NCBI GenBank assembly: GCA_965217775.1
Contig: CBDCJH010000002.1
Location: forward strand, 2,496,001-2,560,000
Origin: Acidobacteriota bacterium
GTDB lineage: Bacteria > Acidobacteriota > UBA6911 > RPQK01 > JAJDTT01
Direction: 5' to 3'
DNA: 64,000 nucleotides
The number at the start of each line of letters is the position of its first letter. Position 1 is the first letter of the stretch. Shown piece after piece: positions 1 to 64,000 of the stretch. The notes under the pieces are model-generated. The model saw only the letters and a list, made by a program, of their open reading frames with translations, was not told where the DNA came from and did not search any database. A program made the translations under genes and the position numbers.

Positions 1-922
1 AAGGAACCGGAACGTCCATGGCGCCGAGCCGGCGAACCGGCGCCTCCAGGTCGTAGAACAGATTCTCGCCGACCAGAGCCGCAATCTCGGCTCCCGCCCC
101 GTAGCGCTGGTAGCCCTCGTCGATCACCAGGCAGCGGGCCGTCTTTCGGACCGAGTTCAGCAGTGTCTCTTCGTCCAGCGGCGCCAGCGTGCGCGGGTCG
201 ACGACCTCCGAGTCGATGCCCTCGCCCGCCAATTCCGAAGCCGCGTCCAGAGCCTGCCAGACCATGCTGGAGGTGGCGATCAGGGTCAGATCTTCCCCCT
301 CCCGCTTCACGTCGGCGCGACCGAAGGGAATGGTGTACTCGTGGGAAGGATCGGGAACCGGACCCTTCCGGTAGATGTCCACCTTGTCCTGCAGGAAGAC
401 CACTGGATTCTCGTCCCGGATGGCGGTCTTCATCAGGCCCTTCGCATCGTGGGGGCTCGACGGCAGCACCACCTTCAACCCGGGGATATGGGCGAACCAG
501 GCTTGCAGGCTTTGAGAGTGCTGAGCCGCCAAACGGCGCCCGGCGCCCATGGAGGTGAGGAAGACCATGGGGACGCTGGTCATCCCGCCCGACATGTAAT
601 ACGTCTTGGCCGCCTGGTTGACGATCTGATCCGAGGCGAGCGGCAGAAAGTCTCCGAACATGATCTCGACGATGGGCCGCAGACCGGTCATGGCCGCCCC
701 CACGCCCAGGCCGGCGATTCCGGCTTCGGAGATGGGCGTATCCAGGACTCGTTCCGCCCCGAACCGGTCCAGGAGTCCTTCGGTCACCTTCCAGACCCCG
801 CCGGCCGCCGCCACGTCCTCACCGAACAGGATCACCCGGTGGTCGCGATCCATCTCCTCCCGGATCGCCTCGTTGACGGCCTGGCTGAAGGTGAGTTGGC
901 GAGTTTCAGTCTGCGAAGACAT
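1..922 (-). CDS. TPP-dependent 2-oxoacid/acetoin dehydrogenase E1 beta subunit (3' end runs off the window)
   Basis: Not in the ORF track. Manual translation from ATG at 922 gives MSSQTETRQLTFSQAVNEAIREEM...ILFGEDV...RVLDTPISEAGIAGLGVGAAMTGLRPIVEIMFGDF...AAQHSQSLQAWFAHIPGLKVV, the typical E1-beta motifs. Start overlaps the alpha-subunit stop. Confidence 0.93.
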   Translation of the reverse strand, partial: MSSQTETRQLTFSQAVNEAIREEMDRDHRVILFGEDVAAAGGVWKVTEGLLDRFGAERVLDTPISEAGIAGLGVGAAMTGLRPIVEIMFGDFLPLASDQIVNQAAKTYYMSGGMTSVPMVFLTSMGAGRRLAAQHSQSLQAWFAHIPGLKVVLPSSPHDAKGLMKTAIRDENPVVFLQDKVDIYRKGPVPDPSHEYTIPFGRADVKREGEDLTLIATSSMVWQALDAASELAGEGIDSEVVDPRTLAPLDEETLLNSVRKTARCLVIDEGYQRYGAGAEIAALVGENLFYDLEAPVRRLGAMDVPVP

Positions 923-1901
923 GTCGGTCCACCTCTTCCGGATCCGGGAACGGCGCTTCCTGCGCCAATCGTGCGGCTTCCTCCACCTCGGCCCGGACCT
1001 CCTCTCCAACGGTATCCAGTTCCGGTTCGGTGTAGTGCCCGGCCTCCAGCAGTTGCCGCCTCAATCGCTCGACGGGGTCCCGCCGGCTCCGCCAATCGTC
1101 CTCTTCCTCCCGCGAGCGGTAGGGCCGGGTTCGATCCGACATGCCGTGACCCAGGTAGCGGTAGGTGTCGAAAACGAAGAAGCTGGGGCCACCACCCTCT
1201 CTTGCGCGCTGAACCGCCGCATACGTGGCGTCGTAGACGGCCAGGACGTCCATGCCGTCCACCTCTGCTGAGGGAATGTCGAAAGCTTCGCCGCGGAGCG
1301 TGAGACGGCCGGCCGTGACCTGCTCCGTGGGCGTGTACTCCCCGTAGTGATTGTTCTCGCAGGCGAAGATGGCGGGCAGATTCCAGATGGCGGCCAGGTT
1401 CATCGACTCCAGCAGGATGCCCTCGTTGAGGGCTCCGTCACCGAAGAAAGAGACGCCGACGCCCCGGTTCCGGAGCACCTTGGCCGAGAGGGCCGCGCCG
1501 GTCGCCAGCGGAATGCCGCCGCCGATGATGGCGTTGGCTCCCAGGTGGCCCGTCTCCCGGTCGGCGATGTGCATGGACCCGCCCTTGCCGCGGCAGTATC
1601 CGTTCGCCTTACCCAGCAATTCGCCGAACATGGGCACCAGATCGGCTCCTTTGGCGTAACAGTGGCCGTGCCCGCGATGCGTGCTGGTGATGTAGTCGTT
1701 GTGGTTCAAGTGGGCGCAGACGCCGACGGCCACCGCCTCCTGTCCGATGGAGAGATGGGTGATGCCCGGCATCTCGGCCCGTTCGTAGAATTCCCCCACC
1801 CGGTATTCGAACGCCCGAATCGTGAGCATCTGGCGCAGGAGGTCGAGCCGGGCGGTGGCATCGAGGCCTTGGGAGGGGGTCGTTTCAGTTGTCAACGCCA
1901 T
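906..1901 (-). CDS. TPP-dependent 2-oxoacid/acetoin dehydrogenase E1 alpha subunit
   Basis: Motifs HLSIGQEA, STHRGHGH, GKGGSMH, TPP-binding GDGALNEG...N and TYRYLGHGMSD. Start at 1901 preferred (GAGG upstream); the ORF extends to 1946. Confidence 0.93.
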   Translation of the reverse strand: MALTTETTPSQGLDATARLDLLRQMLTIRAFEYRVGEFYERAEMPGITHLSIGQEAVAVGVCAHLNHNDYITSTHRGHGHCYAKGADLVPMFGELLGKANGYCRGKGGSMHIADRETGHLGANAIIGGGIPLATGAALSAKVLRNRGVGVSFFGDGALNEGILLESMNLAAIWNLPAIFACENNHYGEYTPTEQVTAGRLTLRGEAFDIPSAEVDGMDVLAVYDATYAAVQRAREGGGPSFFVFDTYRYLGHGMSDRTRPYRSREEEDDWRSRRDPVERLRRQLLEAGHYTEPELDTVGEEVRAEVEEAARLAQEAPFPDPEEVDRHVFAD

Positions 1902-2036
1902 GAGCGCCTCTGGTGTTGGATGGGATTCGCTCCGAGCCGTCATCACGCCGGCGACCGCCCGCTGGAAACCCGGCGAGACTAACAGGAAACCTGGATAAAG
2001 TCGATTCTGCCACGCCGCGGCATTTGCCCAGATCCT

Positions 2037-2366
2037 TCAACCTACGAACTGAAGCTTCACGCCACAGGCGGACGCGATCTTGGTCACCGTGCCCGGCCGA
2101 GGATCCCTCCTGCCCGACAGGCTGCGTGAGAGGCCCACACGGTCGATATCGGCTCGACGTGCGATCTCGGAGACGCCCCCCTGCGCCGCCACCACGTTAC
2201 GGAAGGCTTTCATCAACAATCGAGGATCGCCGTCGAACTCCTCGATCGCAGCGTTCAGATACGCGGCGATGTCTTCCGGTGTCTGAAGGTATCGGTCAGC
2301 TCTGTGCTCTTTCAGGGGCATGTAGTCCGTTCCGTCTTCCGCCACGTAGTGGACGACCCTGATCAT
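2037..2366 (-). CDS. HI1420-like addiction-module antidote (HTH), with an N-terminal 15-aa stub resembling a RelE/HI1419-type toxin start
   Basis: YLQTPEDIAAYLNAAIEE...GGVSEIARRADIDRVGLSRSLSGRRDP...TVTKIASACGVKL. Internal ATG at 2321 is the probable original antitoxin start. Confidence 0.8.
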   Translation of the reverse strand: MIRVVHYVAEDGTDYMPLKEHRADRYLQTPEDIAAYLNAAIEEFDGDPRLLMKAFRNVVAAQGGVSEIARRADIDRVGLSRSLSGRRDPRPGTVTKIASACGVKLQFVG

Positions 2367-2374
2367 GCCAATAT

Positions 2375-2392
2375 TGTAGCCAATTGACTACA
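2375..2392. promoter_or_regulatory. Palindromic operator overlapping the -10 box (TACAAT, minus strand) of the antidote gene
   Basis: TGTAGCCAATTGACTACA is an 18-bp palindrome with one mismatched pair, 8 nt upstream of the ATG at 2366. Confidence 0.6.
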
Positions 2393-2546
2393 GACCTTGA
2401 CGGGAATAATCCAGCCAGGGATCTGCCGGGAACTGACGGTTGGGGAAGCTCCTCTTTCCTCCTTTCTCATCTACATCTCTCTCTAACTTGTTTATTTTCA
2501 AGTAGCGGAAGTGTTCAGGCTATCCTACCCACGGACCACCGGCGTG

Positions 2547-2568
2547 CGACGGCAAGAAAGCCGCCGCC
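2547..2568. repeat. REP-like hairpin (GGAGCGGCGG family, degenerate)
   Basis: CGACGGCAAGAAAGCCGCCGCC, nearly identical to 12748-12771. Confidence 0.5.
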
Positions 2569-2644
2569 ATCAGCAAGTCCTGCCTGGACTTGGTAGACTG
2601 TTGCTGCTGTAGACAGACCTATTTCCGGCGCCGGAATCGAATCC

Positions 2645-5266
2645 ATGATCAACCGGCTTTATGCTTTCCTGGCCATCGTGTTCTGGTCGCTGCCATTCCT
2701 GACCGGTAGTACTATCGCTACGGAATCGGACGGATCGGTGGTGGGGGCCGCTCTTGAGATTCTGGAGCGGGACTGCCTTGCCTGCCATGGCGTGGCGCGC
2801 CAGGGGGGACTTGATCTGAGCGGGAGGCAAACTCTGCTGGAAGGCGGCCAGCGGGGTCCGGCGGCGATTCCCGGAGACGCCGGCTCAAGCCTGCTGTTTC
2901 TGGCCGCATCCCATGACGGCGAACTGAAAATGCCCCCGGGCGGCTCTCCGCTGACGGCGGCGGATCTGGAGGTCTTGCGCCGCTGGATCGACGCCGGCCT
3001 TCCTTGGACCGGCGTCCGGGAAGACGGCCCCTCCCCACCCTCCTGGTGGTCGTTCCGGAAGCTCCGGCGGCCACCCGTTCCAGAGACGGAAGCGGACGGC
3101 TGGGTCCGGAACCCCATCGATGCATTCGTGCTGGCCCGGCTTCAGAAAAAGGGCTTGAAACCGGCGCCCGAGGCCGACCGGCGAACCCTGATCCGAAGGG
3201 CCTACTTCGATCTCATCGGACTTCCGCCGACGCCGGAGCAGGTGGACCGGCACCTGGAAGACGACTCGCCCGAGGCCTACGGCAAGATGGTGGGCGAGCT
3301 GCTGGAATCGCCACGCTACGGCGAGCGCTGGGCCCGGCACTGGCTGGACGTGGTCCGCTATGCCGACAGCAGCGGATACGAGTCGGACCACTACTACCCC
3401 AACGCCTGGCGGTATCGGGACTACGTCATCAAGTCGTTCAACGAGGACAAGCCCTACGACCGTTTCCTGCAGGAGCAGGTCGCAGGCGACGAGCTCTGGC
3501 CCCAACGATTCGAGCTCCTGGGGAGCCGGACCATTCCCCTGAAGAAGAACGAATACCTGGAAGCACGGGTCGGAACCGGCCTCTACACATTCGGGCCCGA
3601 GGTGCTGGAGTCGATGCAGGACGCCCAGCAGTTGCGCGCCGAGGAACTGACCGATTGGGCGGACACCACCGGCGCCGCTTTTCTGGGGCTCACTCTGGGC
3701 TGCGCCCGCTGTCACGATCACAAAGCAGACCCCATCAGCCAGAGGGACTACTACGCCTTCCAGGCCCTGTTCGCCAACAGCCACAAGGTCGACGTCCCCA
3801 TCATGAGTCCCATTCAGGCGGTCTCGCGGAACATCGACTACCCCGCCGTCATCGCGGTCGACGAAAGGCGTTCCGCTTACCGCCGATTCGAGAAACGGGT
3901 CAAAAAGAGGATCGAACAGGAGAAGAAGGCGCAATTTCCACCGGAAGTGGTGGAAGCCTACGAGACGGACAAGGATCGGCGGACCCCGGAGCAGGAAGAA
4001 TTGGCCAAACCCCTGATGGAGGCGGTCCGTGCCGTCAAATTCGAGGAGGCTCTGACCGAGCCGGAGCAGGACGAACACCAAAAATTGCTTTTCGGGCTGG
4101 CCCGGGCCGTACTCAAGGTCTCCGAGATCGAGGGCTCCAATCTGGTCCGGTTCGAAGGACTGCTTGAGTTACCGACCGCTTCAGTGCTGGATCATTACGA
4201 TCGGGAGGCTTCCGCACCCGTTCACGTCTTGAGTCGAGGCGAGTTCAGACGCAAGGAGGAACGGGTCGGACCCGGCTTGCCGGCGGTGCTGAGCCGGGAG
4301 ACCGATCCCCATGGCGTCTTCTCGGGATCAATGGGGAACCGCCCCCGCAAGCAGTTGGCGCTCTGGCTGAGCCGTCCGGACCACCCTCTCACCGCTCGGG
4401 TCATGGTGAACCGGCTCTGGCAATGGCATTTCGGACTAGGACTGGTGAGAACTCCCAACGACTACGGCCGCCAGGGAGAGACGCCCAGCCATCCGCAACT
4501 CCTGGATTGGCTGGCCGTCGAGTTCACGGCCCGGAACTGGAGCCTCAAGGCGATGCACTGGCTGATCCTGAACTCCAGCACCTACCGCATGTCCAGCTTG
4601 CACGGCGACCCGGCCGCTTACTCGCTGGATCCCGAAAACCGTCTCCTCTGGAGGATGAACCGGCGGCGGTTGGAAGCGGAAATCCTCTGGGACGCCACAC
4701 TTGCGGTGGCCGGCACCCTGAATCTCGGGGTGTACGGCCGTCCGGCGGCGCCGCCACTGGGAGCTGAAGAGATGGAAAGCCTGGGAGGTCCCAAAGGTTG
4801 GCTGACCGTCGCGGACCCCCTCTCCCAATTCCGCCGGGGCGTCTATATCCTCAGCCGCCGCAATCTCCGGTTTCCCATGTTCGACGTCTTCGACAGCCCC
4901 CAGAACGCCGTGAGTTGCCCCCGCCGTGACGTCACCACGGTGGCGCCGCAGGCCCTCTGGTTCCTCAACAACCGGATGGCGTTCCGGCAGGCAGTGGCCT
5001 TTGCGTCCCGACTGGTGGAGAGCGAGGGGGACGACCCGGGAGCCTGGGTGGAGAAGGCGTGGCGGCTTGCCCTGAGCCGGGCGCCGTCCGCCACGGAGAA
5101 GAAGGAAGCCCTGGAACTGCTGTCGGCCCGAGCCCGCGAGGTGAAGGTAGAGAAATGGTTCGAGCTTCCGGCCCAGCTCGAGAAGATTCCACGGCGGCGG
5201 GCCGCAGCCTTGACCCAGTTCTGCCTGGGACTGTTTAATGTCAACGAGTTCAGCCATATTGATTGA
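2645..5266 (+). CDS. Planctomycete cytochrome c + DUF1549 + DUF1553 (PSD1/PSCyt) protein
   Basis: Signal peptide; CLACH heme motif; WVRNPIDAFV, RRAYFDLIGLPPT, YGERWARHWLDVVRYADS, CARCHDHK, HPLTARVMVNRLWQWHFG, RRLEAE, QALWFLN. Confidence 0.9.
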   Translation: MINRLYAFLAIVFWSLPFLTGSTIATESDGSVVGAALEILERDCLACHGVARQGGLDLSGRQTLLEGGQRGPAAIPGDAGSSLLFLAASHDGELKMPPGGSPLTAADLEVLRRWIDAGLPWTGVREDGPSPPSWWSFRKLRRPPVPETEADGWVRNPIDAFVLARLQKKGLKPAPEADRRTLIRRAYFDLIGLPPTPEQVDRHLEDDSPEAYGKMVGELLESPRYGERWARHWLDVVRYADSSGYESDHYYPNAWRYRDYVIKSFNEDKPYDRFLQEQVAGDELWPQRFELLGSRTIPLKKNEYLEARVGTGLYTFGPEVLESMQDAQQLRAEELTDWADTTGAAFLGLTLGCARCHDHKADPISQRDYYAFQALFANSHKVDVPIMSPIQAVSRNIDYPAVIAVDERRSAYRRFEKRVKKRIEQEKKAQFPPEVVEAYETDKDRRTPEQEELAKPLMEAVRAVKFEEALTEPEQDEHQKLLFGLARAVLKVSEIEGSNLVRFEGLLELPTASVLDHYDREASAPVHVLSRGEFRRKEERVGPGLPAVLSRETDPHGVFSGSMGNRPRKQLALWLSRPDHPLTARVMVNRLWQWHFGLGLVRTPNDYGRQGETPSHPQLLDWLAVEFTARNWSLKAMHWLILNSSTYRMSSLHGDPAAYSLDPENRLLWRMNRRRLEAEILWDATLAVAGTLNLGVYGRPAAPPLGAEEMESLGGPKGWLTVADPLSQFRRGVYILSRRNLRFPMFDVFDSPQNAVSCPRRDVTTVAPQALWFLNNRMAFRQAVAFASRLVESEGDDPGAWVEKAWRLALSRAPSATEKKEALELLSARAREVKVEKWFELPAQLEKIPRRRAAALTQFCLGLFNVNEFSHID

Positions 5267-5281
5267 GAAGCGGTTTATTCC

Positions 5282-6751
5282 ATGAATCCCTTCCACTGCC
5301 ATCGCCATGAACCGGCCGGCTCACGACGCGAGTTCCTGAGCAAGTGGGGAATGGGCTTCGGCTCCCTGCCGCTGATCCATCTGCTGGAGCGGGAATCCTT
5401 CTTCCGGACGGCCTCCGCCAAGGGGACCCGGGAATCGATTCCGCACCCGCTCGCACCCAAGCCTCCTCACCAGAGCGCAAGTGGCCGCAACGTGGTCTTC
5501 ATCTATCTCCAGGGAGGCGCCAGCCATGTGGACACCCTGGATCCGAAGCCGGCTCTGACGCGCTACGACGGCCAGAACCTTCCCCAGAGCTTCGCCTCGG
5601 GCGATCTCAATTTCGCCAATATCGCCGCCGGCGAGGCCAAGCTGATGGGTTCGGACATCCCCTTTCGCAGGTACGGGGAGTCGGGGCTGGAGATTTCGGA
5701 TCTCATGCGGAAGGTGGCCACGCACGCCGACGACCTGGCAGTGGTCCGCTCCTGCTACCATGATTCCTTCGTCCACGGTCCGGCGACCAACTACCTCTGC
5801 ACCGGTTCCATCCTCACGGGACATCCCAGCGTCGGGTCCTGGATCCTGTACGGCCTGGGGAGCGAGAACGACAATCTTCCCGCCTACATGGTGATGACCG
5901 ACGGCAACTTGTGGGGCCGGACCAACCGGAACCACTTCGGCTCCGGGTTCCTGCCCGCCATCTACCAGGGCACCCTGCTGCGCTCCGAGGGCGCCCCCCT
6001 CAAGGACCTGACTCCTCCCCAGGAGATGACCCCGGCGGATCAGCGGAACCTCCTGGACTGGATCCGGAAGTCGAACCGGCGGCACTTTCAGAGCCGCTCC
6101 GACGATACCGGGCTGGCGGCTCGCATCTCCAACTATGAGCTGGCTTTCCGCATGCAGACCGCCGCGCCGGAACTCGTCGACCTTTCCGCGGAGCCCGACC
6201 ACATCCGCCGGCTATATGGCCTGGACCAGGAAAAGAGCCGGAAATTCGGGCGGATGTGCCTGCTGACCCGGCGCATGTTGGAACGCGGCGTCCGCTTCGT
6301 ACACCTGATCAGCACCGACTGGGACGGCCACGAGCAATGTTCCCGGAACCATTGGGACAACTCCAGGAAGGTGGACCAGCCCATCGCGGGCCTGCTGCAG
6401 GATCTCAAGCAGCGGGGGCTGATGGAGAGCACCCTGGTGTTCTGTTCGGGTGAGTTCGGGCGGACTCCGTTCGTGCAGGGAAAACTCGGCCGGGATCATC
6501 ACCCGTACGGATTCTCATGTTGGATGACGGGAGCCGGAATCCAGGGAGGGAAGGCCATCGGCGCCACCGACGATCTGGGAATGAAGGCGACCGAGGACAA
6601 GGTTCACGTCCACGACCTGCACGCCACCATCCTCTCATTGCTGGGCCTGGACCACGAAGGACTCACCTACTTCTTCCAGGGACGAGACCGGCGGCTCACT
6701 GACGTGGGCGGATACAACGACCTCTCACGGCAACTACTCCAGCGAAGTTGA
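5282..6751 (+). CDS. DUF1501 family protein
   Basis: Tat-like SRREFL; GGASHVDTLDPKP, YELAFRMQ, RRMLERGVRFV, WDGH, GEFGRTP, GRDHHP, VHVHDLHATIL. Confidence 0.92.
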   Translation: MNPFHCHRHEPAGSRREFLSKWGMGFGSLPLIHLLERESFFRTASAKGTRESIPHPLAPKPPHQSASGRNVVFIYLQGGASHVDTLDPKPALTRYDGQNLPQSFASGDLNFANIAAGEAKLMGSDIPFRRYGESGLEISDLMRKVATHADDLAVVRSCYHDSFVHGPATNYLCTGSILTGHPSVGSWILYGLGSENDNLPAYMVMTDGNLWGRTNRNHFGSGFLPAIYQGTLLRSEGAPLKDLTPPQEMTPADQRNLLDWIRKSNRRHFQSRSDDTGLAARISNYELAFRMQTAAPELVDLSAEPDHIRRLYGLDQEKSRKFGRMCLLTRRMLERGVRFVHLISTDWDGHEQCSRNHWDNSRKVDQPIAGLLQDLKQRGLMESTLVFCSGEFGRTPFVQGKLGRDHHPYGFSCWMTGAGIQGGKAIGATDDLGMKATEDKVHVHDLHATILSLLGLDHEGLTYFFQGRDRRLTDVGGYNDLSRQLLQRS

Positions 6752-6768
6752 CCTCCAGTCCGGAAGCC

Positions 6769-7125
6769 ACAGGCACTTTCAGTTCCCTACTCTCAAAATC
6801 TTGTGCAAATGGACGAAAAATTATTGGTAGGGACACCCCTTGTGGGTGCCCTCTTCGCTCCAAACCGGAGCAAGACGCGGCCAATTGAAGGTCCGGGAGC
6901 TGGAACGCCGCCGCTCCGGCGAAGACATTTTGGTCTCGGCTACGCCAGGTTGGGGATGGGTAGGCGGACAGCGCCGGATCGTGCCGGTACCCGGAAAGCA
7001 CCACGGACTGACAGGCACTTTCAGTTCTCTACTCTCAAGATCTTGTGCAAATGGACGAAGAATTATTGGTAGGGGCGCCCCTTGTGGGTGCCCTCTTCGC
7101 TCCAAACCGGAGCAAGACGCGGCCA
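6769..7125. repeat. Two 115-bp direct repeats (6769-6883, 7011-7125), each containing a GTAG-type REP palindrome
   Basis: ACAGGCACTTTCAGTT...TTATTG-GTAGGG(A/G)C(A/G)CCCCTTGTGGGTGCCCT-CTTCGCTCCAAACCGGAGCAAGACGCGGCCA repeated at a 242-bp offset with few substitutions. Confidence 0.9.
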
Positions 7126-7314
7126 GGGGAGGTTCGGGCGCGGCGGCTTTCAGCAGCCGAACGCCAGAGCAATCGGAAGGCGAAGCCGGACCGGCGACTG
7201 GGAAGTCACCTCTCTGGCACCCCCACTTGTTGCTAAGAAGGACGGCGAAAATGTACGAATCGTCACCTCGTGAACGATCCGCCGGCATTCAGGTTCTCCA
7301 AAAGTGTAGTTCCG

Positions 7315-7626
7315 TCAGGGACGCGCAGGAAGGTGACGTTGGAATGAAAACCCTCGAAATCGCCCGGCTGCGCCTCGACGGCAAGACCACCAGGTCGCGA
7401 ACCGGAGCTTGGCGCGAAGATGCCATGGGGACTTGCGCGCCAAGAACTGGCTTTGTTCTTGGGTCGGAAACTCGGCGACCCTCTCCAAGTAAAGGTCGAT
7501 ACAGATGGAGAGCGATTTTTTGACTTCGTCGAGAGACTGACCGAACGTCGCAATATCCATGTCAACACAGATTGCCTCCCAAGCATCACCTACGCGGTAA
7601 GCATGGCATTTGAGGTCAAGGATCAC
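7315..7626 (-). CDS. HicB-like (partial RNase H fold) antitoxin-type protein
   Basis: WEAICVDMDIATFGQSLDEVKKSLSICIDLYLE fits the HicB N-terminal pattern. GTG start at 7626 with GGAG upstream; ORF extends to 7674. Confidence 0.6.
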   Translation of the reverse strand: MILDLKCHAYRVGDAWEAICVDMDIATFGQSLDEVKKSLSICIDLYLERVAEFPTQEQSQFLARKSPWHLRAKLRFATWWSCRRGAAGRFRGFSFQRHLPARP

Positions 7627-7790
7627 TTTCGACTCCCTGGATTCCGCGTGATCAAGAGCGACATTTCCCGTCAAATTAACACGGCTCGCCTATCCCTGCA
7701 TGGCGAGTCGCCTCACGAGCCCGATGAGATTCCATCTGAGGGCCAAATCTTCCTTTGACCCGAGGGGCGATATTTTGGGAGACTTCGACG

Positions 7791-8006
7791 GTGAAGAATC
7801 AGTTCACGTCCATTATCGAGCGCGACGGAGAGTGGCACATCGCCCATTGCGCTGAAATCCCTGGCGCCAACGGTCAGGGCAAGTCCAAGGTTGAGGCTCG
7901 TGACAACCTGGCGGATGCCATAGCGCTCATCCTCAAGGAACGCCGCGACGAAGGATTGCGCGGTGTGCCCCCTGAGGCCATGCGAGAAACGGTCATCGTC
8001 TCATGA
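7791..8006 (+). CDS. hicB: HicB family antitoxin (short form)
   Basis: FTSIIERDGEWHIAHCAEIPGANGQGKSKVEARDNLADAIALIL; GTG start at 7791. Confidence 0.8.
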   Translation: MKNQFTSIIERDGEWHIAHCAEIPGANGQGKSKVEARDNLADAIALILKERRDEGLRGVPPEAMRETVIVS

Positions 8007-8545
8007 ATGGGACCCGTCTACTCCGATGTCGGCAATTCGTCGCCGGAATCCACCTGATTGCGATCCTGGCTGCAGGCGTGGGGCAGGTGCGGGCAGCCGC
8101 CGAGGTCTATTTGACCGAGATCCGGCTGGATCGGGATCTCTACACCGAGGACGGCCGGCGGTTGGACCGGGGTGGCTTCGATCTGGAAGTCCGGCGCGAG
8201 GAGGAAGGCTGTTCTCTGGTCTTTCTGAAGGGCGAGAAGGTTGTCGCCACCGTCGCCGGCGAAGAGCGCACTGAAACGGAGACGGACCGAATCATTCCCA
8301 TCGTCGGAACCCTTTATCTGCGGTCGACGGCCGTCCCGATAGGGACGGCTGAAGAAAGGCAACTGAGCAAGACGGGCCGGCCCCAATATCAGGACCAGGT
8401 GCAGAACTGGGAGAACACGCTTCGGGCCTTTCGCGGCACGGAAGACGCGGAGGTCCACTTTCTCTTCCAGAGGAGAAAGAACTGGGGTGAATGGGAACAG
8501 GTTCGCTTCAGGCTATACCTGGAGGATCCGGGCGCTGGCCGCTGA
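8003..8545 (+). CDS. Hypothetical exported protein
   Basis: N-terminal hydrophobic signal (IHLIAILAAGVGQVRA-A), globular composition, ATGA overlap with hicB. Confidence 0.6.
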   Translation: MNGTRLLRCRQFVAGIHLIAILAAGVGQVRAAAEVYLTEIRLDRDLYTEDGRRLDRGGFDLEVRREEEGCSLVFLKGEKVVATVAGEERTETETDRIIPIVGTLYLRSTAVPIGTAEERQLSKTGRPQYQDQVQNWENTLRAFRGTEDAEVHFLFQRRKNWGEWEQVRFRLYLEDPGAGR

Positions 8546-8554
8546 CCGCTCCCG

Positions 8555-11308
8555 CTATCTCTCCGGCGCCAGCAAAGTCAGGAATGCGGACTGCATGGGA
8601 TCTTTCGCCAGGAAACGCCGCACCCACCACTGACCGGACTCCGAGGCCACGGCTTCACCGAACATTCTGGCGTCGTTGTCCATGCCTCGGGCGAACCCGT
8701 GTTCGTAGCCGAACCGCAGGGCCGTCAGCGCCAACCGGGCTGCGAACTCGCGAGCAGTCCGCAGATCCTCTGCCGAATCGCCGACGGGCGTCGGTGATTG
8801 CAGGATTCCGTTCACGGCATCGCTTCCGTAAAGCGCGTCCAACTCCCGGCTCTGACTCGTAGCGAGTCGATCCCAATCGGACGCCTGAAATCGGCGCACA
8901 CCGGACCGGAGCTCTTCGGCCACGCGGAACGCCTTGGCAAGAGCGGTGCCGGAGGGATGGAACTGGTGGGCCAGCCCGATCCGCACCGCCGTTCGTCCGT
9001 CCACCGACTCTCCGTTGACCGCCATTTCGGCGGCTCGCCGCGGCCCCACGAGTCTCGGAAGCCTCTGCATACCTCCGTATCCGGGGATGATGCCGAGCTT
9101 CACCTCCGGCTGCCCGATGACGGCATTTTCGGTGACGATTCGATAGTGGGTGCTCATGGCCAGCTCGTTGCCGCCCCCCAGCGCGAAGCCGTCCACGATC
9201 GACACAACAGGAAGCGGCAGGGTTTCCAGCCGCCGGAAAAGCGCCATGTTCTCCGCCGCCAGACGCCGGATAGACTCCGCGTCCCCGCCCACGAAGCCTT
9301 GGACGTCGGCCCCCGCCACGAAGGCCCGTCCCGAGCCGCGCAGAATCAGGGCGGTCGTCTTTTCTCCGTGGAGGGTTCCGTTCGCTCCGAGCTCTTCTGT
9401 CAGTTGGGCAAGCTGGTCCAGAAGTTCCTGATTGAGGGCGTTCAAGGCGTCCGGCCGCTGGAGGGTGAGGATTCCCACTTCGTCGATCAGGCTCAAGGCG
9501 ATGAACCGGCCGTTTTCCGGGTCGGCCTCGCGGAGCGTCTTGCCCAGGTACTCGGCTTCGTAGTCGGAGATCCTCCGGCCTGCGGCGTCCGCCTGAACCA
9601 GCGCCACCCCCTTGGGTTTCGCCATGGTGCCGTCCAGCATCTTCTGCTGGATCTCCGGCAGTCCGGAAAGGCTCACCACCTCCAGGTCCTCCTGGTCCAT
9701 GACGATTCGATTCCGGGCCAGCAGTCGGACCGTCTCCCGAGCCTGGGCCGCTCGATACATGTGGGAGCCGGAGACGGTCAGGTCGTACGACCCGCGGGCG
9801 ACGACGACGCCGCACGACATCTCGTCCTTCTCGTCATGGTCCCTCAGCAGGAATGTGCTCACGTGCAGCGTACTCTGATCGGGCCGCTCCACGATGAAGT
9901 CCGGATTGACCCGGGGACCGAAGACCGCCCAAATGGCCCGCCCGAGAGCGCGGGCGTCCAGCATGAAGTCCGACATGTAGGCGGGATTCGGGGTTCCCTC
10001 GCCGGTCAAGGGGTCCGGCATGTCGGCGGGTAGACGGAACCGATCGCGATCGATGACCTGCGACTCGGTGAGGCCCAGCCGGTACAGAGCGGCCAGCCCC
10101 TCCGCTTCCCGGGAACGAGAGGCGACCACCACCAGGTCCGCCCGCCGCTGCAGCGCCGCCTCGACGAACTCCCGCGCGTACCGGTCGGCGCCCCAGACCA
10201 GCCCTCTTCGCCCCGGCAGCAGGCCGATCTCCGAGAAGATCTCCGCCGGGGTCCCGCTCCGAAAGAGGACCTGTTTCTGGCGCATCCAGACCCAGCGGGC
10301 ATCCAGAACGAAGCGCCGTCCGTCGTAGAAGAAGGTCTCCTTGTACTCCCCCTTGAGGCCCCGCCCGGTGGCGCCGAAGAAGGCGAGTCGTCCATTCGGG
10401 CCGAGAACCGATACCAGAAGAGGAAAGTTGGCGCCCCCGGTATGCTCGAAGACCGTGTCCACCGGCCGGCCTTCGTTGGCGGCCAGCACGATCCGGCGAA
10501 AGGGCTCGGTCCGGGCATGCCACCGGTCATACTCCTCCTCCACGTCGACCACACCGAAGACTTCGGCGGGGATCTGCCGCCGGTCGACGAAGGCGTCGGC
10601 GATTCCCCGTTCGATGAGGGATCGGCCCAACTTCGGATTGGAACCCATCAGGACGACGCGGGCTCCGAGGGCCTTTCCCAGTTGCGCCGCGGCGAAGCTG
10701 GTTCCCTTCCCGCCTCCCAGGACCAACATCGAATCTCCCGGACCGACGGCCAGACGTTCCACGACGGTGCGGTAGGCCGTTCCGTACGTGAGCAGCATGG
10801 CCGAAAGCTGCTCGGGACTGTGGCCGCCGAGGGACGGAGGGACCGGTATGGCCCGCTCCTCGTCCACCAAGGCGAACTGGGCGTTGAAGCCGTCGTGGGT
10901 CTCGTAGCCGCGGATGTTGTGGCCGGTCCAGGAATCGAGAATGACGGCCTGTCCCACCTTCACCGACCGGACCGCCGGGCCCGCATCCACCACGATGCCC
11001 AGGGCGTCGCTTCCCGGAATGTGCAGGGTGGCGCTGTCGCCCCGGCCGAAGACGGGAACCGGCAGCCCCAGAGCCGCGAAATTGGTATTGAAGTTGGGTC
11101 CGCTGGCCAGCACGGATACGAGGACACCCCGGGCGTCGGCGGAGCTCAGGCGCGGAACCTCGACCTGCTCCAGGCGGACCACGTCCCGGGGCGGACCGTA
11201 TCGGTCCCGGTACAGGGTCAGCGCGTGCATCCGTTTCGGAATGGACCGGGCCAGAGTCGGACAGAAGCCCAGCGGCCAGGGCGTATCGGGGCGATCAGCG
11301 GCGGTCAC
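8555..11308 (-). CDS. Fusion of Ccr/Pcs-type enoyl-CoA (carboxylase)/reductase (MDR) and enoyl-CoA hydratase (crotonase)
   Basis: N-part: GPNFNT, HIPGSDALGIV, IRGYETHDGFNAQF, LTYGTAYR, DARWVWMRQK, GSHM. C-part: RPDALNAL, AFVAGAD, ALGGGNELA, GQPEVKLGIIPGYGGMQRLPRLVG. True start may be ATG at 11230. Confidence 0.85.
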   Translation of the reverse strand: MTAADRPDTPWPLGFCPTLARSIPKRMHALTLYRDRYGPPRDVVRLEQVEVPRLSSADARGVLVSVLASGPNFNTNFAALGLPVPVFGRGDSATLHIPGSDALGIVVDAGPAVRSVKVGQAVILDSWTGHNIRGYETHDGFNAQFALVDEERAIPVPPSLGGHSPEQLSAMLLTYGTAYRTVVERLAVGPGDSMLVLGGGKGTSFAAAQLGKALGARVVLMGSNPKLGRSLIERGIADAFVDRRQIPAEVFGVVDVEEEYDRWHARTEPFRRIVLAANEGRPVDTVFEHTGGANFPLLVSVLGPNGRLAFFGATGRGLKGEYKETFFYDGRRFVLDARWVWMRQKQVLFRSGTPAEIFSEIGLLPGRRGLVWGADRYAREFVEAALQRRADLVVVASRSREAEGLAALYRLGLTESQVIDRDRFRLPADMPDPLTGEGTPNPAYMSDFMLDARALGRAIWAVFGPRVNPDFIVERPDQSTLHVSTFLLRDHDEKDEMSCGVVVARGSYDLTVSGSHMYRAAQARETVRLLARNRIVMDQEDLEVVSLSGLPEIQQKMLDGTMAKPKGVALVQADAAGRRISDYEAEYLGKTLREADPENGRFIALSLIDEVGILTLQRPDALNALNQELLDQLAQLTEELGANGTLHGEKTTALILRGSGRAFVAGADVQGFVGGDAESIRRLAAENMALFRRLETLPLPVVSIVDGFALGGGNELAMSTHYRIVTENAVIGQPEVKLGIIPGYGGMQRLPRLVGPRRAAEMAVNGESVDGRTAVRIGLAHQFHPSGTALAKAFRVAEELRSGVRRFQASDWDRLATSQSRELDALYGSDAVNGILQSPTPVGDSAEDLRTAREFAARLALTALRFGYEHGFARGMDNDARMFGEAVASESGQWWVRRFLAKDPMQSAFLTLLAPER

Positions 11309-11321
11309 AACGCGCGAATCG

Positions 11322-12668
11322 TCAGATCAATTCCGGGATGGGCTGCCCCATGGTGTCGTCGAAACCGTTGGCGATGTAGACGGGACGTCCAACGGGAGCC
11401 ATGTAGGTCTTGGTCCAATCGATACCCAGCGCCTTGTAGATGGTGGCGTAGAGGTCGCCGATGGAGATCGGGCGTTCCGCAACGAAGGCGGCCCGGTCGT
11501 CGCTGACGCCGATGACCTGCCCCCCTTGGATACCGCCGCCTCCCAGGGCCAACGACCAGCAGTGGGGCCAGTGATCCCGACCCAGGCCGGGATTGATGTG
11601 GGGAGTCCGCCCGAACTCACCCATGACCAGCACCACCGTCGATTCCCACAGACCCCTCTGTTCCAAATCTTCCAACAGCGCGGAGAGCGCCTGGTCCAGG
11701 GGAGGCGTCAGGTCTTCCTTGAGCCGCTTGTCGTTGCTCCCGTGGGTGTCCCACTGCCCGTGCTTGTAACCGGCCGCCGTGACGAAGCGGCACCCGGCCT
11801 CCACCAGGCGGCGGGCCATCAGCACGCTCTGGCCGACGCGGTGGCGTCCGTACGCGTCCCTGGTCTTCTCCGATTCGCTGGAGAGGTCGAACGCCTTCTG
11901 GACGTGAGACGAGAGGATCATGCCCAGTGCCTGCTCGCGGTAAGTGTCCATCTTGCCGAACTCGGCCACCTCCTGGGTGGCCCGGTAATGCCGGTCCACG
12001 ATGCTGAGCAGGGTCTTCCGGTCTTCGATGGCCGCGGCGGAGACCGATTTGGGCAACCGGAGGTCGGGTACGACATATTCCTCGCCGCTGGGATCCGGCA
12101 GGACCATGGCGTCGTACTCGGCGCCGATGTACGAGCCCTTGAAGGCCTCCTCGTAGTTGTAGAAGTCGTTTTCCCAAGGCATGGGGACCGTGGTGAACGG
12201 CGGCATGCCGTTGCGGGGACCCATTTCCTTGGCCACGATCGAGCCGACCCCGGGGAACTTCATGGTGGGGCTGGGCCGATGGCCGGTGAGGGACTCGATG
12301 GTTCCCTGGGGGTGGTTGGTCTCCTGCGTCCGCATGGACCGGATCAGCGAGAGCTTGTCCAGGTGCCCGGCCGTCCGGGGCAGGAGTTCGGAGATGCGGA
12401 TGCCGTCGACGTTGGTGTCGATGGAGCCGAAGTTGGTGTTCCCCTTGGGGTCCCAGGTGTCCATCTGGCTGGGGCCGCCCTCCAGGAAGAGGAGAATGCA
12501 CGCCTGCGCCTGGCCCGCGGGAGGTTTGGCGCCGGCCGCTGCCTGGAGACGTTCCAGACTGAGGAGGTCGCCGGCGTTCATCCCGAGAAAGCTCAGGGAA
12601 CCTACGCGGAGGAAGTCGCGGCGCCCGAGTTTGGTCCGCCTGCATTGGAAACATCTATATTCGTTCAA
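11322..12668 (-). CDS. DUF1501 family protein
   Basis: Tat motif GRRDFL; GGPSQMDTWDPK, ARRLVEAGCRFV, WDTH, GEFGRTPHIN, GRDHWP. Confidence 0.92.
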   Translation of the reverse strand: MNEYRCFQCRRTKLGRRDFLRVGSLSFLGMNAGDLLSLERLQAAAGAKPPAGQAQACILLFLEGGPSQMDTWDPKGNTNFGSIDTNVDGIRISELLPRTAGHLDKLSLIRSMRTQETNHPQGTIESLTGHRPSPTMKFPGVGSIVAKEMGPRNGMPPFTTVPMPWENDFYNYEEAFKGSYIGAEYDAMVLPDPSGEEYVVPDLRLPKSVSAAAIEDRKTLLSIVDRHYRATQEVAEFGKMDTYREQALGMILSSHVQKAFDLSSESEKTRDAYGRHRVGQSVLMARRLVEAGCRFVTAAGYKHGQWDTHGSNDKRLKEDLTPPLDQALSALLEDLEQRGLWESTVVLVMGEFGRTPHINPGLGRDHWPHCWSLALGGGGIQGGQVIGVSDDRAAFVAERPISIGDLYATIYKALGIDWTKTYMAPVGRPVYIANGFDDTMGQPIPELI

Positions 12669-12690
12669 CTTTCCTTCTCCGTCAGTCCTT

Positions 12691-12771
12691 GGAGGGGCGA
12701 CGTTGCGGTCGTCCGTTCCTTATTTGGCCCATTGTTGCATTGGAGTCCGGCGGCAAGAAAGCCGCCGCTCC
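12691..12771. repeat. Inverted pair of GGAG-type REP-like palindromes
   Basis: GGAGGGGCGACGTTGCGGTCGTCC (12691-12714) and the reverse of GGAGCGGCGGCTTTCTTGCCGCCG (12748-12771), in an intra-operon spacer. Confidence 0.6.
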
Positions 12772-12777
12772 CGTTCC

Positions 12778-15363
12778 TCAATGATTGTATGCAAACTCCC
12801 GCGAGCTGATTAGGGCCCACATCAGGTTCGCCAGTTGCTCCGGCCGCGGGGAGGACCCCTCTCGGACATACGCTTCCAGGTCGGATCTTTCCCGTTCGGT
12901 CGGATAGCGCGAAAGCGCTGCCAGGTAGAAGTCTTCGATGATCCGGGCATCGGACAGGCCTTCCCGCAGCGCCCGGTCGAGACGTCCGCCCTCCTGGGTG
13001 ATTTTGGTCGTATAAGTCGACCCCGCCCACATGTGCAGGGCCTGGGTCAAGGTCAGGGACGGCTTTTCCGGAAGCGACTTGCGCATGGACCGTCCGTAGA
13101 CGTTGAGGAAATGGCAGGGAAACAGTTCGGGAATCAGGTCGATGGCGCGGGCCCCCGGACGAGCCGCGCCGGTGCGCACGGTCTTGGGGTGCACCGGGAA
13201 CTCCTCCGGGACCCCGGTGGCGTGGGAGATGGCGTCCAACAGGACGGTGGCCTGCAACGGCCGGGCCAAAGCCCGCGCATAGTTGATTCCATCTTCCTGG
13301 TTGGTCCGGTTGGGGACTCCCGAAGTCTGGTAGGTCCGCGACCGGACGATCCGCCTCATCAGGTGCTTCAGGTCGTAGCCGTGCTCCACGAAGTCTTCCG
13401 CCAGCGCCGACAGCAGCTCGGGATGGGTCGGCGGGTTGGATACCTTGAAATCGTCCACAGGGTCCACGACTCCCCGGCCGAAGTAATAGCCCCAGACCCG
13501 GTTCACGACGGTCCGGGCGAAGGCGGGCTGGGCGATGATCCAGTCGGCCAGAGCCAGGCGCGGATCGCGCTCCTGTTCCCCTGTCGGGAATGACCCGTCC
13601 AGGAACCCGGCCCGGACTTCTTCCTTCCGGCGTGGATGGACGGTTTTGATGCCCTCCCGTTTCAAGTCGTAGGATCGCCCACCCTCCGGATTGTCGAAAA
13701 CCAATTGGGAATCCAGAAGTTGCGTGACGTTGCCGAAAAAGGCGGTCATTCCCCAGAACTGGTCCTGGCTCCAGGTCTCGAAGGGATGGTTGTGGCACTG
13801 GGCGCAATCCAGCCGGCGCCCCATGAAGACGCGGACCTGCTCGGCCATGATCTCGTGCGGCACGACCAGTTCGGTATAACGAAAAAAGTGACGGGTGGGA
13901 GCCGCGTACCCCTGAGCGGCGATACGTTCCCGCGCCATGCGGTCGTAGGGCTTGTTCTGGAGGATGCCGTTGCGGACCCAGTCGCCGTATGCCTTGACCT
14001 CCTTGAGCGAGCCCACGGAGGTGTAGGTCACCCGGAACAGGTCCCCGAACAGGAAACTCCAATAGTCCACGTACTGGGGAGAGTCCAGGAGAGTCTCGAT
14101 GAGCTTGTCCCGTTTCCGCGGGTCGCGGTCGGCCAGGAATTCCCGGACGCGATCCGGCGGCGGAAGGGTGCCGGTGATGTCCATACAGACGCGGCGCAGG
14201 AATTCCGAATCGCTGGAAAGCGCAGAAGGACGGATCTGGAACTTTCGCAGTTTGGCGAAGACGTGCTCGTCGATGAGATTGCGGGGCTCGATTCTGAAGT
14301 CGACTGGGGCCGACGCATCCACGACTCCGAAGCGTGCGCTGACGGCATGACCGGCGGTGCGGACCAGCACCGTCGTCTCTCCCCTTCCGGCGGCCGTGAC
14401 CCGGCCGTTTTCGTCGACCGTCACGACGTGGGGGTTCTGGGAGACGTAGCGAGCCTGGTGACTGATGTCCTCGCCACGGCCGTCGGGTCCGTAGGCGGTC
14501 ACCAGAAGCTGCTGGACACCCTTGCCGTCCAAGACGGATTCCTGCGGGAAGACCGTCACCCGGACTATCCGCCCAGCTTCATTTCGGTCGCCATATTCGG
14601 CCCCTTCCCGGATCCAATCCAGAAGGGCGGCGTAGTCCGCAGAGCCGGCGTCGAGGCGCTCACCGCCGCCGTGGATCACCTGCATGGCGGCCTTTTGCAG
14701 CAGCAGGCTCTCCTCCGGACGCTCCGGATTCACGCGCGGCACCCGCGGACCGCCCGATTCCATGACCAGGACCTGGTAGATCCCCCCTTTCACGATCCAC
14801 TCGTGGTCCTCTTCCGGATAGAGAGCGTCGAGGGAGAGCTTGAGACCTCCCTTTCCCTTGACGCTGCCGTGGCACTCGCTGGCGTTGCAGCCCCGTTTGG
14901 TCAGTATGGAGGCGATATCGCGGTCGAAACGGAAGGGTCTCTGAGCCGCGCCGGGATCGATTCGAATCCGGGACTGGGCCTCGCGCCCCCCGATCCGGGC
15001 CCGGAGAGTCACCTCGCCCGGCGCCAGGGCGACGACCCTGCCGGCGTCACCCACGCGCGCCAGTTCGGGATCGGAAATTCGAAGCCGGCTGTCCGAGGTC
15101 AGATCCCTCTCCAGACCATCGGCGAACGTCCCCATGACGACGAAACGCCGGGCAGCCTCCGGACCCGTCAAGTGCGCCTGCTCCGGGACCAATCTCAGAG
15201 CGAGCAGTGTCGGGGAGTGGCTCGGCGCCGGCGCCTCGAAGGCGGCCATCGCGCAAACCAGGACTGAGGAAACGACGATGACCGTCGAGCAGAGAATGGG
15301 GCCGGGCCTCCGCCCGCATCGATTCCATTGGGAAGTGATCCAATCGGACACCTGGACCTTCAT
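12778..15363 (-). CDS. DUF1549/DUF1553 protein with Ig-like (Big_2) domains
   Basis: GCNASECHG, NLIDEHVFAKL, EFLRRVCMDITGTLP, RLDCAQCHNHP, FARTVVNRVWGYYFGRG, HPELL, QALH. ATG at 15363 overlaps the upstream stop (ATGA). Confidence 0.88.
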   Translation of the reverse strand: MKVQVSDWITSQWNRCGRRPGPILCSTVIVVSSVLVCAMAAFEAPAPSHSPTLLALRLVPEQAHLTGPEAARRFVVMGTFADGLERDLTSDSRLRISDPELARVGDAGRVVALAPGEVTLRARIGGREAQSRIRIDPGAAQRPFRFDRDIASILTKRGCNASECHGSVKGKGGLKLSLDALYPEEDHEWIVKGGIYQVLVMESGGPRVPRVNPERPEESLLLQKAAMQVIHGGGERLDAGSADYAALLDWIREGAEYGDRNEAGRIVRVTVFPQESVLDGKGVQQLLVTAYGPDGRGEDISHQARYVSQNPHVVTVDENGRVTAAGRGETTVLVRTAGHAVSARFGVVDASAPVDFRIEPRNLIDEHVFAKLRKFQIRPSALSSDSEFLRRVCMDITGTLPPPDRVREFLADRDPRKRDKLIETLLDSPQYVDYWSFLFGDLFRVTYTSVGSLKEVKAYGDWVRNGILQNKPYDRMARERIAAQGYAAPTRHFFRYTELVVPHEIMAEQVRVFMGRRLDCAQCHNHPFETWSQDQFWGMTAFFGNVTQLLDSQLVFDNPEGGRSYDLKREGIKTVHPRRKEEVRAGFLDGSFPTGEQERDPRLALADWIIAQPAFARTVVNRVWGYYFGRGVVDPVDDFKVSNPPTHPELLSALAEDFVEHGYDLKHLMRRIVRSRTYQTSGVPNRTNQEDGINYARALARPLQATVLLDAISHATGVPEEFPVHPKTVRTGAARPGARAIDLIPELFPCHFLNVYGRSMRKSLPEKPSLTLTQALHMWAGSTYTTKITQEGGRLDRALREGLSDARIIEDFYLAALSRYPTERERSDLEAYVREGSSPRPEQLANLMWALISSREFAYNH

Positions 15364-17276
15364 GACGACGATTGGGAGTCCCCTTCCCCGGAGTTGCTCT
15401 CCGGATCGGCCGGTGCGACCACCATCAGCGGAACTTCCAAGACGGGCAGGTCCGCGCCGACCCGTCCTCCGACCACGGGTCTGGCGGTGATCCGAATCCA
15501 CTCGGGCATGCGGGTCACCGGAGCATCCGGTTCGGCCAGAAGGACCAGGGTCGTCTTCTGTATTCCGGGCAGGAAACTTTCCTCCTGTTTGCTGACGGGT
15601 GCGGAACTCTTCTTCTCCACGTCGGCACCCGGGAAGACCTGGACACCGGGCGGCAGGTTGGAACAGGCGAAGAGGACTTCACCGGCAAAGCCTTCTTCCT
15701 GGTGAGTGACGATGCTCAGCTTTCTGGCTATTCCCGGGACCAGGTTGATGCGTTCGACGGGGTCCACGTCGAAGGCCCCGACATGGGGAATCGGGGTTCG
15801 AACCAGCAACCGGTACTCGTAGTCCGGGCCGCCGTACCGCGAGGTGACGTCGCGAACCTCCACAAAGAACCGGCCGCTTCGCTCCAGCGTGTAGGCCATC
15901 TTGGGTTCGACCGTCTTCAAGAAGGAACTCGGAATACCGCCGCCGTTGTAGATCGTTCCATACTTGTGGACGTTGGCCAGCACCGAACCACCCTGGTCTT
16001 CGTACAGCTCCACGCGCGGATTGAAATGGGGCGGCCCCACCCGCGGCGTCGCCAGCTCGAGAATCAGTTGGGTGCCCGCCTCCCCCTCGAAGCTGTAGGT
16101 GTCGCGGTCGCCCGGGGCGCCGATAGTGCCGTCGATGAGCTCCCCTATGGAAGCCGGCAACGCCTGTCCGCGCAGCTCGTTGGGCTCCCGCTCCAGCAGC
16201 CGGGCCAGACCCTGGGGGGTTCGATCCGTCGCCGACGGCGTAGCATCCGGGGAGACCGCCAGGCTGCCGGCCCCGGTGGCCGTCTCGCGGCCTTGGGAAC
16301 GCGGCTGCTCCTGGAGGACGGTCCGGGATCGGAGACGGTCGGTCCAATCGGCCTCGATCTTCCGGGTGAAGTGCCGTTCGGTCCATGTGGGTTCAGACGT
16401 TGCCTGTGGAGCCGGGCCGGCGGTCAGAACCCGAAGCTGATAGCCACAGTCGGGGCCCCCTTTTCCCAAGAGCGACGCAACCTCCAACAGGTAGCGTCCC
16501 GACTCCGCCACACGGTAGGAGAAACGGTGCCGAACCGGAATCAGGTCGGAAGACACCTGCTCCCGGAAAAGGAGCCGGGTGGGACGGTCGGGATCGAGCC
16601 AGCTCCCGGTCGGCCGGTAAAGGGCAACCCGGGGCTCGAAGTGTGCGGCCTGGGTGATTACGAAGGTCAGCTCCTGACCGGCAACCGCGTCGAACCGATA
16701 GGCGTCCAGTTCGCCATGCTCGCCGATACGGCCGTTGACGATGACAGGGAGGTCGATCTCCTGCGCCTGCCGGGCCGATGGATGTGGGGTTTCGATCTCG
16801 CTGGTGACGGTGTCTTCGTCGACCCGGAAATGGAGCGCGTTGGAAACCCCTCGAGGAGAAACCAAGCGAAACCGATGGGTTCCGGCGGGAACCGACGAGT
16901 CCACGGTGAGGTGCGCCGTCACTCGAAAGAGGGGGTACGATTTCTTCTTGGGAGACGGGCGTGCCGGTTCCCGCCTCTCAAGCTGCTCGACTTCGCCGAC
17001 CTGAGCCTCCAAGCCGGCGGAACCGAAGACAACCGAATAGGCGCCGTCCAGCGCTTCCCCCCGGATCTCGAGTTCGATCCGGGATCCCTGCTGCCCGCCG
17101 GGAGGAAAGACCGAGATCAACGTCGGCTCGGGAAGGGCCTCATCGCCGGAGGATTGCGCCTGGAGTCGGCCCGTGGACGAAACGAACCACAACAGCGCGA
17201 TACAAGCCACCCCGAAGAAAAACGAACCGAGTCCGGAGAACCTGGGACGGTTGCAGTGTTGCCGGCGTTTCACCAC
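15360..17276 (-). CDS. PPC (pre-peptidase C-terminal) domain protein of the DUF1549/DUF1501 cluster
   Basis: Signal peptide; SVFPPGGQQG, GVSNALHF, LPVIVNGRI...DAYRF, EREPNE, DRDTYSF, GGPDYEYRL. Confidence 0.82.
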   Translation of the reverse strand: MVKRRQHCNRPRFSGLGSFFFGVACIALLWFVSSTGRLQAQSSGDEALPEPTLISVFPPGGQQGSRIELEIRGEALDGAYSVVFGSAGLEAQVGEVEQLERREPARPSPKKKSYPLFRVTAHLTVDSSVPAGTHRFRLVSPRGVSNALHFRVDEDTVTSEIETPHPSARQAQEIDLPVIVNGRIGEHGELDAYRFDAVAGQELTFVITQAAHFEPRVALYRPTGSWLDPDRPTRLLFREQVSSDLIPVRHRFSYRVAESGRYLLEVASLLGKGGPDCGYQLRVLTAGPAPQATSEPTWTERHFTRKIEADWTDRLRSRTVLQEQPRSQGRETATGAGSLAVSPDATPSATDRTPQGLARLLEREPNELRGQALPASIGELIDGTIGAPGDRDTYSFEGEAGTQLILELATPRVGPPHFNPRVELYEDQGGSVLANVHKYGTIYNGGGIPSSFLKTVEPKMAYTLERSGRFFVEVRDVTSRYGGPDYEYRLLVRTPIPHVGAFDVDPVERINLVPGIARKLSIVTHQEEGFAGEVLFACSNLPPGVQVFPGADVEKKSSAPVSKQEESFLPGIQKTTLVLLAEPDAPVTRMPEWIRITARPVVGGRVGADLPVLEVPLMVVAPADPESNSGEGDSQSSS

Positions 17277-17475
17277 TCGGAGCTTTCCGGTTGTTGACTG
17301 AGAAGTGATTTCGAATCATACCACTTTGCCCCGGCAACAGCGAATTTCCAGGACTTTCCCCATTTTTTTGGGGGAACTCCTGTGAATTTCGCCGGGACCG
17401 AAGATGCGTTATCTTCATCCAAAACCGACGGGCGTGAGCCTCTTTTCTCCGATTTCTCGCCTTCAGGGACAGAAG

Positions 17476-20001
17476 ATGAGTCACACGACGGCTTGGCGAG
17501 GATGGTTTCCTTCCACTGCGGGATGGATCCTTACGCTGGTTCTTCTTCTAACGACCGGAAATCCCCTGGTGCAGGCCTGCGACGACGGCCGGGCGGTGCC
17601 GAATCCGAAGAGTAATCCCGGCCTGGTCGAGGACTGCAAAGCTCTGCTGGCCGCTCGTGACAAGTTGGACGGGGCTGGATCCCTGAACTGGAACGCGGGT
17701 TTGCCCATTAACGATTGGGAAGGAATCAGGGCCACGGGGACGCCGGCACGCGTCACCAGGATTGAGATCTTCGGCAACCGGTTGAGGGGACGGATCCCGC
17801 CGGAACTGAGCCGACTGTCCCATCTGCGGTATTTGGATATCTCCGACCATCAGTTGACGGGAGGGATCCCGGCAGAACTTGGACAACTGTCCCGGCTCAC
17901 GAGTTTACTGCTCAACTCCAACGGACTGACCGGAGAGATCCCAGTCGAGTTGGGCCAGTTGTCTCAGCTAGGGCAGTTGTGGATCTACGAAAACCAGCTA
18001 ACGGGAGGGATCCCAGTCGAGTTGGGGGAACTCACGCGGATGAACGCGTTGAACCTCTCCGACAACCAACTGACGGGACCGATCCCGGCGGAGTTGGGTC
18101 AACTGTCCCGGCTACACAGTATGCGGCTCGGTGAAAACCGGCTCACGGGACCGATTCCGGGTGAATTGGGTCAACTGTCCCGATTGCTGGTGTTGCACCT
18201 TTTCTCGAACCGGCTGACGGGACGAATTCCGCCGGAGTTGGGTCAAGTGACGGGGATGACCTGGCTGGAGCTTCACGACAATCGTCTGACGGGACCGATC
18301 CCGAAGGAGTTGGGGCGGTTGAACAATCTGTCCTCAATCGATCTGTCGTCGAACCAGTTGACGGGAGCGATTCCACCGGAGTTGGGCCAGATGACCCGGT
18401 TGGGGGGATTGAATCTCTCCGACAACCGGCTGACCGGATCGCTCCCGGGCGAGTTGAGCCAGTTGACCCGTCTCGGTTCGTTGAATCTCTCCCACAACCA
18501 GTTGACGGGACCGATCCCGGCCGAGTTCGGCCAACTGACCAATCTGGCTTACCTGGACCTCTCCGACAACCTGTTGACGGGACCGATCCCACCGGAGCTG
18601 GGTGGCCTCACCCGGTTGGAGTGGTTGCACCTCCACAACAACCGACTGTCGGGGTCGATTCCTCCGGAACTGGGCCAACTGACCGGACTCTGGCAGTTGC
18701 ACCTCCAGCACAACCGGCTGACCGGACCGTTCCCGGCTGAGCTGGGCCGACTGACCCGGCTGCAGGAGTTCAGCTATCTGGGCAACCAATTGACGGGACC
18801 GGTTCCCGCACGGCTGAGACATCTGCCCGACCTGTACGTGTTGAACTTGAAGGCGAACTGGGTGGGTCCGGGCCGCGTAAAGGTGACCTGGGACGACCCC
18901 GGCGATCCCACGGTCACCTACGAGTTCCGTCTCTGGTCCCTGACCCTCCGGGACTGGATCCCCAGGAAGGAGATTCCGGAGACGGCGTTGACGGCCGGGG
19001 AAGGCTTGACCATCGAATCCACATTGACGGATCTGCCGGCCGCTGCCCGCTACACCACCATCGCGGTGCGGGCGATCAACAAGGACGGTCCCGGCCGGGA
19101 AGCACGGGCCCCGGTGGAATCGCGCGAGATTCTCGACGACACGGACGACGACACGAGTCAGGAGCCGGACGCGGACCCCTATTGCCGCTCCCTGTGGGAC
19201 GGGGAGCCCTGTGCCACTGCCGCCGTCCTTCCCCACGTCTTCATGGGGCCTCTCGGGGAGAACGTCGCCGAAGCTGAAATACTCATCACCCACCGGAGTC
19301 TTGAGCCTCAGGCCTGCGACGTCGCATTGCTCTTTCATCGGGGGACGTCCGATGCTCCGGAGATCCTTTTCGACCACCAGACGATTGCAGGGAATCTTCT
19401 CCAAGCCACCGTTCCAGCGGGAGGAGCCCGAATCCTGACCTTGACGGCGGATGCGGCGGACCTGGTGGTCGGCGCGGTCTCGGTTTTCGTCCGCTCTCCT
19501 TGTGCGGCCGACTCGCTGCAGGTTCAGGGATGCTACCTGGTGGAGAACCCGGCGGGGGGCGAGATTCAGGAGGTCTTTTCCGTTTCGGGCCAATCTCCCG
19601 AGGAATGGCTGCGAGACGGGGACTGCCAGGTCTTGACCGGAGTCTTCGGCCCCGGACGGGATCTGGGTCTCGCTTACGTGACCACCGATCCCCAGCGAGA
19701 AGCTCCCGAAGGCGCTCGACTCCTTTTTCGCTCCTTCGATCTGGAAGGGAACCCCCTGGACCACCCGTTCAGTAGCCTGGAGATCACCGGGGAACAGACC
19801 GCTTCGTTTCCGTGGAGCTTCGGGGAGCCCACCATCATCGAGATCTGCCTGGAGGTTCCGGGAACGGACAGCGAATTCCGGATCTCCACCATCGCCATCG
19901 GAATCGTCCGGAAGGGAGGCAACGTGCAGTGGAGTGATGAAGCCGTCGTGGACAGGTACGGGTCGGAAAACCCCTCGGCGTGGTCGGAATCCGGACGTTG
20001 A
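17476..20001 (+). CDS. Secreted plant-type leucine-rich repeat protein (15 x 24-aa LRR) + FN3-like domain + C-terminal module
   Basis: LxxLxLxxNxLTGxIPxELGxL x15, N-cap (DCKALL...LNW...WEGI), signal peptide. ATG at 17476 preferred; ORF opens at 17404. Confidence 0.92.
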   Translation: MSHTTAWRGWFPSTAGWILTLVLLLTTGNPLVQACDDGRAVPNPKSNPGLVEDCKALLAARDKLDGAGSLNWNAGLPINDWEGIRATGTPARVTRIEIFGNRLRGRIPPELSRLSHLRYLDISDHQLTGGIPAELGQLSRLTSLLLNSNGLTGEIPVELGQLSQLGQLWIYENQLTGGIPVELGELTRMNALNLSDNQLTGPIPAELGQLSRLHSMRLGENRLTGPIPGELGQLSRLLVLHLFSNRLTGRIPPELGQVTGMTWLELHDNRLTGPIPKELGRLNNLSSIDLSSNQLTGAIPPELGQMTRLGGLNLSDNRLTGSLPGELSQLTRLGSLNLSHNQLTGPIPAEFGQLTNLAYLDLSDNLLTGPIPPELGGLTRLEWLHLHNNRLSGSIPPELGQLTGLWQLHLQHNRLTGPFPAELGRLTRLQEFSYLGNQLTGPVPARLRHLPDLYVLNLKANWVGPGRVKVTWDDPGDPTVTYEFRLWSLTLRDWIPRKEIPETALTAGEGLTIESTLTDLPAAARYTTIAVRAINKDGPGREARAPVESREILDDTDDDTSQEPDADPYCRSLWDGEPCATAAVLPHVFMGPLGENVAEAEILITHRSLEPQACDVALLFHRGTSDAPEILFDHQTIAGNLLQATVPAGGARILTLTADAADLVVGAVSVFVRSPCAADSLQVQGCYLVENPAGGEIQEVFSVSGQSPEEWLRDGDCQVLTGVFGPGRDLGLAYVTTDPQREAPEGARLLFRSFDLEGNPLDHPFSSLEITGEQTASFPWSFGEPTIIEICLEVPGTDSEFRISTIAIGIVRKGGNVQWSDEAVVDRYGSENPSAWSESGR

Positions 20002-20003
20002 AC

Positions 20004-20133
20004 TGGGAGGGGGGACATCCCTGTCCCCCTCTTCATCCCCGGCGCGAAACCGGCGGCTGGAAAGGTAGTGGGAGGGGGGACATCCCTGTCCCCCTCTTCA
20101 TCCCCGGTGCGGAACCGGCGGCTGGAAAGGTAG
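20004..20133. repeat. Tandem 65-bp repeat x2 containing a GGAG-type REP palindrome
   Basis: TGGGAGGGGGGACATCCCTGTCCCCCTCTTCATCCCCGG(C/T)GCG(A/G)AACCGGCGGCTGGAAAGGTAG at 20004-20068 and 20069-20133. Confidence 0.9.
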
Positions 20134-20146
20134 CGTAACCTGAACA

Positions 20147-22744
20147 ATGACTCTACCGATGCCATCGCGAATCGCAGTCCCGGCTTCCATCGGAACCACC
20201 TCGTTGTGGAGCCTCGCATTCGTCCTCCTGCTCACGATGGGCAATGCTCGTCTGCTGGCCTGCGATGAGGGCACGGCCGTACCCGATCCGGACAAGAACC
20301 GCGGCTTGGTCGCAGACTGCAAAGTCCTGTTGGGGCTGCGCGACGAGTTGGCCGGATCCGGCTCCCTGAACTGGGATGCCGAATTGGCAATCTCCGACTG
20401 GCAAGGAATCACCATCTCCGGATCGCCAGGTCGAGTGTCCGCCTTGAAACTCAGAGAAACCCAGTTGACGGGCCAAGTTCCGGCAGAACTGGCAAAACTG
20501 ACCCAATTACAGGAGTTGCACCTTTACTACAACCAGTTGACGGGCACGATTCCACGACAACTCGGCGGAATGACCCGACTGCAATCGTTGGGACTCACCG
20601 CAAATCAATTGAACGGACCGATCCCGGTCGAACTGGCCCAACTGAAGAGATTGGAAAGGATGTCCCTGAGCCAAAACCAGTTGACCGGGCCGATACCGAA
20701 AGAACTGGCTCAACTTTCCCATTTAGAACACCTGAGCCTGGGCCAGAACCAACTGACGGGACCGATCCCGGCGGAACTGGGCCAACTGTCCCAATTGCAG
20801 TCATTGTACCTGGCGGACAACCACCTGACGGGTCCGATACCCAACGAACTCGCCCAACTGTCCCGACTTCAATGGCTGGTGCTCGGCGGCAACCGGCTGA
20901 CGGGACCGATTCCACCCCAGCTCGCCGAACTGTCCCGCTTACGATGGCTGTTGCTCGGTGAAAACCGGTTGACCGGTCCGATTCCGGTCGAGTTGGCCCG
21001 ACTCTCCCGGCTGGATTGGCTGCGGCTCCATCACAACCGCCTGACGGGGCCCATCCCGGCCGAGTTGGCCCGGCTTTCCCGGTTGGAATGGTCGCGCCTC
21101 GAACACAATGTCCTGACGGGTCCGATTCCGCTCGAACTGGGCCAACTGTCCCGACTCGTAGGGTTGCGCCTGGACCACAACCGGCTGACGGGCCCCATCC
21201 CGAACGAGCTGGGCCAACTGTACGGGTTGGCATGGTTGCGCCTCGATCACAATGTCCTGACAGGTCCGATTCCACCCGAACTGGGTCAACTGTTCCAGTT
21301 GGGATGGTTACATTTGGACCACAATCGGCTGACGGGTTCCATCCCGATCGAGCTGGGCCAATTGTTCCGGCTGGGCACCTTGCACCTCGACCACAACCGG
21401 CTGACGGGGCCCATCCCGGCTGTACTGGGTCAACTGTCGGAGCTGTTGTTCCTGCATCTCCAGCACAACCGGTTGAGCGGTCCCTTTCCGGCCGAGTTGG
21501 GGCAACTGTCCACCCTGTGGCAGTTCAGCTTTCGGGGAAACCGATTGACGGGACCTGTACCTCCGGAGCTGAGTCGTCTGCCCGACCTGTACGTGTTGAA
21601 CTTGGACGCACGCTGGGTCGGGCCGGACCGGATCAGGGTGACCTGGGACGATCCCGGCGACCCCACCGCCGTTTACCGGTACCGCCTTCGGGGATTCGAT
21701 TTCGAGATCCTGGTCGACAGCACGGAGATCTCCAAGACCTGGTTGAGACCGGGCAAGGGAGTGACCATCGAGTGGACCTTGACGGGTCTCCCCACGGAGG
21801 TCGCGTACAAGTCGATCGAGTTACGGGCCTCGAACAGCGACGGTTCATCTCCGGCAGCGGTCGCCGACGTGAGATCGTCGCGGCCTCCCGGTGACATCGA
21901 TCAAGAGCGCTATCCCCCTCCGTACTGCCTCTCCCTGTGGGACGGTGATCCCTGTGCTACCGCAGCCGTTCTGCCCCATGTCTTCATGGGCCCTCTCGGG
22001 GTGAACACCGCCGAAGCTGAAATCCTGATTACCAACCGGGACCCTGATCCCCAATCCTGCGAAATGGCGCTGCTGTTTCACACGGGAAGGTCCGCAGCTC
22101 CCGAGATCCTCTTCGACGACGAGCCGGCTGTAGGAAACCTGTACCAAGCTACTGTTCCCAGAGGTGGAGCCCGAGTCCTGACCTTGACGGCGGACTCGGA
22201 GGAACTGGTGGTTGGAGCCGTTTCCGTGTTTGTCCGCTCGCCTTGCACGGTCGACTCGCTGCGGGTTCAAGGGCGGTACTTGGTGGAGGAAGAGCCAAAC
22301 GGAGATATTCAGGAGGTATTTTCCGTCTCGGGCCAGACCCCGCGTGAGTGGCTGGGGGACGGGGACTGCCAGGACATCACCGGCGTCTTCGGCGCCGGAA
22401 GGGATCTTGGTTTCGCCTCGGTGACCGCCGAGCCGGAACGCGGCGCCCCGGCCGGCACTCGACTCTATTTCCGCTCCTTCGATCTGAAGGGGAATCCGAC
22501 GGCAGAATCACCCGGCAGCTTGGAGATCACGGGAGAACAGGCGACGTCTTTTCCCTGGAACTTCCAGGAACCCACAATCCTGGAGATGTGCCTGGACGTA
22601 CCGGAAGAAAACAGCGACTTCAAGCTCTCCACCATTGCCATTGGGATCGTGCAAAAGGGCGGGAACGTGCAATGGAGTGACGAAGCGTTTACCCGTCTTG
22701 ATTCTTCGAATGATTCTTCGGCTGTTTCCGACTCCAGTCCTTGA
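20147..22744 (+). CDS. Secreted plant-type LRR protein (16 x 24-aa LRR) + FN3-like domain + C-terminal module; paralog of the upstream gene
   Basis: Same architecture; shares CATAAVLPHVFMGPLG...GGNVQWSDEA with the upstream gene. Confidence 0.92.
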   Translation: MTLPMPSRIAVPASIGTTSLWSLAFVLLLTMGNARLLACDEGTAVPDPDKNRGLVADCKVLLGLRDELAGSGSLNWDAELAISDWQGITISGSPGRVSALKLRETQLTGQVPAELAKLTQLQELHLYYNQLTGTIPRQLGGMTRLQSLGLTANQLNGPIPVELAQLKRLERMSLSQNQLTGPIPKELAQLSHLEHLSLGQNQLTGPIPAELGQLSQLQSLYLADNHLTGPIPNELAQLSRLQWLVLGGNRLTGPIPPQLAELSRLRWLLLGENRLTGPIPVELARLSRLDWLRLHHNRLTGPIPAELARLSRLEWSRLEHNVLTGPIPLELGQLSRLVGLRLDHNRLTGPIPNELGQLYGLAWLRLDHNVLTGPIPPELGQLFQLGWLHLDHNRLTGSIPIELGQLFRLGTLHLDHNRLTGPIPAVLGQLSELLFLHLQHNRLSGPFPAELGQLSTLWQFSFRGNRLTGPVPPELSRLPDLYVLNLDARWVGPDRIRVTWDDPGDPTAVYRYRLRGFDFEILVDSTEISKTWLRPGKGVTIEWTLTGLPTEVAYKSIELRASNSDGSSPAAVADVRSSRPPGDIDQERYPPPYCLSLWDGDPCATAAVLPHVFMGPLGVNTAEAEILITNRDPDPQSCEMALLFHTGRSAAPEILFDDEPAVGNLYQATVPRGGARVLTLTADSEELVVGAVSVFVRSPCTVDSLRVQGRYLVEEEPNGDIQEVFSVSGQTPREWLGDGDCQDITGVFGAGRDLGFASVTAEPERGAPAGTRLYFRSFDLKGNPTAESPGSLEITGEQATSFPWNFQEPTILEMCLDVPEENSDFKLSTIAIGIVQKGGNVQWSDEAFTRLDSSNDSSAVSDSSP

Positions 22745-22813
22745 GATGAATTAAGGAGAGAAAGAAAGGGCAGGTATCGACACTTCGGCAGCAGTCCCTG
22801 CCGTAAGCCCTCG

Positions 22814-23443
22814 TCAATGTCCGTCCAACTCTTTAACGTAAATGTTCTTGAACCACAGCGGCCAACCATGATGCTGGAGCACGATCGGGCCTTCGGCCCG
22901 TTTGAAGTCGGCCGCAAACCTGTCGATCATAAGCTGGTCGTTGAGATGCACGGTGACGGTTTCATTCTGGACGCGGATCTCAAAGTGGTTCCACTCTCCC
23001 AGCGGACGGTCGACTGTCCGTAGTGGGTCTTGTCCCTTGCTGGTGTAACCCACAATTCCACCCGACCCGTGGGGAGATGAGTAAACGACTGCCGTTCTGT
23101 CCCAGATCTCCACTTGCAGCTCGCCACGCAGAAAGATTCCACTATTGCCGTCTTTCTCAATCTTCCAATCGATGAGAAAAATGAAATCGCCGTACTCCTT
23201 TTCCGTGCTCAAATTGCGCTCGAACACCGTCTTGGGTGCAGGTTCCCAGCCTCCGCCGTCGTAAAGAATCATGCCGTTCTCGGCCCGCCAGTGCCCGCTG
23301 CCATCATCCTTCCAACCGGTCAGATCGTGGCCGTTGAACAGCTTCGTAAATCCATCGGGCGGCGAGTCGTGCGATGGCGTTGCACATCCTGGAGCCAGGG
23401 CGAGCACCGCGGCCATAGACAGCAATTTCAGGATTCGCATCAT
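22814..23443 (-). CDS. DUF1080 (3-keto-disaccharide hydrolase-like) lipoprotein
   Basis: Lipobox-like LAPGC; LFNGHDLTGW, NSGIFLR, GEWNHFEI, GPIVLQHHG...FKNIYVKEL. Confidence 0.88.
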   Translation of the reverse strand: MMRILKLLSMAAVLALAPGCATPSHDSPPDGFTKLFNGHDLTGWKDDGSGHWRAENGMILYDGGGWEPAPKTVFERNLSTEKEYGDFIFLIDWKIEKDGNSGIFLRGELQVEIWDRTAVVYSSPHGSGGIVGYTSKGQDPLRTVDRPLGEWNHFEIRVQNETVTVHLNDQLMIDRFAADFKRAEGPIVLQHHGWPLWFKNIYVKELDGH

Positions 23444-26079
23444 TGCTCCTCAGGTTTTGAATGTAGAGTGTGGAAGGCCGGATCTTCCGGATTCCCGCCC
23501 GACCTTATATAAGCCACCAAATCCAGAATTTCTTCCTCGGAAAAGATATCGAGCAGTCCTTCGGGCATCTCTGAAATTTTCGAGACCGTGCGGGTTTTTA
23601 TCCGGTCCGCGGCAACTTCGGTCACCTTTTGGGTAAACGGATTCCCGCGAACCCGCAGCAGTTTTCCATCGTCGTAAACGACCCGGCCAACATGCAAACG
23701 ACCGTCTTCCATCTCGATCGATTCGTTGAAGAAGCGATCGGCGACCACCTTGGAGGGATCGAGCAGCGACTCCATCAGGTACTGCTCATCGAAACGATTT
23801 CCGGCTGTAGTGATGTCCGGCCCCGTGGTGCCTCCCTGGTCGCCAAAGCGGTGACATCGGGCGCATTCCGCGGCCTCGTAGGCAAACTTGCCCTGCTCGT
23901 AGGAGCGGCCGCTCTTCACCTGCTCGAGCCGGGGCAGAAAGTCGGCAACCCGCCAGGTGCGCACGAATCCACGGGACGGACCCTCATCAGCGTCCCTCAA
24001 AAACCGTTGATCTTCGATGATCTCCTCCAGTGCCTGGAGTTCCTCTTCGCTGAGGGTTTCAACGGCAGCTTGCCGCAGGTTTTGAATCGTGTAGATGAAA
24101 CGGCTGTTCAGACCCTTCCTCCCGAGTGTCTTCTCGGCACGAAGATACTCCCCCTGGGACAAATTCAGTGCACGGAAGTAGGTTTGGCGCTGGGGCAGCG
24201 TCCAACCCTCTCCGAGATGACTCAAGGCGGCGAAATAAAACAGCTTATCTTGTCGCGCGCCGGATTCGATCAGTCTCAAAGACTTGTCGATGACACCCGG
24301 ATCCTTCAAGTAGACCAGGAGCCGGCAAAGCTCCTGGTTCAGTGTCCGGCTGGAGGAGGGAAAAAGACGTCCCAGCCGTTTGACGGCCCGTTGCCCCAAT
24401 CCGTTGCGCCGGCCGCCCATCCGGACAAAGGCCAGACTATAGGCGCGTAGCGCCTCCAGAAGTTGATCCTCGGGAAGTTGCTCCAGAGGGAGCCGGCCGA
24501 GCCTCGCCAAGACCGCCTCCTGCAGCTCCGGCCGACCGGTTCGCGCCAGGGCCAGCATGGCCTGGATCGACGCGACGGTGTCGTTCTCGCGCAGCGCGCG
24601 ATCCTGCCACTCTGCAAGATCCTGACGCTCGATGGCGACACGCGCCGCATAGCGAAGTGTGCGATCCGGGCTGGCCAGGTGAGGCCACGCCTCCGCCGCT
24701 GCGCGACGGTCCTCTTGACCATGGAACTGCTCCAAGCGGCTTCGAATTCGCCGTGCCCGCTCCGCTGCGGGATCGTCGACGGGATCGGCCGGATCGGTGA
24801 CTTCGTCTCCCCGATAGCGGATTCGAAAAAGACCCGACTTGGCCTCCCTCCCGCCCACCGTGAAATACATGTCTCCATCCCGGTTGATCACGACGTCGGT
24901 CACGGGCACGGCACTTCCCGTCAGAAACGGTTCGAAGCTCGCCGTATAACCCGCCCCCTGCGGTTTCAGGTGAACGGCATAGATCTTCCCCGACGCCCAA
25001 TCGCACGCGAACAACGCCCGCTGATACCTGACCGGAAAACGAGCCCGGGTCCCAAAAACCAGGCCGGTCGGCGACCCGAACCCGATATCGACTACGCTGC
25101 CGACACTGTCGGGGTAGTATTCAGGCCACTTTCCATAAGGTGTCCAACGCCCGGTGTCGTAGCGCCAGCCATACTCCCCTCCCGAAACCACCTGGTTGAT
25201 TCGAGTGGGGCGGTACCAGGGCTTGCCGATGCCGGCTTCGCTGTCCGCATCGAAGGCGAACAGCTCGCCGTCGGGGTTGAATGCCAGGTCGTAGGGGTTC
25301 CGGAAACCTGCGGCAATCAATTCCCAGACAGAACCTGTTTCGTCGGTACGGGCAACCCAACCGGCCGGCACAAATCCCGGCTCGCGGGGGATCAGCAGAT
25401 CGTTGGCCCAATTCCGGAACGGAGAGGTTCGCGCCAACCCTTCCGGAACCTTGGTGCCGTTGCCCGCCACGAGATAGATGAGACCGTCGGGGCCGAGCAC
25501 CGCGGCGTGGGGCCCGTGCTCGCCATGCCCATTCTCGTTGTCCACGGCCTCCAACCGTTTCAACAGCCTGACCTCGTCGAACCGATCGTCTCCATCGGTG
25601 TCCAGCACCCGATAGAACCCACTGCCTTGCGCGACTTTCTCCTTCGAGGTCCGGTACAGGTTGACCGTGACATAGAGACTGTCATAGGCGTAGAGAAGCC
25701 CCTGGGCGTGCCCGACGGGAAGCTTCAACTTCTCGACTCTTGTGCCGGAATCTCCAGCTCCGAGAGTCACCCGGTAAAGACTCCCGAATTGATCCGCGGT
25801 GATGAACCGCCCTGCGGAATCCGGCGTCAACGCGACCCAGGAACCCTGTTCCTCCAGCGGCACCGAATAGACCAGCTCCACCTCAAATCCCTCCGGCACC
25901 TGAAGCTGCCGGGAGACGTCCAACAGGCCTTGGTCGTGGGTTGTTTTTGGATCCTCCTGTTGGGAAGGATCGGGCTGGCTCTGACAGGAAAAGGAAATGC
26001 CGGACACGATCCAGATGACAATGGCGGCCAAGTGCTGCCACCAGCCATTTTGATGATCCTTGATTGAAAACCCAGGCAT
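23440..26079 (-). CDS. PVC-type heme-binding protein (beta-propeller dehydrogenase-like domain, HEAT-like region, C-terminal cytochrome c)
   Basis: VPEGFEVELVY, GEHGPH, GFRNPYD, GSPTG, CARCHRFGDQGGTTGPDIT, SEMPEGLL, DLVAYI. Possible lipobox ISFSC. Confidence 0.85.
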   Translation of the reverse strand: MPGFSIKDHQNGWWQHLAAIVIWIVSGISFSCQSQPDPSQQEDPKTTHDQGLLDVSRQLQVPEGFEVELVYSVPLEEQGSWVALTPDSAGRFITADQFGSLYRVTLGAGDSGTRVEKLKLPVGHAQGLLYAYDSLYVTVNLYRTSKEKVAQGSGFYRVLDTDGDDRFDEVRLLKRLEAVDNENGHGEHGPHAAVLGPDGLIYLVAGNGTKVPEGLARTSPFRNWANDLLIPREPGFVPAGWVARTDETGSVWELIAAGFRNPYDLAFNPDGELFAFDADSEAGIGKPWYRPTRINQVVSGGEYGWRYDTGRWTPYGKWPEYYPDSVGSVVDIGFGSPTGLVFGTRARFPVRYQRALFACDWASGKIYAVHLKPQGAGYTASFEPFLTGSAVPVTDVVINRDGDMYFTVGGREAKSGLFRIRYRGDEVTDPADPVDDPAAERARRIRSRLEQFHGQEDRRAAAEAWPHLASPDRTLRYAARVAIERQDLAEWQDRALRENDTVASIQAMLALARTGRPELQEAVLARLGRLPLEQLPEDQLLEALRAYSLAFVRMGGRRNGLGQRAVKRLGRLFPSSSRTLNQELCRLLVYLKDPGVIDKSLRLIESGARQDKLFYFAALSHLGEGWTLPQRQTYFRALNLSQGEYLRAEKTLGRKGLNSRFIYTIQNLRQAAVETLSEEELQALEEIIEDQRFLRDADEGPSRGFVRTWRVADFLPRLEQVKSGRSYEQGKFAYEAAECARCHRFGDQGGTTGPDITTAGNRFDEQYLMESLLDPSKVVADRFFNESIEMEDGRLHVGRVVYDDGKLLRVRGNPFTQKVTEVAADRIKTRTVSKISEMPEGLLDIFSEEEILDLVAYIRSGGNPEDPAFHTLHSKPEEQ

Positions 26080-26153
26080 TAGATTCCAGTCACCTTTGCT
26101 TCAACTTTCGCCACGGACTGCTAGGATACCCAGAATTGGAAGGAGAGACTCCC

Positions 26154-27041
26154 GTGCCAGAGAACGCATACCGTGTGGCTCCACCAGGTTTCACTCCGGA
26201 TCAATGGGAAGAATTCCAGGAAAACGGGATTCTGGTCTTGGAGAACGTCATTCCTCAGGAGGACGTGGACCGCTATGTCGAGGCCATCGATCGCGTTGCC
26301 GCCTCCGATCCGAACTATGCTCCCGGCAAGGATTTCAGGCAGCCTCACTGCGTCGCTGCGGATCCGGTTTTGAGCGCGCTCATCGATCATCCCCGCCACG
26401 TGGGCTACGGCTACGATCTCTACGGCGAGCTCTTGAAGCTCCACCGCTCGGATATCTTCATCCGGCCCCGGGACTACAAGGACGAGTCCATGTGGCACCC
26501 CGACTCGCCTCGGCCCACACCCTATGCCGTATTCTCGACGGAACTCCCTCTGCGTCTCTGCGTCGGCCTCTGGCTCACGGATCTGCCGCATGCCGGAATG
26601 GGGAACTTCATCTACATGCCGGGCAGTCATCGAAACCAGGAATTCGACCAGTACTACACTCACGAGAGCGTCCCGGGGGAAGTCCCCCTGGTGGTTCCTG
26701 CCGGAAGCATGACGGTGATGCACTGCGGGACCTGGCACCGGGTCGACGTCAACGAGACGGACGTGATCCGAAAGAACATCTTCGTGAGTTACTGCCCCTC
26801 CTGGCTCTGGGAGGGAGACCGGCGGCAATGCGATCCCCAGTGGATCGAGACCTTGAACCGGGAGCAGCGGATCATCATGCGCAGCTTTCCCACGGCCCAT
26901 GACCGAACCAATCCCCCGGCGGAGGACGTGCCCCTCTTCCTGGCTCGGGAGACGGAGGCCGACTCGGACGCCGATGCCAACTTCCGGGTCCCGCTTCGGA
27001 TCCGGAAACGCAGAACGATGCCGGAAAAACTGGCGAGCTGA
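26154..27041 (+). CDS. Phytanoyl-CoA dioxygenase (PhyH) family Fe(II)/2-oxoglutarate oxygenase
   Basis: FQENGILVLENVI, WHPD (HxD), YMPGSH, AGSMTVMHCGTWH. GTG at 26154 preceded by AGGAG. Confidence 0.85.
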   Translation: MPENAYRVAPPGFTPDQWEEFQENGILVLENVIPQEDVDRYVEAIDRVAASDPNYAPGKDFRQPHCVAADPVLSALIDHPRHVGYGYDLYGELLKLHRSDIFIRPRDYKDESMWHPDSPRPTPYAVFSTELPLRLCVGLWLTDLPHAGMGNFIYMPGSHRNQEFDQYYTHESVPGEVPLVVPAGSMTVMHCGTWHRVDVNETDVIRKNIFVSYCPSWLWEGDRRQCDPQWIETLNREQRIIMRSFPTAHDRTNPPAEDVPLFLARETEADSDADANFRVPLRIRKRRTMPEKLAS

Positions 27042-27076
27042 CCCTCCGGCTGCGGGAGAAGGGCATCAGGCCGGAA

Positions 27077-27141
27077 ATGAAGAGGGGGACAAGATGTCCC
27101 CCCTCCTCGTATGAAGAGGGGGACAAAATGTCCCCCCTCCT
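27077..27141. repeat. Tandem 34-bp repeat x2 with a GGAG-type REP palindrome
   Basis: ATGAAGAGGGGGACAA(G/A)ATGTCCCCCCTCCT twice; reverse-complement relative of the 20004 repeat. Confidence 0.85.
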
Positions 27142-27166
27142 GGTTCACGAAAGGAAATTGGGAATC

Positions 27167-28720
27167 ATGATCAAGAAGCTGTTGCTGACGACGGTCCTTA
27201 CTGCGCTCTTCTCAAGCTTGGGTTGGGCCAAGCATTCCGACCAGGTGGTTGACGTCGGAACCGCCAAGCAACTGTTCGTCGATGATGCCGTCATTGGCTC
27301 CATGGAACGAGCCTATCGGGTGCTGAATCAACCGGTGAAGTACGAGGGGAATCCGGTTCTCGAGCTGAAGCCGGAGCAGAAGGTCGGAGGCCAGGACCTG
27401 GTGGTCGTCATGGGAAACGTCATCTACGACGCCGAAGAGCGGATCTTCAAGATGTGGTACGACGCGGCCGTCTACGACTGGAGCAAGGTCTTCCTCGGTT
27501 ACGCGACCTCGAAGGACGGCATTCGCTGGGAACTGCCCAACCTGGGGCTGTTGGAACACCAGGGATCCAAGGACAACAACCTGGTCTTCACCGCCGGAAG
27601 GGGCGAGGTTGCAGGAGGCGTCTTCAAGGACGCAGTCGAAACCGACCCGGAGCGCCGCTACAAGATGATCTACCACATGCACGGTTCTCCGGGATTGGAA
27701 TCCTCGGGCAACGGCATCGGCATCGCCTTCTCCCCGGATGGGATTCACTGGAAGCGGGCCACCGGCAAACCGGTGATTCCCATGGCCGACAGCCCGAATT
27801 CGGTGATGTGGGATCCGCGATTGGGCAAGTACGTCGCCCACACCCGGGTCAATCCCGTCTACCTTCCACCGGACTGGAAGCTCCGCCGAGACCTCCGCGA
27901 TGAGTTGTGGCCCGGCGTGGAGGGAAGCTTCCTGCGGCGGGAGGTTCTGCAGAGCGAGAGTGACGACTTCCTCAAATGGGAGCCCCGGGGCGTGATCATG
28001 AGCGCCGACCGGGAAGATCCGCCTTGGAACCAGCAGTTCTACAACATGGAGTGGATGCCGTACGGCGACGTGTACTTCGGCTTCATCGCGGTCTACCACA
28101 CGCTGCCCGGACTGGAGACCGCAACCTCACGGCAGATCGAATCCGGACCCGACTGGCTGGACACGGTCGACATCCAGTTGGCTTTCAGCCGGGACGGCCG
28201 GACCTGGGAACGCGCCGGAGGACGCAACGTCTTCCTGCCTCTGGGGACCCAGCCCGAAGCCTTTGACCGCAGCATGGTCTACGTGATGCAGCACCCGCTC
28301 GTGGTGGAGGATGAGATCCGGATCTACTACGTTGGCTTCAGTGGTCTCCACTGGGCGACCCGCCGGGAAGAGGTCCAGGGAGGCAAGGTGGGTCTGGCAA
28401 AACTTCGCCTGGACGGTTTCGTGTCTATCGACGCCGGGAACGGAGTCTTGACCACCAAGCCGATCCGGATGTCCGGAGCGCGGCTCCTGGTCAATGCCGA
28501 TGCCGGTGAAGGGTCGGTCGCGGTTGAGATTCTGGAACCCGGGGGAACACCGATCGAGGGATTCGGCCGGAAAGACGCGGTGGCGGCCAAGGGTGACAGC
28601 CTGCGGCATACCATGAAGTGGACCCAGGGCTCGGACGTCGGTGGCTTGAAAGGGCGCTCCATCGTGCTGAAGTTCCACCTCGACCGGAGCAGGCTCTTTT
28701 CATTTCGTTTCGGCGATTGA
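27167..28720 (+). CDS. Secreted five-bladed beta-propeller glycoside hydrolase-like protein (GH32/43/130-like)
   Basis: Signal peptide; QLFVDD, FKMWY, YATSKDGIRW, SPDGIHW, SRDGRTW, LRLDGFVS, LLVNAD. Confidence 0.75.
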   Translation: MIKKLLLTTVLTALFSSLGWAKHSDQVVDVGTAKQLFVDDAVIGSMERAYRVLNQPVKYEGNPVLELKPEQKVGGQDLVVVMGNVIYDAEERIFKMWYDAAVYDWSKVFLGYATSKDGIRWELPNLGLLEHQGSKDNNLVFTAGRGEVAGGVFKDAVETDPERRYKMIYHMHGSPGLESSGNGIGIAFSPDGIHWKRATGKPVIPMADSPNSVMWDPRLGKYVAHTRVNPVYLPPDWKLRRDLRDELWPGVEGSFLRREVLQSESDDFLKWEPRGVIMSADREDPPWNQQFYNMEWMPYGDVYFGFIAVYHTLPGLETATSRQIESGPDWLDTVDIQLAFSRDGRTWERAGGRNVFLPLGTQPEAFDRSMVYVMQHPLVVEDEIRIYYVGFSGLHWATRREEVQGGKVGLAKLRLDGFVSIDAGNGVLTTKPIRMSGARLLVNADAGEGSVAVEILEPGGTPIEGFGRKDAVAAKGDSLRHTMKWTQGSDVGGLKGRSIVLKFHLDRSRLFSFRFGD

Positions 28721-28744
28721 GCCGGACTGCTTGGACCTGGCCGG

Positions 28745-28998
28745 CATGGAGTCTGCGCGGTAGGGGGTAAGGAGCCGCAGTTGCCGGCGGCTTTCGCCAT
28801 CTTGCCGGTGCCTCAGTCTCCACCGTGACCCCGCTTCCCCTCCCCGCTCATCGAACCGGATGTGCCCTTTCCGGGCATCCGGCCCTCGGACGAGGTCATA
28901 CGCGCGCCCACGGAAAGCTTGCCGTTCGCTGTCCCAGACACGTGAGCCCCTCGCGAGGACCTGAACGGATCCGGTCACCAACTCTCCGGGTCCGGAAT
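28745..28998 (-). mobile_element. Group II intron 3' remnant (IEP C-terminal tail, domain V, domain VI)
   Basis: Minus strand reads ...GLTCLGQRTASFPWARV* then GAGGGCCGGATGCCCGGAAAGGGCACATCCGGTTCGATGAGCGGGGAGGGGAAGCGG...TGAGGCACCGGC...GGCGAAAGCC...ACCGCGC. This matches DV/DVI; the AGC triad reads GGC. Confidence 0.8.
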
Positions 28999-29562
28999 CT
29001 GGACACGGTCGACATCCAGTTGGCTTTCAGCCGGGACGGCCGGACCTGGGAACGCGCCGGAGGACGCAACGTCTTCCTGCCTCTGGGGACCCAGCCCGAA
29101 GCCTTTGACCGCAGCATGGTCTACGTGATGCAGCACCCGCTCGTGGTGGAGGATGAGATCCGGATCTACTACGTCGGCTTCAGCGGCCTCCACTGGGCGA
29201 CCCGCCGGGAAGAGGTCCAGGGAGGCAAGGTGGGTCTGGCAAAACTTCGCCTGGACGGTTTCGTGTCCATCGACGCCGGGAACGGAGTCTTGACCACCAA
29301 GCCGATCCGGATGTCCGGAGAAAGGCTCCTGGTCAATGCCGATGCCGGTGAAGGGTCGGTCGCGGTTGAGATTCTGGAGCCCGGGGGAACACCGATCGAG
29401 GGATTCGGCCGGAAAGACGCGGTGGCAGCCAAGGGTGACAGCCTGCGGCATACCATGAAGTGGACCCAGGGCTCGGACGTCGGTGGCTTGAAAGGGCGCT
29501 CCATCGTGCTGAAGTTCCACCTCGACCGCAGCAGGCTCTTTTCATTTCGTTTCGCCGATTGA
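28999..29562 (+). pseudogene. Duplicated 3' third of the GH-like gene
   Basis: Near-identical to 28157-28720; no native start or signal peptide. Confidence 0.85.
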
Positions 29563-29921
29563 GCCGGACTGCTTGGACCTGGCCGGCATGGAGTCTGCGC
29601 GGTAGGGGGTAAGGAGCCGCAGTTGCCGGCGGCTTTCGCCATCTTGCCGGTGCCTCAGTCTCCACCGTGACCCCGCTTCCCCTCCCCGCTAGAAAGCGGG
29701 ACCGAGAAAGGGACAGTCTATTTTTTTCGCGGCCTGCCGCGAGCACGACTACACCGCGGCGGACATCAAGCCGTTGCTCCGATCCCACCGGACGGAGGTG
29801 CTGGTGGCCTGGGATCGTCCTCCCGAGGCCGTCGAGTCGATCCTACCGCCCTACGGACATGTTCAAACGACGCCACGGAATCATGGACAACCGGTCCGGT
29901 CCCTCCAGCCAGCGTTTCGGG

Positions 29922-30272
29922 TCAGGAGAAGAACCCGCGCACCGACTGCAGGACTTCCTCCATCTTCTCGATCCGGAGAGCACAGATTCGCTTGGCAATT
30001 AGCGACGAGTGCATCGTGAACCGCTTCGTCGTCTTCACCATCGACGCCTTGGGAAGCCCACCTTGCGCGAAGTCGCCGCGCCGGAGATGCACCGAGTTCG
30101 GATCATACGTGATGTACGAGGTAACGGCTGCCAGCACGAGATCCTCTCCGGAGGCGTTGAAGGAATCCGGGGAAAGGACCAGCGCGGGGCGTCTCTTGGA
30201 TGAAGTGAGATCGGTGAAGGGAAAGGATACGAGAACGATGTCGCCCTGCCTATAGGCTATCGTAGACGGCAT
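29922..30272 (-). CDS. PemK/MazF family toxin
   Basis: QGDIVLVSFPFTDLTSSKRRPALVLS...LVLAAVTS...GGLPKASMV. Confidence 0.9.
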   Translation of the reverse strand: MPSTIAYRQGDIVLVSFPFTDLTSSKRRPALVLSPDSFNASGEDLVLAAVTSYITYDPNSVHLRRGDFAQGGLPKASMVKTTKRFTMHSSLIAKRICALRIEKMEEVLQSVRGFFS

Positions 30273-30450
30273 CCTCCTCGTTCTCCCAGAACTCGAAGCT
30301 GCGCTCCGAACCCTTCAACCACGGAACATCCGCCGCAAGCCGTTTCAACTCGCTCTCTGAGAGGACTTGGTAGACCTCATCGGGTGTGGGTCCCTCCACC
30401 TCCTGAAGGGGCGCGAAGACCCCATCCCGGTATTCTACCTTGATGCTCAT
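30250..30450 (-). CDS. Putative cognate antitoxin (DUF104/AF2212-like N-terminus)
   Basis: IKVEYRDGVFAPL; acidic C-terminus SFEFWENEEDAVYDSL; overlaps the toxin start. Confidence 0.75.
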   Translation of the reverse strand: MSIKVEYRDGVFAPLQEVEGPTPDEVYQVLSESELKRLAADVPWLKGSERSFEFWENEEDAVYDSL

Positions 30451-30983
30451 GGTCCATTCACTCTAGCAGTAAACGGGCAGCACCGCCAGACTTCCCCGGA
30501 GTGCCCACTGGCCCCGTTCGAGCCCGCGGCCGTTCCGCCACGGTGGCGGAGGAATCCGGCCGGTGCACGTGACCGATGCGCTGGCTTGTGACCCGCTACC
30601 GGTCACAAACCAGCCTACCCCATTCCTCCTCCGGTCGCGGTCCCTCCACATGTTTCCGACCGCGCCGGATGGCAGCGTCCGTGTCCACAGTGCGCCACCG
30701 CCTCCTCCCGCGTATCACCAGCCGGACTCGCGGGCTGACAAGCCACGGCCATAGCTGGTTGCTTTCGCGTGCGCGCTCCTTCGGGCACGTGCCTTTGATG
30801 CACATTGAGTTTTCGCACGCGGCACACAGCACGCGCGAGTCGCTTGGGTGACGAGCGTCGAGATCGGAAGGCTTAGCTATCAGCCCGTGGCAAGATTCCG
30901 GGAAATAACGCCAGACCTCTGACACAAAAAAACCAATTGCAGCCTCATCGAAAGAAGTAATGGCGGATCCCGCTCCGGGGCAG

Positions 30984-31127
30984 CGCCGCATTCCCAGCCT
31001 GGCCAAGATGCAACGCGAGATCGAGGCTTGGGTCCTGGATCGGAATCAACGCCAAACCGAGATCAACTGGCAGTTCAAGACGGAGGATGCACGGATCAAG
31101 CTGAAGAGCCTGTATCCACAACTTTAA
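30984..31127 (+). mobile_element. IS630-family transposase C-terminal remnant
   Basis: Manual translation RRIPSLAKMQREIEAWVLDRNQRQTEINWQFKTEDARIKLKSLYPQL* matches the IS630 C-terminal WQFTTxDARIKLxxLYP pattern. Confidence 0.8.
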
Positions 31128-31135
31128 GAGTTAAC

Positions 31136-31205
31136 GGAGCGGCGGTTTGTCACCGCCGACTTGCGAACGGGACTCTGGGGAATGGGGGACAAGAATGTCC
31201 CCTCC
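31136..31205. repeat. Inverted pair of GGAG-type REP-like palindromes
   Basis: GGAGCGGCGGTTTGTCACCGCCG (31136-31158) and the reverse of GGAGGGGACATTCTTGTCCCCC (31184-31205). Confidence 0.7.
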
Positions 31206-31442
31206 TATCAGTTGGAGGCTTTTTCACGTTGTTCTTCCGGCACGACACCAACAAATGTCAATTTTTGGCTGGAATGGGCTCACCGAGGCCGGGAACAGCC
31301 ACGGCACATGGAGATTCGGACCGGGTGGGAAGAGTCGGGAGAAGTCCCTTCATTTCAGTTGACCAATGTCCTCCGGAATATCGCCGTTCGCAATCGATCG
31401 AGGGGTTCAGGAGGGGATGTCCTTTCAACTACTCTCGGCGGG

Positions 31443-34400
31443 TCATCTTTGAATCGGCACCACCGGCAGGGTGGTGAAGATCCGGTTGCCGGTGTCCAGT
31501 TCCACCGCGACTCCGGTGAACATGGCTTCCCCGGCCGCCGTGCATCTCACCGATCCGACGAAGTCTCTGGTATCCGTCCGGGTGAAGACCTCTTCGATGA
31601 AACTGGCTTGCTGTCCGTGGGCGTCGAGACGGACGTCCACCTCTTCCAGCGCCTCGCCCCCGCTCATCAACCGGCACCGCACCGTTGCGCGCTGCGCCGC
31701 CAGGTTGCGGATCGCCGCCGCGGTGCGGATCCCGGCTGGCTGCCGGCGCGCCGGGAACAGGGCGTCCACCGTGGGTTGACTCGCTCCCACTCCGGCCACG
31801 CCGACGCCGGGAATGTCGAAGCGCAGGACGCCGCCGATGGGCCCGTTCGCCACCACCCGCACCGATCCGGTCACCACGTCTCCGCGGCCGTGGGTCGAGA
31901 TCGTCAGCTCGCCCAGACGGGCCATGGCGGTTCGCAGGGTCAGACCTCCGTCCTCTCGGACGAGAAGATGGTCTTCGACCTCCACCATCGATTCCGGCTC
32001 CAATAGCTCTCCGCCCTGATCGTAAAAGTAGATGGCGGGACGGGCGGTCGAAGCGGCCACGTTCACCAGCACCAGGTCGGAGGTGATCAAGGTCCCGTCG
32101 CCGGACGTTCCATTGGCGAAGTGCGCGAAGTTGAGCGTCGTTTCCTGGTCTTCGGTAGCCTCCGGGCCGATCGGCACCACCGGCAGCGTGGTGAAGATCC
32201 GGTTTCCCGCATCCAGCTCCACCGCCACTCCCGTGAACGACTCACCGGCAGGGACCGTACAACGCACCGACCCCACGAAGTCCGTGGTGTCGGTCGCGGT
32301 GAACAGCTCCTCGAGGAACTGGGCATCCTGGCCGTTGGCGCTTAGCTCGATCTCCCCCTCTTCCAGCACTCTGCCGTCCTTCATCAACCGGCACTGGACG
32401 TCGACAGCCTCCATCCCCAAGTTGTGGATGGCCGCCGCAGTGCGGATTCCGCCCGACTGCCGCCGGGCCGGGAACAGGGCGTCCGACGTGGGTTCGCTGG
32501 CGCCGACGCCGGCGACGCCGATTCCGGGGATGTCGAAGCGGACCACGCCGCCGATGGGTCCGTCCGACACCACCCGCACCGACCCCGTCACCACCTCTCC
32601 CCGGCCGTGGGTGGAGATCGTCAACTCGCCCAGCGACGCGATCTCTGTCCGGGGCGCCAGCCCTCCGTCCTCCCGGATCTCCAGATCCTCCCCGACGTCC
32701 ACCACGGACTCGGCCTCAAACAGATCTCCCTCCCGGTCGAAGAAGTAGATGACGGGACGGATCTCATTCTCGGCCACGTTCACCAGCACCAGGTCGGAGG
32801 TGATGAGGACGTCGTCGCCCGAAACCCCGTTGCCGAAATGGGCGAACTCCAGGATCACCTCCTCGGCCATAGGCGTGGCCTCGACCGGGCTGGAGGGAGG
32901 ACTCTGGCCGACTTCGTTCACGGCCCGCACCTCGAAGATGTAGGTCCGACCGTTGGTCAGTCCGGCGACGGTATGGGTCAGGTCCGTGGAACCGATGGAG
33001 GTCCAGTCCCCGGCCCGGTCGATTCGGACCTGGTAGCCGGTGAGGGCAGAGCGGCCGTCGCTCTCGGGGGCCTTCCAGGTCAGCGTCACTTCACCGTCCC
33101 CGGCTTCTGCCTGCAGGTTCAACGGTGCCGTGGGCACAGTCGCAGCCGGAGGCGGTGGTGGCGGCGGCGGTGGTGGCGGTGGCGGAGGAGGCGGCGGCGG
33201 TGGAGGAGGTGGCGGCGGTGGTGGCGGAGGGGGAGGAGGAGGTGGTGGGGGCGGGGCCGAGACTTCGTTGTCCTGGACCGTCACCCGGGCGCTCCGGGTC
33301 GAAGTGGGTCCCAGCCGGTACTCGTCTCCCGGCAGCAGCCGGGCGGTGACCCGGCTGGTGGATTCGGCGACATCGTCATCATCGGTCAACACCTCCAGCG
33401 TCGCCGTCTCCTGTCCGGTCCGGAACTCCACCTCCTCCGGCGGTGCGTAGTCGCCCGAGGTCTCGATCATCGATCTCGTCTCCGTGACCTCCAGGTTCAC
33501 CGTCAGCGGGGCCTCCGTCGGGGGTCCGCGCGTCAGGGTGAACTCCACGGTGTCGCCTTCCGTCACCGTCTCGGATCCCTGCTTGGCTTGGATCGTGACC
33601 AGTGGCGGGTCCGCCCGTTGATCGGTCAACGCCTCCACGGTGTTACCCACCTCGTCCTGGAGCGGGTCGAGCCCGGGTGTATAGCTCACCCTTACCGTCT
33701 CGCCCGCCGTCACCCGTGAGGTCAGCGTCAAGATGACGCTGTTTCCGCTCACCCGAACCTGGAGCACCATTCGATCATCCCCGGCCACCGTCACCGCGAA
33801 ATCGAACCGCGATGGTGTCGAGCCCTCATCCAGCGCCTCGTCGTAGGTCAGCGCCACCCGCGAGCCATGCACCGTCACGCCCTCCAGTCCCGGCACGCTC
33901 GCGTCCACCTTGTGGTCCGCCTGCGCCTCCACCGCCTCGTAGCTCCGCGCCGCCGGGTTGTCCGCCAGATCCAGGATCTTTCCTCCATTGAGAGAGATGC
34001 TCCCGCGCGGGACGCTCACGCCGTCCTCGTCCTCATCTCCTTTCTCCACCGTGTAGACGAACAGCACGGCCGGCTGGTCCGGCCCCACACTGGCACTGGC
34101 CCGCTTCCGCCGGGTCCCCACCAGAAGATCCAACGTCGGCGTTCCGCGAATGGTGTCCACCGTCACCGGCTCGTCGTACCGCACCGTCACCGAGATCATG
34201 TCGTCGACCGCGTAGGTCTCGTCCGTCCCCGGGTTCGAGCTGATCTCGATCCCTTCGATCGACGGCGCCGTGGTGTCCGGTGTCCGGTTGTCCACGAACT
34301 GGTCTCTGAAGGCTTCGGCGTCATTGCCCACCGGGTCCTGGATCGGATTCGATCGCGGCTCGTAGCTCACCCGGATCCCCGTCTCTCCGTACTCCGCCGC

Positions 34401-37400
34401 CGGGTTCACCGTGAGACGAACCGTGCTCCCGCTCACCTGAACCCGGGTCACGGTGCGTGTCTCGTTGCCTCCCTCCACGGTGAAGTCGCTCGTCGCCGGC
34501 CGCGAAGAGGTGTCGAGCGGTTCGTTGTAGGTCAGCGTCAGCGTCGCGCCGTTGACCACCGCCGGATCGGTCAGTGCCAGCACCGGGGCCACCGCGTCCA
34601 CCTTGTGGCTGGAACTGGCCGCCACGGCCTCATAGTCCAAGGTCGCGTCATTGCCCGCTCCGTCGCGGATCCTTCCGCCGGCTCGCGACAGCCGGTTCTC
34701 CTCGAGGCTCACTCCGTCCTCGTCGTTGTCCCCAGTGACCACCCGGTAGGCGAACTTCACCGCCCGGGTCGAGACGCTCCGATACTCCGCCCTTCGGTTC
34801 CCGCCGCCCACGTTCAGGGTCAGTTCCGGCGTTCCGGTGATCACCACCGTCTCGTCGAACGTCACCGTCACCTCGATGGCCTCGTCCACGCCGTAGGTCC
34901 GATCCGACCCCGCACTCGAGGTGATCCGAACCCTCGACACGGCCGGTCCCGTCGTGTCTCCCGTCCGGTTCGTGACGCTCTTGCTGCTCAACCGGTCCGC
35001 GTCGTTCCCTGCGGTGTCCTGAATCGGATTCGATCCCGGCTCATAGTTCACCCGGAGGCGGCTCTCTCCATCCGCGACGGCCGAGCTCAGCGTCAGGAAC
35101 ACGGCGCTTCCGCTGACCCGGACGCCGGTGACCGTCCGCGTCTCACTCCCGCCTGTCACGGTGAAGTCGTCCGTCGCCGGCACCGAAGAGGAATCCAACG
35201 GCTCGCCGTACGCCAGCGTCAGCGTCCTCCCGTTCACGACCGCTCCGTCGCTGGTCGCCAGAGTGGGCTTGACCCCATCCACCTGGTGCCGGGAATCGGC
35301 CGCGACCGGCGCGTGGTTCCGCACGGCGTTGTTCCGGGCGCCGTCGCGGATGGTGCCGCCGGACAGGCGGTTCGCCTCGATGCTCACCCCGTAAGCAGCA
35401 CTGTCGCCGGAGACCACCTGGTATTCGAACCTCACGGCGGCCCCCGTGACGTCCTGGTAGTTGGCCGTCCGGTTCCGGCCGCCCACGTTCAGCGTCAACC
35501 GTGGCGTCCCCGTCACCACCACCGTCTCGCTGAACGTCACCGTCACTTCGATGGTCTCGCCGGCCGCGTAGGTTGAATCCGATCCTGCGTTCGAGGTGAT
35601 CCTCACCGTCTCCACGGTCGGCCCCGTCGTGTCTCCCGTGTGGTTGGTGACCGGTTGGTTGTTCAGCTCATCCGCGGCGTTGCCCACCGGGTCCTCGATC
35701 GGATTCCCCCCCGGTTGGTAGCTCAACCGGAGGCCGCTCTCTGTGTCCTGCACGGTCGGACTCAGAGTCAGCAAGACCGCGCTTCCGCTCACCTGCACCC
35801 GGGTGACCGTCCGGGCCTCACTCCCCCCGGTCACGGTGAAGGCGCTCGCCGCCGGTCTTGAGGAGGAGTTCAGCGGCTCGCTGTAGGCCAGCGTCAGCTT
35901 CGTTCCGTTCACCACCGCCCCGTCCGTCGTGGCCAGCACTGGGAGGATCCCGTCCACCTGGTGCCGCGCATCGGCCGCCACCCCCGCGTGGTCCAAGGTG
36001 GCGTCATTCCGGGCGCCGTCGCGGATCGTCCCCGCACCGCGCGACAGGCTGTCCGCATCGATGCTCACTCCGTCCCCGTCGTTGTCACCCGGGACCACCC
36101 GGTAGGCGAACTTCACGGCCTGGTTCTTGACACTTCGGAAGTTCGCCGTTCGACTCCGACCGCCTACGTTCAGGGTCAATTGCGGGGTCACCGTCACCAC
36201 CACCGTCTCGTCGAACGTCACCGTCACTTCGATAGTCTCGTCCACCCCGTAGGTCCGATCCGACCCTGCACTCGAGGTGATCCGAACCGTCGATACGGTC
36301 GGTCCCGTCGTGTCTCCCGTCCGGTTCGTGACGCTCTTGCTGCTCAACCGGTCCGCGTCGTTGCCCGCCGTGTCCTGAATCGGATCCGACCCGGGCTCGT
36401 AGCTCACCCGAAGGCCGCGCTCACCGTCCGTTACGGCCGAGCTCACCGTCAGGAACACCGCGCTTCCGCTCACCCGGACGCCGCTGACCGTCCGCGTCTC
36501 ACTCCCTCCCGTCACGGTGAAGTCGTCCGTCACCGGCACCGAAGAGGAATCCAACGGCTCGCCGTAGGCCAGCGTCAGCGTCGTGCCGCTGGCCACCGCC
36601 CCGTCGGACGTCGCCAGCCTGGGCTTGACCCCATCCACCTGGTGCCGGGAATCGGCCGCCACCGGCGCGTGGTTCCGCACGGCGTTGTTCCGGGCGCCGT
36701 CCCGGATCGTCCCTCCCGACAGGCGGTTCGCGTCGATGCTCACCCCGTAAGCAGCACTGTCGCCGGAGACCACCTGGTATTCGAACCTCACGGCGGCCCC
36801 CGTGACGTCCTGGTAGTTGGCCGTCCGACTGCGGCCGCCCAGGTTCAGCGTCAACCGCGGCGTCCCCGTCACCACCACCGTCTCGTTGAACGTCACCGTC
36901 ACTTCGATGGTCTCGCCGGCCGCGTAGGTTGAATCCGATCCTGCGTTCGAGGTGATCCTCACCGTCTCCACGGTCGGCCCCGTCGTGTCTCCCGTCCGGT
37001 TCGTGACTGGTCGGTTGTTCAGCTCGTCCGCGGCGTTGCCCACCACGTCCTCGATCGGATTCCCCCCCGGCTGGTAGCTCAACCGGAGGCCGCTCTCTAT
37101 GTCCGTTACGGCCGGGTTCAACGTCAACAGGACCGCGCTTCCGCTCACCTGCACCCGGGTGACCGTCCGTGTCTCACTCCCCCCGGTCACGGTGAAGACG
37201 CTCGTCGCTGGTCGAGATGACGACCTCAGCGGCTCGCTGTAAGCCAGCGTCAGCGTCGTTCCGTTCACCACCGCCCCGTCCGTAGTGGCCAGCACCGGAG
37301 GCACCCCGTCCACTTGGTGCCGGGAATCGGCCGCCACCGCCGCGTGGTCGAGCTGCGCGTTATTCCGGGCGCCGTCCCGGATCGTCCCTCCACCGCGCGA

Positions 37401-40400
37401 CAGGCTGTCGGCATCGATACTCACGCCGTCCCGGTCGCTGTCGCCCCGGGAGACCTTGTACTCGAACTTCACGGCCGCCCCCGTGACACTCAGGTAGTCG
37501 GCCGTTCGATTCCGGCCGCCCACATTCAGCGTCAGCCGCGGGGTTCCCGTCACCACCACCGTTTCGTCGAACGTCACCGTCACCTCGATGAGATCTTCCA
37601 CCGCGTAGGTCCGATCCGACCCCGCATTGGAGGTGATCCTCACCATCTCGACCGTCGGTCCTCCCGCATCGCCTGTGTTGTTGGTGACGCTCTTGTTGAT
37701 CAACCGGTCCGCATCGTTGCCGGCCGTGTCCTGAATTGGGCTCGCGCTCGCCCCGGTCGGCACCGTATAGCTCACCCGCAGGCCCGTCTCCCAGTGCTCC
37801 ACCGCCGGAGTCAGGGTCAGCTCCACCGAGTTCCCGCTCACCCGGACTCCGGTGACCGCCCTCGTCTCGCTCCCCCCCGTCACGGTGAAAGCATCGTTCC
37901 CCGGCGCCGAGGATGTGTCCAGAGGCTCACTGTAGGCCAGCGTCAGCATCGTTCCGTTCGCGACGGCGCCGTCGGTGCTCGCCAGGACGGGTTTGATGCC
38001 GTCCACCTTCTGCCCGGTGTCGGCCGCCACGGTCGAGTGGGTCAGGACGGCATGGTTCCCTGCGGTATCCCGGATCGTCCCGGTCAGGCTGTCCGCCTCG
38101 ATGCTCACCCCGTCCGTGTCGCTGTCGTTGGTGGCGACCGTGTAGGCAAAGACCACCACCGCACCCGTGACGCTCTCGTAGTTCGCCGATCGATCCCGCT
38201 CGCCCACCTTCAGCGTCACCCGCGGGGTCCCGGTCACGGTCACGGTCTCGCTGAAGGTCACCGTCACCTCGATCTCCTCGCCGATGCCGTAGACGTCACG
38301 GCTGTCCGGAGGATCCGACGTGATCTCCACCGAGGTGACCGTCGGCGGAATCCGGTCCGGCGTCTCGTTCGTCACGGGCGCGCCGCTCAGTCCGTCCGCG
38401 TCGTTTCCGGCCCGGTCCTGAATCGGCGTCGCCCCCATCCCGGCCGGGACCGTGTAGCTCACCCGGATCCCCGTCTCCCAATGCGCCACGGCGGAGGAAA
38501 GAGTCAGATCCACCGCACTTCCCCTCAACGCAACATCGGAGACGGTGCGGGACGAAGACCCTCCCGACACGAAGAAGGCGCCGGACGGCGGCGTTGACGC
38601 CGAGTCCAACGTCTCGGTATAGGTCAGCGTCAGCGCCGCTCCGTTCACCACCGCTCCGCGGGTCGCCGCCAACTCCGGCTGGATGCCGTCCACCTTGTGC
38701 CGCGATTGGGTTCCCAGCGCCCGGTGATCCAGATCGGCCTCGTTGTCCGAGCCGTCCTTGAGGGTTCCTCCGTTGAGCGACAGGCTGTCGGCCGCGATGC
38801 TCACGCCGTTGGTGTCGACGTCGCCGGTGACCACCCGGTAGCGGAACAGGACTTCCGCGTCGGTGACGCTGTCGTAGTTCGCCGTTCGATCCTGTTCTCC
38901 CACCCTCAGCGTCAACTGCGGCGTCCCGGTCACGAAGACGTCCTCGCTGAAGGTCACCGTCACCTCGATCACGTCCCGGATCGCGTAAGTTGAATCCGAT
39001 CCCGCGTCCGACGTGATCTCCAGCCTGCTGACCGTCGGGCCCGTCGTATCCGGAATCGGGACGTCCACCGAGACCCGGGCACTGCGGCTCGCTTCGCCGC
39101 CGTTGATCACGGCCGCCACTTGATAGACGTAGGTGGCGCCGGCGGTCACGCCGGTATCGACGTATGCGCGGCTTGAAGTGTTCTCGGAGAGGATCCGGAC
39201 GGTGGTTCCGGAGGTGCGGTAGAGATTGTAGGTCACCCCAGAGACGGAGACGGCGGACCAGATCAGCGTCACCCGACCCAGCGCGGGGGTCGCCATCAGG
39301 GCCGGGCCGGCGCGAATCTGCTGGCCGAACTCCTGCCAGGTCTCCCCGCCGACCCCATTCGTGTCCACGGAAAGCGCGGGGTACTGGCTGGACGTCCCGA
39401 AGTCCCAGGGGGCGTCGTTCATGCCGTCCCCGTCCAGGTCCAGGTTCCAGTTCCGATAGATGCCGGCGTAGTCCGTGGGCGTCTGCAGGTTCGCCGTGGT
39501 CTGGGGCTGGCCGTAGGATCCGGATGCGCGTCCCGAGGTTTCGATATCCCAAAAGCTGTCGCTGATGGCGCCGCCGCCGGTGTTGCGTCCCACCAGCCCG
39601 CCGATGGTGCTTCGGCCCGAGACCAGACCGGTGGCGTAGCTGACGTTGACGTCACCGCTGTTCCGGCCGATCAATCCTCCCGCCTCGGAATCCCCCACGA
39701 CTCGGCCCGTCGCGTAGGCGGCGGTCACCTCGCCGCGGTTGGACCCGGCAAGACCGCCGACGCGGTCGTCTCCCGTCACCTGCACGGTGGAGTAGCTGAC
39801 GGTCACGGCCCCATCATTCAGGTTGGACCCGATCAGGCCGCCGACATCGTCGTCGCCAGTCACCTTTCCCGTGGCGAAGCATCCGCTGACGGCGCCGCCG
39901 TTGGACCCGACCAGGCCGCCGACGTTGTCCGTTCCCGTCACCTGGACAGCCACCAGCTCCAGGTTCCGGATGACGGCGGAGGATGTCGTCTCGCCGAACA
40001 ATCCGACATCGTTTCCACTCCTGTCGATAAACAGATTGGTGAGGGTTTCCCCGTTGCCCTCGAAGATCGCCGAGAAGCTGTCGGACGAGTCGCCGATCGG
40101 CACCCACCCGGCGCCGCCGTTCCAATAGGTGTCGCCGGCGTCGGCCTCGCCGCTATTGTCGGTGTCGAAGTCCGGATCGGCGCTCAGCTCGTACCCCACG
40201 CACCCGAAGAGTCCGCCGCAGGCCAGTTGGTCGCTCCCGTTGGCGAACGCCCTGGCATAGGACCTGGCGCCCGTGGTCGTCGGGACCCCATCCCCGTCCA
40301 GGTCATGACGGACGGCGTCGAGCTGAGCTGGATTGCTGATTTCGATGAGTCCGTCGTCGTCAGCGTCGTAGTCGGTCGTCGTGGTGGGCAGAACCGTCAC

Positions 40401-43400
40401 CGTGAACCGCTGTGTCCTGCTCTTGTTGGACCCCGTTTCGTCGGTCGCGGTCACCGTGATCGTCGCCTGACCCGCTCCGACCGATACCATCGTCACTCGC
40501 GTTCCCGCAACCGTCACCGAGGCGATGGTGGGGTCCGACGAGGACACGCCGTAGGTGATCGTGTCTCCCTCCGGATCCCGGAACGCCCCCGCCACCTCCG
40601 TCATGGCCGAGTCACCCACGCGCAGCGTTCGATCCGGCAAGGTTCCTACCGGCACTGGCCGGCTGTTGCCGACCACCGTTACCGACACTGTGGCGCTCCG
40701 CACGGCTTCGCCGCCGTTCACCACTGCAGCCACCTGGTAGACGTAGGTTTCGCCCGCGACGTCGGTGTCCGTGTACTCCCGCGCGGTGAGGTTCTCGGCG
40801 ATGGTCTCAAGGGTGGCGCCGTCGTCCCGGGTCACGGTGTAGGACAGGCTCGGCGCCGGGGTCCATGCACTACTCAACGGCACTTCGGTCCATTCCAGTT
40901 CCACCTGGCTCTGCCCGGCATTCTCCGTGGGTGTCGCGGTCAAGTTCGGACCGGACCGAAGCTGATAGCCGAACTCCTCCCACGTCGCATCGCCATCTCC
41001 ATTCCTGTCCGCTCGCAGGGCCGGGTACTGGCTGGAGGTTCCGAAATCCCAGGGATCATCGTTCACACTGTCTCCATTGATATCCAGGTTCCAGCTTCCA
41101 TAGATGCCACTGTAGCTCCGGGGCGACTGCAACTGCGCCGTCGTCCTGCCGAAGGGCAGGACCCCTGTCGCATGACCCGATGTTTGCTTGTCCCAGTAGC
41201 TGGCGTTGATGCTTCCCCCCTCGAACAACCCGATCAATCCATCGACATTGGAACCGCCCGACACAGTGCCCGTGGCGTAGCCGGCGCTGATCTCACCCGT
41301 TGATTTATTATTCCCGACGAGACCGCCCACGTCGGTATTCCCGGCCGCGCGGCCCGTGGCGTAGCTGGCGACAATCTCGCCACGGTTGTCCCCGACCAGC
41401 CCGCCCACGTCGTCGTCCCCTGAAACGTGACTTGTGGCATAGCTACCGCGAATTTCGGCGAAAAGGCTGTTGATCCCCACCAGACCGCCCACGTTATTGA
41501 TACTCGACACGCGGCCCGTGACGTAGCTGCTCCGAATTTTGCCGCGGTTGAGTCCAACCAGACCTGCGGCGAGCTCGGGTCCCGACACATCGGCATCGAT
41601 CAACCCGAGGTTCCGAATGTTGGAGGAAGATCCAGCGAAGCCGAACAACCCCACCAGGAATATCGTGTCGGTTCCGATAAACAGATGACTGACGGTATGC
41701 CCGTTGCCCTCGAAGTTCGCTGTGAATGGATTTTCCACGTGGTACGCCTGGGCGTCCAGCGTCGATCCGGCGCCGCCGATGGGCACCCACCCGGCACCGC
41801 CGTTCCAGTATTCGTCGGCGGCGTCGGCGGCGCCGTTGCCGTTGGTGTCGAAATCCAGATCCACCGTCAACTCGTAGCCTCGGCACCCGACCGAAAGGCT
41901 GCAACCCATCCACTCCACGGCATTTGCGAACGCTCTTTCATAGGAATTCTTCCCGCGGGCCGTGGGTGTGCCGTCGCCGTCCAGATCGTGACGGACGGCA
42001 TCGAGCTGCGCCAGATTGCCGATTTCGATGAGGCTGTCGTCGTCGGTGTCGTAGTCAACCGCGTTCGCCGGCCAGACCGTCACCGTGAATCGCTGAGTTG
42101 CTGAATTGTTCGACCCGGCGCTGTCGGTTGCAGTCACGGTGATCGCCGTCCGGCCTCCGGCTACCGGGGTGATGGTCAATTGGGCCGCAGACGAGGTGAC
42201 GGAGGCCACGGCCGTTTCCGATGAGGACGCCCCATAGGTGAGGGTGTCGCTCTCCGGGTCCCGGAACGCCTCCGAGAGTGCCACCGTCCCCGTGCCTGCA
42301 CCCACGCGCAGAAACAGATCCTCCAAGATCCCGACGGCTACCGGCGGTTGGTTGCCCTCGCCTACGATCACCGATACCGGTGCACTGCGGATCGCTTCAC
42401 CACCATCGAGCAGGGCCGTGACCCGGTAGGTGTAGGTGGCGCCGGTGGTCACATCCGTGTCGGTGTACCGGAGCGCCGTGGCGCCTTTCTCGACCGCCTC
42501 TTCCGTGGTTCCGTCGTCGCGCACGAGTGTGTAGGTGACGTCGGGCGCCGGGCTCCAGGGGCTCGTCGACACCTGAGTCCAAGCCAGAGCCACTTGGGCC
42601 TGGCCCTCCGTCGCCGCTGCCGTCAGGGTCAAGCCGCCCCGAACCTGGTACCCGAATTCCTGCCAGGTCGCGCTTCGGTTCCGATTCAGGTCCGCAGTCA
42701 GTGCGGGATACTGGCTGGACGTCCCGAAATGCCAGGGGGCGTCGGGCTCTCCATCGAGGTTGACGTCCAGATTCCAGGTTTCGTAGATGCCTTCGTAGTA
42801 CGTCGGTGCTTGAAGGACGGCGGTTGTCTGGCCGGCCAAGCCGATCGAATGCGACTCCGTGCCATCGATCACACCGTTTTCATTCGAGTCGTCCTCGCCG
42901 ACGCCGACGCGAACGCCCGACGCCTCCATATCCCAATAATTGCCACGGAGAACAACCTCCGAATGAGTGGTGCCCACCAGGCCGCCGACGCCCACGCTGC
43001 CGGAAACCATCCCCGTGGCATAGCTGGCAAATATGTGGCCGCCATACCTCCCCGGATAGCAGGCGTTTCCGACCAGGCCGCCGACACCGCCGCCACCGAG
43101 TTCACACTCGGACGCTCCCATCTGCCGTGACCCCGTTCCCGAAACGTTCCCGGTAGCGTAAGCGGCCCAGATCGAAGTGCCGGACGACCCCACCAACCCA
43201 CCTATGGCGTTGGCGCCCGACACGTCCCCGGTGGCATAGCAACTGCCTATTCGGGAATGGTTTAACAAGTTAGCTGCCTTGATTGTGGCTTGACTCCCAA
43301 TCAGTCCGCCAACACTATTTCTACCCGACACCTTGACGGCGGCGTAGCTCTCCCAAACACCGCTGTCGCTATCCCCGACAAGTCCACCCACCCTGTCCCG

Positions 43401-46400
43401 TCCAGCCACACGGCCTGAAGCATGACTCCGCCTGGTCTCTAAATCGTCGGCCCGGCCAACCAGGCTGCCGACCTTGTCCCGACCGCTGATGTCGACACCG
43501 ATCAACCCGACATCGAGAATGTCGAACCCCGCGTCTGTATGAATTTCATCAGCAAAAAGGCCCGGAACCGGACCCAATTGCCCGAACAAACCGATCTCAT
43601 CCTCGTCGGGCCGGTTGATGAACAGGTTGGTCAAGGAATGACCGTTGCCGTAGAACCTCACTATGAAGGGATCGTCCGAGTTTCCGATGGACAACCAACC
43701 CTTGCCCTCGTTCCAATAGGTGTCGTCCGAGTCGATGTTTCCATCGCCGTCGGTGTCGAAGTCCAGGTTCGCCGTCAGCTCATAACCGATGCATCCGTCG
43801 GTGGGAGGGCACCCCATTCCCAGAGCGCCCATGGGGTAGGCGGTGTAATACGGCATCCAGGTTGCGCCGTCCACTTGGCCATCGCCGTTGAGGTCGTACC
43901 GCAGGGCGTCGAGCTGCGCCAGATTGCCGACCTCGATCAGACCGTCATCATCGGTATCGTAGTCCCGACTCCCCGCCGTGATCGTGACCGAGACGGAGTC
44001 GACTGCGCTCAGGCCGTCGGGATCGATCGCGCGCAACCTCACCACGACGCGGCCGGGCGCCCCCGGGGTGATCGTCACCTGTGCGTTGCTTCGCGTGAGG
44101 GTCAGCCGGTCGGGGTCGCTCGACATCGCCTCATAGGTCAGCGTGTCGTCGTCCGGATCGTCGAAGACGTCCTCCAGATCGATGTCCACTGCATCGCCAC
44201 CCAGGGTGAATGTCCGGTCGGATTCGGCGTTCTCCACGGTCGGCGCCCGATTGCGGTCCGCCACTGCGGCATCGACGGCATCCACGGCGCCAGGAGCCAT
44301 CACGATGCCGGCTCCGGAATCGCGATCGACGCCGGTCGCCTCGATGTCCAGGACCGCGGTCCCGGTCGTCATTCCCGTACGGAGCTCCGCGAGCGTGACT
44401 TGGTTGGGACCACCGGCCGCCTCCAGCATCAACGCCGCGATGGCCGCCGCGTGCGGCGCCGCGGATGAAGTGCCGCAGAACGTCGAGAAGCCGGGCGTCG
44501 CCGTCGTCACGCACGTCGCAGCGGCGAGATCCGGCTTCTCCAGCAGTTGCCCGCCGGTCGAGGAGAAATTGCCGGCCGTGATCGCAGTGCCGTCCGGTTG
44601 GAAGAAGATCCGGCGCGGGCCGTCCGAATTTGCTCTCCGGACGGACTCATTCCCGTTGAAGACGCCGCCGGTCCCAGCAGCCGTGCGTACGTCGACCATC
44701 GCCACACCGATTGCGTTCTCCACCGCCGGATGCCCGTACATGTTACCAGCGGTAGCGATCGTCAACCGGCCGCCGAAGACTTGTACTCGCAGGTAGCGAT
44801 CCACGCCGGAGACCCTGACCACGACCACGCTGCGGCCAGACAAATGAACGTGGGGAATGAACTCGATCGGGTCCTGCGTTCCGTCCTGAGTATCGGTTGA
44901 GCTCTCGATTACGTCGCCGTCTTTATTGATCACGAACAGGTCGTAATCGTTCGTTGACACACCCAGCGGGTCGGCCCATTGAAGGACAATGGAGCCGTCC
45001 CCATAGTCGCTCAACGCGTTCGCTTCCACGCCACCGCCGAAGTCATGCCGGGCGCCGACTGTCTCACCGTCCACGACCAGCGTGCTTCCTGCGGCGTAGT
45101 CCCCCTCCCAGACGCTACTCGTGCCATTGGTCAGGTTGCCGTCGTTGCCGCCCGCCGAGAAGAAGAAACACCCGTCAGCGACCGCCGCATTGACTCCTTT
45201 CGCTATGATGCCGTCCTGAAAAACGGCTTCCGTGGAGTATCCGATGTCGTCGACGATGACGTTCGCACCGGCCTCGCAGAGCGCCTCGATGTTCTCCGCC
45301 ATCCGGGCCTCGCCTCCATAGCCTGTCGCGAAATACAATTCTGCTCCGGGCGCGAGGTCGTGGACGATCTCGAGCAGCGCCGTCCCCTCGTCCCCCTCTC
45401 CCTCCTCTCCCGGCAGCACCGTTACCCGGGCGGGTACGTCACCCGATGCCTGCCGGTCGGCGAGCGACCGGACACCGTCCGAGATCACGCCGATCCCGAT
45501 TCCAGTACCGTCGACCTTGTGAGTGCTGCGTGCCGAGTCCGCCCGATGGGCGACGTCACCTTCCGTGGTGTCGTCCTTTTTAGTGACCGGGAAATCCGCG
45601 GTCCGGGTCCGGGAGGCGGGAGAGAGTCTCGCGGCTTGGCCGCGTGTCCTGGCCTTGTCGGCGGGCCGGATGGTTCGGATCTCGTCCAGTGCGGCGAGCA
45701 TCACCACTGCGCGGAGCGGGATTTGCGCCCGGATGGCCTGGTACTTCGGAACGCTGCTGATGACCGTGCCGCCCAGCTCCCGGATCCGGATCAGGACGGC
45801 CGGCGTGACCTCGGCCCGGATGTCCACCATCACCCGTTCATCCGTGGCTTGCGGGTCCGTCCCTTCGAGACGGCCGGCCGCTGGCGGCTTCTGCCGCGGT
45901 GTCCGGCGGGCATCCAGAAGCTGCGAACTCACCTTCCGCTCGGCCGGCGTCCGGCGGACCTTGGCCGATAGCAGCGACTGGATCTGCCGCACGGCCCTCG
46001 CCGGCAGCCGGCCGCCGGCCGGCTTCGTCTCCTCGCCGGTCCGGTTCGTCATCGCCGCCGCATCGCTGTCCAAGAGAGCAGGCTTGACGCCGTCCACCCT
46101 CTGGCCGGCTTGGTCCGGCAGTCCCGCATGGTCCAGCTCTGCGGCATTGTCCGAACCGCCCTCGATTGCTCCGTTGTCCACGGAAAGGCTGTCCGCCTCG
46201 ACACTCAACCCGTCGGTGTCTTCATCGTCCTCGGCTACGGTGTAGGAGAACACCAGCGCCGTCGTGCCGGCGCCGCCAGTGTAGCTCGCGCTCCGGGTGA
46301 GGCTCCCCACCGTCAGCCCCAACTGCGGCGTCCCGGCCACGGTCACCGGTTCGCTGAAGGTCACCGTCACCTCGATCGCGTCCCCGATCCCGTAGGTCTC

Positions 46401-47312
46401 CCGGCCCTCCGGAGGATTCGAGCTGATCTCGATCTTTCGCACCGCCGGACCTGTCGCCCCGCTCAACGGCATAGGCTCGGGCTCGAGTCCTCCTCCTGTG
46501 ACTGCCGCGCGGAGTTCTTCCAGCGAGGTGTTGTGGACTCCACCGGCCGACTCCAGGGTCAGGGCCACCATCGCCGCCACCTGCGGAGGGGGCGCCGAGC
46601 TGACACAGAAGGTCGCGAAATCCGGATTGGCCGTAGTCACGCACGTCGCCCCGGAGAGGCCGGCGGTCGTCCCTGCCGAATCCCCGGTGTTCGATAGATC
46701 GTCCGCCAGCGGCGGCAATCGGTCCGGAGCGGTTTCGCCTTCTCTGACCCTGGAATGGACCGGGTTGCCCCGAGCAGAGACGTAGACGCAACCGTTGCGG
46801 ACCGCCGCGTGGACCGCCTGGGCCATGAGGCCGCCCTGATAGATCGTCTCCTGATGGTCGAAGAGGTCGTCGACGATGACGTCCGCCCCCGCCCGGCAGA
46901 GCGCCTCGAGGTTGGCCGCGAACCGCGCCGGCCCGCCCCGGCCGGTCGCGAAGTAGAGCTCGCCGCCCGGGGCCAGGTCGTGGAGGATCGAAAGGGTCGC
47001 GGTCCCGTCGTCGCCTTCTCCCGCCTGGCCCGGCAGCACCGTCACCCGATCCCGAAGATCGCCCGCTGCCTCACCGGTGATCAGCGTCGCCACACCGCTG
47101 GAGAGCACGCCGATCCCGACGCCCGTGCCGTCGACACCCTGACTCCGGCGCATCGCTGTGCCTGGCCGGGCGGCCTGCTTCTGTATTCCACCTCCAGCGG
47201 CGACAGCCGGCTGCTGGGCCCGGATCGGCTCGATCAACAGAGAGATCGCCGCCAACACCCCGAATACACCAAGGGCCCATGACGAGTTTCCTGACCAGCG
47301 TGACCGCCTCAT
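31443..47312 (-). CDS. Giant secreted multidomain protein 1 (5289 aa): pseudo-subtilase, Ig-like, propeptide, S8-like protease, 3 cadherin-like/GLUG/FN3 modules, 8 Ig+SwmB-like repeat pairs, Calx-beta, poly-Pro, FN3, duplicated C-terminal module
   Basis: Uninterrupted ORF with signal peptide; GIGVISDG, DEGTALLEIVHDLAPGA, FCGTSSAAPHAAAIAAL; VGGLVG (GLUG) repeats; LTLxYxExLDxxSxP (SwmB-like) repeats. Confidence 0.9.
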   Translation of the reverse strand: MRRSRWSGNSSWALGVFGVLAAISLLIEPIRAQQPAVAAGGGIQKQAARPGTAMRRSQGVDGTGVGIGVLSSGVATLITGEAAGDLRDRVTVLPGQAGEGDDGTATLSILHDLAPGGELYFATGRGGPARFAANLEALCRAGADVIVDDLFDHQETIYQGGLMAQAVHAAVRNGCVYVSARGNPVHSRVREGETAPDRLPPLADDLSNTGDSAGTTAGLSGATCVTTANPDFATFCVSSAPPPQVAAMVALTLESAGGVHNTSLEELRAAVTGGGLEPEPMPLSGATGPAVRKIEISSNPPEGRETYGIGDAIEVTVTFSEPVTVAGTPQLGLTVGSLTRSASYTGGAGTTALVFSYTVAEDDEDTDGLSVEADSLSVDNGAIEGGSDNAAELDHAGLPDQAGQRVDGVKPALLDSDAAAMTNRTGEETKPAGGRLPARAVRQIQSLLSAKVRRTPAERKVSSQLLDARRTPRQKPPAAGRLEGTDPQATDERVMVDIRAEVTPAVLIRIRELGGTVISSVPKYQAIRAQIPLRAVVMLAALDEIRTIRPADKARTRGQAARLSPASRTRTADFPVTKKDDTTEGDVAHRADSARSTHKVDGTGIGIGVISDGVRSLADRQASGDVPARVTVLPGEEGEGDEGTALLEIVHDLAPGAELYFATGYGGEARMAENIEALCEAGANVIVDDIGYSTEAVFQDGIIAKGVNAAVADGCFFFSAGGNDGNLTNGTSSVWEGDYAAGSTLVVDGETVGARHDFGGGVEANALSDYGDGSIVLQWADPLGVSTNDYDLFVINKDGDVIESSTDTQDGTQDPIEFIPHVHLSGRSVVVVRVSGVDRYLRVQVFGGRLTIATAGNMYGHPAVENAIGVAMVDVRTAAGTGGVFNGNESVRRANSDGPRRIFFQPDGTAITAGNFSSTGGQLLEKPDLAAATCVTTATPGFSTFCGTSSAAPHAAAIAALMLEAAGGPNQVTLAELRTGMTTGTAVLDIEATGVDRDSGAGIVMAPGAVDAVDAAVADRNRAPTVENAESDRTFTLGGDAVDIDLEDVFDDPDDDTLTYEAMSSDPDRLTLTRSNAQVTITPGAPGRVVVRLRAIDPDGLSAVDSVSVTITAGSRDYDTDDDGLIEVGNLAQLDALRYDLNGDGQVDGATWMPYYTAYPMGALGMGCPPTDGCIGYELTANLDFDTDGDGNIDSDDTYWNEGKGWLSIGNSDDPFIVRFYGNGHSLTNLFINRPDEDEIGLFGQLGPVPGLFADEIHTDAGFDILDVGLIGVDISGRDKVGSLVGRADDLETRRSHASGRVAGRDRVGGLVGDSDSGVWESYAAVKVSGRNSVGGLIGSQATIKAANLLNHSRIGSCYATGDVSGANAIGGLVGSSGTSIWAAYATGNVSGTGSRQMGASECELGGGGVGGLVGNACYPGRYGGHIFASYATGMVSGSVGVGGLVGTTHSEVVLRGNYWDMEASGVRVGVGEDDSNENGVIDGTESHSIGLAGQTTAVLQAPTYYEGIYETWNLDVNLDGEPDAPWHFGTSSQYPALTADLNRNRSATWQEFGYQVRGGLTLTAAATEGQAQVALAWTQVSTSPWSPAPDVTYTLVRDDGTTEEAVEKGATALRYTDTDVTTGATYTYRVTALLDGGEAIRSAPVSVIVGEGNQPPVAVGILEDLFLRVGAGTGTVALSEAFRDPESDTLTYGASSSETAVASVTSSAAQLTITPVAGGRTAITVTATDSAGSNNSATQRFTVTVWPANAVDYDTDDDSLIEIGNLAQLDAVRHDLDGDGTPTARGKNSYERAFANAVEWMGCSLSVGCRGYELTVDLDFDTNGNGAADAADEYWNGGAGWVPIGGAGSTLDAQAYHVENPFTANFEGNGHTVSHLFIGTDTIFLVGLFGFAGSSSNIRNLGLIDADVSGPELAAGLVGLNRGKIRSSYVTGRVSSINNVGGLVGINSLFAEIRGSYATSHVSGDDDVGGLVGDNRGEIVASYATGRAAGNTDVGGLVGNNKSTGEISAGYATGTVSGGSNVDGLIGLFEGGSINASYWDKQTSGHATGVLPFGRTTAQLQSPRSYSGIYGSWNLDINGDSVNDDPWDFGTSSQYPALRADRNGDGDATWEEFGYQLRSGPNLTATPTENAGQSQVELEWTEVPLSSAWTPAPSLSYTVTRDDGATLETIAENLTAREYTDTDVAGETYVYQVAAVVNGGEAVRSATVSVTVVGNSRPVPVGTLPDRTLRVGDSAMTEVAGAFRDPEGDTITYGVSSSDPTIASVTVAGTRVTMVSVGAGQATITVTATDETGSNKSRTQRFTVTVLPTTTTDYDADDDGLIEISNPAQLDAVRHDLDGDGVPTTTGARSYARAFANGSDQLACGGLFGCVGYELSADPDFDTDNSGEADAGDTYWNGGAGWVPIGDSSDSFSAIFEGNGETLTNLFIDRSGNDVGLFGETTSSAVIRNLELVAVQVTGTDNVGGLVGSNGGAVSGCFATGKVTGDDDVGGLIGSNLNDGAVTVSYSTVQVTGDDRVGGLAGSNRGEVTAAYATGRVVGDSEAGGLIGRNSGDVNVSYATGLVSGRSTIGGLVGRNTGGGAISDSFWDIETSGRASGSYGQPQTTANLQTPTDYAGIYRNWNLDLDGDGMNDAPWDFGTSSQYPALSVDTNGVGGETWQEFGQQIRAGPALMATPALGRVTLIWSAVSVSGVTYNLYRTSGTTVRILSENTSSRAYVDTGVTAGATYVYQVAAVINGGEASRSARVSVDVPIPDTTGPTVSRLEITSDAGSDSTYAIRDVIEVTVTFSEDVFVTGTPQLTLRVGEQDRTANYDSVTDAEVLFRYRVVTGDVDTNGVSIAADSLSLNGGTLKDGSDNEADLDHRALGTQSRHKVDGIQPELAATRGAVVNGAALTLTYTETLDSASTPPSGAFFVSGGSSSRTVSDVALRGSAVDLTLSSAVAHWETGIRVSYTVPAGMGATPIQDRAGNDADGLSGAPVTNETPDRIPPTVTSVEITSDPPDSRDVYGIGEEIEVTVTFSETVTVTGTPRVTLKVGERDRSANYESVTGAVVVFAYTVATNDSDTDGVSIEADSLTGTIRDTAGNHAVLTHSTVAADTGQKVDGIKPVLASTDGAVANGTMLTLAYSEPLDTSSAPGNDAFTVTGGSETRAVTGVRVSGNSVELTLTPAVEHWETGLRVSYTVPTGASASPIQDTAGNDADRLINKSVTNNTGDAGGPTVEMVRITSNAGSDRTYAVEDLIEVTVTFDETVVVTGTPRLTLNVGGRNRTADYLSVTGAAVKFEYKVSRGDSDRDGVSIDADSLSRGGGTIRDGARNNAQLDHAAVAADSRHQVDGVPPVLATTDGAVVNGTTLTLAYSEPLRSSSRPATSVFTVTGGSETRTVTRVQVSGSAVLLTLNPAVTDIESGLRLSYQPGGNPIEDVVGNAADELNNRPVTNRTGDTTGPTVETVRITSNAGSDSTYAAGETIEVTVTFNETVVVTGTPRLTLNLGGRSRTANYQDVTGAAVRFEYQVVSGDSAAYGVSIDANRLSGGTIRDGARNNAVRNHAPVAADSRHQVDGVKPRLATSDGAVASGTTLTLAYGEPLDSSSVPVTDDFTVTGGSETRTVSGVRVSGSAVFLTVSSAVTDGERGLRVSYEPGSDPIQDTAGNDADRLSSKSVTNRTGDTTGPTVSTVRITSSAGSDRTYGVDETIEVTVTFDETVVVTVTPQLTLNVGGRSRTANFRSVKNQAVKFAYRVVPGDNDGDGVSIDADSLSRGAGTIRDGARNDATLDHAGVAADARHQVDGILPVLATTDGAVVNGTKLTLAYSEPLNSSSRPAASAFTVTGGSEARTVTRVQVSGSAVLLTLSPTVQDTESGLRLSYQPGGNPIEDPVGNAADELNNQPVTNHTGDTTGPTVETVRITSNAGSDSTYAAGETIEVTVTFSETVVVTGTPRLTLNVGGRNRTANYQDVTGAAVRFEYQVVSGDSAAYGVSIEANRLSGGTIRDGARNNAVRNHAPVAADSRHQVDGVKPTLATSDGAVVNGRTLTLAYGEPLDSSSVPATDDFTVTGGSETRTVTGVRVSGSAVFLTLSSAVADGESRLRVNYEPGSNPIQDTAGNDADRLSSKSVTNRTGDTTGPAVSRVRITSSAGSDRTYGVDEAIEVTVTFDETVVITGTPELTLNVGGGNRRAEYRSVSTRAVKFAYRVVTGDNDEDGVSLEENRLSRAGGRIRDGAGNDATLDYEAVAASSSHKVDAVAPVLALTDPAVVNGATLTLTYNEPLDTSSRPATSDFTVEGGNETRTVTRVQVSGSTVRLTVNPAAEYGETGIRVSYEPRSNPIQDPVGNDAEAFRDQFVDNRTPDTTAPSIEGIEISSNPGTDETYAVDDMISVTVRYDEPVTVDTIRGTPTLDLLVGTRRKRASASVGPDQPAVLFVYTVEKGDEDEDGVSVPRGSISLNGGKILDLADNPAARSYEAVEAQADHKVDASVPGLEGVTVHGSRVALTYDEALDEGSTPSRFDFAVTVAGDDRMVLQVRVSGNSVILTLTSRVTAGETVRVSYTPGLDPLQDEVGNTVEALTDQRADPPLVTIQAKQGSETVTEGDTVEFTLTRGPPTEAPLTVNLEVTETRSMIETSGDYAPPEEVEFRTGQETATLEVLTDDDDVAESTSRVTARLLPGDEYRLGPTSTRSARVTVQDNEVSAPPPPPPPPPPPPPPPPPPPPPPPPPPPPPPPPPPPPAATVPTAPLNLQAEAGDGEVTLTWKAPESDGRSALTGYQVRIDRAGDWTSIGSTDLTHTVAGLTNGRTYIFEVRAVNEVGQSPPSSPVEATPMAEEVILEFAHFGNGVSGDDVLITSDLVLVNVAENEIRPVIYFFDREGDLFEAESVVDVGEDLEIREDGGLAPRTEIASLGELTISTHGRGEVVTGSVRVVSDGPIGGVVRFDIPGIGVAGVGASEPTSDALFPARRQSGGIRTAAAIHNLGMEAVDVQCRLMKDGRVLEEGEIELSANGQDAQFLEELFTATDTTDFVGSVRCTVPAGESFTGVAVELDAGNRIFTTLPVVPIGPEATEDQETTLNFAHFANGTSGDGTLITSDLVLVNVAASTARPAIYFYDQGGELLEPESMVEVEDHLLVREDGGLTLRTAMARLGELTISTHGRGDVVTGSVRVVANGPIGGVLRFDIPGVGVAGVGASQPTVDALFPARRQPAGIRTAAAIRNLAAQRATVRCRLMSGGEALEEVDVRLDAHGQQASFIEEVFTRTDTRDFVGSVRCTAAGEAMFTGVAVELDTGNRIFTTLPVVPIQR
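33147..33254 (-). repeat. Poly-proline tract (~36 Pro) in giant protein 1
   Basis: Run of mixed CCG/CCA/CCT/CCC codons between the Calx-beta and FN3 domains. Confidence 0.95.
33610..39055 (-). repeat. Eight ~220-aa tandem units (Ig-like + SwmB-like) in giant protein 1
   Basis: Units begin xDxxxPxVxxxxITSxxGSD and contain IEVTVTF...TGTPxLTL...GVSI and LTLAYxEPLxxSS...PIQDxxGN. Confidence 0.88.
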
Positions 47313-47473
47313 AATCCTGGGGTGAGGAAGAATCGGTGTCCTTACGGGGACTTCGATAAAGAGCGGGAAGGGAGGGTCGCTCTCATCCGTCTATCTTTAG
47401 ACTGCCGCTCGGCAGGGTGCTCCGAGCTATGCACTGTCTCTCCACATGATGAGTTCCATGTAATAGACATTGG

Positions 47474-47641
47474 GTCGATTATAAGGAGCAACCCGGACGA
47501 ATTTGGGGCCTAATAGTGAAATCTGAGTGATATTTTGGTCGGTATAGTGATACTATAGTGAAATGTTCCACCCGGACCGCCCTCACCGGCGGTGACCGGG
47601 GGATTCAGGGAGGGGATCGTCTTCCGACTACTCTCGGCAGG
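47474..47641 (-). promoter_or_regulatory. Conserved intergenic spacer with putative promoter of giant gene 1
   Basis: Homologous to 62333-62500; minus-strand TATAAT at 47478-47483; four TCACT motifs upstream. Confidence 0.55.
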
Positions 47642-50600
47642 TCATCTTTGAATCGGCACCACCGGCAGGGTGGTGAAGATCCGGTTGCCGGTATCCAGCT
47701 CTACCGCGACTCCCGTGAACAGGCCTTCCCCGAGAGCCGTGCATCTCACCGATCCGACGAAGTCTCTGGTATCCGTCCGGGTGAAGACCTCTTCGATGAA
47801 CCGGGCTTGCTGTCCGTGCGCGTTGAGACGAATGTCTACCTCTTCCAGGGCCTCGCCCCCGCTCATCAATTGACACCGCACCGTTGCGCGCTGCGCCGCC
47901 AGGTTGCGGATCGCCGCCGCGGTGCGGATCCCTCCCGCTTGCCTGCGGGCCGGGAACAGGGCGTCCACCGTGGGTTGACTCGCGCCCACGCCGGCCACGC
48001 CGACGCCCGGGATGTCGAAGCGCAGGACGCCGCCGATGGGCCCGTTCGCCACCACCCGCACCGATCCGGTCACCACCTCGCCCCGGCCGTGGGTCGAGAT
48101 CGTCAGCTCGCCCAGTCGGGCCAGGGCCGTTCGCAGGGTCAGACTTCCGTCCTCTCGGACGAGAAGATGGTCTTCGACCTCCACCATCGATTCCGGCTCC
48201 AATAGCTCTCCGCCCTGATCGTAAAAGTAGATGGCGGGACGGGCGGTCGAAGCGGCCACGTTCACCAGCACCAGGTCGGAGGTGATCAAGGTTCCGTCGG
48301 CGGAAGTTCCATTGGCGAAATGCGCGAAGGTCAGGGTCGTTTCTTCCTCTTCGCCGCCGTCCGGATCCACGGGCACCACCGGCAGCGTGGTGAAGATCCG
48401 GTTGCCCGCATCCAGCTCCACCGCCACTCCCGTGAACGACTCACCGGCCGGGACCGTACAACGCACCGACCCCACGAAGTCCGTGGTGTCGGTCTCCGTG
48501 AACAACTCCTCGAGGAACTGGGCATCCTGGCCGTTGGCGCTGAGTTTGATCTCCCCCTCTTCCAGTACCCTGCCGTTCTTCAGCAACCGGCACTGCACCT
48601 TCACCGCTTCCGGGCCCAGGTTGTGGATCGCTGCCGCCGTCCGGATCCCGCCCGCCTGCCTCCGGGCCGGGAACAGGGCGTCCGCCGTGGGTTCGCTGGC
48701 GCCCACGCCGGCCACCCCGATCCCGGGGATGTCAAAGCGCACCACTCCGCCGACAGGTCCGTCCGACACGACTCGGACTGATCCGGTCACCACCTCGCCC
48801 CGGCCGTGGGTGGAGATCGTCAACTCGCCCAGCGACGCGATCTCTGTCCGGGGCGTCAGCCCTCCGTCCTCCCGGATCTCCAGATCGTCCCCGAGGTCCA
48901 CCACGGACCCGGCTTCAAACAGATCTCCCTCCCGGTCGAAGAAGTAGATGACGGGACGGATCTCCGACTCGGCCACGTTCACCAGCACCAGGTCGGAGGT
49001 GATGAGCACGTCGTTGTCCGAATAGCCGTTGCCGAAATGGGCAAACTCCAGGATCACCTCCTCGGCCATGGGCGTGGACTCGACTGCGTCGGAGGGGGGA
49101 CTCTGGCCGATCTCGTTCACGGCCCGCACTTCGAAGACGTAGGTCCGGCCGTTGGTCAGTCCGGTGACCGTATGGGTCAGGTCCGTGGAGCCGATGGAGG
49201 TCCACTCCCCGGCCCGGTCGATCCGGACCTCGTAGCCGGTGAGTGCAGACCGGCCGTCGCTCTCGGGAGCCTTCCAGGAGAGCGTCACTTCACCGTTCCC
49301 GGCTTCTGCCTGCAGGTTCAGCGGTGCCGTGGGCGCCGTCGCAGCCGGCGGCGGAGGTGGCGGCGGAGGCGGAGGCGGTGGCGGCGGAGGCGGAGGCGGC
49401 GGGGGAGGTGGCGGTGGAGGAGGAGGGGGAGGCGGCGGCGGGGTCGAGACTTCGTTGTCCTGGACCGTCACGCGGGCGCTCTGAGTCGAAGCGGATCCCA
49501 GCCGGTACTCGGCTCCCGACTGCAGCCGGGCGGTGACCCGGCTGGTGGATTCGGCGACGTCGTCATCGTCGGTCAACACCTCCAGCGTCGCCGTCTCCTG
49601 CCCGGACCGGAACTCCACCTCCTTCGGCGGATCGTACCCGCCCGAGGTCTCGATCATCGATCTCGTCTCCGTGACCTCCAGGCTCACCATCAGCGGGGCC
49701 TCCGTCGGGGGTCCGCGCGTCAGGGTGAACTCCACGGTGTCGCCTTCCGTCACCGTCTCGGATCCCTCCTTGGCCTGGATGGTCACCAGGGGCGGGTCTA
49801 CCCTTCGATCCGTCAACCCATCCACGGCGTTGCCCACCTCGTCCTGGATCGGGTTGAACCCTGGCGTATAGCTCACCATCACGAGTTCGCCCGCCGTCAC
49901 CGCTGAGGTCAGCCTCAAGATGACGCTGTTTCCGCTCACCCGAACCTGGAGCACCGTTCGATCATCCCCGGCCACCGTGACCTCGAAGTCGGAGTTCGAC
50001 GGTGTCGAGCCCTCATCCAGCGCCTCGTCGTAGGTCAGCGCCACCCGCGAGCCATGCACCGTCACGCCCTCCAGTCCCGGCACGCTCGCATCCACCTTGT
50101 GGTCCGCCTGCGCCTCCACCGCTTCGTAGCTCCGCGCCGCCGGGTTGTCCGCCAGATCCAGGATCTTTCCTCCATTGAGCGCGATGCTCCCGCGCGGGAC
50201 GCTCACTCCGTCCTCGTCCTCGTCCCCTTTCTCCACCGTGTAGACGAACATCACCGCCGCCCGGTCCGACCCGACAATGGCGCTGGCCCGCTTCCGCCGG
50301 GTCCCCACCAGCAGGTCCAACGTCGGCGTTCCGCGAATGGTGTCCACCGTCACCGTCTCGTCGTACCGCACCGTCACCGAGATCATGTCGTCGACCGCGT
50401 AGGTCTCGTCCGTCCCCGGGTCCGAGCTGATCTCGATCCCTTCGATCGACGGGGCCGTCGTGTCCGGCGTCCGGTTGTCCACGAACTGGTCCCTGAAGGC
50501 ATCGGCGTCGTTGCCCACCCGGTCCTGGATCGGGTTCGATCGCGGCTCGTAGCTCACCCGGATCCCCGTCTCTCCGTACTCCGCCGACGGGTTCACCGTG

Positions 50601-53600
50601 AGACGAACCTCACTCCCGCTCACCCGAACCCGGGTCACGGTGCGCGTCTCGTTGCCTCCCTCCACGGTGAAGTCGCTCGTCGCTGGTCGTGAGGACGTAT
50701 TCAGGGGTTCGTTGTAGGTCAGCGTCAGTGTCGCGCCGTTGACCACCACCGGATCGGTCAGCGCCAGGACCGGGGCGACCGCGTCCACTTTGTGGCTGGA
50801 GCTGGCCGCCACTGCCTCATGGTCCAAGGTGGCGTCATTGCCCGCACCGTCCCGGATCGTCCCGCCGGCTCGCGACAGCCGGTTCGCCTCGATGCTCATT
50901 CCGTCCTCGTCGTCGTCCCCAGTGACCACCCGGTAGGCGAACTTCACCGCCCGGGTCGAGACGCTCCGGTACTCCGCCCTTCGGTTCCCGCCGCCCACGT
51001 CCAGGGTCAGTTCGGGCGTTCCGGTGATCACCACCGTCTCGTCGAACGTCACCGTCACCTCGATGGTCTCGTCCACGACGTAGGTCCGGTCCGACCCTGC
51101 ACTCGAGGTGATCCGAACCCTCGACACGGCCGGTCCCGTCGGGTCTCCCGTCCGGTTCGTGACGCTCTTGTTGCTCAACCGGTCCGCGTCGTTGCCGGCG
51201 GTGTCCTGGATCGGATTCGATCCCGGCTCATAGTTCACCCGAAGGCGGCTCTCTCCATCCACGACGGCCGAGCTCAGGGTCAGGAACACCGCGTTTCCGC
51301 TGACCCGGACGCCGGTGACCGTCCGGGTTTCACTCCCGCCTGTCACGGTGAAGTCGTCCGTCGCCGGCACCGAAGAGGAATCCAACGGCTCGCCGTAGGC
51401 CAGCGCTAGCGTCGTGCCGCTGGCCACCGCTCCATCGGACGTCGCCAGCGTCGGCTTGACCCCATCCACCTGGTGCCGGGAATCGGCCGCTACCGGCGCG
51501 TGGCTCAGCACGGCGTTGTTCCGGGCGCCGTCGCGGATCGTCCCACCGGACAGGCGGTTCGCCTCGAGGCTCACCCCGTAGGCGGCACTGTCCCCGGAAA
51601 CCACTTTGTATTCGAACCTCACGGCGGCCCCCGTGACGTCCTGGTAGTTGGCCGTCCGGCTGCGGCCGCCCAGGTTCAGCGTCAACCGCGGCGTCCCCGT
51701 CACCACCACCGTCTCGCTGAACGTCACCGTCACTTCGATGGTTTCGCCGGCCGCGTAGGTCCGGTCCGATCCTGCGTTCGAGGTGATCCTCACCGTCTCC
51801 ACTGTTGGCCCCGTCGTGTCTCCCGTGCGGTTGGTGACCGTTCGGTTGTTCAGCCCGTCCGCGGCGTTCCCCACCACGTCCTCGATCGGATTCCCCCCCG
51901 GCTGGTAGCTCAACCGGAGGCCGCTCTCTCCGTCCGTTACGGCCGGGTTCAACGTCAGCAGGACCGCGCTTCCGCTCACCTGGACCCGGATCACCGTCCG
52001 CGTCTCACTGCCCCCGGTCACGGTGAAGGCGCTCGCCGCCGGCCTCGAGGAGGAGTTCAGCGGCTCGCTGTAGGCCAGCGTCAGAATCGTTCCGTTCGCC
52101 ACCGCCCCGTCCGTAGTGGCCAGCACCGGAGGCACCCCGTCCACTTGGTGCCGGGAATCGGCCGCCACTGCCGCGTGGTCGAGCTGCGCGTTATTCCGGG
52201 CGCCGTCGCGGATCGTCCCTCCACCGCGCGACAGGCTGTCGGCATCGATACTCACGCCGTCCCGGTCGCGGTCGCCCCGGACAACCCTGTACTCGAACTT
52301 GACGGCTGCCCCGCGGTTGACGCTCAGGTAGTCGGCCGTTCGATTCTGCCCGCCCAGGTTCAGCGTCAACCGTGGGGTTCCCGTCACCACCACCGTCTCG
52401 TTGAACGTCACCGTCACCTCGATGGGATCTTCCACCGCGTAGGTCCGATCCGATCCCGCACTCGAGGTGATCCTCACCGTCTCGACCGTCGGCCCCGTCG
52501 TGTCTCCCGTGACGTTGGTGACCGTCCGGTTGCTCAACCGGTCCGCGTCGTTCCCCGCCGTGTCCTGGATCGGAGTCGCTCCCGACCCGGTCGGCACCGT
52601 GTAGCTCACCCGCAGGCCCGTCTCCCCGTGCTCCACCGCCGGATTCAGGGTCAGCTCCACCGCGCTCCCACTCACCCGGACTCCGGTGACCATCCTCATC
52701 TCATTCCCTCCCGTCACGGTGAAGGCGTCGTTCCCCGGCACCGAGGAGGAATCCAACGGCTCGCCGTAGGCCAGCGTCAGCATCGTTCCGTTGGCCACCG
52801 CCCCGTCGGTGCTCGCCAGTACGGGTTTGATGCCGTCCACCTGCTGCCCGGTGTCGGCCGCCACCGCCGTATGGGTCAGGACGGCATGGTTCCCTGCGGT
52901 GTCCCGGATCGTCCCGGTGCCTCGCGACAGGCTGTCCGCCTCGAGGCTCACCCCGTCCGTGTCGCTGTCGTTGACGGCCACGGTGTAGGCAAAGACCACC
53001 ACCGCCCCCGTGACACTCTCGTAGTTCGCCGATCGATTCCGTTCTCCCACCTTCAGCGTCACCCGGGGCGTCCCGGTCACCAGGACCGTCTCGCTGAAGG
53101 TCACCGTCACCTCGATCTCGTCGCCGGCCCCGTAGACGTCGCGGCTGTCCGGGGGAACCGACGTGATCTCCACCGAGGTGACCGTCGGCGGGACCCGGTC
53201 CGCAGTCTCGTTCGTCACCGGCGCGCCGCTCAGTCCGTCCGCGTCGTTTCCGGCCCGGTCCTGAATCGGCGTCGCCCCCATCCCGGCCGGGACCGTGTAG
53301 CTCACCCGGATTCCCGTCTCCCAATGCGCCACCGCGGAGGAGAGAGTCAGATCCACCGCATTTCCCCTCACCGCGACCCCGGAAACATTTCGCGATGAAG
53401 AACCTCCCGAGACGGAGAAGGCGCTGGACGGCGGCGTTGACGCCGAGTCCAAGGTCTCGGTATAGGTCAGCGTCAGCGTCGCTCCGGTCACCACCGCTCC
53501 GCGGGTCGCCGCCAACTCCGGCTGGATGCCGTCCACCTGGTGCCGCGATTGGGTTCCCAGCGCCCGGTGATCCAGATCGGCCTCGTTGTCCATGCCGTCC

Positions 53601-56600
53601 TCGATGGTGCCGCCGTTGAGCGACAGGCTGTCGGCCGCGATGCTCACTCCGTTGGCGTCGACGTCCCCGGGGACCACCCGGTAGCGGAACAGCACCTCCT
53701 CGTCGGTGACGCTGTCGTAGTCCGCAGTTCGGTCCTGGTCCCCCACCCTCAGCGTCAACTGCGGCGTCCCGGTCACGAAGACGTCCTCGCTGAAGGTCAC
53801 CGTCACCTCGATCACGTCCCGGATGGCGTAAGTCGAATCCGATCCCGCGTCCGACGTGATCTCCAGCTTGCTGACCGTCGGGTCCCTCGTATCCGGGATC
53901 GGGACGTCCACCGAGACCCGGGCACTGCGGCTCGGCTCGCCGCCGTTGATCACGGCCGCCACCTGGTAGACGTAGGTGGCGCCGGCGGTCACGTCGGTAT
54001 CGACGTAGGAGCGGCTTGAACTGTTCTCGGAGAGGATCTCGACGGTGGTTCCGGAGGTGCGGTAGAGGTTGTAGGTCACCCCAGTGACGGCAGACCAGGT
54101 CAGCGTAACCCGACCCAGCGCGGGGGTCGCCATCAGGACCGGGCCGGCGCGAATCTGCTGGCCGAACTCCTGCCAGGTAGCCCCGCCGACTCCATTGGTG
54201 TCCACGGAAAGCGCGGGGTACTGGCTGGACGTCCCGAAGTCCCAGGGGGCGTCGTTCATGCCGTCGCCGTCCAGGTCCCGGTTCCATTTCCGATAGATGC
54301 CGGTGTAGACCGTGGGCGCCTGCAGGTTCGCCGTGGTCTGGCCTCGGCCGTACGATACAGTGGTCGGTCCCGAGGTCTCAGTGTCCCAATAGCTGTTGTT
54401 GATGTTGCCGCCGCGGGTGTTGTCTCCCACCAGCCCGCCGATGGTGCGTCCGCCCGAGACCAGACCGGTCGCGTAGCTGGCCTTGACGTCACCACTGTTC
54501 CAGCCGACCAGGCCACCGACGGTGCGTCGACCCGAGACCCGACCGGTTGCGTAGCTGACGTTGACGTCACCGGTGTTCCGGCCGAGCAATCCTCCCGCCT
54601 CGGTATCCGCCACGACTCGGCCCGTCGCGTAGGCGGCGGTCACCTCGCCACTGTTGGACCCGGCGAGGCCGCCGATGCGGTCGTCTCCCGTCGCCTGCAC
54701 GGTGGAGTAACTGGCCGACGCGGATCCAGCATCCAAGTTGGCTCCGACCAACCCGCCGATAATGTCGTCGCCGGATACTTTGCCCGTGGCGTAGCATCCG
54801 CTGACGGCGCCGCCGTTGGACCCGACCAGGCCGCCGACGTTGTCCGTTCCCGTCACCAGGACAGCAACCATCTCCAGGTTCCGGATGACGGCGGAGAACC
54901 CGGTCACGCCGAACAATCCGATATCGTTTTCGCTACTGTCGATAAACAGATTGGTGATGGTTCGACCGTTGCCCTCGAAGATCGCACCGAAGCCGGAGAC
55001 GCTGCCGGATGAGTCACCGATGGGCACCCATCCGGCGCCATTGTTCCAGTAGGCGTCACCGGCGTCGGCCTCACCGCTGCTGTCGGTGTCGAAATCCAGA
55101 TCGGCGTTCAATTCATAGCCCACACATCCGAGCAGGCCGCCGCAGGCCAGGACGTCGCCCCCGTCGGGGAACGCCTCGGCATGGACCGCGTCAGAGTTCC
55201 GGCCGGACCCGTTCAGGTCATGACGGACGGCATCGAGCTGCGCCAGATGACTGATTTCGATGAGGCCGTCGTCGTCGGTGTCGTAATCAACCGTCGTGGT
55301 GGAAAGAACCGTCACCCGGAACTGCTGAGTCGTGCTCTGGTTGGACCCATCGTCGGTCGCGGTCACCGTGATGGTCGTGCGGCCTTCGGCGACCGGGATG
55401 ATCGTCACCCGCGTCCCCGAAAGAGTCACCCGGGCGACGCCGGTGTCCGAGGAGGACACGGCGTAGATGATGGTGTCACCCTCCGGATCCTGGAACGCCC
55501 CACCCAACTCCGTCATCGCCGAGTCTCCGACGAGCAGCACCCGGCTCCGCAAGGCGTCCACCACCACCGGACGTTTGTTGCCGACCACCGTCACCGATAC
55601 CATGGCGCTCCGCGCGGCTTCGCCGCCGTCCACCACCGCCACCACCTGGTAGACGTAGGTTTCGCCGCCGGCGAGGTCGGTGTCCGTGTACTCGCGCACG
55701 GTGAGGTTCTGGGCGATGGTCTCGAGGTTCTCGCCGCCTCCTCGGTTCACGGTGTAGGACGCACGCGGCGCCGGGGTCCATGCACTACTCAACGGCACTT
55801 CGGCCCATTCCAATTCGATTTGGCCTTGTCCGGCAGTCGTCGTCGGTGTCGCGGTCAAGGTCGGCCCGGACCGAAGCTGATAGCCGAATTCCTCCCACGT
55901 CGCATCGTCATCTCCATCCAGGTCCGCCCTGAGGGCCGGGTACTGGCTGGACGTCCCGAAATCCCAGGGGTCGTCGTTCACATCGTCTCCATTGACATCC
56001 ACGTTCCAGCTTCGGTAGATGCCGCTGTAGCTCGTGGGCGACTGCAGTTGCGACGTCGTCCTGCCCGAGCCGGGTGACCCCGATCCCTGCCCTGACGTGC
56101 GCGTATCCCAGTAGCTGTTGCTGACGGTCCCTCCCTCATCGTCTCCCACCAACCCACTTTTTCTGCTGCCACCGGAGACGCGGCCCGTCGCATAGCTGGC
56201 ACTGATCATGCCCTCGTCGTAGACGTGACCGACCAGCCCGCCGGCAGGCGAACCATCAACGCTGCCGGTCGCGTAGCTGGCCCTGATCGTTGCCCTTTGG
56301 GACGGCGTCCCGATGGTGCCGACGAGTCCGCCGGCGGGCGCCCCCGTGACCGGACCCGTCGCATAGCTGGCACTGATCAATCTGCTTCGGTGGTAACCGA
56401 CCAGCCCGCCGGCATCACGGTCCGACGTGACCCGGCCCGTCGCATGGCTGGAGACGACGAAACCGGCGTTGTAACCGACCAGCCCCCCGACGTGAAGCTC
56501 CCCAGAGACTTGTCCCGACGACCGGATGCCGATGAGAAGGCCTTGATTCTCCCCGACCAGTGCACCGGCAGCCTCCGTGCCCGACACGTTCACGTCGCTC

Positions 56601-59600
56601 AGCGTGACGTCGCGGACGACACCGGACCGGCCGATCCTGCCGAACAACCCGGAATATCCACGACCCGCAACGAAGAGGTTGCTCAGGGTGTGTTGGTTGC
56701 CGTCGAACCTCGGGTTGAAGAAAAAGTCGACCTCGTCGGTGGAATCCCACCCGATGGGCTCCCAGCCGTCGCCGTCGTTCCAGTAGTCGTCGTCCGAGTC
56801 GACCGCCCCGTCCCCGTCGGTGTCGAAGTCCAGGTCCGCGAGGAGCTCATACCCCGAGCAACCGTTCACGCCGCAGCCCATCCGATCGAACGGCGAGGGG
56901 AACGCCGCCGCATACGCCGCCACGGCGCCCGCGTCGCCATTCCCGTCCAGGTCATGGCGCATGGCATCGAGCTGCGCCAGATTACTGATGCCGATGAGGC
57001 CGTCGCCGTCGGCGTCGTAGTCGTGGCCGACCTTCACTCTGAAGCGCTGCGACGCACTCATGTCTGATCCACTGACGTCGGTCGCCGTCACGGTGATGAT
57101 CGTCCGGCCTGCGGCCACCGGCGTGATCGTCACCACGGATCCCGACCGGCTCAACCTGGCGACGGATGTCAGCGACGAGCTGGCCCCATACGTCAGCGTG
57201 TCGTTGTCCGGATCCTGGAAGGCCGACGCAACCTCCACGTCCACCGCCATGGCCCCCACTGTCAGTTGCCGATCCGGCAAAATGCCCACCGCTAACGGGG
57301 GCTGGTTCGCCCCGCCGGCGGTCACCGACACTGGCGCACTGCGAGCCGCTTCGCCTCCGTCCAACACTGCAGCCACCCAGTAGATATAGGGGTCGCCGAT
57401 CGTCACGTCGGTGTCGGTGTGAGTGAGCCCGGTGAGATTCGTCCCGACGGCCTCAATGGTGGCGCCGTCGTCGCGATAGAGGGTGTAGCTGACGTCCGGC
57501 GCCGGGCTCCAGGAAGTCGTCGACAGCGCGTTCCAGCTCAGGTCCACTTGGGCCTGGTTGGCCGTCGTCGCCGCCGTCAGAGTCAAGCTGGTGCGGACCT
57601 GGTAGCCGGCCTCCTGCCAGGTCGCTCGATCGTCATCATTCAGATCCAGCGACAGGACCGGATACTGCGTCGCCGTCCCGAAATCCCAGGGATCGTCGGG
57701 CTCCCCGTCTTCGAAAACCGGGTTGCCCAAATCCACGTTCCACCCCTCGTAGATGCCCGTGTAGTCCGTCGGCGTCTGCAACTCTGCGGTGGTCTTCCCG
57801 CCCACGCCCAGCCGCACCCACTCCGTACCGTCGATCACGCCGTTGTCGTTCGCATCGTCCTCGCCCACTCCGACGCGCACCCCGGAGGTCTCCGCATCCC
57901 AGTAGCTGGACCGAGGCTTGGCAAAGCGACCACTACCGACAAGCCCGCCGACTGCCGTCGTTCCGGAGACCGCACCCGTGGCATAGCTCGCCTGGACATG
58001 ACCGCAGGAACTGCCGGCCAGACCACCGACGCCCCCGCCGCTGCTGGTCGTGGCTGCTACGGGTCCGGATTCGGTGAGGGTCCCGACGAGATCACAAATG
58101 ATGAACCCGGAATCCGAATCCGTGAGTCGAGCCCCACGGCCCGACACGTTCCCGGTGGCATAGCTGGCCTCAATGATCTGGTTCACATCGCTGACGGCCC
58201 CGACCAGTCCACCGACCGCCTCCATCCCTTCCACGTTCCCGGTGGCATAGCTGGCGACGATGGGGTTCAGAGTCTGGTGCCCCACCAACCCGCCGACCGC
58301 ATCGTTGCCGGACACATTGACCGCGGCGGAGCTGTGCCACACCTCGCCCCCGGCCCGGCCCACCAAGCCGCCCACTTCATCCTGGCCGGACACCTGGCCC
58401 GTGGCACGGCTGGCGACGGTGGGGTTCAGAGTCTGGTACCCCACCAACCCGCCGACCGCATCGTTGCCGGACACATTGACCGCGGCGGAGCTGTACCACA
58501 CCGAGCCCCAGGTCCGGCCCACCAGGCCGCCCACTTCATCCTGGCCGGACACCTGGCCCGTGGCGTGGTTGTCAAGGGTCGCCACGTAGACCGCGGCCCC
58601 CAGCAGGCTGCCCACCGCATGGCGCCCCGTCACGTCGGCGCCGGCCAGGCTGACGCCACTGATTCTGTTGCTGTCGACCGCCCCGAACAGACCGACCTCG
58701 TTCTCGGTGTCCCGGTCGATGAACAGGTTGGACACGGTCTGACGATTGCCCATGAAGTCTGCAGTGAAGGGCGTGTCGGCCTCACCGATCGGCTCCCAGC
58801 CGTCGCCGCCGTTCCAGTAGTCGTCGTCCGAGTCGACGTCTCCATCGTCGTCGGTGTCGAAGTCCAAGTCCTCCGTCAGCTCGTAGCCCGCGCATCCGTC
58901 GCTGGGACACCCCATTCCCAGAGCGCCCATGGGGTAGGCGGTGTAATACGGCATCCAGATCGCACCATCCACCAGGCCATCGCCGTTCAGGTCGTACCGC
59001 AGGGCGTCCAGCTGCGCCAGATTGCTGACATCGATAAGACCGTCGTTATCGGAGTCGTAGTCCCTGGTTCCCGCTCTGACCGTGACCGAAAAGGAGTCGG
59101 TGGCGCTCAGGCCGTCGGGATCGATCGCGCGCAACCTCACCACCGCGTGGCCCGGCGACCCCGGGGTGATCGTCACCTGTGCGTTGCTCCGCGTGATGCT
59201 CAGCCGGGCGGGGTAGCTCGATATCGCCTCGTAGGTCAGCGCGTCGTCGTCCGGATCGTCGAAGACGTCCTCCAGATCGATGTCCACTGCGTCGTCACCC
59301 GTGGCGAATGTCCGGTCGGATTCGGCGTTCTCCACGGTCGGCGCCCGATTGCGGTCGGCCGCTGCGACATCGACGGCATCCACGGAGCCGGGAGCCATCA
59401 CGATGCCGGCTCCGGAATCACGATCGACGCCGGCAGCTTCGATGTCCAGGACCGCGGCCCCGGTCGTCATTCCGGTACGGAGCTGTGCGAGGGTGACTTG
59501 GTTGGGACCACCCGCCGCCTCCAGCATCAGGGCTGCGATGGCCGTTGCGTGCGGCGCCGCGGATGAAGTGCCGCAGAACGTCGAGAAGCCGGGCGTCGCC

Positions 59601-62134
59601 GTCCTCACGCAGGTCGCAGCGGTGAGATCCGGCTTCTGCAGCAGTTGCCCGCCCGTCGAGGAAAAATTGCCGGCCGTGATCGCAGTGCCGTCCGGCTCGA
59701 AGAAGATCCGGCGCGGCCCGTCCGAATTGCTCGTGCGGACGGACTCGGTCCCGTTGAAAACGCGGCCGGACCCGGCAGCAGTGCGTACGTCGACCATCGC
59801 CACAACGACCGCGTTCTCCGCCGCTGCGTGGCCGTACAGGTTGCCCGCGGTCCGGATCCCCAGCCTCCCGTCGAAAGCGTGCACCCGCAGGTACCGGTCC
59901 GATCCGGAGGCCTTGACGACGACCACACCGAGTCCGGAGAGGCCACCTTCCGGGGAACGGATGACCTCGATCGGATCTTGGGTTCCGTCCTGGGTGTCCG
60001 TCGAGCTGGCGCTCACGTCGCCGTCTTCATTGACCAGGAACAAATCGTAATCGTTCGCTGAAGCCCCCAGCGGGTCGGCCCACTGAAGGACAATGATGCG
60101 GGCCCTGGAGCCTCTCACTTCGTTCGCTTCCGCCCCGCCACCGAAGTCGTGCCGGATGCCGACTGTCTCGCCATCCACAACCAGAGCACTTCCCGCAGCG
60201 TAGTCTCCTTCCCAGACCCCGGTCGTGCGATAGGTCAGATTGCCGTCGTTGCCGCCCGCCGAGAAGAAGAAACACCCGTCAGCGACCGCCGCATTGACTC
60301 CTTGCGTTATGATGCCGTCCTGAAAAACGGGTTCCGTGAGGTATCCGACGTCGTCGACGATGACGTTCGCACCGGCCTCGCAGAGCGCCTCGATGTTCTC
60401 CGCCATCCGGGCCTCGCCTCCATTGCCTGTCGCGAAATACAGCTCTGCTCCCGGCGCCAGGTCGTGGACGATCTCGAGCAGCGCCGTCCCTTCGTCTCCA
60501 CTGCCCTCTTGGCCCGGCAGCACCGTGACCCGGGCCGGCAGGTCGTCCGTTGCCTGCCGGCCGGCGAGCGACCGGACACCGTTTGCGATCACGCCGACTC
60601 CAATTCCAGTGCCGTCGACGTTGTGAGTTCTGCGCGCCGAGTTCGCCCGATGAGCGACGTCACCCTGCGAGGTGTTGTCCTTTTTGGTTACCGGGGCATC
60701 CGCTGCCCGGGTCCGGGAGGCGGGCGAGAGGGTCGCGGCTTGGCCGCGTGTCCTGGCCTCATCGGCGGGCCGGATCGTTCGGACCTCGTCCAGTGCGGCG
60801 AGCCTCACCACTGAGCGGAGCGGGATTTGCGCCCGGATGGCCTGGTACTTCGGTACGCTGTCGATGACGGTGCCACCCAGCTCCCGGATCCGGGTCAGGA
60901 CGGCCGGCGTGACGTCGGCCCGGATGTCCACCATCACCCGTTCATCCTTGGCTTGCGGATCCGTGGCTTGGAGACTGGCGATTCCGGCCGCCGTTGGCTT
61001 CGGCCGCGGTTTTCGGCGGGCCTCCAGAAGTTGCGAACTCACCTTCCGCTGGGCCGGCGTCCGGCGGACCTTGGCCGATAGCAGCGACCGGATCTGCCGC
61101 ACGGCCCGGGCCGGCAGTCGGCCGCCCGCCGGCTTCGTCTCCTCGCCGGCCCGGTTCGTCACCGCCGCCGCATCGCTGTCCAAAGGAGCAGGCTTGACGC
61201 CGTCCACCCTCGGGCCGGCCGGGTCCGGCAGTCCTGCATGGTTCAGGTCCGCGGCGTTTTCCGAACCGCCCTCAATCGCTCGGTCGTCCACGGAAAGGCT
61301 GTCCGCGATCGTAGGGGCAACCCCAAGTCTTCCACCCGTGACTGCCGCGCGGAGTTCTTCCAGCGAGATGTTGTGGACGCCACCGGCCGCCTCCAGGGTC
61401 AGGGCCACCAGTGCCGCGACCTGGGGAGGGGGCGCCGAGCTGACGCAGAAGGTCGCGAAATCCGGATTGGCCGCAGTCACGCACGTCGCTCCGGAGAGAT
61501 CGACGTTCGGCCCGGCCGAATCCCCGGTGGTCGAGAGATCGTCCGCCAGCGGCGACGGGTCCGGATCAAATTCGCCTCCCCGGACCTTGGACTTGGCTTG
61601 CTTGCCCTTCGCAGAGACGTAGACGCAACCGTTACGGACTGCCGCGTTGACCGCTTGGGCCATGAGGCCGCCCTGATAGATCGTCTCCTGATGGTCGAAG
61701 AGGTCGTCGACGATGACGTCCGCCCCCGCTCGGCAGAGCGCCTCGAGGTTGGCCGCGAACCGCGCCGGCCCGCCCCGGCCGGTCGCGAAGTAGAGCTCGC
61801 CGCCCGGAACCAGGTCGTGGAGGTTTGCGAGGGTCTCCGTTCCGTCGTCCCCTTCTCCCGCCTGACCCGGAAGCACCGTCACCCGATCCCGAAGATCGCC
61901 CGCTGCCTCACCGGTGATCAGCGTCGCCACACCGCTTGAGAGCACGCCGATCCCGACGCCCGTGCCGTCGACACCCTGACTCCAGAGCATCGCTGCGCCT
62001 TGCCGGGCGACCGCCGGCTGCTCGGTTCGGATCGGCTCGATCAACAGAGAGACCGCCACCAGCGCCCCGAGCATTCCACGCCACCCACGACTGCGGGACC
62101 ACGACGCGATTCCTGTCAGGCGGATCCTCTTCAT
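47642..62134 (-). CDS. Giant secreted multidomain protein 2 (~4830 aa); paralog of protein 1 with 6 repeat pairs and lacking the N-terminal Ig-like domain
   Basis: Same domain order. ATG at 62134 follows GGAAGGTG and gives signal peptide MKRIRLTG...LVAVSLLIEPIR. The ORF-track extension to 62350 runs through REPs. Confidence 0.9.
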   Translation of the reverse strand: MKRIRLTGIASWSRSRGWRGMLGALVAVSLLIEPIRTEQPAVARQGAAMLWSQGVDGTGVGIGVLSSGVATLITGEAAGDLRDRVTVLPGQAGEGDDGTETLANLHDLVPGGELYFATGRGGPARFAANLEALCRAGADVIVDDLFDHQETIYQGGLMAQAVNAAVRNGCVYVSAKGKQAKSKVRGGEFDPDPSPLADDLSTTGDSAGPNVDLSGATCVTAANPDFATFCVSSAPPPQVAALVALTLEAAGGVHNISLEELRAAVTGGRLGVAPTIADSLSVDDRAIEGGSENAADLNHAGLPDPAGPRVDGVKPAPLDSDAAAVTNRAGEETKPAGGRLPARAVRQIRSLLSAKVRRTPAQRKVSSQLLEARRKPRPKPTAAGIASLQATDPQAKDERVMVDIRADVTPAVLTRIRELGGTVIDSVPKYQAIRAQIPLRSVVRLAALDEVRTIRPADEARTRGQAATLSPASRTRAADAPVTKKDNTSQGDVAHRANSARRTHNVDGTGIGVGVIANGVRSLAGRQATDDLPARVTVLPGQEGSGDEGTALLEIVHDLAPGAELYFATGNGGEARMAENIEALCEAGANVIVDDVGYLTEPVFQDGIITQGVNAAVADGCFFFSAGGNDGNLTYRTTGVWEGDYAAGSALVVDGETVGIRHDFGGGAEANEVRGSRARIIVLQWADPLGASANDYDLFLVNEDGDVSASSTDTQDGTQDPIEVIRSPEGGLSGLGVVVVKASGSDRYLRVHAFDGRLGIRTAGNLYGHAAAENAVVVAMVDVRTAAGSGRVFNGTESVRTSNSDGPRRIFFEPDGTAITAGNFSSTGGQLLQKPDLTAATCVRTATPGFSTFCGTSSAAPHATAIAALMLEAAGGPNQVTLAQLRTGMTTGAAVLDIEAAGVDRDSGAGIVMAPGSVDAVDVAAADRNRAPTVENAESDRTFATGDDAVDIDLEDVFDDPDDDALTYEAISSYPARLSITRSNAQVTITPGSPGHAVVRLRAIDPDGLSATDSFSVTVRAGTRDYDSDNDGLIDVSNLAQLDALRYDLNGDGLVDGAIWMPYYTAYPMGALGMGCPSDGCAGYELTEDLDFDTDDDGDVDSDDDYWNGGDGWEPIGEADTPFTADFMGNRQTVSNLFIDRDTENEVGLFGAVDSNRISGVSLAGADVTGRHAVGSLLGAAVYVATLDNHATGQVSGQDEVGGLVGRTWGSVWYSSAAVNVSGNDAVGGLVGYQTLNPTVASRATGQVSGQDEVGGLVGRAGGEVWHSSAAVNVSGNDAVGGLVGHQTLNPIVASYATGNVEGMEAVGGLVGAVSDVNQIIEASYATGNVSGRGARLTDSDSGFIICDLVGTLTESGPVAATTSSGGGVGGLAGSSCGHVQASYATGAVSGTTAVGGLVGSGRFAKPRSSYWDAETSGVRVGVGEDDANDNGVIDGTEWVRLGVGGKTTAELQTPTDYTGIYEGWNVDLGNPVFEDGEPDDPWDFGTATQYPVLSLDLNDDDRATWQEAGYQVRTSLTLTAATTANQAQVDLSWNALSTTSWSPAPDVSYTLYRDDGATIEAVGTNLTGLTHTDTDVTIGDPYIYWVAAVLDGGEAARSAPVSVTAGGANQPPLAVGILPDRQLTVGAMAVDVEVASAFQDPDNDTLTYGASSSLTSVARLSRSGSVVTITPVAAGRTIITVTATDVSGSDMSASQRFRVKVGHDYDADGDGLIGISNLAQLDAMRHDLDGNGDAGAVAAYAAAFPSPFDRMGCGVNGCSGYELLADLDFDTDGDGAVDSDDDYWNDGDGWEPIGWDSTDEVDFFFNPRFDGNQHTLSNLFVAGRGYSGLFGRIGRSGVVRDVTLSDVNVSGTEAAGALVGENQGLLIGIRSSGQVSGELHVGGLVGYNAGFVVSSHATGRVTSDRDAGGLVGYHRSRLISASYATGPVTGAPAGGLVGTIGTPSQRATIRASYATGSVDGSPAGGLVGHVYDEGMISASYATGRVSGGSRKSGLVGDDEGGTVSNSYWDTRTSGQGSGSPGSGRTTSQLQSPTSYSGIYRSWNVDVNGDDVNDDPWDFGTSSQYPALRADLDGDDDATWEEFGYQLRSGPTLTATPTTTAGQGQIELEWAEVPLSSAWTPAPRASYTVNRGGGENLETIAQNLTVREYTDTDLAGGETYVYQVVAVVDGGEAARSAMVSVTVVGNKRPVVVDALRSRVLLVGDSAMTELGGAFQDPEGDTIIYAVSSSDTGVARVTLSGTRVTIIPVAEGRTTITVTATDDGSNQSTTQQFRVTVLSTTTVDYDTDDDGLIEISHLAQLDAVRHDLNGSGRNSDAVHAEAFPDGGDVLACGGLLGCVGYELNADLDFDTDSSGEADAGDAYWNNGAGWVPIGDSSGSVSGFGAIFEGNGRTITNLFIDSSENDIGLFGVTGFSAVIRNLEMVAVLVTGTDNVGGLVGSNGGAVSGCYATGKVSGDDIIGGLVGANLDAGSASASYSTVQATGDDRIGGLAGSNSGEVTAAYATGRVVADTEAGGLLGRNTGDVNVSYATGRVSGRRTVGGLVGWNSGDVKASYATGLVSGGRTIGGLVGDNTRGGNINNSYWDTETSGPTTVSYGRGQTTANLQAPTVYTGIYRKWNRDLDGDGMNDAPWDFGTSSQYPALSVDTNGVGGATWQEFGQQIRAGPVLMATPALGRVTLTWSAVTGVTYNLYRTSGTTVEILSENSSSRSYVDTDVTAGATYVYQVAAVINGGEPSRSARVSVDVPIPDTRDPTVSKLEITSDAGSDSTYAIRDVIEVTVTFSEDVFVTGTPQLTLRVGDQDRTADYDSVTDEEVLFRYRVVPGDVDANGVSIAADSLSLNGGTIEDGMDNEADLDHRALGTQSRHQVDGIQPELAATRGAVVTGATLTLTYTETLDSASTPPSSAFSVSGGSSSRNVSGVAVRGNAVDLTLSSAVAHWETGIRVSYTVPAGMGATPIQDRAGNDADGLSGAPVTNETADRVPPTVTSVEITSVPPDSRDVYGAGDEIEVTVTFSETVLVTGTPRVTLKVGERNRSANYESVTGAVVVFAYTVAVNDSDTDGVSLEADSLSRGTGTIRDTAGNHAVLTHTAVAADTGQQVDGIKPVLASTDGAVANGTMLTLAYGEPLDSSSVPGNDAFTVTGGNEMRMVTGVRVSGSAVELTLNPAVEHGETGLRVSYTVPTGSGATPIQDTAGNDADRLSNRTVTNVTGDTTGPTVETVRITSSAGSDRTYAVEDPIEVTVTFNETVVVTGTPRLTLNLGGQNRTADYLSVNRGAAVKFEYRVVRGDRDRDGVSIDADSLSRGGGTIRDGARNNAQLDHAAVAADSRHQVDGVPPVLATTDGAVANGTILTLAYSEPLNSSSRPAASAFTVTGGSETRTVIRVQVSGSAVLLTLNPAVTDGESGLRLSYQPGGNPIEDVVGNAADGLNNRTVTNRTGDTTGPTVETVRITSNAGSDRTYAAGETIEVTVTFSETVVVTGTPRLTLNLGGRSRTANYQDVTGAAVRFEYKVVSGDSAAYGVSLEANRLSGGTIRDGARNNAVLSHAPVAADSRHQVDGVKPTLATSDGAVASGTTLALAYGEPLDSSSVPATDDFTVTGGSETRTVTGVRVSGNAVFLTLSSAVVDGESRLRVNYEPGSNPIQDTAGNDADRLSNKSVTNRTGDPTGPAVSRVRITSSAGSDRTYVVDETIEVTVTFDETVVITGTPELTLDVGGGNRRAEYRSVSTRAVKFAYRVVTGDDDEDGMSIEANRLSRAGGTIRDGAGNDATLDHEAVAASSSHKVDAVAPVLALTDPVVVNGATLTLTYNEPLNTSSRPATSDFTVEGGNETRTVTRVRVSGSEVRLTVNPSAEYGETGIRVSYEPRSNPIQDRVGNDADAFRDQFVDNRTPDTTAPSIEGIEISSDPGTDETYAVDDMISVTVRYDETVTVDTIRGTPTLDLLVGTRRKRASAIVGSDRAAVMFVYTVEKGDEDEDGVSVPRGSIALNGGKILDLADNPAARSYEAVEAQADHKVDASVPGLEGVTVHGSRVALTYDEALDEGSTPSNSDFEVTVAGDDRTVLQVRVSGNSVILRLTSAVTAGELVMVSYTPGFNPIQDEVGNAVDGLTDRRVDPPLVTIQAKEGSETVTEGDTVEFTLTRGPPTEAPLMVSLEVTETRSMIETSGGYDPPKEVEFRSGQETATLEVLTDDDDVAESTSRVTARLQSGAEYRLGSASTQSARVTVQDNEVSTPPPPPPPPPPPPPPPPPPPPPPPPPPPPPPPPAATAPTAPLNLQAEAGNGEVTLSWKAPESDGRSALTGYEVRIDRAGEWTSIGSTDLTHTVTGLTNGRTYVFEVRAVNEIGQSPPSDAVESTPMAEEVILEFAHFGNGYSDNDVLITSDLVLVNVAESEIRPVIYFFDREGDLFEAGSVVDLGDDLEIREDGGLTPRTEIASLGELTISTHGRGEVVTGSVRVVSDGPVGGVVRFDIPGIGVAGVGASEPTADALFPARRQAGGIRTAAAIHNLGPEAVKVQCRLLKNGRVLEEGEIKLSANGQDAQFLEELFTETDTTDFVGSVRCTVPAGESFTGVAVELDAGNRIFTTLPVVPVDPDGGEEEETTLTFAHFANGTSADGTLITSDLVLVNVAASTARPAIYFYDQGGELLEPESMVEVEDHLLVREDGSLTLRTALARLGELTISTHGRGEVVTGSVRVVANGPIGGVLRFDIPGVGVAGVGASQPTVDALFPARRQAGGIRTAAAIRNLAAQRATVRCQLMSGGEALEEVDIRLNAHGQQARFIEEVFTRTDTRDFVGSVRCTALGEGLFTGVAVELDTGNRIFTTLPVVPIQR
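49346..49441 (-). repeat. Poly-proline tract (~32 Pro) in giant protein 2
   Basis: Mixed CCN codons, same position as in protein 1. Confidence 0.95.
58250..58565 (-). repeat. 159-bp (53-aa) tandem duplication of two GLUG motifs
   Basis: TGGGGTTCAGAGTCTGGT at 58261 and 58420; ATGQVSGQDEVGGLVGR...VNVSGNDAVGGLVG..QTLNP occurs twice. Confidence 0.9.
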
Positions 62135-62172
62135 CACCTTCCGGGGGGTCGGGGACAGGTGAGGATTGCGAC

Positions 62173-62289
62173 GTCGGGCACCCGTTGTGGGTGCCCGTTG
62201 TTGCCCCCCGCTGATCGGCGCAGGGAGGGCAACCACACAAGGGTTGCCCCCACGAGCCCGGGGAGGGCGACCACAAGGGTCGCCCCTAC
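62173..62289. repeat. Cluster of three GTAG-type REP palindromes in the 5' leader of giant gene 2
   Basis: GTCGGGCACCCGTTGTGGGTGCCC; reverse GTGGGGGCAACCCTTGTGTGGTTGCCCT; reverse GTAGGGGCGACCCTTGTGGTCGCCCT. Same family as the REPs near 6827 and 7069. Confidence 0.8.
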
Positions 62290-62332
62290 GGGTGTGCGAG
62301 CGTCCGCTGTTCCATCCTCTATCCGTCCACGT

Positions 62333-62500
62333 GTCGATTTTAAGGAACAACCCGGACGAATTTGGAGCTAATTCGTGAAATTAGGATGATATTTTGGTCA
62401 GTACAGTGATACTTTAGTGAAATGTTCCACCCGAACCGCCCTCACCGGGGGCGACCGGGGGATTCAGGGAAGGGATCGTCTTTCGACTACTCTCGGCGGG
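62333..62500 (-). promoter_or_regulatory. Conserved intergenic spacer with putative promoter of giant gene 2
   Basis: Homolog of 47474-47641; -10 reads TAAAAT. Confidence 0.55.
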
Positions 62501-64000
62501 TCATCTTTGAATCGGCACTACCGGCAGGGTGGTGAAGATCCGGTTGCCGGTATCCAGCTCCACCGCGACTCCCGTGAACAGGCCTTCCCCGAGAGCCGTG
62601 CATCTCACCGATCCGACGAAGTCTCTGGTATCCGTCCGGGTGAAGACCTCTTCGATGAACCGGGCATGCTGTCCGTGGGCGTTGAGACGGATGTCCACCT
62701 CTTCCAGCGCCTCGCCCCCGCTCATCAATTGGCACCGCACCGTTGCGCGCTGCGACGCCAGGTTGCGGATCGCCGCCGCGGTGCGGATCCCTCCCGCTTG
62801 CCGGCGGGCCGGGAACAGGGCGTCCACCGTGGGTTGACTCGCGCCCACCCCGGCCACGCCGACGCCGGGGATGTCGAAGCGCAGGACGCCGCCGATGGGC
62901 CCGTTCGACACCACCCGCACCGATCCCGTCACCACGTCTCCCCGGCCGTGGGTCGAGATCGTCAACTCGCCCAGACGGGCCAGGGCCGTTCGCAGGGTCA
63001 AGCCTCCATCTTCTCGGATGAGAAGATGGTCTTCGACCTCCACCATGGATTCCGGCTCCAGCAGTTCACCGCCCTGATCGTAAAAGTAGATGGCGGGACG
63101 GGCCGTTGACGCCGCCACGTTCACCAGCACCAGGTCGGAGGTGATCAAGGTTCCGTCGGCGGAAGTTCCATTGGCGAAATGCGCGAAGGTCAGGGTCGTT
63201 TCTTCCTCTTCGCCGCCGTCCGGATCCACGGGCACCACCGGCAGCGTGGTGAAGATCCGGTTGCCCGCATCCAGTTCCACCGCCACTCCCGTGAACGATT
63301 CACCGGCCGGGACCGTACAGCGCACCGACCCCACGAAGTCCGTGGTGTCGGTCTCCGTGAACAGTTCCTCGATGAACTGGGCGTCCTGGCCGTTGGCGCT
63401 GAGTTCGATCTCCCCCTCTTCCAGCACGCTGCCGTTCTTCAGCAACCGGCACTGCACCTTCACCGCTTCCGGGCCCAGGTTGTGGATCGCTGCCGCCGTC
63501 CGGATCCCGCCCGCCTGCCGCCGCGCCGGGAACAGGGCGTCCGCCGTGGGTTCGCTGGCGCCCACGCCGGCTACCCCGATCCCGGGGATGTCAAAGCGCA
63601 CCACTCCGCCGACAGGTCCGTCCGACACGACCCGGACCGACCCCGTCACCACTTCGCCCCGGCCGTGGGTCGAGATCGTCAGCTCGCCCAGCGACGCCAT
63701 CTCCGTCCGGGGCGACAGCCCTCCGTCCTCCCGGATCTCCAGATCCTCCCCGACATCCACCACGGACTCGGCCTCAAACAGATCTCCCTCCCGGTCGAAG
63801 AAGTAGATGACGGGACGGATCTCCGACTCGGCCACGTTCACCAGCACCAGGTCGGAGGTGATGAGGACGTCGTTGCCCGAGACCCCGTTGCCGAAATGGG
63901 CGAACTCCAGGATCACCTCCTCGGCCATGGGCGTGGCCTCGACCGGGCTGGAGGGAGGACTTGGACCGACTGAATTCACCGCCCGCACCTCGAAGACGTA
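62501..64000 (-). CDS. C-terminal part of a third giant-protein paralog (5' end outside the window)
   Basis: End of FN3 plus the duplicated C-terminal module ending ...GNRIFTTLPVVPIQR, as in proteins 1 and 2. Confidence 0.9.
   Translation of the reverse strand, partial: YVFEVRAVNSVGPSPPSSPVEATPMAEEVILEFAHFGNGVSGNDVLITSDLVLVNVAESEIRPVIYFFDREGDLFEAESVVDVGEDLEIREDGGLSPRTEMASLGELTISTHGRGEVVTGSVRVVSDGPVGGVVRFDIPGIGVAGVGASEPTADALFPARRQAGGIRTAAAIHNLGPEAVKVQCRLLKNGSVLEEGEIELSANGQDAQFIEELFTETDTTDFVGSVRCTVPAGESFTGVAVELDAGNRIFTTLPVVPVDPDGGEEEETTLTFAHFANGTSADGTLITSDLVLVNVAASTARPAIYFYDQGGELLEPESMVEVEDHLLIREDGGLTLRTALARLGELTISTHGRGDVVTGSVRVVSNGPIGGVLRFDIPGVGVAGVGASQPTVDALFPARRQAGGIRTAAAIRNLASQRATVRCQLMSGGEALEEVDIRLNAHGQHARFIEEVFTRTDTRDFVGSVRCTALGEGLFTGVAVELDTGNRIFTTLPVVPIQR

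Follow-up and report, generated by a model that had tools for sequence, protein, structure and literature searches.

Propionyl-CoA synthase (Pcs), laid out as ligase, dehydratase and reductase, is the textbook multi-domain enzyme sequestering a toxic intermediate; it converts 3-hydroxypropionyl-CoA to acrylyl-CoA and on to propionyl-CoA. In the archaeal 3HP/4HB cycle (Metallosphaera 5ZAI) and in Rhodobacter (AcuH/AcuI), the same two reactions are carried out by separate polypeptides and, to our knowledge, the AcuI/YhdH-type reductases lack the Ccr pocket and fall into a different MDR branch. FadB and MFE1 have a crotonase and helical linker structurally near-equivalent to those of the protein described here (Z 30-34) and likewise fuse consecutive acyl-CoA steps. 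Their partner domain is a C-terminal 3-hydroxyacyl-CoA dehydrogenase, however, whereas here it is an N-terminal MDR enoyl reductase.

The window (the whole 64-kb stretch of DNA that was analysed) carries a single gene in which both catalytic domains are homologous to those of Pcs (Erythrobacter sp. NAP1, 6EQO; Chloroflexus). It is proposed, with a probability of roughly one half, that the product is a ligase-less bifunctional enzyme that most likely converts 3-hydroxypropionyl-CoA, via acrylyl-CoA, to propionyl-CoA, which would be the same chemistry as that of Pcs. The C-terminal crotonase would remove water from a short 3-hydroxyacyl-CoA, 3-hydroxypropionyl-CoA being the likeliest, and the enoyl-CoA so formed (acrylyl-CoA) would be reduced to propionyl-CoA by the N-terminal NADPH-dependent reductase, which belongs to the Ccr/Pcs lineage. 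In effect, this would be Pcs minus its ligase, with the remaining two domains in the opposite order, and activation of the free acid would fall to a separate enzyme. Fusion would tie the unfavourable dehydration to a reduction that is irreversible, so that reactive acrylyl-CoA is kept from accumulating. For the window enzyme itself, we infer the substrate, direction, cofactor and channelling; the two-step dehydratase-plus-reductase reading put forward in the earlier note, with its suggestion of acrylyl-CoA, is supported by the sequence.

Domain layout and distribution of the fusion gene

The gene and its parts, with residue numbers of the 917-aa protein, are as follows.

8555-11308, reverse strand: reductase-hydratase fusion gene (P0001), 917 aa, stop codon at 8555-8557
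10754-11278, reverse strand: N-terminal catalytic (GroES-like) part of the enoyl-CoA reductase, residues ~11-185, with WPLG (11-14), NFNT (72-75), GSD (99-101) and GYET (134-137)
11084-11095, reverse strand: NFNT, residues 72-75; by alignment N74 corresponds to Ccr Asn81 (CO2 anchor) and T75 to Ccr Thr82
10898-10909, reverse strand: GYET, residues 134-137; by alignment Y135 and E136 correspond to Ccr Phe170 and Glu171
10253-10753, reverse strand: first Rossmann domain, residues ~186-352, with GGGKGT (198-203), VDTVFEHTGGANFP (283-296) and WVWMRQK (339-345)
9773-10252, reverse strand: second, degenerate Rossmann-like domain, residues ~353-512, with GLVWGADRYA (369-378) and NPDFIVERPDQSTL (468-481)
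9539-9772, reverse strand: return to the catalytic domain, residues ~513-590, with GSH (514-516; H516 corresponds to Ccr His365) followed by M517
8909-9520, reverse strand: crotonase core, residues ~597-800, with catalytic E715 in GGGNEL (711-716) and E735 in QPEV (733-736)
8558-8908, reverse strand: C-terminal helical extension of the hydratase, residues ~801-917, aligning to Pcs 1100-1213 and to the linker of FadB-type hydratases
11322-12668, reverse strand: DUF1501 protein, upstream neighbour 13 nt away, with no evident functional link

The fusion gene is a single open frame of 917 codons that begins with GTG, and its third-position GC is 0.82. Pfam places ADH_N at residues 90-157, ADH_zinc_N at 206-318 and ECH_1/ECH_2 at 611-882, and with ECH_1 (PF00378) at 143.2 bits against a gathering threshold of 27 and both catalytic Glu in place the C-terminal domain is a crotonase / enoyl-CoA hydratase. 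The description in the earlier note of one gene with a reductase followed by a crotonase that keeps both catalytic Glu (GGGNEL, QPEV) therefore holds, and each of the strings quoted there (NFN within NFNT, GYET, the two longer strings of the Rossmann-like domains, GSH, GGGNEL and QPEV) is present once. No AMP-binding, AMP-binding_C or ACAS_N domain was matched by Pfam in the protein, so the ligase domain is absent, as had been claimed; the Pcs-type proteins P0156, P0170 and P0180 show all three. The reversed order is also borne out, the reductase occupying residues 1-~590 and the hydratase 597-917 here, whereas in 6eqo the hydratase (906-1203) precedes the reductase (1265-1727).

At least 120 homologs were found, every one among the matches listed being full length, and the reductase-hydratase fusion is present at 79 genome loci spread over many phyla, all of them from MAGs. 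The fusion is therefore not a read-through artefact, an outcome that the earlier note had named as one that would count against it. Among close relatives distribution is patchy, the gene being present in eight of eight genomes of the same genus and in none of six of the sister genus. The catalytic E715 and E735 are invariant in stand-alone (121/121) and fused (48/48) homologs. Judged by this conservation, the 917-aa protein is a real, widely conserved two-domain enzyme family; no published description of a ligase-less reductase-hydratase enzyme was found. A distant relative (P0149, 31 % identity) lies inside a giant multidomain protein of 6910 aa.

The immediate neighbours of the gene in the window are DUF1501/PSD1 genes, and there is no CoA ligase within the 64 kb. 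In the genome itself (97.9 % complete), an ADP-forming ligase was not found at E<=1e-10; by tblastn, neither a ligase, PntA nor an Mcr-like protein was found at E<=1e-8 with the queries used, nor a homolog of AbfD (4-hydroxybutyryl-CoA dehydratase) at E<=1e-5. That these queries returned no supporting partner in the genome, like the DUF1501/PSD1 surroundings, counts against the proposed function. Between 7800 and 15800, the promoter scan returned no promoter-like sites and the terminator scan three terminator-like sites against 4.9 expected, none of them between the DUF1501 gene and the fusion gene. RNA-library contigs from four runs in two studies cover the gene, X16/X17 mostly 95-99 % alike and X18/X19 ~92 %, including a single contig of 2930 nt over 8518-11441; since such contigs cannot prove transcription and may hold DNA, they are not counted as support.

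The reductase, its second Rossmann-like domain and the CO2 pocket

By sequence, the best solved structure for both domains is Erythrobacter Pcs (6eqo; E 1.9e-48, two stretches), which is also rank 1 in Foldseek (E 7e-22, 638 columns). In the comparison of the hydratase with Pcs by VIA (Z 35.8, rmsd 2.6, 303 residues), FadB-type hydratases come next (Z 34.2), and the C-terminal helical extension is shared by the Pcs hydratase. Among the best matches of the hydratase are also 5zai (E 1.4e-33) and the short-chain crotonases 5z7r and PRK05809. As in Pcs, a crotonase with two catalytic Glu is joined to an MDR enoyl-CoA reductase with an extra Rossmann-like domain, which in Pcs likewise follows the nucleotide-binding fold and precedes the GSH/GTH strand. 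Taken alone, the reductase has its best solved match in M. extorquens Ccr (4gi2), with AntE also among the best, and its N-terminal 347 residues are ~32 % identical to a Ccr-like protein. Against the Ccr equivalog TIGR01751 it scores 173.4 bits, under the cut-off of 378.55. Identity to five ligase-bearing Pcs-type proteins is 32-39 % for the hydratase and only 26-30 % for the reductase; with the score below the Ccr cut-off, any transfer of function therefore spans a long distance.

The earlier note had called the reductase Pcs-like and internally duplicated. The duplication is real and best shown indirectly, by P0270, a Ccr-like protein of 431 aa that aligns twice, to residues 13-347 (E 2.6e-37) and 363-579 (E 9.5e-13); both segments are also aligned by AntE and 9kva. 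Compared directly, the halves give a BLASTP E of 0.86 and, by hhalign with 28 family rows, an in-register alignment at E 0.058 and a probability of 0.9 %, neither of which is significant alone; the case for the duplication lies in the way Ccr-like proteins align twice. On this evidence, it is a tandem second Rossmann-like domain, which Pcs-type reductases also have and Ccr does not; compared with Ccr, the window protein has this additional domain of ~160 residues and the fused crotonase. The label Pcs-like thus stands for the extra domain common to Pcs, but not for Thr75, Ser515 and the placement of WVWMRQK, which are Ccr-like, nor for overall similarity: Ccr matches the first 347 residues with 105.9 bits, a likeness no smaller than that between Pcs and the whole reductase (67.9 bits). 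The WMRQK segment follows the first Rossmann domain in the window protein and in Ccr, and the second in Pcs-type proteins.

Residues of the CO2 pocket were mapped through the 3krt alignment, which has a constant offset of +4 against the K. setae Ccr (KsCcr) numbering in PMC6628652. N74, Y135, E136 and H516 align to KsCcr Asn81, Phe170, Glu171 and His365, and T75 and S100 match the second-shell Thr82 and Ser119, so that the candidates named in the earlier note do fall on the Ccr site. The window protein thus has the four CO2 residues of the Ccr pocket as well as its second-shell Thr and Ser. The pocket is near-invariant in 44-48 fused homologs and in the 121 stand-alone ones: N74, Y135 and H516, with G198, G202 and M342 elsewhere in the reductase, are found in 121/121, E136 in 120/121, T75 in 117/121 and S100 in 119/121. 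Tyr in place of Phe170 is native to M. extorquens Ccr (4gi2) and AntE. Pcs-type proteins have NFND and GTH where the window protein has NFNT and GSH, Asp1302 of Pcs presumably being the counterpart of Thr75. The acyl pocket is lined by large residues, I132 and M517, as in short-chain Ccr (3krt Ile171, Phe370); from the CinF/Ccr literature, we take these positions to be the ones that set chain length.

It is possible, if somewhat unlikely, that the reductase is a true reductive carboxylase, taking 3-hydroxypropionyl-CoA via acrylyl-CoA to (2S)-methylmalonyl-CoA and bypassing the ATP-dependent propionyl-CoA carboxylase. The pocket is more Ccr-like than Pcs-like (T75 rather than Asp, GSH rather than GTH), which favours carboxylation over plain reduction, as do the near-invariance of the four CO2 residues and the Ccr-like position of WVWMRQK. 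KsCcr tolerates Tyr in place of Phe170 (PMC6628652). The KsCcr T82D variant, however, still carboxylates (PMC6628652), and Thr versus Asp is therefore not decisive. Nor are the four residues a sufficient test, since Pcs has them all and yet its carboxylation is described in two reviews as only promiscuous or latent (PMC10176493, PMC10266731). The extra Rossmann-like domain is, moreover, interposed between the WMRQK and GSH segments, where it might affect how water is kept out of the pocket, and the AF2 model of the protein (pLDDT 76.7 overall) is unreliable in the catalytic domain, falling below 50 at residues 54-148.

Giant fusions and neighbouring genes in relatives

Among longer homologs (2033-2647 aa), 48 of 50 consist of the reductase-hydratase unit with a double-SDR extension, and at 16 of the 79 genome loci this extension lies directly downstream. 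In the giant fusions (P0123, P0272-P0318; loci L043, L027, L056 and others), the first ~890 residues are orthologous to the 917-aa gene at 57-68 % identity. These are followed by ~1650 residues that the window gene does not have: a stretch of ~540 aa, then four SDR-like domains resembling malonyl-CoA reductase (Mcr) with its halves swapped. Between the hydratase and the first SDR, the ~540-aa stretch has no Pfam match at E<=1, and no protein-atlas match exceeds 0.83.

The best sequence matches of the extension are malonyl-CoA reductases (8hjw, E 4e-29). Mcr also fills all 24 rows shown of its best fold matches (ranks 1-25), at TM-scores of only ~0.3, and the AF2 model, with four predicted Rossmann-like units, is mediocre (pLDDT 61.9); only the order of the matches and the sequence motifs are therefore relied on. 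Two motifs, Y168-x-x-R171-x-x-Y174 and Y728-x-x-R731-x-x-Y734-x-x-x-K738, do not vary among the extension sequences (11/11), YxxRxxY being the motif of Mcr SDR1 and SDR3 (PMC10470521). Four tandem SDRs with YxxRxxY in the two catalytic ones, as expected of a malonyl-CoA reductase, are thus found in the extension and not in the window gene. Giant fusions come from uncultured lineages (Desulfobacterota-like, Deferrimicrobia, Actinomycetota and Gemmatimonadota), and are currently annotated only as 'enoyl-CoA hydratase-related' or 'SDR family oxidoreductase'.

Across most loci, neighbourhoods are not conserved. A divergent ADP-forming acyl-CoA ligase is present at 10 of the 79, its second and third best NCBIfam matches being the archaeal 4-hydroxybutyrate- and 3-hydroxypropionate-CoA ligases, below cut-off. 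MMSDH (malonate-semialdehyde dehydrogenase; TIGR01722, 692 bits, above cut-off) is downstream at five, and PntA, an NADPH supply, is found at 17. Of five giant-fusion genomes checked, 4-hydroxybutyryl-CoA dehydratase co-occurs in three. PF03328 (malyl-CoA lyase family) was matched in two of five, which is not informative. At locus L011, an NRPS-like gene lies ~2 kb downstream. One carrier genome bears the label Accumulibacter, a PHA accumulator.

The conversion of 3-hydroxypropionyl-CoA through acrylyl-CoA to propionyl-CoA is indicated because relatives are fused to the Mcr-like module or stand beside the ADP-forming ligase and MMSDH. Sequence cannot separate a C3 from a C4 substrate, and a C4 route would run from (S)-3-hydroxybutyryl-CoA via crotonyl-CoA to butyryl-CoA or ethylmalonyl-CoA, the protein serving as a fused crotonase-Ccr for acetoacetyl-CoA/PHB-derived carbon or in an ethylmalonyl-CoA-type route. 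This is unlikely. It would agree with the closeness of the N-terminal 347 residues to a genuine Ccr (4gi2), with the short-chain crotonases among the best hydratase matches and with the Accumulibacter-labelled carrier, and one of the two MM_CoA_mutase-family genes in the genome of the window could be an ethylmalonyl-CoA mutase. However, what the unit is fused to or lies next to in relatives is specific to C3 chemistry, namely MMSDH and the Mcr-like module carrying YxxRxxY, and Pfam scans around 15 loci showed no neighbouring gene of the ethylmalonyl-CoA pathway.

A supply of unusual extender units for secondary metabolism (as with AntE and CinF), another unrelated role, or a decaying or misassembled fusion is very improbable: AntE among the solved matches, the multidomain context of P0149 and the NRPS-like gene at L011 speak for extender units, but there is no biosynthetic cluster around the window gene or at most loci, I132 and M517 argue against bulky substrates, and an artefact or pseudogene is excluded because catalytic residues are near-invariant in 169 homologs, identity is 62-92 % across phyla and all eight genomes of the genus carry the gene.

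Meaning for the family

A widespread natural form that has no ligase and a swapped order shows the dehydratase-reductase pair to be the conserved functional core, and as a two-domain enzyme it would allow acrylyl-CoA channelling to be studied in a more compact and less complex system. Because the full Ccr CO2 pocket is kept, including the second-shell Thr lost by Pcs, the reductase is a candidate acrylyl-CoA carboxylase, an activity that has reportedly been obtained so far by engineering Pcs. Judging by the giant fusions and their Mcr-like module, part of the 3-hydroxypropionate route may be much commoner than annotation shows. More speculatively, and doubtfully at present, the family may be a natural acrylyl-CoA carboxylase/reductase plus dehydratase by which methylmalonyl-CoA is made directly from 3-hydroxypropionyl-CoA. 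If this is true, in the lineages with the Mcr-like module and the ADP-forming ligase it would form the core of an unrecognised bacterial 3-hydroxypropionate-type route of CO2 assimilation or a redox sink, and one ATP would be saved per turn.

Domain layout and distribution of the reductase-hydratase protein

P0001, the 917-aa protein of the window, carries a reductase at residues 1 to about 590 and a crotonase at 597-917. The GC content of its gene at the third codon position is 0.82.

Gene and Pfam domains of P0001
8555-11308, minus strand: reductase-hydratase gene, one open frame of 917 codons with a GTG start
Residues 90-157: ADH_N
Residues 206-318: ADH_zinc_N
Residues 611-882: ECH_1/ECH_2

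The top sequence match among solved structures is 6eqo, the trifunctional propionyl-CoA synthase (Pcs) of Erythrobacter sp. NAP1 (E 1.9e-48). It aligned in two swapped stretches, P0001 611-903 with Pcs 906-1203 (hydratase) and P0001 35-489 with Pcs 1265-1727 (reductase). The domains are therefore relatives of those of Pcs, in inverted order and with the ligase missing, as the earlier note had claimed; no AMP-binding domain was found in P0001 by the Pfam search, and each motif quoted in that note occurs once in the protein, where it had been placed. The best NCBIfam models all scored below their own cut-offs, including TIGR01751 (crotonyl-CoA carboxylase/reductase, Ccr; 173 bits against 378.55) and short-chain enoyl-CoA hydratase models (for example PRK07658, 169 bits against 313). 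Judged from its sequence, P0001 is not a Pcs, because the ligase is absent and the domain order differs, nor is it a Ccr by the curated model TIGR01751. By analogy, it would work like Pcs minus the ligase.

A homolog search at E<=1e-3 returned 487 proteins. The 120 matches listed are all 888-982 aa long, are 62-92 % identical over 97-100 % of P0001, and all contain ECH and ADH Pfam domains; the fusion is therefore not an artefact. Clustering at 50 % reduces the family to essentially one full-length representative (P0017), and source names go no further than 'enoyl-CoA hydratase-related protein' or similar. The same type of reductase is found in further architectures, including P0319 (2377 aa; crotonase, ligase, reductase, and crotonase, in that order), P0149 (6910 aa; reductase then crotonase embedded within), P0172 (711 aa; reductase fused to a MaoC dehydratase), and a second, distant reductase-hydratase family (P0151 and P0166, 31-33 %).

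In the genome collection there were 141 confirmed relatives, from which 79 loci were kept, all of them MAG records. Their labels include Acidobacteriota (closest, 91-93 %), Actinomycetota, Desulfobacterota, 'Deltaproteobacteria', Deferrimicrobiaceae, Methylomirabilis, Gemmatimonadota, Chloroflexota, Hyphomicrobiales, and Accumulibacter. Within a set of 40 relatives of the window genome, all eight from the same genus carry the gene; it is missing from the six of the sister genus and occurs in 2 of the 26 from elsewhere in the order. Such patchy presence, combined with high identity between phyla, suggests horizontal spread. At one locus labelled Limnocylindria (L015), the acyl-CoA ligase shares 97 % identity, and its neighbours 89-93 %, with Deferrimicrobiaceae-labelled contigs (L017 and L038); one of these labels is probably a binning error.

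Catalytic residues and the CO2 pocket

Both catalytic glutamates that the earlier note recognized in the crotonase, E715 (GGGNEL) and E735 (QPEV), are invariant in 169 out of 169 sequences. When the hydratase is superposed together with its C-terminal helical extension, Pcs 885-1213 is the best match (Z 35.8, rmsd 2.6, 303 residues), with FadB-type hydratase domains close behind (Z 30-34).

Taken alone, the reductase is best matched by 4gi2, the Ccr of M. extorquens (105.9 bits, residues 11-347), ahead of Pcs (67.9 bits). According to PMC6628652, the CO2 pocket of K. setae Ccr consists of Asn81, Phe170, Glu171, and His365, with Thr82 and Ser119 as a second shell orienting Asn81, and a Tyr hydroxyl at the Phe170 position is described as being without effect on carboxylation. 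The counterparts in 3krt (N85, F174, E175, and H369) are offset by a constant +4, which fixes the residue mapping.

P0001 residues and their counterparts in K. setae Ccr (3krt alignment and offset, except H516)
N74: Asn81
T75: Thr82
S100: Ser119
Y135: Phe170
E136: Glu171
H516: His365, placed from the AntE match to the second segment

A native Tyr at the Phe170 position is also found in the aligned 4gi2 and AntE sequences. N74, Y135, H516, M342, and M517 are invariant in the 121 stand-alone two-domain members, with E136 in 120, T75 in 117, and S100 in 119; longer fused members covering these positions (n=44-48) agree. The proposed CO2 residues (NFN, GYET with Tyr for Phe, and GSH) thus do align to the Ccr site and are near-invariant. 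Pcs-type sequences have NFND (Asp1302 in Pcs), and some have GTH, whereas the P0001 family has NFNT and GSH; on these motifs, its predicted CO2 pocket is closer to Ccr than to Pcs.

The internal duplication suggested previously is borne out by P0270, a Ccr-like protein of 431 aa, which aligns to two consecutive reductase segments (residues 22-353 with P0001 13-347, E 2.6e-37; 208-418 with 363-579, E 9.5e-13). AntE and 9kva likewise align twice, more weakly, and consecutive beta-alpha-beta domains are predicted at 193-350 and 368-514. Compared directly, the two halves give no significant match (BLASTP E 0.86; hhalign E 0.058, in register), so the second Rossmann-like copy (GLVWGADRYA, against LVLGGGKGTS in the first) is old and degenerate. 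The extra domain is common to the P0001 family, Pcs-type reductases, and other related architectures. The position of the Ccr-like WVWMRQK segment differs, being after the first domain in the P0001 family and after the second in Pcs-type proteins, which looks like reciprocal decay following one ancestral duplication.

From the domain identities and residues observed we infer the substrate, cofactor, enolate fate, and any channelling. The crotonase would strip water from 3-hydroxypropionyl-CoA, and the NADPH-dependent reductase would deliver hydride to C3 of acrylyl-CoA. The enolate could then be protonated to propionyl-CoA; this plain reduction of a C3 substrate is the favoured prediction, at a probability of about 50 %. 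Alternatively, it could attack CO2 held by N74 and a water bound by E136 and H516, giving methylmalonyl-CoA. Such reductive carboxylation is possible but clearly less probable.

Fusions and neighbouring genes in relatives

Neighbourhoods of the reductase-hydratase loci are mostly unconserved. Among the 50 longer homologs at E<=1e-20, 48 consist of the reductase-hydratase unit with a C-terminal SDR extension (2033-2647 aa in total) and two are ligase-bearing Pcs-type proteins. The SDR extension lies directly downstream in 16 of the 79 loci (12 of 61 with at least 3 kb downstream). Its best solved matches are malonyl-CoA reductases (Mcr; 8hjw, E 4e-29, then 8hi4), with the C-type half first (547-758 with Mcr 584-791; 1097-1318 with Mcr 3-215). 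Its structure model suggests four Rossmann-like units, and all 24 rows listed for Foldseek ranks 1-25 were Mcr, at low TM-scores and from a mediocre model. YxxRxxY, described in PMC10470521 as the malonyl-CoA and malonate-semialdehyde binding motif of Mcr SDR3 and SDR1, is invariant in both catalytic SDRs of the extension (11 out of 11 sequences). The giant proteins thus comprise the reductase-hydratase unit, a stretch of about 540 aa with no Pfam hit at E<=1, and an Mcr-like four-SDR module with halves swapped; of the five steps leading from malonyl-CoA to propionyl-CoA, a single chain is predicted to carry four. Giant single proteins occur at L043 (8001-15754), L027, L056, L064, L069, L077, and other loci, and as P0123 and P0272-P0318.

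A divergent ADP-forming acyl-CoA ligase is present in 10 of the 79 loci (8 of the 54 whose upstream sequence reaches at least 3 kb); its NCBIfam ranking, all below cut-off, is headed by archaeal acetate-CoA ligase, then archaeal 4-hydroxybutyrate- and 3-hydroxypropionate-CoA ligases. In five loci a CoA-acylating (methyl)malonate-semialdehyde dehydrogenase (MMSDH; TIGR01722, 692 bits, above cut-off) lies just downstream, and PntA is present in 17. Going by gene content, these links tie the unit to putative malonyl-CoA, malonate semialdehyde, and 3-hydroxypropionate metabolism. The Mcr-like fusion, ADP-forming ligase, and MMSDH/PntA favour C3 substrates, and C4 substrates are unlikely.

A strong HpaB_N-family protein was seen in three of five giant-fusion genomes (L091 2698-4155, minus strand; G041:C7; G042:C8). 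The one compared matches the 4-hydroxybutyryl-CoA dehydratases 1u8v (E 1e-96) and 6vjr (E 5e-94), which hints at a bacterial 3HP/4HB-like route.

Surroundings and predicted role in the window organism

Other features of the window
2645-6751, plus strand, and 11322-15501, minus strand: PSCyt/PSD1 (DUF1549/DUF1553) and DUF1501 pairs flanking the P0001 gene
17404-20001 and 20147-22744, plus strand: tandem 865-aa leucine-rich-repeat proteins
31443-47312, minus strand: giant gene, 5289 aa, SWM_repeat in eight stretches
47642-62350, minus strand: adjoining paralogue, 4902 aa, SWM_repeat in six stretches
29922-30272, minus strand: PemK/MazF-type toxin gene, overlapped by a small ORF (29667-30002, plus strand)
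2037-2366, minus strand: HI1420-type antidote gene, separate from that toxin

The P0001 gene starts 13 nt behind the same-strand DUF1501 gene, and a scan of 7800-15800 found no terminator-like site between them. Four RNA-library runs, from two studies, yielded contigs lying on the gene or a close relative; such contigs are no proof of transcription. The giant paralogues also have fn3, Glug, RGI_lyase, and Big_5 domains; they probably encode very large proteins of the cell surface or for adhesion. Eukaryote-like repeat proteins such as leucine-rich-repeat proteins are a frequent observation in host-associated bacteria.

The 64 kb window contains no CoA ligase. In the window genome (97.9 % complete), the queries used found no Mcr-like large protein, ADP-forming ligase, PntA, or 4-hydroxybutyryl-CoA dehydratase; there are an MMSDH homolog (53 % identity) and two methylmalonyl-CoA-mutase-family genes. 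In its own organism, P0001 is less likely to be part of a cycle than to help assimilate or detoxify 3-hydroxypropionate or acrylate-derived CoA esters. Some role apart from reduction, carboxylation, or C4 chemistry is very improbable.

The literature searched gives no account of such a reductase-hydratase fusion or of giant Mcr fusions, which may be mentioned in papers on Pcs structure or Pcs-to-carboxylase engineering. The proposed chemistry is already familiar; the enzyme is widespread, conserved, and unannotated, and its predicted activity would be testable and potentially useful.
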